Of a stretch of DNA of 15,900 nt, positions 1 through 15,900 are shown one piece after another; position 1 is the stretch's first letter, and the number at the start of each line of letters is the position of its first letter. Both the position numbers and the translations under genes were made by a program. The DNA is taken from the NCBI GenBank assembly GCA_016235455.1, contig JACRKZ010000145.1, positions 1 through 15,900 of the forward strand, given 5' to 3'. The notes under the pieces are model-generated. The model was not told where the DNA came from. It saw only the letters and a list, made by a program, of their open reading frames with translations, and did no database searches. The stretch is from Armatimonadota bacterium. Lineage in GTDB: Bacteria; Armatimonadota; UBA10988.

Positions 1-726
1 CTTGGTCAGGGCCGGGTCGTTGTCGACCAGGTTGGCGATGTTGCGGTAGTACATGCGGTCGAAGGCGTTGGTCTTCACATGGCCGTCGGCAAACAGGAAG
101 TTGGCCTGGTTCATGTGGCGGTGCGCCAGATAGCCCAGGTTGCCCTGGGGGACATTGCGGAAGTCGGCAATGTCGCGGGTGAAGAAGTTGCCGCCGTCGG
201 ACCAGCGGTTCTTGCTGTCCCACATCACCGCCATCTCGGCCGGCCGCACGAGTGCGGCGTCGGCGAACATGGCGCCCGGCAGGTTGCCCGCCGAGGCGGT
301 CGTGCCGTTGCCGATGCCCGAGTAGTTGTAGCTGTACGAGACCTTGTAGAACCGCGGATCGCCCACGATGGGCGTACCGGTGCCGACGTTCCACAGCAGC
401 AGCGGGTCGCTCGGGCAGGCGAAGATCTGGGTGTTCTTGATGTACGGGGCCAACACGTTGCCCGCCCAGCCTTGCCAGTTGCTGACTACCGCGGCGTCAT
501 TGATGTTGCCGTTGCCGGCGTTGCCCGAGTTGGGCCACATAGTGTCGTAGTCGCTGATGTACTGGTGGAAGGCCAGACCGATCTGCTTCAGATTGCTTTG
601 GCAACTCGACGCACGAGCCTTCTCACGCGCCTTGGCGAAAACGGGGAACAGGATAGCTGCGAGAATGGCGATGATCGCGATCACCACCAACAACTCGATC
701 AGCGTGAATGCATGGCGTCGCTTCAC
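1..726 (-). CDS. Prepilin-type N-terminal cleavage/methylation domain protein with DUF1559-like body and C-terminal H-X9-DG motif (3' end runs off the window)
   Basis: Not in the ORF track because there is no stop in the window. Hand translation from GTG at 726, after GGGAGA RBS: [61 protein letters not shown]...[13 protein letters not shown]...SYSYN...[15 protein letters not shown]. Has the FTLIELLVV methylation motif, CPSD, and H-x9-DG. Confidence 0.93.
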
Positions 727-765
727 GTGGGTCTCCCTTGCCGGACCGTGCCGGTTGATGTGCCA

Positions 766-794
766 AGTGTGCAATATCAAGCGCTTCAATGCAA
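766..794 (-). promoter_or_regulatory. Putative sigma70 promoter of the prepilin-like gene
   Basis: Minus strand TTGCAT (794-789), 17-nt spacer, CACACT (771-766), about 40 nt upstream of the GTG start. Confidence 0.5.
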
Positions 795-829
795 GCCCAA
801 CTTTGTCTCACAGTGCGATATCCAGCGCT
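769..829. promoter_or_regulatory. Two 17-bp direct-repeat operator-like sites with AGCGCT palindromic core (LacI-family-like)
   Basis: GTGCAATATCAAGCGCT (769-785) and GTGCGATATCCAGCGCT (813-829): 15/17 identical, 44 bp apart. Cores AAGCGCTT (779-786) and CAGCGCTG (823-830) are perfect palindromes. Confidence 0.55.
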
Positions 830-915
830 GTGACTACGCTTGTTTTTGGCTCTGGCTGGGATGTGGTGCCTACTTTGTGATAATCGCGGCGCGACACATC
901 TGGAAGGTGCGGGCG

Positions 916-1095
916 TCAGTCGGTCGGCTGCCAATAGCAGCGTTTGGGAGAAACGATTGCTTCTTCTTTCTTGAGCTGTTCCATGGCCTTATCGACTACT
1001 TTGCGGTCCAAGCCGGTGATCTCGGCTACCTTGCCGGCATTGAGCGGCTCGCCCGCCGCCTTCATCGCGTCCAGAACTTGTTGCTTGGCGTCCAT
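916..1095 (-). CDS. Small winged helix-turn-helix protein, 59 aa (family often annotated MarR/HTH-like)
   Basis: Below the ORF-track cutoff. GAGAGGAG RBS, ATG at 1095, TGA at 916-918. MDAKQQVLDAMKAAGEPLNAGKVAEITGLDRKVVDKAMEQLKKEEAIVSPKRCYWQPTD: three helices plus an SPxRCxW wing, as in a small wHTH family I recognise from anaerobic bacteria. Confidence 0.88.
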   Translation of the reverse strand: MDAKQQVLDAMKAAGEPLNAGKVAEITGLDRKVVDKAMEQLKKEEAIVSPKRCYWQPTD

Positions 1096-1118
1096 GTCGG
1101 TGCTCCTCTCGGCCTGCG

Positions 1119-1127
1119 AGGATAGCA
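1119..1127 (-). promoter_or_regulatory. Putative extended -10 promoter for the small wHTH gene
   Basis: Minus strand TG-C-TATCCT directly after the cysK terminator U-tract, just upstream of the RBS. No clear -35. Confidence 0.4.
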
Positions 1128-1168
1128 GAAAAGAACGAGGCGGAGAGCGACATCGCTCTCCGCCTCGT
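1127..1168 (-). terminator. Intrinsic terminator of cysK
   Basis: Perfect 16-bp inverted repeat ACGAGGCGGAGAGCGA (1135-1150) / TCGCTCTCCGCCTCGT (1153-1168), followed on the minus strand by TCTTTTCT, 27 nt after the cysK stop. Confidence 0.85.
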
Positions 1169-1195
1169 CGTTACATTCGCGCGTTGTGACCGCCG

Positions 1196-2161
1196 TCAGC
1201 CGGCGAGTTCGGGCACATGGATGCGCTCGGGATTCTCGGCCAGGGCCGGCGTCGACAGGTAGCGCTCGCCGGTGTCGGGCAGGATGACCACCACTAGCTT
1301 GCCAGCGTTCTCGGGGCGCTTGGCCACGGCGATGGCCGCCGCTGCCGCCGCGCCGCTGGAGATGCCGACCAGTATGCCTTCGTCCCGCGCGATGGAGCGC
1401 GTGGTGTTGATGGCGTCCTGGTTCTCCACGGTGACGATCTCGTCGACCACGTCCAGGTCGAGCACGCCCGGCTTGAAGCCGGCGCCGATGCCCTGGATCG
1501 GGTGGGGGCCCTTGGCCTCGGGCCCGCGGCTCAGCACGGCCGAGGCCGCCGGCTCCACCGCGATGATCTGCAGGCTCGGCTTGCGTGGCTTGAGCGCACG
1601 GGCGATGCCCGTGATGGTGCCGCCCGTGCCTACGCCCGCCACGACGATGTCGACGGCGCCGTCGGTGTCGCGCCAGATCTCCTCGGCCGTGGTCTCCGCA
1701 TGAATCTGCGGGTTGGCCGGGTTCTCAAACTGCTGCGGGATGAACACATTGGGGTACTCGGCGGCGATGGCATCCGCCTTGCGGATGGCGCCCGGCATGC
1801 CCTCGGCGGCCGGCGTCAGCACCAGTTGCGCGCCCAGCGCCTTGACCAGGTTGCGCCGCTCCACCGACATGCTCTCGGGCATGACCAGCAGCAGCTTGTA
1901 GCCACGCGCCGCGGCCACCATGGCCAGGCCGATGCCCGTGTTGCCGCTCGTCGGCTCCACAATGAGCGTGTCCGCGTTGAGCTTGCCTGCCGCCTCGGCC
2001 GCGTCCAACATCGACACGCCAATGCGCTCCTTGACACAGCCCAACGGGTTGAAGGACTCCAGCTTGGCCGCGACCGTGGCCACGGCGCCTTCGGTCACCC
2101 GGTTCAGCCGCACCAGCGGCGTGTTGCCCACCAGCTTCGTCACGTTGTCTGCGATAGCCAT
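1196..2161 (-). CDS. cysK: Cysteine synthase A (O-acetylserine sulfhydrylase)
   Basis: 321 aa. [17 protein letters not shown](PLP)[63 protein letters not shown]. Confidence 0.97.
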
Positions 2162-2269
2162 TGTCGTTGCCTCTCCGTCAGCCCAGCGGCTGTGTCTTCG
2201 CCCTCACCGACAGTGTGGCACACATTCTACGGTTTGTACAGGGGGAATGGGGATATTCTCTCGTGCCGC

Positions 2270-2297
2270 TTGACAGGCGCATTCCACCGACTACACT
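2270..2297 (+). promoter_or_regulatory. Putative sigma70 promoter of the oxidoreductase cluster
   Basis: TTGACA (2270-2275), 16 nt, TACACT (2292-2297), then GAGGA RBS at 2308-2312. Confidence 0.65.
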
Positions 2298-2317
2298 CCG
2301 CCGAGTCGAGGACGATG

Positions 2318-3931
2318 ATGACGCGACGCGACTGCTTGGCGGGAGGTGCGGCGATGGTAGCGGCGATGGCAACGGGGCTCGGCGCGGCCGAGACCGAATG
2401 GGATGTCGTGGTCTACAGTGGGGTGCCGTGCGGCGCAGCCGCGGCGGTGATGGCGGCGCGCGCCGGAGCGCGGGTGCTGCTCATCGAGCCGACGCACCAT
2501 GTGGGCGGTCTGAGCACCAGTGGCATCAACACCGCCGAGACCGAGCACATGCTCAAGTGGACCATCGGCGGGTTCGCCGACGAGTTCTACCGGCGCATGG
2601 GTCGGCACTATGGCAGTGGCCGGCCCGAGTACTACTTCGAGTCCAGCGTGGCGGAGGCGTGCTACGTGGCCTTGCTGGCCGAGGCCAAGGTCACGGTGCG
2701 CTATGGCCTGCGTGTCGAGCGCGTCACCAAGGATGGCGCGGAGCTGACGGGCCTCGTGTTGAGTGACGGCTCGACCGTGTCGGCCAAGGTGTTCGTCGAC
2801 GCCAGCTACGAGGGCGACCTGATGGCGCGGGCCGGGGTGAGCTACGCGGTGGGCCGCGAGTCGCACGCGGAGTACGGTGAGGAGGCCGCCGGCGTGCGTT
2901 TCGACAAGACCGTGCGCCGCGCGGCGACGGTCGATGCCGACGGCCGGCTGCTGCCGGGCATCAGCGACTGGGCGCGCAACTTGAGCGAAGGCGCGGCCCA
3001 TCGCGGCGTCATGAACTACAACTTCCGGCTGACGGTGGCCAAGGACCCGCGCTACAAGGTGCCCATCCCCGAGCCCCGGCACTACGACCGCGGGCGGTTC
3101 GCGCTGCTCGAAGGCTGGCTGCGGGGCAAAGCGGCGCGGGCCGAGGAGGTCAAGCTTGAGCACATCCTCGACCTCTACGAGCGGCGCAACGGCAAGTTTG
3201 AGCTGAACAACAAGCAGTCGGCCATCGTCTCGCTGGGCCACTTCGGCGGGCAGTTCGACTGGCCCGATGCCAACTGGCCCCAGCGTCAGACCATCTTCGA
3301 CGATCACCTCGACTACACGCTGGGCCTGCTGCACTTCCTGGCCAGCGACGACTCCGTGCCGGCCTCGGTGCGCGCTGAGATGAAAGCCTGGGGACTGCAC
3401 CGCGAGGAGTTCGCCGACAACGGCAATCTGCCCTATCAGTTGTACGTGCGCGAGGCGCGGCGCATGAAGGGCCTGCGGATCGTCACCCAGCAGGATGTCC
3501 AGACTGACCGGCGCAAGGCGGACAGTGTCGGCTTCTCCAGCCATTTCATCGACTCGCACCATGTGCAACGCCTGGCGCTGTCACCGACCGAGTTCATCAA
3601 CGAAGGGCGCATCTGGCGCATGGGCTATGCCTACCAGATCCCCTACGCGGCGCTGACGCCCAAGCCCGACCAGGCGGGCAACCTGCTGGTGCCGGGAGCG
3701 GCCAGCTTCAGCCATGTGGCCTTCTGCTCCTATCGGTTGGAGAGCGTGTGGATGATAGCGGGTCATGCGGCGGGCGTGGCGGCGGCCATGGCGGCGCGGG
3801 CTGATGGCCGTGTCGACCGGATCGACATCGGCGAGTTGCAGGCCAAACTGCGCGCCGGCGGCCAGGTGGTGGACTTCGTCCCCGGCCAGCCCGAGAAGTG
3901 CGAGCACCTGAACGGCCCAGCGGAGTTCTAG
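2318..3931 (+). CDS. Tat-exported FAD-dependent oxidoreductase (FAD_oxidored/PF12831-like)
   Basis: True start is ATG 2318 (or 2315), not 1502. Signal MTRRDCLAGGAAMVAAMATGLGAA. Motifs DVVVYSGVPCGAAAA, LIEPTHHVGGLSTSG, FVDASYEGDLMARAGV, YVREARRM, DSH, YQIPYAALTPK, NLLVP..S.SHVAF.SYRLE. Confidence 0.9.
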   Translation: MTRRDCLAGGAAMVAAMATGLGAAETEWDVVVYSGVPCGAAAAVMAARAGARVLLIEPTHHVGGLSTSGINTAETEHMLKWTIGGFADEFYRRMGRHYGSGRPEYYFESSVAEACYVALLAEAKVTVRYGLRVERVTKDGAELTGLVLSDGSTVSAKVFVDASYEGDLMARAGVSYAVGRESHAEYGEEAAGVRFDKTVRRAATVDADGRLLPGISDWARNLSEGAAHRGVMNYNFRLTVAKDPRYKVPIPEPRHYDRGRFALLEGWLRGKAARAEEVKLEHILDLYERRNGKFELNNKQSAIVSLGHFGGQFDWPDANWPQRQTIFDDHLDYTLGLLHFLASDDSVPASVRAEMKAWGLHREEFADNGNLPYQLYVREARRMKGLRIVTQQDVQTDRRKADSVGFSSHFIDSHHVQRLALSPTEFINEGRIWRMGYAYQIPYAALTPKPDQAGNLLVPGAASFSHVAFCSYRLESVWMIAGHAAGVAAAMAARADGRVDRIDIGELQAKLRAGGQVVDFVPGQPEKCEHLNGPAEF

Positions 3932-3974
3932 CCAGCGTCCGTAACAGAAGGTCGCCGCTCTGTCACATTGGGAG

Positions 3975-4592
3975 ATGAGCCCGCCGTCCGCCGAGCCTGC
4001 CAGCAGCCCATCGCGCCGCATCATGGTGTGTGGCGCCGGCGGCGCCGGCAAGACCACCTTTGCCCGCGAGTTGGCCCAACGCCTGGGTGTGCCGCTGATT
4101 GAGATTGACGCATTGCGCTGGGCGCCCGGTTGGCGACTGGCGCCGCGCGAGGTGCTGCGCGAGCGCGTCGAGCGCGCCCTGCGGTCCGAGGCCTGGGTGG
4201 CGGAAGGGCCATGTCGCGACCTGCGCGACGTGCTCGGCGCGCGAGCGGAGCGGATCCTCTGGCTGGACTACCCGTTGCCCGTGGTGGTCGGGCGGTCGCT
4301 GCTGCGGGCGGTCGAGCGCGTGGTCTGTCACCGCTCCATCCTCAACGGCAATCGTCCGCCGCTGGGGACCGAGGCGCTGCTGCTGCTGGGCCGCATGTTG
4401 CGCCGTCGGTGGGCGCGCGTGTTCGCCGGCGAGACGCTGGCCGAAGCCTTCCTCAACCGGCCGCCACGCCATCTGCTCTGCGCCGATCGGCGGGTGGTCC
4501 GTTTCACTCGCCCAGAGCAGGCGCAAGCCTGGCTGTCGGGCATCGCGCCGCTGGCAGGTGCCGGCCCGGCCGGCGCGAACCTGAGTGTGTGA
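3975..4592 (+). CDS. P-loop NTPase, adenylate kinase-related / FlaR (topology modulation)-like
   Basis: RIMVCGAGGAGKTTFARELAQRLG Walker A, IDALRWAPGW, WVAEG, ILWLDYP, NGNR. Start codon uncertain. Confidence 0.8.
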   Translation: MSPPSAEPASSPSRRIMVCGAGGAGKTTFARELAQRLGVPLIEIDALRWAPGWRLAPREVLRERVERALRSEAWVAEGPCRDLRDVLGARAERILWLDYPLPVVVGRSLLRAVERVVCHRSILNGNRPPLGTEALLLLGRMLRRRWARVFAGETLAEAFLNRPPRHLLCADRRVVRFTRPEQAQAWLSGIAPLAGAGPAGANLSV

Positions 4593-4607
4593 CTGGGAGT
4601 GCCCCGC

Positions 4608-6245
4608 GTGAACCACTTGAGCGGCGTCGTGCTCATCTGCTGCCTCGCTGCCTCGGCCGGCGCGCAGGACCTGTTCGACCTGCAGGGCCACATCGACCGG
4701 GCGGTGGCCGCGGGTCAGAAGACTATCACCGTCCCGCCGGGCCGCCATCGTGTCGCACCTCACGACCGTCAGCATCTGGTGCTGCGCGGCCTGAAGGACA
4801 CCACCATCGTTGCCGACGGTGCCGAGCTGGTCTGCACCGAGACGACGCGCGCGCTGACCATCGCCGACTGCACCAATCTCACGCTGCGCGGCCTGACCAT
4901 CGACTACGACCCGCTGCCGTTCACCCAAGGCCGCCTCACCGCGCTGTCGGCGGACAAGAAGGTGCATGACATCGAGCTATTTGACGGCTATCCCGCGGCC
5001 GCCGCGGCGCGCAACTTCAAATACGAGATCTACACGCCCGACACGCGCCTCCTGCGCTGTGGCGACCACTATCCGGCGAGCGTGACGCCGACCGGCGAGC
5101 GCGGCCTGCGCGTGACGATGAACCAAGGTGCCGCGGCCGATCCCGAGCAGGTGGGCGACATCATCGTCATCGGCGCCGAGTTCGCACCGCATGGCAGCAT
5201 TCCGCACGCGGTCGAGTGTTCGGCCAGCACGAACGTCAGGCTCGAACGCGTCACGCTCTACGCCAGCAACTGCTTCGGCTTCCTGGAGTACAACTGCGAC
5301 GGCAGCGTCTACGACCGCTGCGTGATCGACCGTCGCGCGCCGGGCGACGATCCGGTCAAACGTGCCGACCCACGCGCCCGCTCGCTCGACGCCGACGCCT
5401 TCCATAGCAAGCACGCCTTGCGCGGCCCGTCGTATCTGGGCTGCGTGGCCCGGTACATGGGCGACGACGGCATCAACATCTGCGGCGACTACCATCTGGT
5501 CGGCTCGGCCGCCGGCACGGAGTTGCGCGTGCTGGCCAAGCAACGGCTGAACATCGCCGTGGGTGATCCCGTGGAACTGCTGACCTACGAGGGCCGGCGT
5601 CTGCCCAACGCCACGGTGACCGCCGTGACGCGGCTCGACACCATTACCGACGAGGAGCGTGCCTGGCTGGTCAAGCAGCGCATGGACGAAGGCCTGCGCA
5701 GCCGCGAGTGCCGCGAGGCCTGGCAGATCACCCTCGACCGCGCCGCCGATTTGCCGCGCGGCTCGCTGATCGCCTCGGCGCGGCGCATGGGCAACGGGTT
5801 CCGCGTCATCGGCTGCGAGTTCGGCTTCAACCGCTCCCGCGGCATCCTCATCAAGGCCAGTGACGGGGTGGTCGCCAACAACCGCCTCGTGGGCAACTGG
5901 GGCCCGGCCATTCTCTGCTCACCGGAATTCTGGTGGCTGGAGAGCGGCAGCTCCAACAACGTGGCCATCCGCGGCAATCAGATCACCGACTGCCGCTCAC
6001 GCGCCATTGTGGTCGAGGCGACCGGCGGGGCCGGTCTGTTCACCGGCACGCCGGCCGCCGCCGGCGCGCACAACAACATCACCGTCGAGGGCAACCAGGT
6101 CAGCGGCGGACCACAGCCGAGCGTGGTGCTGACGTCGATCCTGGGACTGCGGCTGACCGGCAACCGCTTTGTCGGCCTGCCGGCGGGGACCGAGCCGATC
6201 AAGCTGACCAACTGCGAGCAGGTCAACCAGTCGGACAACCAGTAG
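4608..6245 (+). CDS. Secreted right-handed parallel beta-helix protein, GH110 (alpha-galactosidase)-related glycoside hydrolase
   Basis: GGGAG RBS fits GTG 4608 (track start is 4599). Signal MNHLSGVVLICCLAASAGA. IDYDPLPFTQGRL, DADAFH...GDDGINICG, NRSRGILIKASDGVVANN, repeated N-I-x-GN beta-helix coils. Confidence 0.8.
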   Translation: MNHLSGVVLICCLAASAGAQDLFDLQGHIDRAVAAGQKTITVPPGRHRVAPHDRQHLVLRGLKDTTIVADGAELVCTETTRALTIADCTNLTLRGLTIDYDPLPFTQGRLTALSADKKVHDIELFDGYPAAAAARNFKYEIYTPDTRLLRCGDHYPASVTPTGERGLRVTMNQGAAADPEQVGDIIVIGAEFAPHGSIPHAVECSASTNVRLERVTLYASNCFGFLEYNCDGSVYDRCVIDRRAPGDDPVKRADPRARSLDADAFHSKHALRGPSYLGCVARYMGDDGINICGDYHLVGSAAGTELRVLAKQRLNIAVGDPVELLTYEGRRLPNATVTAVTRLDTITDEERAWLVKQRMDEGLRSRECREAWQITLDRAADLPRGSLIASARRMGNGFRVIGCEFGFNRSRGILIKASDGVVANNRLVGNWGPAILCSPEFWWLESGSSNNVAIRGNQITDCRSRAIVVEATGGAGLFTGTPAAAGAHNNITVEGNQVSGGPQPSVVLTSILGLRLTGNRFVGLPAGTEPIKLTNCEQVNQSDNQ

Positions 6246-6256
6246 CGGCGCGCCGC

Positions 6257-8548
6257 CTACTTTGCCGCCACCACATAGGGGATGGCGGGCAGATGGCCGA
6301 GCGTGTAGCGCTGAGTCTTCTTCTTGCCTTCCGGTCCGGTCTCGACCTCGGCGGCGACGGCGACGATGAGGTTGTCGGCATCGCCTGGTTTGATCGTGGC
6401 GGGGTCGATCTTGAGCACCAACACCACCGAGCCGGCACCGGTCTTGGCCTCCTGCAGGCTGATCCCCTTGGGCGGGTCGCTCAGGTCGAACTTGATCATC
6501 GGTGGCACGGGGCGAAGGCCGGTGCTGAGGATGATGCTGGCCAGGCCCGTGGTGGGTATCGGCACTGGCACACGCTGGGCGATGGTGACGCTGGGCACGA
6601 ACCGTGCCCCGCGGGCCGAGGCCACGACCAGCTCCCGGGCCGGCACGAGGTGCTTGAAGAAGAAGGCCTGCATGAGGTCGTCGGCGGGCGTCACCGGGCG
6701 GGTGATGACCTCTCGGCCGACGGTCGCGCGACCCACCATGATCAGGTTGAACGGCACGTCGACCGCCTTGGGGCCGGCATTGACCGTCAGCCGCACGCTG
6801 TCGCGCCCGGCCGGGATGCGGTTGCCGCTGAGCGTGAAGCCGGCCGGCGCGTCGCGCAGGACGATGTCGATGGGCCCGGTGAACCCGTCGCGTCGCGCCG
6901 CATGCACCGTGATCGGTGCCGAGAAACCTGGCGGCACGGTGATGGCTGACGACGACGTGCGAAGCGCGAAGTCGGGCCGCGGATCGCCCACGCGCAGCCG
7001 GTAGCCAAAGTCGGGACCGCCCGACTGCAGCGTGTCCGAGAGCATGATGCGGTACACGCCGTCGGCCGGCAGTCTGGCCAGCAGATACGAGTCGGCCTGG
7101 TTGGTGATCAGCCCCGCGGCCGGGTCATCGTAGTCGTCGTTGAGCGCGATTACCTTGCCCGCCGAATCCACGAGCCGCAGCAGCGAATCGAGCGACGACT
7201 GCAGCCGCCGTGCCATGACCTCGATGGCCACGCTCTGGCCGGCGCGCCCGCTGAAGGCGAACACATCGACATCGCCCGGCTGGCCGATGCGGCCGTTGAC
7301 CGTCACGGGCAGGGAAAGCAACTGCGGCCGGTCCAACGAGTTGTTGGGCTCGACCTCGCTGGCCTCGGGCAGGCTGTCCACCGCGTAGGCGATAGGATTG
7401 GGCAGCCACCGGCCAGGGATGAAGACGCTGCGCAGAATCTCGGCGCCGGGTTGGGTGTCCAGCGCGAAGCTGCTGGGCGGGATGTTCCAGCCGGTCAGCG
7501 ACACGCTGGCCTTGCTGCTCGTGCGCCCGCCCAGGGGCCAGATGCCGGTGACGAACGGCAGTTCACCCACCGCCACGCGATAGACAAAGTCTTCGCGGCC
7601 GCGCCAGATGGCGTCGCGCACCTCGAGGTCATACAGGCCGTCGGCGGGCACTTTGAACATGAGTACCGGGTCGGGGTCGTAGCGATAGTCGTCGTCGAAG
7701 GCGATCTCCCGACCGTCGCTGTCGTACAGCGCCAAGGTGGCCTGGAACCAGCCGGGCACGGCGTCAGCGAGATAGGGCGTGATGCGCCGGGCCTGAGCGA
7801 TCATGACCAACTGCTGGCCCTTTTTGGCGCGCAGGCGGTAGCGGTCGCTGTCGCCCGGCATGATCTGCCCGTTGATCATCACCGGCAGGTCGTAGGTCTT
7901 GAGCGGTGGCGGCGGCGCCTCGTTGACCCGGCGGAGCCTGGCGGGGCTGCCGGTCGGCTGGTCCTCCTCGACGATCTCGGGCAGAACGCCGACCTCGAAG
8001 TTCACGGGGTTGGACAGGCCCTGGTTGGTCTGCACGCGCAGTTGGTGGTAGCCGAGGGCGGCCTTCGGGTCGACGATGACATCGACGATGAGCGACTCGG
8101 CGATCTGCGCGTTCTCCTGGCGCTTGGGGTCGAACAGCTTGCGGGCCAGGGTCGACAGCTCGTCGACTGTCTTCTTGTCCAGGTCGCGTAGCCAGGGGTG
8201 GTCCGGCAGCTTGATCGGCTTGCCATCCTCCATCGGCTGTTCGAAGGCTCGGCCCGTCACCTTGGCGCGGATCAGCGCACCAATCACCTTGCCGATGTCG
8301 CCGAGCACCTGCTTGCCCAACGGCCGCACATGCTCCACCACCTTGGTGGTCAGACCGATGCCCGAGGCCTCGACCAGCCTGGGGCCGCCCAGGTCCTCGC
8401 CGCCCAATGTCACGCGCACCGTGGTGCCTTGCCGGCCACCGGCCGGGAAGGCATAGCCCAGGTGCGGATCGCGCCCGAAGCGTTGGGCCAGGGCCGCGGG
8501 GGCGAGCACCGCTGGCAACAGGCATAGTAAGGCGAGCCGACGAGTCAT
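6257..8548 (-). CDS. Secreted PPC (pre-peptidase C-terminal)-domain protein of the DUF1501/DUF1553 operon type
   Basis: Signal MTRRLALLCLLPAVLAPAALA. FPAGGRQGTTVRVTLGG start, two PPC-like repeats (ING.I..PGD.D.Y/F; AFDDD / ALNDD), EVEPNN, Ig-like C-terminal domains. No subtilase GTSMA motif seen. Alternative start at 8554. Confidence 0.85.
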   Translation of the reverse strand: MTRRLALLCLLPAVLAPAALAQRFGRDPHLGYAFPAGGRQGTTVRVTLGGEDLGGPRLVEASGIGLTTKVVEHVRPLGKQVLGDIGKVIGALIRAKVTGRAFEQPMEDGKPIKLPDHPWLRDLDKKTVDELSTLARKLFDPKRQENAQIAESLIVDVIVDPKAALGYHQLRVQTNQGLSNPVNFEVGVLPEIVEEDQPTGSPARLRRVNEAPPPPLKTYDLPVMINGQIMPGDSDRYRLRAKKGQQLVMIAQARRITPYLADAVPGWFQATLALYDSDGREIAFDDDYRYDPDPVLMFKVPADGLYDLEVRDAIWRGREDFVYRVAVGELPFVTGIWPLGGRTSSKASVSLTGWNIPPSSFALDTQPGAEILRSVFIPGRWLPNPIAYAVDSLPEASEVEPNNSLDRPQLLSLPVTVNGRIGQPGDVDVFAFSGRAGQSVAIEVMARRLQSSLDSLLRLVDSAGKVIALNDDYDDPAAGLITNQADSYLLARLPADGVYRIMLSDTLQSGGPDFGYRLRVGDPRPDFALRTSSSAITVPPGFSAPITVHAARRDGFTGPIDIVLRDAPAGFTLSGNRIPAGRDSVRLTVNAGPKAVDVPFNLIMVGRATVGREVITRPVTPADDLMQAFFFKHLVPARELVVASARGARFVPSVTIAQRVPVPIPTTGLASIILSTGLRPVPPMIKFDLSDPPKGISLQEAKTGAGSVVLVLKIDPATIKPGDADNLIVAVAAEVETGPEGKKKTQRYTLGHLPAIPYVVAAK

Positions 8549-8576
8549 GACCATCTCCCGACAGTGGCGCGGCCGA

Positions 8577-9905
8577 TCAGATCAGTTCGGTGACGCGGCC
8601 GCCGCCTTCCGCCGCGGGCATGAGCTTGATGTCGAGCCCGCGCGGGTTGGGCATGGGCGAATCGGGGTCGATGCCCAGCAACTGATACATGGTGCCGATC
8701 AGGTCCTGCGGGCTCACCGGCCGGTCCTTGACCTGTTCGCCGCGGGCATCGGAGGAGCCCACGACATGGCCGCCCTTGAAGCCACCGCCGGCCACCAGCG
8801 CCGAGAAGACCGAGCCCCAGTGGCTGCGGCCACCGTTCCACGGCGCCTCCCAGCCGATCTTGGGCGTGCGGCCAAACTCGCCGCCACACCACACGATGGT
8901 CGAGTCCAGCAGACCACGGTCCGACAGATCCGTAATCAGTGTGCTGAGCCCCTTGTCCAGTTCGGGCAGCTTGCGGCGCATGGTCTCGAAATGCTGCTTG
9001 TGCGTGTCCCAGCCGCCGTAGTTGACCGTGACGTACGGCACGCCGGACTCCACCAGCCGCCGCGCCATGAGGCACGACTGACCAAAGGTGGTGCGGCCGT
9101 AGCGCTCGCGCAGGTCGTCTTTCTCCTGGTTCAGGTCGAACAGCTTGGCGCCGTCGCCCAGGATCAGGTCGTAGGCCGCCTTCTCGGTCTGGTCCAGCTT
9201 GGCGAACTGGTCGTTGCCCGGCATGGCCGCGCCCAGCGAGTCCAGCCCGTGCAGCAGGTCGCGCCGCAGCTTCTGGCGGTCGTCGGTGATCTGCTCGGAG
9301 ATCACGCCTTCCACGGCGAAGCGCTTGGCGGCCGGGTCGCCACCGGTGGCGAACGGCTTGTACTTGGGTCCCAGGAAGCCCGACTCCGAGAAACGGCCCT
9401 GGGGCTTGGTCAGCACCACGTACGGCGGGATCATGCCCCGGTAGCCGGCATCGTAGCCGCGCAGCAGCGAGACCACGGCGCCCATGCACGGATAGACCAG
9501 CCGGTCGCCGGAGCGACGGCCCGTCTGCACCAGGTACGACGCGGTCTCGTGGCTGTTCACGCCGTGGGTCATGGAGCGGATGACCGAGTACTTGTCGGAC
9601 AGCGGCGCCAGTAACGGCATCAACTCGCTGATGCGCAGGCCGTCGGTCTTGGTGGCGATGGGCGAGGTGAGCGGCCCGGCGTAGTCGCGGCCGGCCTCGG
9701 GCTTGGGGTCGAAGGTGTCGATGTGACACGAACCGCCCCACAGCCAGATCTGAATGACCGCCTTGGCCTTGGCCCCGGCGGCGGGCTTGACGACGGGGGC
9801 CTGCGCTTCCACGGCGCCCTGGCACAGCAGGCCCAGACCGGCTGCGCTGGCCAGCATCGCGGCGATTGCCTCCCGACGGTCCATCTCGCTCGAATATCGA
9901 CTCAT
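8577..9905 (-). CDS. DUF1501 family protein, Tat-exported
   Basis: MDRREAIAAML...AEA Tat-like signal. AKAVIQIWLWGGSCHIDTFDPKP, YGRTTFGQSCLMARRLVESGV, GGWDTH, GEFGRTP, GRSHW, AGGGFKGGHVVGSSD. GAGGT RBS. Confidence 0.93.
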   Translation of the reverse strand: MSRYSSEMDRREAIAAMLASAAGLGLLCQGAVEAQAPVVKPAAGAKAKAVIQIWLWGGSCHIDTFDPKPEAGRDYAGPLTSPIATKTDGLRISELMPLLAPLSDKYSVIRSMTHGVNSHETASYLVQTGRRSGDRLVYPCMGAVVSLLRGYDAGYRGMIPPYVVLTKPQGRFSESGFLGPKYKPFATGGDPAAKRFAVEGVISEQITDDRQKLRRDLLHGLDSLGAAMPGNDQFAKLDQTEKAAYDLILGDGAKLFDLNQEKDDLRERYGRTTFGQSCLMARRLVESGVPYVTVNYGGWDTHKQHFETMRRKLPELDKGLSTLITDLSDRGLLDSTIVWCGGEFGRTPKIGWEAPWNGGRSHWGSVFSALVAGGGFKGGHVVGSSDARGEQVKDRPVSPQDLIGTMYQLLGIDPDSPMPNPRGLDIKLMPAAEGGGRVTELI

Positions 9906-9926
9906 GGTTGCCTACCTCGGCGCCAC

Positions 9927-11468
9927 TCAGTGGCGGTACAGGAATTCCTTGGTGTTGAGCAGCGCCCAGGCCATGTCCAGCCCGGCCTGGAACGGCGCGC
10001 CTGCGTAGCGTCCGGCGGCGGCCAGTTCGGCGTCGGTCGGCTGCCGCGAGAGAATGAGCACATACAGCCCGCGGACCATCGTCGCGCGGTTGCCGCGCGA
10101 CGTCAGGCCCAGGCTGCGCAGCTGCGGGCTGGATTCCAGCCGCCGTTGCAGGTCACCCGAGTTGAGCATGTACAGCCGCTGCGAATCGGTGGGCTGGTTG
10201 TTGCGTTCGGAGTCCAGGCCGGTATCGCGCGGCGGGCGCCCGAACATCTCGAGGAACGAGCTGGTGATGCTGCCATCACCCAGCGCCACGGCGCGCTGGT
10301 TCTCGGGCATCCAGGTGAACGGCTCGGGCACCTGCGAGCTGTAGGAGTCGGTCTGGCCGGTGATGGCCAGCAGCGCGTCGCACAGCACCTCGGCGTCCAG
10401 TCGCCTCACGGGGTACGCGGCGAACAGCGCCTCGGCGCCGGGTGCCGTGCTCTGCGCGATGGCCGACTGCTGGTAGCAGCGCGAACCAACGATGATCTTG
10501 ATCAGCGCGCGCAGATCGAACCGGGCCTTGACCAGCTCGGCCTCCAGGTAGGACAGCACCTCGGGCAGGGCCGGTGGGTTGTCGGGTCGGATATCGTCGG
10601 TCTCATGGACGATGCCCCGGCCAAATAGCCAGGCCCACATGCGGTTGGCCAGCGACCGCGCGAAGTAGGGGTTGGTCGGCGCGGTGAGCCAGGCGGCGAA
10701 GGCCCGGCGTGGGTCGGCGCCAGCGGCGATGCGCTCGCTCTTGCCATCGGGATAGGTCACGTCCAGCGGCTCGACGATGGTCGGATCGAGGCAGACGATC
10801 TCCTCTTTCCACTCCTCGGTCTTCTTGAAGATCAGCCGTGAGAAGAACCTGGCCAGGTCGGTGCGCTTCGCCGCCGGCCATTTGTCCAGGCGGGTGCCCA
10901 TCCAGGTCAGCGCCACTGCCTCGGCGATGCCGTTGGCATCACGCGTCTGGATGGCGCGGTAGAAGTTGGCCGGCGCCACGCGGAAGTTGCTGCCGTTGGC
11001 GGTGAGCAGCTCGGTGACCACCTGGTCGAACGGCCGGTTCGACTCCACCTGGTCACGGACCCAGCGGTGGTAGGCCTGCACGGCATTCGGCCACAAATTG
11101 ATGGGGAACTCGGCCTTGATGCGCAGCGTGTCGCCCCAGCGCATGGCCCAGTAGTCGGCGAACTCGGGTCGGGTCAGCAGTGCGTCGACCAGCCTGGCTC
11201 GCCGGTCGGACCGCTTATCCTGGGCGAAGGCATTCACCTCGTCCGGCTTGGGCAAGGTGCCCAGCAGGTCGATGAACACGCGCCGCAGATAGACCTCGTC
11301 GGAGCAGGGCCGCGCCGGGGTCAGCCGCCGCGCCGCCAAGGCCTTCTCGTGCAGCACATCCAGCGGCGTGGCCGCGATGGGCCAGGCGGCCAACTCATAC
11401 GGTGCCAGCGGGCCGGCCGCCGAGGCGCCCAGGGCCATTGTCCGCCGCGCACTGTCCAAGATGCCCAT
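9927..11468 (-). CDS. DUF1549 (PSCyt2) + DUF1553 (PSD1) domain protein, apparently without the heme motif
   Basis: SDEVYLRRVFIDLLGTLP, LVDALL..PEFADYWAMRW, NRPFDQ, NPYFARSLANRMWAWLFGRGIV, RRLDAEVLCDA, FGRP, DMAWALLNTKEFLYRH. Start 11468 preferred (GGAGG/AGAGG RBS) over 11498, which overlaps the predicted -10. Confidence 0.9.
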   Translation of the reverse strand: MGILDSARRTMALGASAAGPLAPYELAAWPIAATPLDVLHEKALAARRLTPARPCSDEVYLRRVFIDLLGTLPKPDEVNAFAQDKRSDRRARLVDALLTRPEFADYWAMRWGDTLRIKAEFPINLWPNAVQAYHRWVRDQVESNRPFDQVVTELLTANGSNFRVAPANFYRAIQTRDANGIAEAVALTWMGTRLDKWPAAKRTDLARFFSRLIFKKTEEWKEEIVCLDPTIVEPLDVTYPDGKSERIAAGADPRRAFAAWLTAPTNPYFARSLANRMWAWLFGRGIVHETDDIRPDNPPALPEVLSYLEAELVKARFDLRALIKIIVGSRCYQQSAIAQSTAPGAEALFAAYPVRRLDAEVLCDALLAITGQTDSYSSQVPEPFTWMPENQRAVALGDGSITSSFLEMFGRPPRDTGLDSERNNQPTDSQRLYMLNSGDLQRRLESSPQLRSLGLTSRGNRATMVRGLYVLILSRQPTDAELAAAGRYAGAPFQAGLDMAWALLNTKEFLYRH

Positions 11469-11497
11469 GCCTCTGGTCCTCCGCCGTCTGCCCCGCA

Positions 11498-11525
11498 TAG
11501 ACGATACCCTTTTGAGGTACGTTCA
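11498..11525 (-). promoter_or_regulatory. Putative ECF sigma factor promoter for the DUF1553-DUF1501-PPC operon
   Basis: Minus strand TGAAC (11525-11521), 17 nt, CGTCTA (11503-11498): the AAC/CGT pattern typical of ECF promoters. Confidence 0.55.
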
Positions 11526-11567
11526 ATGCATCATCGGTCAGAACGCGCACCGGCTGTAACAGCTTCG

Positions 11568-12875
11568 CTACCTGGCCAGTTCGAGCAGGACCTGGCCGGC
11601 CAGGTTGGCAGTGACCAGCGCCAGCCAGGCTACGGCCCATTGTCGCTGGCCGCGGTCGAGTTCGCACCACGTCCAGCCGCCGCACGCGGCGATCATCAGC
11701 AGCGGCACCACGCCGAACCGGTAGCGACTGTGACCATACGACACGGCGTGGATCAGCGTCAGCGCGGCGACGGCCAACAGCGTCATCTGGCCCAGATCGC
11801 GCCGGCGCGCCACGCTGGCCGCCAGGCCGATCCCGCCGAGCGCCAGCAACAACCAGCTCTCCAGCGCGCACAGGCCCGCCGCGGCGAGTGTCGGCAGTCG
11901 GCCGTGCCGGCCATACAAGCCGCCTTGGATGCCGCTGGCCAAGCCGCGCTCGGGCCCCCACAGCGCGCTGGACTTGGTGATCAGGCCGAGCAGGAAGCGC
12001 GGCGGGTCGGCGACGATACGGCTGGCTGCGGCGCGCATGGCGGCCCGTTCCATCTGCCGTTCACTGGCCCCGCTGGGCAGCGGCCAGGGCTTGTCGTCCT
12101 CATCCACCAGGTCCCAGGCGCGCAGCAGGGGCGTGCGCTCGTGATTGCCCCAATAGAGGTTCAGTGCGCCGTTGGTGTCGACGAGTACCCAGTCGCCCAG
12201 GACCACCCTATTGCGCAGCGTCCACGGCGCGATGACCAGCGCTGCCGCCAACCCGCACCACAACGCCGGACGCCAGCCGCGACCGCATCCCAGCCACAGC
12301 ACCACGAGCCCGACCAGCACCAGTGCCGAGCCGCGGCACAAGCAGGCCAGACCCAGCGCCGCGCCCGCCGCGGCATGGCGACCGGCGCCCCTGGCCGTGA
12401 GCAGCGCCAGCAGCCCAGCCAGCAGGCACAGTGCAAAGAGCGTCTCTGAGAACAGGCTGTGACTGTAGTAGAGCAGCGTGGGGCTGAGCGCGGCCCAGGC
12501 CGCGAGCCAGGCCAGGCCGCGCCGGCCGACAGGGCCCGCGGCTGCGGCCAGCGCGATGATCAGCCCGACCAGCGCCGAGCCCAGCGCGGCCTGGGTGAGG
12601 CGCGCGGCGGCCGTGGACGGGCCGGTCACGCGGTAGACGGCGCTCAGCACCAGGGGCCAGAGCGGCGGGCGGTAGGCGGTGGCGCGCCCGTCGGCGGTAA
12701 CGTAGCCCTGCCCGGCGGCCAGCCGCGAGGCCAGGCCGTGGTACTCGATCTCGTCGGAGATCGGTGCCGTCGAGAGCGCCGGCAGCAGCGTGAGCAGACG
12801 AACCGCCGCTGCCGCCGCGACCACGAGCCATAGTCGGCGGCCAACGGCTGGGCCGGGTTGCGGTGCGATGGTCAT
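11568..12875 (-). CDS. GT-C fold membrane glycosyltransferase (ArnT/PMT-like, GT39/GT83-type)
   Basis: Likely start ATG 12875 (MTIAPQ...). Many hydrophobic segments. SDEIEY first-loop acidic motif, AYRPPLWP, SETLF, APWTLRN, TNGALNLYWGN, RYRFGVVP. Confidence 0.85.
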   Translation of the reverse strand: MTIAPQPGPAVGRRLWLVVAAAAAVRLLTLLPALSTAPISDEIEYHGLASRLAAGQGYVTADGRATAYRPPLWPLVLSAVYRVTGPSTAAARLTQAALGSALVGLIIALAAAAGPVGRRGLAWLAAWAALSPTLLYYSHSLFSETLFALCLLAGLLALLTARGAGRHAAAGAALGLACLCRGSALVLVGLVVLWLGCGRGWRPALWCGLAAALVIAPWTLRNRVVLGDWVLVDTNGALNLYWGNHERTPLLRAWDLVDEDDKPWPLPSGASERQMERAAMRAAASRIVADPPRFLLGLITKSSALWGPERGLASGIQGGLYGRHGRLPTLAAAGLCALESWLLLALGGIGLAASVARRRDLGQMTLLAVAALTLIHAVSYGHSRYRFGVVPLLMIAACGGWTWCELDRGQRQWAVAWLALVTANLAGQVLLELAR

Positions 12876-13046
12876 GGCGCTGGGCGACTCGATTCCTGGA
12901 CAGACTGACCGCCGTCCGCGCCCATCATGCCACGTTCGGGCGGGCGCGCTCAACCCACCGCGCGGGCCGCCACCCACACATCTCACTCCGAGCGTGCGCC
13001 AGCAGGCCACGCCGCGCGCGTAGCGCGAGTCGCGCACATCGCCACA

Positions 13047-13075
13047 TTGACACACGCGCACCCAACTGGTAGCAT
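13047..13075 (+). promoter_or_regulatory. Sigma70 promoter of the transketolase operon
   Basis: TTGACA (13047-13052), 17 nt, TAGCAT (13070-13075), with extended TG at 13067-13068. Confidence 0.7.
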
Positions 13076-13135
13076 CCACACGATCTGTCGGACGTTAGCT
13101 CTGGGGGCCATCAGGCACGACGGCAGAGGGGATCG

Positions 13136-13972
13136 ATGTCGATGAATGCGCTGTCGCAAGCCGAGTGCGTGGCCAAGTGCCGCGTTATCCGGCGCCATAT
13201 CATTGAGATGCTGGCCGAGGCTGGCAGTGGACACCCGGGCGGATCGCTATCGGCGGCCGAAGTCGTGACGGCGCTGTACTTCCATTTCCTGCGCCAGGAT
13301 CCTGCCCAGCCCGAAGCGGCCGACCGCGATCGCTTCATCCTCAGCAAGGGCCACGCCGTGCCGGTGCAGTACGCCGCCATGGCCGAGGCCGGCTACTTTG
13401 AGGTGAGCGAGCTGAGCACGCTCCGCCGGATCGATGCGCGCTTGCAGGGCCATCCTGTCAAGGGCACGCTGCCGGGCATCGAAGCCTCGACCGGAGCGCT
13501 CGGCCAGGGCCTGTCCATCGCTTGCGGCCATGCGCTGGCGGGCAAGATGGACGCTGCCGGCTACAAAGTCTTCTGCATGATGGGCGACGGCGAGATCGAT
13601 GAAGGCCAGGTGTGGGAAGCGGCGCTGTTTGCCGCGCACCAGAAGCTGAGCAACCTGATCGCCATCGTCGACGCCAACGGCATTCAGCTCGACGGCCGTG
13701 TCGAGGACATCCTCGGCCTGGAGCCGCTGGTGGACAAGTGGGCCGCGTTTGGCTGGTCGGTCATCGAGATCGACGGCAACGATATGGGCCAGGTGTTTGA
13801 CGCGCTGGAACGGGCCGTGGCCAACACTTCGGGCCAGCCGGTGTGCATCATCTCGCGCACCGTCAAGGGTAAGGGCGTGAGCTTCATGGAGAACGGCGTC
13901 GAGTGGCATGGCGTGGCGCCCACGGCCGAGGAGGCCGAGCGGGCCTTGGCCGAGATCGGAGGCGTGGCATGA
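13136..13972 (+). CDS. tkt: Transketolase, N-terminal (TPP-binding) subunit
   Basis: GHPGGSLS, DRFILSKGHA, LQGHP, STGALGQG, GDGEIDEGQVWEA...VDAN TPP motif, KGKGVSFME, WHG. GAGGGG RBS. Confidence 0.95.
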   Translation: MSMNALSQAECVAKCRVIRRHIIEMLAEAGSGHPGGSLSAAEVVTALYFHFLRQDPAQPEAADRDRFILSKGHAVPVQYAAMAEAGYFEVSELSTLRRIDARLQGHPVKGTLPGIEASTGALGQGLSIACGHALAGKMDAAGYKVFCMMGDGEIDEGQVWEAALFAAHQKLSNLIAIVDANGIQLDGRVEDILGLEPLVDKWAAFGWSVIEIDGNDMGQVFDALERAVANTSGQPVCIISRTVKGKGVSFMENGVEWHGVAPTAEEAERALAEIGGVA

Positions 13973-14919
13973 GCAGCACCCGCGCACTGGGCCGCGCCAC
14001 GCGCGATGCGTTCGGCGACGTGCTGGTCAAGCTGGGCGCCGAACGGGGCGATGTGGTCGTGCTCGACGCCGACCTGGCTAAGTCCACCCGCAGCGGCAAG
14101 TTCCAGGCCAAGTACCCCGAGCGCTTCTTCGACATGGGCATCTGCGAGGCCAACATGTGCGGCGTGGCCGCCGGCCTGGCCGCCTCGGGCAAGACGGTGT
14201 TCATCGCCAGCTTCTCCTCGTTCCTGCTGTGCAAGGGCTTCGACCAGTTGCGCATGGCCGTGGCCTATCCCGGCGAGAACGTGAAGATCATTGGCACGCA
14301 CGGCGGCATCACTCTGGGCGAGGACGGCGCGTCGCAGATGAGCATCGAGGACTTCGCCCTGGCCTTGAGCCTGCCTGGCGTGGTCGTCTGCCACCCGGCC
14401 GATGACGAGTCCGCCAAGCAGTTGCTGACGCAGATCGCCGCGCAGCAGGGCCCGGCGTACGTGCGCCTGGGCCGCGAGAAGGCGCCAACGCTCTACTCGG
14501 CGAACGACAAGGTCGAGCTGGGCCGCGCGCAGGTGCTGCGCGACGGCGGCGACCTGACCCTCGTGGCCAATGGCCTGATGGTCGGTCTGGCGCTCGATGC
14601 CGCGGAACAGATGGCCGCGACGGGTGTCGAAGCACGCGTGATCGATGTGCACACGCTGCGTCCGCTGGATAGCGCGACGTTGGCCGCCGCCGCCCGCGAG
14701 ACGGGCGCGATGGTGGTGGTTGAAGAGCATCTCAAGGTGGCCGGGCTGGGCTCGGTCGTGGCACAGGCGGTGGTCGAGAGCCACCCGGTGCCGATGCGCT
14801 TCGTGGGGTTGGAGGGTTACGCCGAGTCCGGCAGCCCAGCCGCCCTGCTGGCCAAGTATGGCCTGACCGCGGAAAAGATTGTCGCCGCGGCGAAAGAGGT
14901 CTTGGCGGCCAAGCGTTGA
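13969..14919 (+). CDS. tkt: Transketolase, C-terminal (pyrimidine-binding) subunit
   Basis: ATGA overlap with the upstream gene gives start 13969. ATRDAFG, LDADLAKST, FDMGICEANM, GEDGASQ, GPAYVRLGR, VEEH, ESG...LLAKYGL. Confidence 0.95.
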   Translation: MSSTRALGRATRDAFGDVLVKLGAERGDVVVLDADLAKSTRSGKFQAKYPERFFDMGICEANMCGVAAGLAASGKTVFIASFSSFLLCKGFDQLRMAVAYPGENVKIIGTHGGITLGEDGASQMSIEDFALALSLPGVVVCHPADDESAKQLLTQIAAQQGPAYVRLGREKAPTLYSANDKVELGRAQVLRDGGDLTLVANGLMVGLALDAAEQMAATGVEARVIDVHTLRPLDSATLAAAARETGAMVVVEEHLKVAGLGSVVAQAVVESHPVPMRFVGLEGYAESGSPAALLAKYGLTAEKIVAAAKEVLAAKR

Positions 14920-14954
14920 AGGGGACCATAGACGCCCCGGAGGGACGAACCACG

Positions 14955-15737
14955 ATGAGGTTGCCGATCGCCTGGGCCACCGCGGTGGCGATGTGTGGAA
15001 GCCTGTTGCTCGGCGGCTGCGGAGCCGGCGATCCGACGGGTGTGGAGTCCGATCGCGCGCTGCACGTCAGGGTCGGAGGTAGTGGCGATGTCTACTTCCC
15101 CGGCTCGCTGCGCTCGCTTCCCTTCTCCAACAGCGTCACGGTGGCGCTGGCCAACACCACTGGTGGCGCGAACCAGTACACCATCTACACGCTGTTTGGC
15201 CTGACCCGACTGACCATGACTGAAGTGCCGACCGCGGCCCTGGTCACGTTCGTCGATGGCCTCAATGCCGCCACGTCGTCCAGCACCGAGCTGCCGTCGG
15301 GCAGCGTGGGCATGATGCTGCACGACGGGTTCGACCAGGGCCTCGTCTCGGGTGGCAGCGTGTTGGCCCAGGACGCGCCGACCATCTATGAGCGCTTGTC
15401 CACCGGCACCATGCTGCTCGAACCGCAGCAGGACCTGTCATCGGCCTTCCTGTCGCAGGCTTCGATCTACCGGCAGGTGCGCTACAGCACGGTCACGCTG
15501 AGCGACACGGCGACGTCAGCCGAAGTGCTGGCCCAAGGCGCCGCGCCGTTCCAGGTTTCGACCAACGTCAGCCAGCAGTTCCTTGGCTACGCGGGCAACC
15601 TGGGCCTGTTGGCCCAGCCCAGCACCGGCGGTGGCGGTCCTCCCGACCCGCCCGGTAGCGGCACAGGCACGGGCGGCACGACCGGTGGCGGCACCACGGG
15701 CGGCACGGACAACCCGCCAACCCCGCCGCTGCGCTAG
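14955..15737 (+). CDS. Hypothetical lipoprotein with Gly/Thr/Pro-rich C-terminal tail
   Basis: GGAGGG RBS, ATG 14955. MRLPIAWATAVAMCGSLLLGG-C lipobox. Tail GGGGPPDPPGSGTGTGGTTGGGTTGGTDNPPTPPLR. Confidence 0.75.
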   Translation: MRLPIAWATAVAMCGSLLLGGCGAGDPTGVESDRALHVRVGGSGDVYFPGSLRSLPFSNSVTVALANTTGGANQYTIYTLFGLTRLTMTEVPTAALVTFVDGLNAATSSSTELPSGSVGMMLHDGFDQGLVSGGSVLAQDAPTIYERLSTGTMLLEPQQDLSSAFLSQASIYRQVRYSTVTLSDTATSAEVLAQGAAPFQVSTNVSQQFLGYAGNLGLLAQPSTGGGGPPDPPGSGTGTGGTTGGGTTGGTDNPPTPPLR

Positions 15738-15784
15738 TCAGCGGAACGCACCGACGGGTGCGCCGCGTATTGCGAATTGGTTGC

Positions 15785-15823
15785 CAAGCCCCCCTGAGTG
15801 GTCACTCAGGGGGGCTTGCCTTT
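15785..15823 (+). terminator. Strong hairpin, probable terminator of the tkt-lipoprotein unit
   Basis: Perfect 16-bp inverted repeat CAAGCCCCCCTGAGTG (15785-15800) / CACTCAGGGGGGCTTG (15803-15818), followed by only a short CCTTT. Confidence 0.55.
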
Positions 15824-15891
15824 GGGTCCAACGGGGAACGTAACTGTAACGGGGTTCTCACGGGGCTCAAACGCAGAAAGGATCGCTTGGC

Positions 15892-15900
15892 ATGGTCGAC
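15892..15900 (+). CDS. Probable start of the next gene (truncated)
   Basis: GAAAGGA RBS (15876-15882), then ATG GTC GAC at the window edge. Confidence 0.4.

Follow-up and report, generated by a model that had tools for sequence, protein, structure and literature searches.

Gene clusters encoding DUF1501, PSCyt, PSD1 and PPC proteins, function unknown, have been described in PVC bacteria by Kamneva et al. (2012, Genome Biol Evol, PMC3542564); the available text of that paper reports a frequent twin-arginine signal in DUF1501 and proposes, from cytochrome-type motifs and Tat signals, that the clusters serve electron transport. In the available portion of a second account (PMC5615132), PSCyt genes are placed near sulfatases and carbohydrate-binding modules. 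A search of the literature found no measured activity, transcript or interaction for proteins of the trio considered here, which the first-pass annotation had described as widespread and without demonstrated function; that description held, the trio being a compact unit of exported proteins conserved across loci.

We compared these clusters with a locus in the window (the whole stretch of 15,900 nt that was analysed). As far as the PVC clusters are described in the available text (PMC3542564), they share with the window a Tat-type DUF1501 protein, a protein with a signal peptide and weakly matching PPC domains and a DUF1549/DUF1553 protein, all co-oriented, and in the window too DUF1501 and the signal-peptide PPC protein occupy one cluster. 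The PVC cluster described there has four genes, whereas the window has three, without PSCyt1, Big_2 or WD40 and with the CxxCH of DUF1549 deleted: in place of a PSCyt1/Big_2/PSCyt2/PSD1 protein there is a 523-aa protein with PSCyt2 and PSD1 only, and no gene for a WD40 protein, PSCyt1-linked or otherwise, was found in the window. The host also differs, being a member of the Armatimonadota and not of the PVC group; here the taxonomic assignment confirmed the probable Armatimonadota origin proposed earlier. Judged against the available text, this type of cluster has been in print since 2012 (PMC3542564) and the window's copy is an ordinary member of it.

Organisation and conservation of the trio

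The three minus-strand genes (Table 1) are real, and their ORFs bear out the earlier reading of three co-oriented genes with gaps of 21 and 28 nt. The second gap depends upon the start chosen for gene 3: its longest ORF (6257-8554, 765 aa) leaves 22 nt from the first ATG, and 28 nt is the better reading because GGGAG precedes the second ATG by 6 nt and the database gene call is also 763 aa. Pfam searches, which the first-pass annotation had proposed, returned DUF1549, DUF1553, DUF1501 and PPC. In gene 1, PSCyt2/DUF1549 (PF07583, 3.9e-30, 105.8 bits against a cut-off of 29.8, covering only 2-152 of the 209 profile positions) was followed by PSD1/DUF1553 (PF07587, 1.1e-43, 149.9 bits against 28.5); gene 2 matched DUF1501 (PF07394, 4.2e-93, 313 bits against 27, profile 1-380 of 390); and gene 3 matched PPC (PF04151, 1e-10, 42.8 bits against 25.9, residues 428-506). 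The 11-nt gap with its palindrome is the end of the trio unit. The genes, their domains, their export signals and their synteny are matters of observation.

Table 1. Features of the trio locus; domain positions are residues of the gene 3 protein.
Feature	Position	Strand	Remarks
GAAC-N17-CGTC, earlier called an ECF-like promoter	11500..11524	-	pattern match only; ends one base before ATG 11498
Gene 1, DUF1549 (PSCyt2) + DUF1553 (PSD1)	9927..11498	-	523 aa, all-helical
Spacer, genes 1/2	9906..9926	-	21 nt; GAGG about 9 nt before ATG
Gene 2, DUF1501, Tat signal	8577..9905	-	442 aa; predicted alkaline-phosphatase-superfamily fold
Spacer, genes 2/3	8549..8576	-	28 nt; GGGAG 6 nt before ATG 8548
Gene 3, Sec-signal beta-sandwich array (IPT/PPC/Ig)	6257..8548	-	763 aa
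Gene 3, IPT/TIG-like domain	27-190		with helical insert
Gene 3, PPC1	220-331		
Gene 3, Ig-like domain	334-399		
Gene 3, PPC2	396-525		
Gene 3, three further sandwiches	527-762		
Gap to convergent Beta_helix gene (4599-6245, +)	6246..6256	.	11 nt, inside GC-rich palindrome GCGGCGCGCCGC

The single ECF-like promoter claimed earlier did not survive comparison with shuffled sequence. The pattern GAAC-N16-18-CGTC occurred twice in the window against 1.99 expected from the shuffles, 123 of 200 shuffles reached two, and the match is therefore at chance level; a sigma-70 scan found no promoter at 11500-11524.

The synteny survey, also proposed in the first-pass annotation, covered 79 loci from about ten phyla, drawn from the best 80 of 587 matches, and the gene order was conserved. 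Within this set from the best 80 of 587 matches, the gene immediately upstream of PPC was DUF1501 in 70 of the 72 loci with room and DUF1553 lay upstream of DUF1501 in 59 of 63; identity to the window's proteins was 46-61% (DUF1553), 59-69% (DUF1501) and 39-51% (PPC); no locus (0/79) had a WD40 gene; and there was no conserved fourth gene, the next flanking cluster being present in only 7 of 79. Mean column identity was 62%, 69% and 53%, respectively, and the extrapolated median trio gaps in orthologous loci were 45 and 16 nt. The loci from the best 80 of 587 matches were labelled Planctomycetota, Verrucomicrobiota, Victivallales, Armatimonadota, Bryobacterales, Hydrogenedentota, Sumerlaeia, WS1 and Omnitrophota. 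Across a large orthologous subfamily the three-gene form is thus the norm and not a local oddity, and the earlier suggestion that a minimal form was noteworthy outside Planctomycetes has to be dropped, as the form is ordinary in many phyla including Planctomycetota. The PPC-protein family alone comprised 2,108 clusters (50% identity) at E<=1e-30, with relatives in 59 of the 201 Armatimonadota genomes that were sampled, some of which carried about 40 DUF1553 copies.

The same genome holds a second, paralogous locus (C144), a four-gene form with a WD40 gene and the same order (identity 45% for DUF1553, 55% for DUF1501 and 43% for PPC). Its DUF1549 domain keeps CARCH in a stretch of 10 residues, which trio-type proteins lack through a deletion. 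The trio-type DUF1553 rows had CxxCH in 0 of 29, none of the three window proteins contains it, and gene 1 accordingly lacks the CxxCH inside the domain that marks PSCyt2 as a 'cytochrome'; Pfam found neither a redox-cofactor domain nor a cytochrome c, WD40 or Big_2 part in the trio proteins, as had been claimed for the latter three. An orphan PPC-protein paralogue in the same genome sits between GH141-like, GH88 and Laminin_G_3 genes.

Protein models, export signals and the predicted pair

The DUF1501 protein begins with a twin-arginine signal (DRREAI, then a 20-residue uncharged stretch), and the RR motif was kept in 66 of 68 orthologues. Export through Tat is characteristic of proteins that acquire their fold or a cofactor while still in the cytoplasm. 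Its invariant residues are D63, H114, H119, E120, D300, H302, E343, R346 and H362. The model (pLDDT 72, pTM 0.78, with pLDDT below 50 at 58-62 and 345-363, beside the presumed metal ligands) aligned with ENPP6 (5ege; Z 18.7, rmsd 3.1, 248 residues), Xac NPP (2gsn; Z 18.2) and PafA (5too; Z 18.1), with 247-284 residues aligned across these three, and with sulfatases at Z 16-17. We suggest from these alignments that DUF1501 has an alkaline-phosphatase-superfamily core fold closest to the NPP/PafA phosphoesterases, an assignment that is new here. Foldseek ranked LtaS-type enzymes and sulfatases above the NPPs, and the NPP preference therefore depends on the aligner; the periplasmic domains of YejM/PbgA, an AlkP-fold protein, were also among its matches. 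DUF1501 differs from the NPP/PafA enzymes in showing only 12-17% identity with no sequence-level match, and in adding a Tat signal and a helical cap insert predicted to bind a separate helical protein.

The invariant polar residues of DUF1501 follow the order expected of the superfamily metal site (motif order only), and by our reading its conserved Asp/Thr/His motifs run in an order similar to that of the NPP site residues. The candidate NPP-type nucleophile and metal residues (T113, D63, D300, H302/H305, E343 and H362) are conserved; one expected His is Phe. The sulfatase profile alignment (probability 88.6 over 94 columns, in the C-terminal half) puts E343-F344 where sulfatases have a metal-binding D-H pair, a pair expected for NPP/PafA too. 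Because E-F replaces D-H, DUF1501 may be short of one metal ligand and could, like YejM/PbgA, have no catalytic role. In other respects also it departs from the formylglycine sulfatases (PF00884), with which it shares the superfamily fold: there was no Pfam Sulfatase match at E<=0.01, no C/S-x-P-x-R motif among the invariant columns and no D-H(N) pair, and by our reading of the motif spacing an invariant H-E-T occupies the position of the C-x-P-x-R nucleophile.

Gene 3 begins with a classical Sec-type signal (signal-like in 76 of 77 PPC orthologues), so that the two export signals noted earlier are confirmed, one twin-arginine and one Sec-type. In its model (pLDDT 81, pTM 0.79) the N-terminal domain resembled IPT/TIG folds (Z 10.5), and PPC2 resembled the PPC domains of the collagenases ColG/ColH (5iku, 3jqw, 1nqd; Z 14.9-15.6, rmsd 2.1-2.2), the closest alignment being with the ColH collagen-binding domain 3jqw (Z 15.6, rmsd 2.2, 114 residues, 23% identity); the E-x-E-P-N-N start and the acidic loops are also shared. 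Unlike ColG/ColH, neither the protein nor the operon has a peptidase, the two PPC domains are set within an IPT/Ig-like array, and PPC1, which was detected by fold and internal repeat only, carries the invariant insert PYLADAVPGWFQ.

We examined whether gene 1 encodes a signal of its own. Its true start is probably the ATG at 11468 (M11), with GGAGGA 8 nt upstream. No canonical signal peptide or hydrophobic core was found at the N-terminus, where the maximum 11-residue hydropathy was 1.23 against an orthologue median of 2.6; signal-like N-termini (hydropathy >=1.8) occurred in 51 of 54 DUF1553 orthologues and in all eight of those fetched from relatives within the phylum, and no signal was hidden in the other reading frames of the 5' end. 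Assembly error there is unlikely, because a second-study contig covering 10798-11706 reproduces the 5' end without indels (18 substitutions, no gaps, none listed between 11342 and 11548). Closer relatives were not found: the best match among metagenome contigs was 60% identical, and a same-genus genome (G001, 80% complete) had none. Judged by its sequence, then, this copy of DUF1553 is without the signal peptide that its orthologues have, which is new here, and in this organism the complex may therefore not form outside the cytoplasm as it normally would. What remains at the N-terminus is an RR pair followed by 15 uncharged residues. In the orthologue alignment gene 1 keeps every position invariant across the family, and its C-terminal ...YRH is conserved.

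Of the periplasmic three-part machine inferred in the first-pass annotation, the complex prediction covered the DUF1553-DUF1501 pair and favoured its binding. This pair gave an ipSAE of 0.88 in three runs, against 0.00 for the best of three controls, and passed the mark set for the tool; 116 of 157 solved complexes also do so, as do 2 of 215 mismatched pairs, counts that are rough as our own alignments were used here. The runs shared at least 86% of contacts, with a partner pLDDT of at least 88, and placed the interface on DUF1553 at residues 414-523. The score is unlikely to be the memory of a solved complex, because no solved structure was found, by sequence, for a relative of either chain. 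Interface residues showed no greater conservation than the remainder (0.76 against 0.72 for DUF1553; 0.74 against 0.80 for DUF1501). The model supports binding of DUF1553 to DUF1501, which is new here. Fold and interface alike are predictions.

Possible function

We tentatively favour, as a reading that could well prove wrong, that the trio is a self-contained exported (periplasmic) enzyme module with DUF1501 as the catalytic subunit, DUF1553 as its obligate partner and the PPC array for binding or anchoring. DUF1501 would be a metal-dependent hydrolase or transferase of NPP/PafA-type fold, for which we infer phosphoester catalysis, exported folded through Tat. The haem-free DUF1549/DUF1553 protein would be its obligate partner, the conserved C-terminal third, including the terminal ...YRH, being predicted to clamp the helical cap insert of DUF1501 (residues ~197-248); and the IPT/PPC/Ig array would act as a collagenase-PPC-type binding or anchoring subunit, presumably presenting a substrate that is polymeric or bound to the envelope. 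An unlikely but reasonable contender is that the trio forms a non-catalytic complex of the envelope or for adhesion, in which DUF1501 is an AlkP-fold pseudo-enzyme scaffold as in YejM/PbgA and the trio binds or organises an envelope component without transforming it: E-F stands in place of the D-H metal pair, YejM/PbgA is among the Foldseek matches and gene 3 appears to be built only of binding-type beta-sandwich domains, but the invariant D63, H114, H119, E120, D300, H302, E343 and H362 remain at the superfamily metal site and Tat export is kept in nearly all DUF1501 orthologues. It is rather improbable that DUF1501 desulfates polysaccharides held by the PPC/Ig protein in a module for carbohydrate foraging. 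The structural resemblance to sulfatases (Foldseek E ~1e-5) and the profile alignment agree with such a role, as do a sulfatase gene cluster flanking 7 of the 79 loci (best 80 of 587 matches), the surroundings of the orphan PPC paralogue, the Beta_helix gene adjoining the trio and the PSCyt neighbourhoods given in the available part of PMC5615132; yet the sulfatase motifs and Pfam match are missing, the flanking genes are not conserved, and the 59-69% identity of DUF1501 across phyla (best 80 of 587 matches) is easier to reconcile with a single fixed substrate than with varied glycans.

Electron transfer, with DUF1549/1553 as a cytochrome that donates electrons to DUF1501 or accepts them from it, is highly improbable for this form. 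The cytochrome-type motifs and Tat signals in the available text of Kamneva et al. (PMC3542564) speak for it, as does the CARCH of the four-gene paralogue, but in the trio type the segment carrying CxxCH is deleted, no Pfam redox-cofactor domain was found and the predicted fold of DUF1501 is of hydrolase type. The trio might instead be decaying or rewired in this genome, DUF1553 having lost its signal peptide so that it is cytoplasmic and non-functional, or is carried out together with DUF1501 on the Tat route, or has a weak Tat signal itself, SARRTMALGASAAG. The low N-terminal hydropathy, the signal-like N-termini of the eight orthologues from the phylum, the absence of a hidden signal in other frames, the second-study contig, the RR pair and the predicted DUF1553-DUF1501 binding are in line with this, and the retention of every family-invariant position in gene 1 argues against decay; we consider it distinctly unlikely. 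The favoured enzyme module can be extended, as a long shot, to a universal, single-purpose periplasmic phosphodiesterase machine, in which an NPP-like DUF1501 would be active only as a heterodimer with DUF1553 and a calcium-dependent PPC/Ig array would feed it one fixed polymeric substrate common to at least eight phyla of envelope-rich heterotrophs; here the clamp, having lost its Sec signal, would cross the membrane already attached to DUF1501 during the Tat export of the latter, the two making a natural 'hitchhiker' pair.

Together, DUF1501 and DUF1549/DUF1553 make up one of the largest protein systems still awaiting an explanation in Planctomycetota, Verrucomicrobiota and neighbouring groups. 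The window opens no new system; its trio is of the haem-free, single-copy form, which is the simplest and the most conserved, and biochemistry has its most practical starting point in this three-gene form. The predicted heterodimer, the NPP/PafA-like fold of the model and the missing haem motif combine into a concrete alternative to the electron-transport idea of 2012, and one that can be tested.

Gene trio and its borders

The genome to which the window belongs, as one full contig of 15,900 bases, is 6.5 Mb and 93% complete. The first-pass annotation had read three co-oriented DUF1549/1553, DUF1501 and PPC genes, and the three minus-strand ORFs indeed gave Pfam matches that all exceeded the curated cut-offs (see table). 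The PSCyt/PSD1-type domains of gene 1 were reportedly named by Studholme et al. in 2004. NCBIfam gave zero matches for all three proteins, and no Rfam family was found in the window. The spacer between genes 1 and 2 is 21 nt, as first read, with GAGG preceding the ATG; that between genes 2 and 3 is the 28 nt first reported when the second ATG of gene 3 (8548), which has GGGAG 6 nt upstream, is taken as its start (the database's gene call is 763 aa). For gene 1 the eleventh codon, the ATG at 11468, is the probable start, because GGAGGA sits 8 nt upstream of that ATG.

Features of the trio, its neighbours and its paralogues (window positions unless a locus or protein is named; G000 is the window's genome, C144 and C40 are other contigs of it)
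Feature	Position	Strand	Size, score or remark
Gene 1, PSCyt2/DUF1549 + PSD1/DUF1553	9927-11498	minus	523 aa; Pfam, 105.8 and 149.9 bits
Gene 2, DUF1501	8577-9905	minus	442 aa; Pfam, 313 bits
Gene 3, one PPC domain	6257-8554	minus	765 aa; Pfam, 42.8 bits
Right-handed beta-helix protein (Beta_helix)	4599-6245	plus	
FAD_oxidored protein	1502-3931	plus	PF12831
Membrane protein	11568-13079	minus	PMT_2 match E 8e-4, under cut-off
GAAC-N17-CGTC candidate pattern	11500-11524		
Transketolase, N-terminal TPP-binding part	13136-13972	plus	
Transketolase, pyrimidine-binding/C-terminal part	13903-14919	plus	
Second module (L001, G000:C144:40000-54281)	3774-6218, 5825-7180, 7182-8564, 8522-11821	minus	four-gene form
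Third PPC-family gene (L093, G000:C40:42000-57000)	6430-8655	minus	42% identical, without ADAVPGWF insert
ORF with Rpb2 + Rpb1 domains	L093:12659-15001	plus	
IPT/TIG-like domain with helical insert	PPC protein residues 27-190		Z 10.5
PPC1	PPC protein residues 222-331		Z 11.3 to subtilisin C-terminal jelly roll
PPC2	PPC protein residues 396-525		Z 15.6, rmsd 2.2 to ColH collagen-binding domain 3jqw

On the downstream side, 11 nt separate gene 3 from the end of the convergent beta-helix gene. On the upstream side, 69 nt lie between gene 1 and the end of a co-oriented gene for a membrane protein with a PMT_2 match under the cut-off; this gene was considered as part of the unit and rejected, not being conserved alongside the trio. 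The ECF-like promoter proposed earlier is present as a sequence, GAAC-N17-CGTC, at chance level (2 in the window vs 1.99 expected), and is taken here as a candidate pattern only. Scans for promoters and terminators gave no sigma-70-like site ahead of gene 1 and no minus-strand terminator past gene 3. The window also holds a split transketolase, its two parts overlapping.

Occurrence of the trio and its paralogues

The PPC-protein family is large: among 8,000 candidates scored, at least 6,024 clusters (90% identity) matched at E<=1e-5, and in an exhaustive search with clusters at 50% identity, 2,108 passed E<=1e-30 and 10,651 passed E<=0.001. The nearest named relatives carry Armatimonadetes, Armatimonadota or Armatimonadia labels, followed by Phycisphaerae and Planctomycetota, which bears out the initial guess of an Armatimonadota host. 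With each species represented by one genome, scanning gave at least 587 PPC-protein relatives, from which the 79 best loci were kept. These closest relatives were selected by means of two PPC-protein peptide patterns, and the synteny counts apply to their subfamily. Among the taxa named in the locus titles are Planctomycetota (several orders), Verrucomicrobiota, Victivallales, Armatimonadota, Bryobacterales, Hydrogenedentota, Sumerlaeia, WS1 and Omnitrophota. Conserved synteny, for which the first-pass annotation had proposed a survey, was found in these 79 best of at least 587: of the 72 loci with room, 70 have DUF1501 immediately upstream of the PPC gene and co-oriented with it (exceptions L004 and L016), and DUF1553 lies upstream of DUF1501 in 59 of 63 (exceptions L009, L019, L047 and L048, with runs of N in L009 and L047). 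Identity to the window across the 79 loci is 46-61% for DUF1553, 59-69% for DUF1501 and 39-51% for PPC, and the median extrapolated intergenic gaps are 45 and 16 nt. The four-gene form's WD40 protein had no match in any of the 79. A fourth conserved gene was sought by clustering every ORF of the same loci: apart from the three genes themselves and shadow ORFs antisense to them, no conserved cluster emerged, and the most frequent flanking clusters, of a sulfatase and a PQQ_2 propeller protein, are present in 7/79.

Within the window's phylum, PPC-family matches at E<=1e-30 were found in 59 of 201 sampled genomes, and DUF1553 matches in 22 of 41 relatives. Seven phylum genomes (G009, G011, G018, G026, G031, G037 and G039) hold 32-44 DUF1553 matches each; therefore Armatimonadota too has planctomycete-style expansions of the DUF1553 system. 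By these counts, the system is not rare outside the PVC group, and it is expanded there too. In four loci (L025, L042, L057, L072) the first PPC-family gene after DUF1501 is followed in tandem by another, which shares 39-43% identity with that of the window. Trio loci L015, L035, L051 and L077 come from metagenome bins that carry the labels Bathyarchaeia, Bifidobacteriaceae, Alcaligenaceae and Bifidobacterium; these are unlikely hosts and the contigs are probably mis-binned. The invariant PPC1 insert (PYLADAVPGWFQ) was considered as a docking mark for DUF1501 neighbours and rejected: the motif was present in only 3 of 22 further PPC-family loci, DUF1501, DUF1553 or WD40 genes lay within 4.5 kb in 13 of the same 22, and both DUF1501 and DUF1553 were nearby in six loci without the motif, which counts against the idea.

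Above the Pfam cut-offs, DUF1501 and PSD1 each have two matches in the genome. The second module, on contig C144, has the order long-form DUF1549/1553, DUF1501, WD40 protein, PPC protein, with 45%, 55% and 43% identity to the trio for DUF1549/1553, DUF1501 and PPC, and corresponds to the 'most complex' four-gene cluster type of Kamneva et al. 2012 (PMC3542564). Its WD40 ORF is without CxxCH and differs in this from the PSCyt1/WD40 protein of that study. Its DUF1549 domain has CARCH within a 10-residue segment that is deleted from the window's protein, and a C-x4-CH-like stretch lies further upstream than CARCH. The third PPC-family gene, on contig C40, is flanked on the same strand by GH141-like beta-helix, GH88 and Laminin_G_3 genes, with no DUF1501 or DUF1553 nearby, which hints that the PPC-protein family can serve glycan-degrading loci alone. 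Together with this GH-rich locus, the FAD_oxidored and beta-helix neighbours in the window suggest a glycan-foraging genome; neither neighbour is kept beside the trio elsewhere among the 79 loci. The C40 locus also contains an ORF with Rpb2 and Rpb1 RNA polymerase domains in one chain, which appears to be a fused minimal RNA polymerase.

Export signals, folds and the predicted complex

A textbook T-R-R-x-A-L-K motif is present in 66/68 DUF1501 orthologues, and a signal-like hydrophobic N-terminus was found in 76 of 77 PPC orthologues, in 51 of 54 DUF1553 orthologues (there followed by a conserved P-F-E), and in all 8 DUF1553 orthologues fetched from the window's phylum. The signal is absent from the window's DUF1553, where the N-terminal hydropathy maximum is 1.23 vs an orthologue median of 2.6; in this N-terminus an RR pair follows an Arg-rich stretch, and between the pair and a P-Y-E that aligns with P-F-E lie 15 residues that are uncharged and weakly hydrophobic. 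An assembly artefact seems unlikely, because a hidden frameshift at the gene 1 5' end was rejected (no signal in other frames), a second-study contig over 10798-11706 shows 18 substitutions and 0 gaps, with no substitution listed between 11342 and 11548, and the remaining sequence keeps all family-invariant positions. The protein may have a weak Tat signal, it may be carried by DUF1501, or it may be retained in the cytoplasm. No closer relative of the signal-less N-terminus was found, the metagenome contigs reaching at most 60% identity. Two other DUF1553 orthologues, in L049 and L041, have low N-terminal hydrophobicity; the L041 score results from a long Ala/Pro-rich linker after the signal, and the L049 protein (Tepidisphaeraceae label) may be without a signal, as in the window.

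The PDB sequence searches gave a solved relative for none of the trio proteins: DUF1553 (P0001) matched nothing, DUF1501 (P0002) and its profile gave only chance staphylococcal-nuclease matches (E about 0.1), and the PPC profile gave 5iku alone (E 0.044). The DUF1501 model (pLDDT 72, pTM 0.78) has an alkaline-phosphatase-superfamily fold. Foldseek placed LtaS/LtaP and sulfatases at the top (E 7e-7 to 1e-4, TM about 0.4), and a second aligner ranked ENPP6 (Z 18.7, rmsd 3.1, 248 aligned), Xac NPP (Z 18.2) and PafA (Z 18.1), with sulfatases lower at Z 16-17. The residues D63, H114, H119, E120, D300, H302, E343, R346 and H362 are invariant, and a putative active site was assigned from the order of the motifs. 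A profile alignment with three sulfatases places E343-F344 opposite the D-H pair of these enzymes. The PPC-protein model (pLDDT 81, pTM 0.79) is an all-beta array that has further Ig-like sandwiches beside the domains tabulated; its whole-chain Foldseek search was set aside, returning only generic Ig arrays (ciliary proteins, alpha-2-macroglobulin/C3) at TM <=0.18.

The mature DUF1553 and DUF1501 chains, with a 30-row alignment each, were modelled as a complex in three runs with three controls. The interface proposed earlier was predicted confidently for this pair: ipSAE was 0.88 in all three runs and 0.00 in the best control. The tool's mark was reached by 116/157 solved complexes and 2/215 mismatched pairs (rates that are approximate with own alignments). 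The runs had at least 86% of contacts in common and partner pLDDT was at least 88. In the models, DUF1553 414-523, including the terminal ...YRH, packs on the DUF1501 helical insert 197-248; the C-terminal H is present in 30/30 rows and RH in 29/30. Across the 30-row alignments, interface columns were no more conserved than the remaining columns. These predictions support binding of DUF1553 to DUF1501.

Function of the module and its rivals

We consider it likely that the three genes form one functional unit built around a DUF1553-DUF1501 pair. The Tat-exported, NPP/PafA-like DUF1501 hydrolase would be the enzyme of an exported module, the helical DUF1553 its obligate partner, bound to the DUF1501 cap, and the PPC/Ig protein the binding subunit. 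The module would act on a phosphoester substrate, probably identical in all carriers, because DUF1501 is 59-69% identical across phyla and the gene neighbourhood is variable; phosphoester hydrolysis or transfer as its chemistry is put forward tentatively, at somewhat under even chances.

A sulfatase-like role for the trio would suit the fold, and is opposed by the absence of the sulfatase C-x-P-x-R motif from DUF1501. Electron transport was proposed for DUF1501 clusters in the 2012 study, which states the function as unknown (PMC3542564); for the trio this role is unlikely, the trio type being, by its motifs, a haem-free subfamily, because CxxCH is missing from all 29 trio-type DUF1553 alignment rows and from all three window proteins. 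A non-catalytic scaffold is a further rival, and so is local decay or rewiring of the trio in the window's genome, suggested by the loss of the signal peptide from DUF1553.

In published work, DUF1501 is described in clusters alongside PSCyt/PSD1 proteins, and among these is a four-gene cluster that also encodes a signal-peptide protein with weak PPC domains (PMC3542564). Further accounts are of conserved PSCyt gene neighbourhoods in Verrucomicrobia with nothing known of function (PMC5615132), and of one Rhodopirellula PSD1/PSC2 protein beside an ECF sigma factor (PMC2754498). The window trio is a typical copy of this published, unexplained cluster type, in its simplest, haem-free form. To that type the present analysis adds a predicted heterodimer, an NPP/PafA-like rather than sulfatase or cytochrome character, and, in the window's genome, a DUF1553 partner without a signal.

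Follow-up and report, generated by a model that had tools for sequence, protein, structure and literature searches.

A haem-motif-free branch of PSCyt2/PSD1 (DUF1549/DUF1553) proteins in a putative three-part exported system with DUF1501

The window, the whole 15,900-nucleotide stretch of Armatimonadota DNA that was analysed, carries on its minus strand (9927..11498) a PSCyt2(partial)/PSD1 (DUF1549/DUF1553) gene which, by Pfam, motif scan and AlphaFold2 modelling, encodes a 523-aa protein free of haem motifs. We regard this gene, with a probability of about 0.7, as a full-length member of a motif-less PSCyt2/PSD1 branch and as part of a three-part exported system with a DUF1501 protein and a PPC (pre-peptidase C-terminal) protein. 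In this putative system a helical DUF1549/1553 protein would be combined with a Tat-signal DUF1501 protein and a secreted PPC protein; the conserved helical core probably serves DUF1501 as a scaffold, or as a partner without catalysis of its own, a job that would need neither haem nor electron transfer, and the branch would persist in organisms unable to make c-type cytochromes.

The missing segment and its surroundings

The 523-aa protein matched the PSCyt2/DUF1549 family (PF07583) with an E-value of 3.9e-30 and 105.8 bits, against a gathering score of 29.8, although only positions 2-152 of the 209-position profile were covered. The PSD1/DUF1553 profile (PF07587; E 1.1e-43, 149.9 bits, above gathering score) was covered almost end to end, at positions 2-242 of 244, and no PSCyt1 or Big_2 N-terminal module was detected by Pfam. 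Cysteine occurs at residues 65, 236, 341 and 373 only, so that there is no CxxC, and none of CxxCH, CX3CH or CX4CH, the patterns expected for haem attachment in c-type cytochromes, is present in the protein; missing, in particular, is the C-terminal C-x-x-C-H(-x-H) of PSCyt2, the feature behind the name 'cytochrome'. When compared by BLASTP with P0275, the sole other PSCyt2 gene of the genome (contig C144; 45% identity over 517 residues), the window protein showed a single 10-residue gap opposite SCARCHGHPD. The same gap appeared in a MAFFT alignment with 150 representatives, in which the motif-bearing rows read C-x-x-C-H-x-H-P-x-x-x-W. It falls at the junction R203-L-D-K206 (10881..10892, minus strand), where relatives with the motif have 10-11 extra residues (x-C-x-x-C-H-x-H-P-x). 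An earlier sequence-only reading had described an ORF without CxxC from which a roughly 10-residue haem segment was missing, and this was borne out by the four cysteines and the 10-residue gap; the stretches that it quoted were located to within 1-3 bases, with ALTWMG..ARFF (residues 196-219) at 10842-10913, NPPALPEVL at 10554-10580 and FGRPPRDTGLDSER at 10203-10244.

That reading had also raised, as an alternative, that the motif decayed in this genome alone or that the assembly is wrong. Nothing was found in its favour, the one oddity being the N-terminus of the window protein, which has no hydrophobic signal peptide. Against it, the frame is intact, the Pfam scores are high, the operon is conserved, the same junction is found in hundreds of homologues, and the junction is bridged without a gap by another study's contig (run X5, record 24), which spans 10798-11498 with 3 base differences; no indels were listed across the four sequencing runs compared. 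We therefore take this alternative, the least probable of those considered by a wide margin, to be excluded.

Other residues named in the sequence-only reading fared less uniformly. Its proposed subfamily signature, AEFPINLWPNAVQAY (11070..11114, minus strand), is indeed present in the subfamily, although it is only partly specific, since the related EyPV..WPkav..Y is found in the sister group that bears CxxCH. The supposed loss of a histidine from NPPSH was not upheld; the usual residue at that position is asparagine (33/43 motif-bearing rows) and histidine occurs in just 4/43, so no conserved histidine has been lost. The cysteines of CECER gave a mixed result, in that C-E-C occurs in 30 of 43 motif-bearing and 0 of 68 motif-less rows, but the nearest motif-bearing relatives, P0275 included, also lack it; because these CxxCH-bearing relatives are without CEC too, its loss is separate from that of CxxCH. 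A coordinated absence of motifs was nevertheless seen in another form: CxxCH is missing together with an N-terminal CX4CH, which had been overlooked, the NPPSH histidine and CEC forming no part of it. Both motifs are present in 35 of 43 motif-bearing rows, and either one in 0 of 68 motif-less rows.

Breadth and ancestry of the motif-less branch

The intact ORF had been proposed to mark a heme-motif-free subfamily, and a real and large subfamily without the CxxCH segment was found. CxxCH was absent from all of the 120 best near-length relatives, and a C..CH-type motif was found in 0/119 longer relatives, 0/68 diverse core-covering representatives and 0/39 ORFs from genomes without PF01578, the domain by which a cytochrome c maturation gene was scored. 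At least 551 of the 600 stretches matched in species genomes encode a relative. By record title, these relatives come from at least 10 phylum-level groups (Armatimonadota, Hydrogenedentota, Planctomycetota, Verrucomicrobiota, Victivallales, Sumerlaeota/WS1, Zipacnadia, Acidobacteriota, Nitrospirales and Omnitrophota).

A family tree, which is unrooted, was scored for 43 motif-bearing and 68 motif-less rows. On the free tree the motif state required at least 3 changes, compared with a mean of 34 after shuffling (none of 500 shuffles fell to that level); the window protein lay within a 55-row clade (support 96) in which 55/55 rows were motif-less. A constrained tree holding the 68 motif-less rows together was 16.9 lnL better than the free tree, with a p-AU of 0.657 in the AU test; on the question of whether the loss of CxxCH was monophyletic, the motif-less rows thus fit one split of the tree. 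The motif-less branch appears to be old and is probably of single origin.

With the tree unrooted, we infer that a deletion occurred in the window branch, rather than an insertion in its relatives. The opposite course, in which the short form is ancestral, the CxxCH segment and the N-terminal CX4CH module were gained by the relatives and nothing was deleted here, is compatible with an unrooted tree on which, once constrained, one change is enough, and it gains something from DUF1800, a family also found directly upstream of DUF1501, in which CxxCH was seen in 0/13 segments. Three CxxCH-bearing proteins (P0158, P0169 and P0175) nevertheless lie on the motif-less side of the free tree, as does P0150, which keeps the segment without its cysteines. 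The length of the junction differs by 2-4 residues between motif-less subgroups, as expected after loss, and the curated Pfam model for PSCyt2 runs to position 209, whereas motif-less proteins reach just positions ~126-177. Gain by the relatives is improbable, and loss in the window branch is the more probable reading.

Haem motifs and cytochrome c maturation genes

To relate the two forms of PSCyt2 to cytochrome c maturation, two genome samples were used: the phylum of the genome behind locus L063 (sample 1; 401 genomes, completeness unstated) and the phylum of the window genome itself (sample 2; 381 genomes). Full-length and short PSCyt2 were assigned by Pfam E-value, with a cut of 1e-38, rather than by motif, and the lists were compiled by hand; a DNA pattern for CxxCHxHPxxxW matched just 3/44 genomes and the Pfam search was used in its place. 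In sample 1, PF01578 was present in 40/40 genomes with full-length PSCyt2 but in only 41/93 with the short form alone (Fisher 1.4e-11, kinship ignored), and in sample 2 the corresponding figures were 162/162 and 38/53 (Fisher 1.4e-10, kinship again ignored). Short-form-only genomes without PF01578 numbered 52/93 and 15/53, respectively; the 15 in sample 2 were spread over 5 family codes, and in the 52 of sample 1 every PSCyt2 match (56/56) ended at or before profile position 177. The suggestion that loss might track with missing maturation genes was therefore supported, in that PF01578-negative genomes carried motif-less forms only and motif-bearing genomes were always PF01578-positive.

The branch is not, for all that, confined to cytochrome-less organisms, since PF01578 was found in 44 of the first 50 trio-bearing genomes, that is, those with the DUF1549/1553, DUF1501 and PPC genes; within this set the contrast was uninformative, full-length forms occurring in 4/44 genomes with PF01578 and in 0/6 without. 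The host genome has 3 PF01578 matches, and so can make c-type cytochromes, and it retains the CxxCH paralogue P0275; the motif-less form was therefore not imposed by the host.

Since every genome in which motif-bearing genes were found also had a cytochrome c maturation gene, we reasoned that the motifs of the relatives are probably true haem c attachment sites. The pattern is new; it speaks for genuine haem attachment in the relatives and for a core that works without haem, and it offers a first, computational, argument that the motif of the relatives depends on cytochrome c maturation. That a widespread branch drops the haem motifs yet keeps its enzyme partner suggests that the core job of the system needs no haem. 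No experiment showing haem on any PSCyt2 protein was found in the literature searched.

A different account is that CxxCHxH in the relatives forms a structural metal or disulfide knuckle, that the subfamily lost a dispensable loop, and that the link with maturation reflects lifestyle or ancestry. Predicted structures offer this account some support. The AlphaFold2 model of the window protein (mean pLDDT 90.2, pTM 0.88) is mostly helical, and residues R203-K206 make a short link in it from helix 188-200 to helix 209-219; in the paralogue model the CxxCH segment is placed, within a helical scaffold, as a short helix (176-180) followed by a loop of lower confidence (pLDDT 66-82). Searches of solved folds recognised no haem protein: Foldseek against the PDB returned nothing at E <=0.001 (best E 0.53 for the window protein, 0.22 for the core of the paralogue). 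When solved structures were searched by sequence and by profile, neither the helical protein nor DUF1501 had a significant match. The extra histidine of CxxCHxH and the independent variation of another cysteine pair in the family, CEC, also fit a knuckle, and the tests of association with maturation genes ignore kinship; the association could reflect lifestyle, with aerobes having both features. Adjacent cysteine and histidine residues, on the other hand, seldom bind the same metal ion, and C-x-x-C-H is the canonical haem c signature. The distribution of PF01578 in both samples also stands against a knuckle, as does the second motif, CX4CH, which comes and goes with CxxCH. We consider the knuckle unlikely, though less so than an ancestral short form, and favour haem attachment in the relatives.

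The fold searches yielded one further lead. Nearly all of the top 12 structural rows were phycobilisome linkers (PBS-linker), aligned to residues ~105-310, the best being 3ohw_A with a Z of 5.5, the maximum of the wide VIA-align search and lower than what the tool itself advises for trusting helical matches (rmsd 3.6, 122 aligned); against the same structure the paralogue model had a local Foldseek probability of 0.92 and an E of 1.7. PBS-linker profile matches were weak (E 0.15-0.18), and the likeness, which comes without sequence-level significance or a functional link, is a lead only.

Partner genes and related systems

Twenty-one bases downstream of the gene lies a DUF1501 gene (8577..9905, minus strand; 442 aa; Pfam E 4.2e-93) with a twin-arginine N-terminus reading ..DRREAIAAM.., and beyond it a gene (6257..8554, minus strand) for a 765-aa signal-peptide protein with PPC beta-sandwich domains (Pfam PPC E 1e-10). 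DUF1501 was directly downstream in 76/80 related loci, and a PPC protein followed 3' of it, as third gene of the operon, in 68/80; this order, DUF1549/1553, then Tat-signal DUF1501, then PPC beta-sandwich protein, holds across at least 10 phylum-level groups. Among 29 DUF1501 partners R10 and R11 are nearly invariant, with a mean column identity of 70%. The sole recurrent extra neighbour was a RidA/FkbO-like gene, found in 14-15/80 loci and missing from the window; the PMT_2-like gene upstream in the window was a neighbour in 0/80 loci, and the 120 longer relatives listed included no fusion with DUF1501. The DUF1549/1553, DUF1501 and PPC proteins of the operon have no NCBIfam model, a protein atlas search found neither the window protein nor a homologue, and the share of sampled words recovered was at most 0.06 in every RNA run.

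A c-type cytochrome is expected to leave the cytoplasm unfolded by way of Sec, led by a hydrophobic signal peptide. Relatives of the window protein have classic Sec-type signal peptides, and Tat export for the whole motif-less subfamily was rejected on that ground. The window copy has the stretch SARRTMALGASA at its N-terminus and is without a hydrophobic signal peptide, its best 10-residue hydropathy being 1.16 versus 3.1-3.4 in relatives; with so unusual an N-terminus, its cellular location is uncertain.

A four-gene cluster, DUF1501 / weak-PPC / PSCyt1-Big_2-PSCyt2-PSD1 / PSCyt1-WD40, has been described from Planctomycetes, Verrucomicrobia and Lentisphaerae (Kamneva et al. 2012, PMC3542564), and three of its four genes are paralogous to the window trio. 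Between the trio and the four-gene cluster on contig C144, identities are 45% (DUF1549/1553), 55% (DUF1501) and 43% (PPC). The motifs K.T.EWKEEIV and E(F/Y)P..WP are common to the window protein and the four-gene-cluster group, other family members being without them. In contrast to the cluster, the window lacks the N-terminal CX4CH module, Big_2, the PSCyt2 CxxCH and the WD40 gene. No WD40 match occurred among the window ORFs scanned, and WD40 matches lay near 2/80 loci, one on the other strand and one in a kinase-WD40 ORF, with the module-type WD40 near 0/80.

Two-gene PSCyt1/PSCyt2/PSD1 plus DUF1501 modules also place DUF1549/DUF1553 before a Tat-signal DUF1501, as in the window (PMC3542564; He et al. 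2017, PMC5615132). The module proteins described there are ~800-1400 aa long, Cys-rich, present in many copies per genome and often equipped with carbohydrate-binding modules, whereas the trio gene is ~520 aa, Cys-poor and mostly single-copy, with one PSCyt2 match in most of 44 trio-bearing genomes. DUF1800, Cys-poor likewise, offers an analogy, the ORF directly downstream of it being a twin-arginine DUF1501 in 6/6 cases tested; it is a second CxxCH-free partner family of DUF1501 and seems to serve these enzymes as a partner without haem. The window protein and DUF1800 (PF08811) were colinear over 274 columns in hhalign, at a probability of 3.9% and an E of 0.011, which is not significant; the window genome has no DUF1800.

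PSCyt1 and PSCyt2 were named 'cytochrome c motif containing domains' in an account that proposed electron transport (Kamneva et al. 2012, PMC3542564). The family has been called cytochromes since its first description, and we found no test of that name in print. DUF1549/DUF1553 and DUF1501 are among the largest function-orphan families of Planctomycetota and Verrucomicrobiota (24,241 representative clusters at 50% identity in our search). A natural version that is single-copy and strongly conserved, yet lacks both haem-type motifs, allows core function to be considered apart from the question of haem. Tentatively, and at somewhat less than even odds, the trio may be the minimal haem-independent core of the PSCyt/PSD-DUF1501 system, with the helical body as obligatory DUF1501 partner and the haem c modules of the long relatives as add-ons coupling the enzyme to redox chemistry. 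If so, shedding both haem motifs would have let the system spread, mostly single-copy, over at least 10 phylum-level groups, including lineages unable to make c-type cytochromes, and the trio would be the simplest entry point to the role of a very large orphan system. The trio is a small three-protein target, with a helical subunit free of covalent cofactors, for expression, structure work and knockouts.

As a candidate member of the alkaline-phosphatase/sulfatase superfamily, the DUF1501 protein was also compared by hhalign with 10 sulfatases of its own genome, giving a weak, partial match (probability 49%, E 1.7e-4, 37 columns), and the Pfam Sulfatase match was weak (E 0.22). Two weak DUF1501 matches were observed inside sulfatase genes.

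The missing segment and the motif-less subfamily

The window protein, a 523-residue product encoded at 9927-11498 on the reverse strand of a window of about 68% G+C, matched the Pfam families PSCyt2/DUF1549 (E 3.9e-30), over profile positions 2-152 of 209 only, and PSD1/DUF1553 (E 1.1e-43). It contains four cysteines (residues 65, 236, 341 and 373) and no CxxC. An earlier, sequence-only reading had proposed that the haem-attachment segment was missing from an intact reading frame, and the stretches quoted in it were located at 10842-10913, 10554-10580 and 10203-10244. A single further PSCyt2 gene is present in the host genome (6.5 Mb in 185 contigs, 93% complete); it lies on contig C144 and encodes the CxxCH paralogue P0275. 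BLASTP aligned the two proteins over 517 residues at 45% identity, and the sole 10-residue gap faced SCARCHGHPD of the paralogue, which reads ..FMGARVSCARCHGHPDEPWTVDD.. at the site where the window protein reads ..WMGTRLDKWPAAK... When the window protein was aligned by MAFFT with its 150 best representatives from a library of 1.84 billion proteins, motif-bearing rows displayed C-x-x-C-H-x-H-P-x-x-x-W at this site, and the gap of the window protein was also seen in most of its close relatives. The whole gene was recovered with one difference from the contigs of one public run, which may itself be the source; a contig from a second study spanned 10798-11498 with three differences and zero gaps, and no indels were listed across four public runs. 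These contigs confirm the junction and, together with the paralogue and the alignment, bear out the absence of the CxxCH segment from an intact frame. The final residue of the protein, H523 (9927-9932, reverse strand), closes the stretch ..KEFLYRH; subfamily members have this histidine almost without exception, and motif-bearing relatives have it as their consensus residue.

The motif-less state extends far beyond one genome. CxxCH was found in none of the best 120 relatives of near equal length (57-82% identity, mostly about 520 residues) and in none of 119 longer relatives (917-2615 residues), among which no DUF1501 domain was found either; one of the longer relatives, P0316, has an N-terminal extension rich in Ala, Lys and Glu. 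When single genomes representing each prokaryote species were scanned, at least 551 relatives were encoded among the 600 matched stretches listed, and the 80 loci kept were from Armatimonadota, Hydrogenedentota, Planctomycetota (several orders), Verrucomicrobiota, Victivallales, Sumerlaeota/WS1, Zipacnadia, Acidobacteriota, Nitrospirales and Omnitrophota. The motif-less branch is a real and very large subfamily.

Residues were compared across 111 rows with core coverage of 85% or more, of which 43 carried a C..CH-type motif at the PSCyt2 site and 68 did not. The sequence-only reading had named two further losses, of a histidine in 'NPPSH' and of the cysteines in 'CECER'. The first did not hold: asparagine was the commonest residue at that position in both groups (33/43 motif-bearing and 27/68 motif-less rows), and histidine occupied it in only 4 of the 43. 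The second did not hold as worded; C-E-C was found in 30/43 motif-bearing and 0/68 motif-less rows, but it was also absent from the seven motif-bearing rows nearest the subfamily, P0275 among them, and its loss is therefore separate from the putative loss of CxxCH. Among the representatives (P0125-P0275), a second motif, CX4CH (mostly C-N-x-G-x-C-H-G), preceded the PSCyt2 CxxCH by about 350 residues in 35 of the 43 motif-bearing rows; the 68 motif-less rows, the longest of them 1374 residues, had no CxxCH, CX3CH or CX4CH at any position. The coordination of CX4CH with CxxCH is stronger than that named by the earlier reading, which did not mention CX4CH. The eight motif-bearing rows without CX4CH are shorter proteins.

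The 111 rows were placed on an unrooted tree (IQ-TREE, LG+G4, 468 columns) from which the motif's own columns had been excluded. The CxxCH trait required at least three changes on the free tree, against a mean of 34 when shuffled, and none of 500 shuffles was as low; the clade of the window protein comprised 55 rows, all motif-less (SH-aLRT 96). A tree holding all 68 motif-less rows on one side of a branch scored 16.9 log-likelihood units above the free quick tree (p-AU 0.657), so that a single origin of the motif-less state, raised in the sequence-only reading as monophyly of the loss, was not rejected. Since the tree is unrooted, a deletion is something that we infer; deletion of the segment is favoured because the free tree puts three CxxCH rows on its motif-less side, because one protein, P0150, retains the segment minus its cysteines, and because motif-less subgroups vary by 2-4 residues in junction length.

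Cytochrome c maturation genes and the putative haem motif

The domains are said to have been described originally by Studholme et al. in 2004. Cytochrome c maturation was scored by the presence of PF01578 (CcmC/CcmF/CcsA). The host genome gave three matches to this model and also retains the CxxCH paralogue, and the motif-less gene is therefore not imposed by the host. PF01578 was present in 44 of the 50 genomes carrying the window's operon trio (DUF1549/DUF1553, Tat-signal DUF1501 and PPC beta-sandwich protein genes), and the other six held nine PSCyt2 matches, every one of the short type; as full-length PSCyt2 occurred in only 4 of the 44, this set is uninformative alone.

Two larger samples were then compared, in which genomes with a best PSCyt2 E of 1e-38 or lower were classed as full-length and the rest as short or weak, the classes being assigned by E-value from lists transcribed by hand. 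Sample 1 comprised 401 genomes from the phylum of the genome bearing related locus L063 (Verrucomicrobiia in its record), 133 of them with PSCyt2 and 235 with PF01578; sample 2, the one with completeness figures, comprised 381 genomes from the window's own phylum, of which 362 had completeness of 90% or more and contamination of 5% or less. PF01578 accompanied full-length PSCyt2 in 40/40 genomes of sample 1 and 162/162 of sample 2, versus 41/93 genomes with short or weak matches only (absent in 52) and 38/53 short-only genomes, respectively; the Fisher p-values, 1.4e-11 and 1.4e-10, overstate the difference because kin are not independent. In the 52 PF01578-negative genomes of sample 1, all 56 PSCyt2 matches ended at or before profile position 177, and the 15 short-form genomes of sample 2 without PF01578 were spread over five family codes. 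No C..CH-type motif was present in 39 full ORFs from PF01578-negative genomes (30 from sample 1 and nine from the six trio genomes), all of which had the short junction. Across both samples, no motif-bearing gene was met in a genome without the maturation gene, and the motif-less form was common in such genomes.

The tracking with absent cytochrome c maturation genes, which the sequence-only reading had put forward as a check, was found in the sense that genomes without PF01578 carried only motif-less forms. The pattern is what would be expected if the relatives' motifs are true haem c sites and the core function does not depend on them, and it gives indirect support to the earlier claim that the core function is something other than electron transfer. 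No haem assay on PSCyt/DUF1549/DUF1553 proteins was found in print, and the words 'heme' and 'CXXCH' are both absent from the main text of Kamneva et al. 2012 (PMC3542564). The motif-less character and phyletic pattern of the branch were likewise not found in print; the Kamneva and He supplements may show PSCyt1-free clusters.

Predicted fold and N-terminus

An AlphaFold2 model of the window protein, built with 29 subfamily sequences (mean pLDDT 90.2, pTM 0.88), consisted largely of helices, plus a small sheet at 222-257, and in it the junction briefly connects helix 188-200 to helix 209-219. For the core of the CxxCH paralogue (pLDDT 90.2, pTM 0.91), the predicted helices and strands follow almost the same order, with the motif as a short helix (176-180) plus loop; residues 171-190 averaged pLDDT 82 and 66 per 10-residue block, the latter being the lowest away from the N-terminus. 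Foldseek returned nothing significant among solved structures (best E 0.53 for the window protein and 0.22 for the paralogue core). In a wide VIA-align comparison, phycobilisome linker domains took almost all of the 12 highest-ranked rows for residues ~105-310, the best being 3ohw_A (Z 5.5, rmsd 3.6, 122 aligned); the paralogue model matched 3ohw_A locally in Foldseek with probability 0.92 and E 1.7, and phycobilisome linker profiles matched weakly (E 0.15-0.18). The likeness may point to a scaffold-type domain but is only a lead, since such Z values can reflect a common helical arrangement. In two relatives Pfam weakly matched DUF4214 at RRVYLD..G.LP..EV (model residues 66-110), and the C-terminal ..YL..LSR.PT..E.. 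(residues 470-520) resembles a second copy of that element.

Unlike its relatives, the window protein has no hydrophobic signal peptide at its N-terminus (11408-11498, reverse strand); same-family orthologues have one in 4/5 genomes, and its peak 10-residue hydropathy is 1.16 versus 3.1-3.4. No signal peptide was found upstream in other frames. The protein starts with MRGRRRRTRGMGILDSARRTMALGASAAGP, a possible weak signal of the twin-arginine type. P0006, a homologue 82% identical, likewise lacks a signal peptide.

The DUF1501 partner and the operon

The window protein gene is followed after 21 bases by a DUF1501 gene (8577-9905, reverse strand; E 4.2e-93) with an RR in the N-terminus of its product, and that gene after 22 bases by a gene for a 765-residue signal-peptide protein with PPC domains in Pfam (6257-8554, reverse strand). 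By tblastn, DUF1501 was immediately downstream on the same strand in 76 of the 80 related loci, and the PPC protein was behind it in 68; ten of the 12 PPC-negative loci stop at or before the PPC place, and the other two, L006 and L040, gave no PPC match despite at least 2.7 kb of sequence each. Across 29 partner DUF1501 proteins, mean column identity was 70%, the twin arginines were nearly invariant, and D66, T113, H114, D300, H302 and H362 were invariant. In Pfam's clan listing DUF1501 is placed in the alkaline-phosphatase/sulfatase superfamily; a weak, partial hhalign match to the host's own sulfatases (probability 49%, E 1.7e-4, 37 columns) and a Pfam Sulfatase score of E 0.22 weakly support this placement. 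The host genome is sulfatase-rich (55 PF00884 matches), and its sulfatase genes on C153 and C116 contain two weak DUF1501 matches.

Because the PSD1 region of one relative weakly matched DUF1800 in Pfam, loci of that family (L160-L173) were examined. The next ORF was a twin-arginine DUF1501 in 6/6 tested, and none of 13 DUF1800 segments contained C..CH; the proteins are cysteine-poor (0-2). DUF1800 was found in 57/121 genomes, a tally that takes in two unpublished genomes whose sequences were left unused, and its hhalign probability against the window protein, 3.9%, does not establish homology. It is a second partner family encoded beside DUF1501 and, like the motif-less branch, lacks CxxCH.

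A four-gene relative of the trio is already in print as a cluster type described by Kamneva et al. 2012 (PMC3542564), and the C144 locus of the host (L003, 1774-9821, reverse strand) is of that type, its genes encoding a CX4CH / weak Big_2 / PSCyt2 (CARCH) / PSD1 protein, DUF1501, a WD40 protein and a PPC protein. Its N-terminal CX4CH module gave no Pfam PSCyt1 match, and its WD40 protein has no CxxCH, in contrast to the 2012 description of a PSCyt1/WD40 architecture. The three genes common to this cluster and the window are 45%, 55% and 43% identical, and the signatures K.T.EWKEEIV and E(F/Y)P..WP are common to the motif-less branch and the four-gene type and absent from other family members; the trio lacks the N-terminal module, CxxCH and the WD40 gene. 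The trio is thus a stripped sister of the four-gene cluster. A WD40 match was near only 2 of the 80 loci, one on the opposite strand and the other in a 1201-residue kinase-WD40 ORF. On the best reading, the DUF1501 enzyme would have the helical DUF1549/DUF1553 protein as its non-catalytic partner, and the PPC protein would be a third component, probably one that binds.

Directly upstream of the trio lies a gene for a 503-residue multi-pass membrane protein (11568-13079, reverse strand) weakly matching PMT_2 and Agl23-like glycosyltransferases (E 8e-4 and 9e-7), which was found at none of the 80 related loci. The sole recurrent extra neighbour was a RidA/L-PSP plus FkbO-like gene, at 14-15 of the 80 and not in the window; its product of about 390 residues has both domains (RidA/L-PSP and FkbO/Hyg5-like) N-terminally, and the gene follows PPC on the same strand at ten loci (L005, L031, L034, L046, L052, L054, L057, L070, L073 and L081) and lies near it at 4-5 more. 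Elsewhere in the window are a PALP-family pyridoxal-phosphate enzyme (1196-2161, reverse strand), a FAD_oxidored protein (within ORF 1502-3931, forward strand) and a right-handed beta-helix protein (within ORF 4599-6245, forward strand) converging on the PPC gene. Two forward-strand ORFs encode the N-terminal thiamine-diphosphate part (13136-13972) and the pyrimidine-binding plus C-terminal part (13903-14919) of a transketolase, and overlap by about 70 bases.
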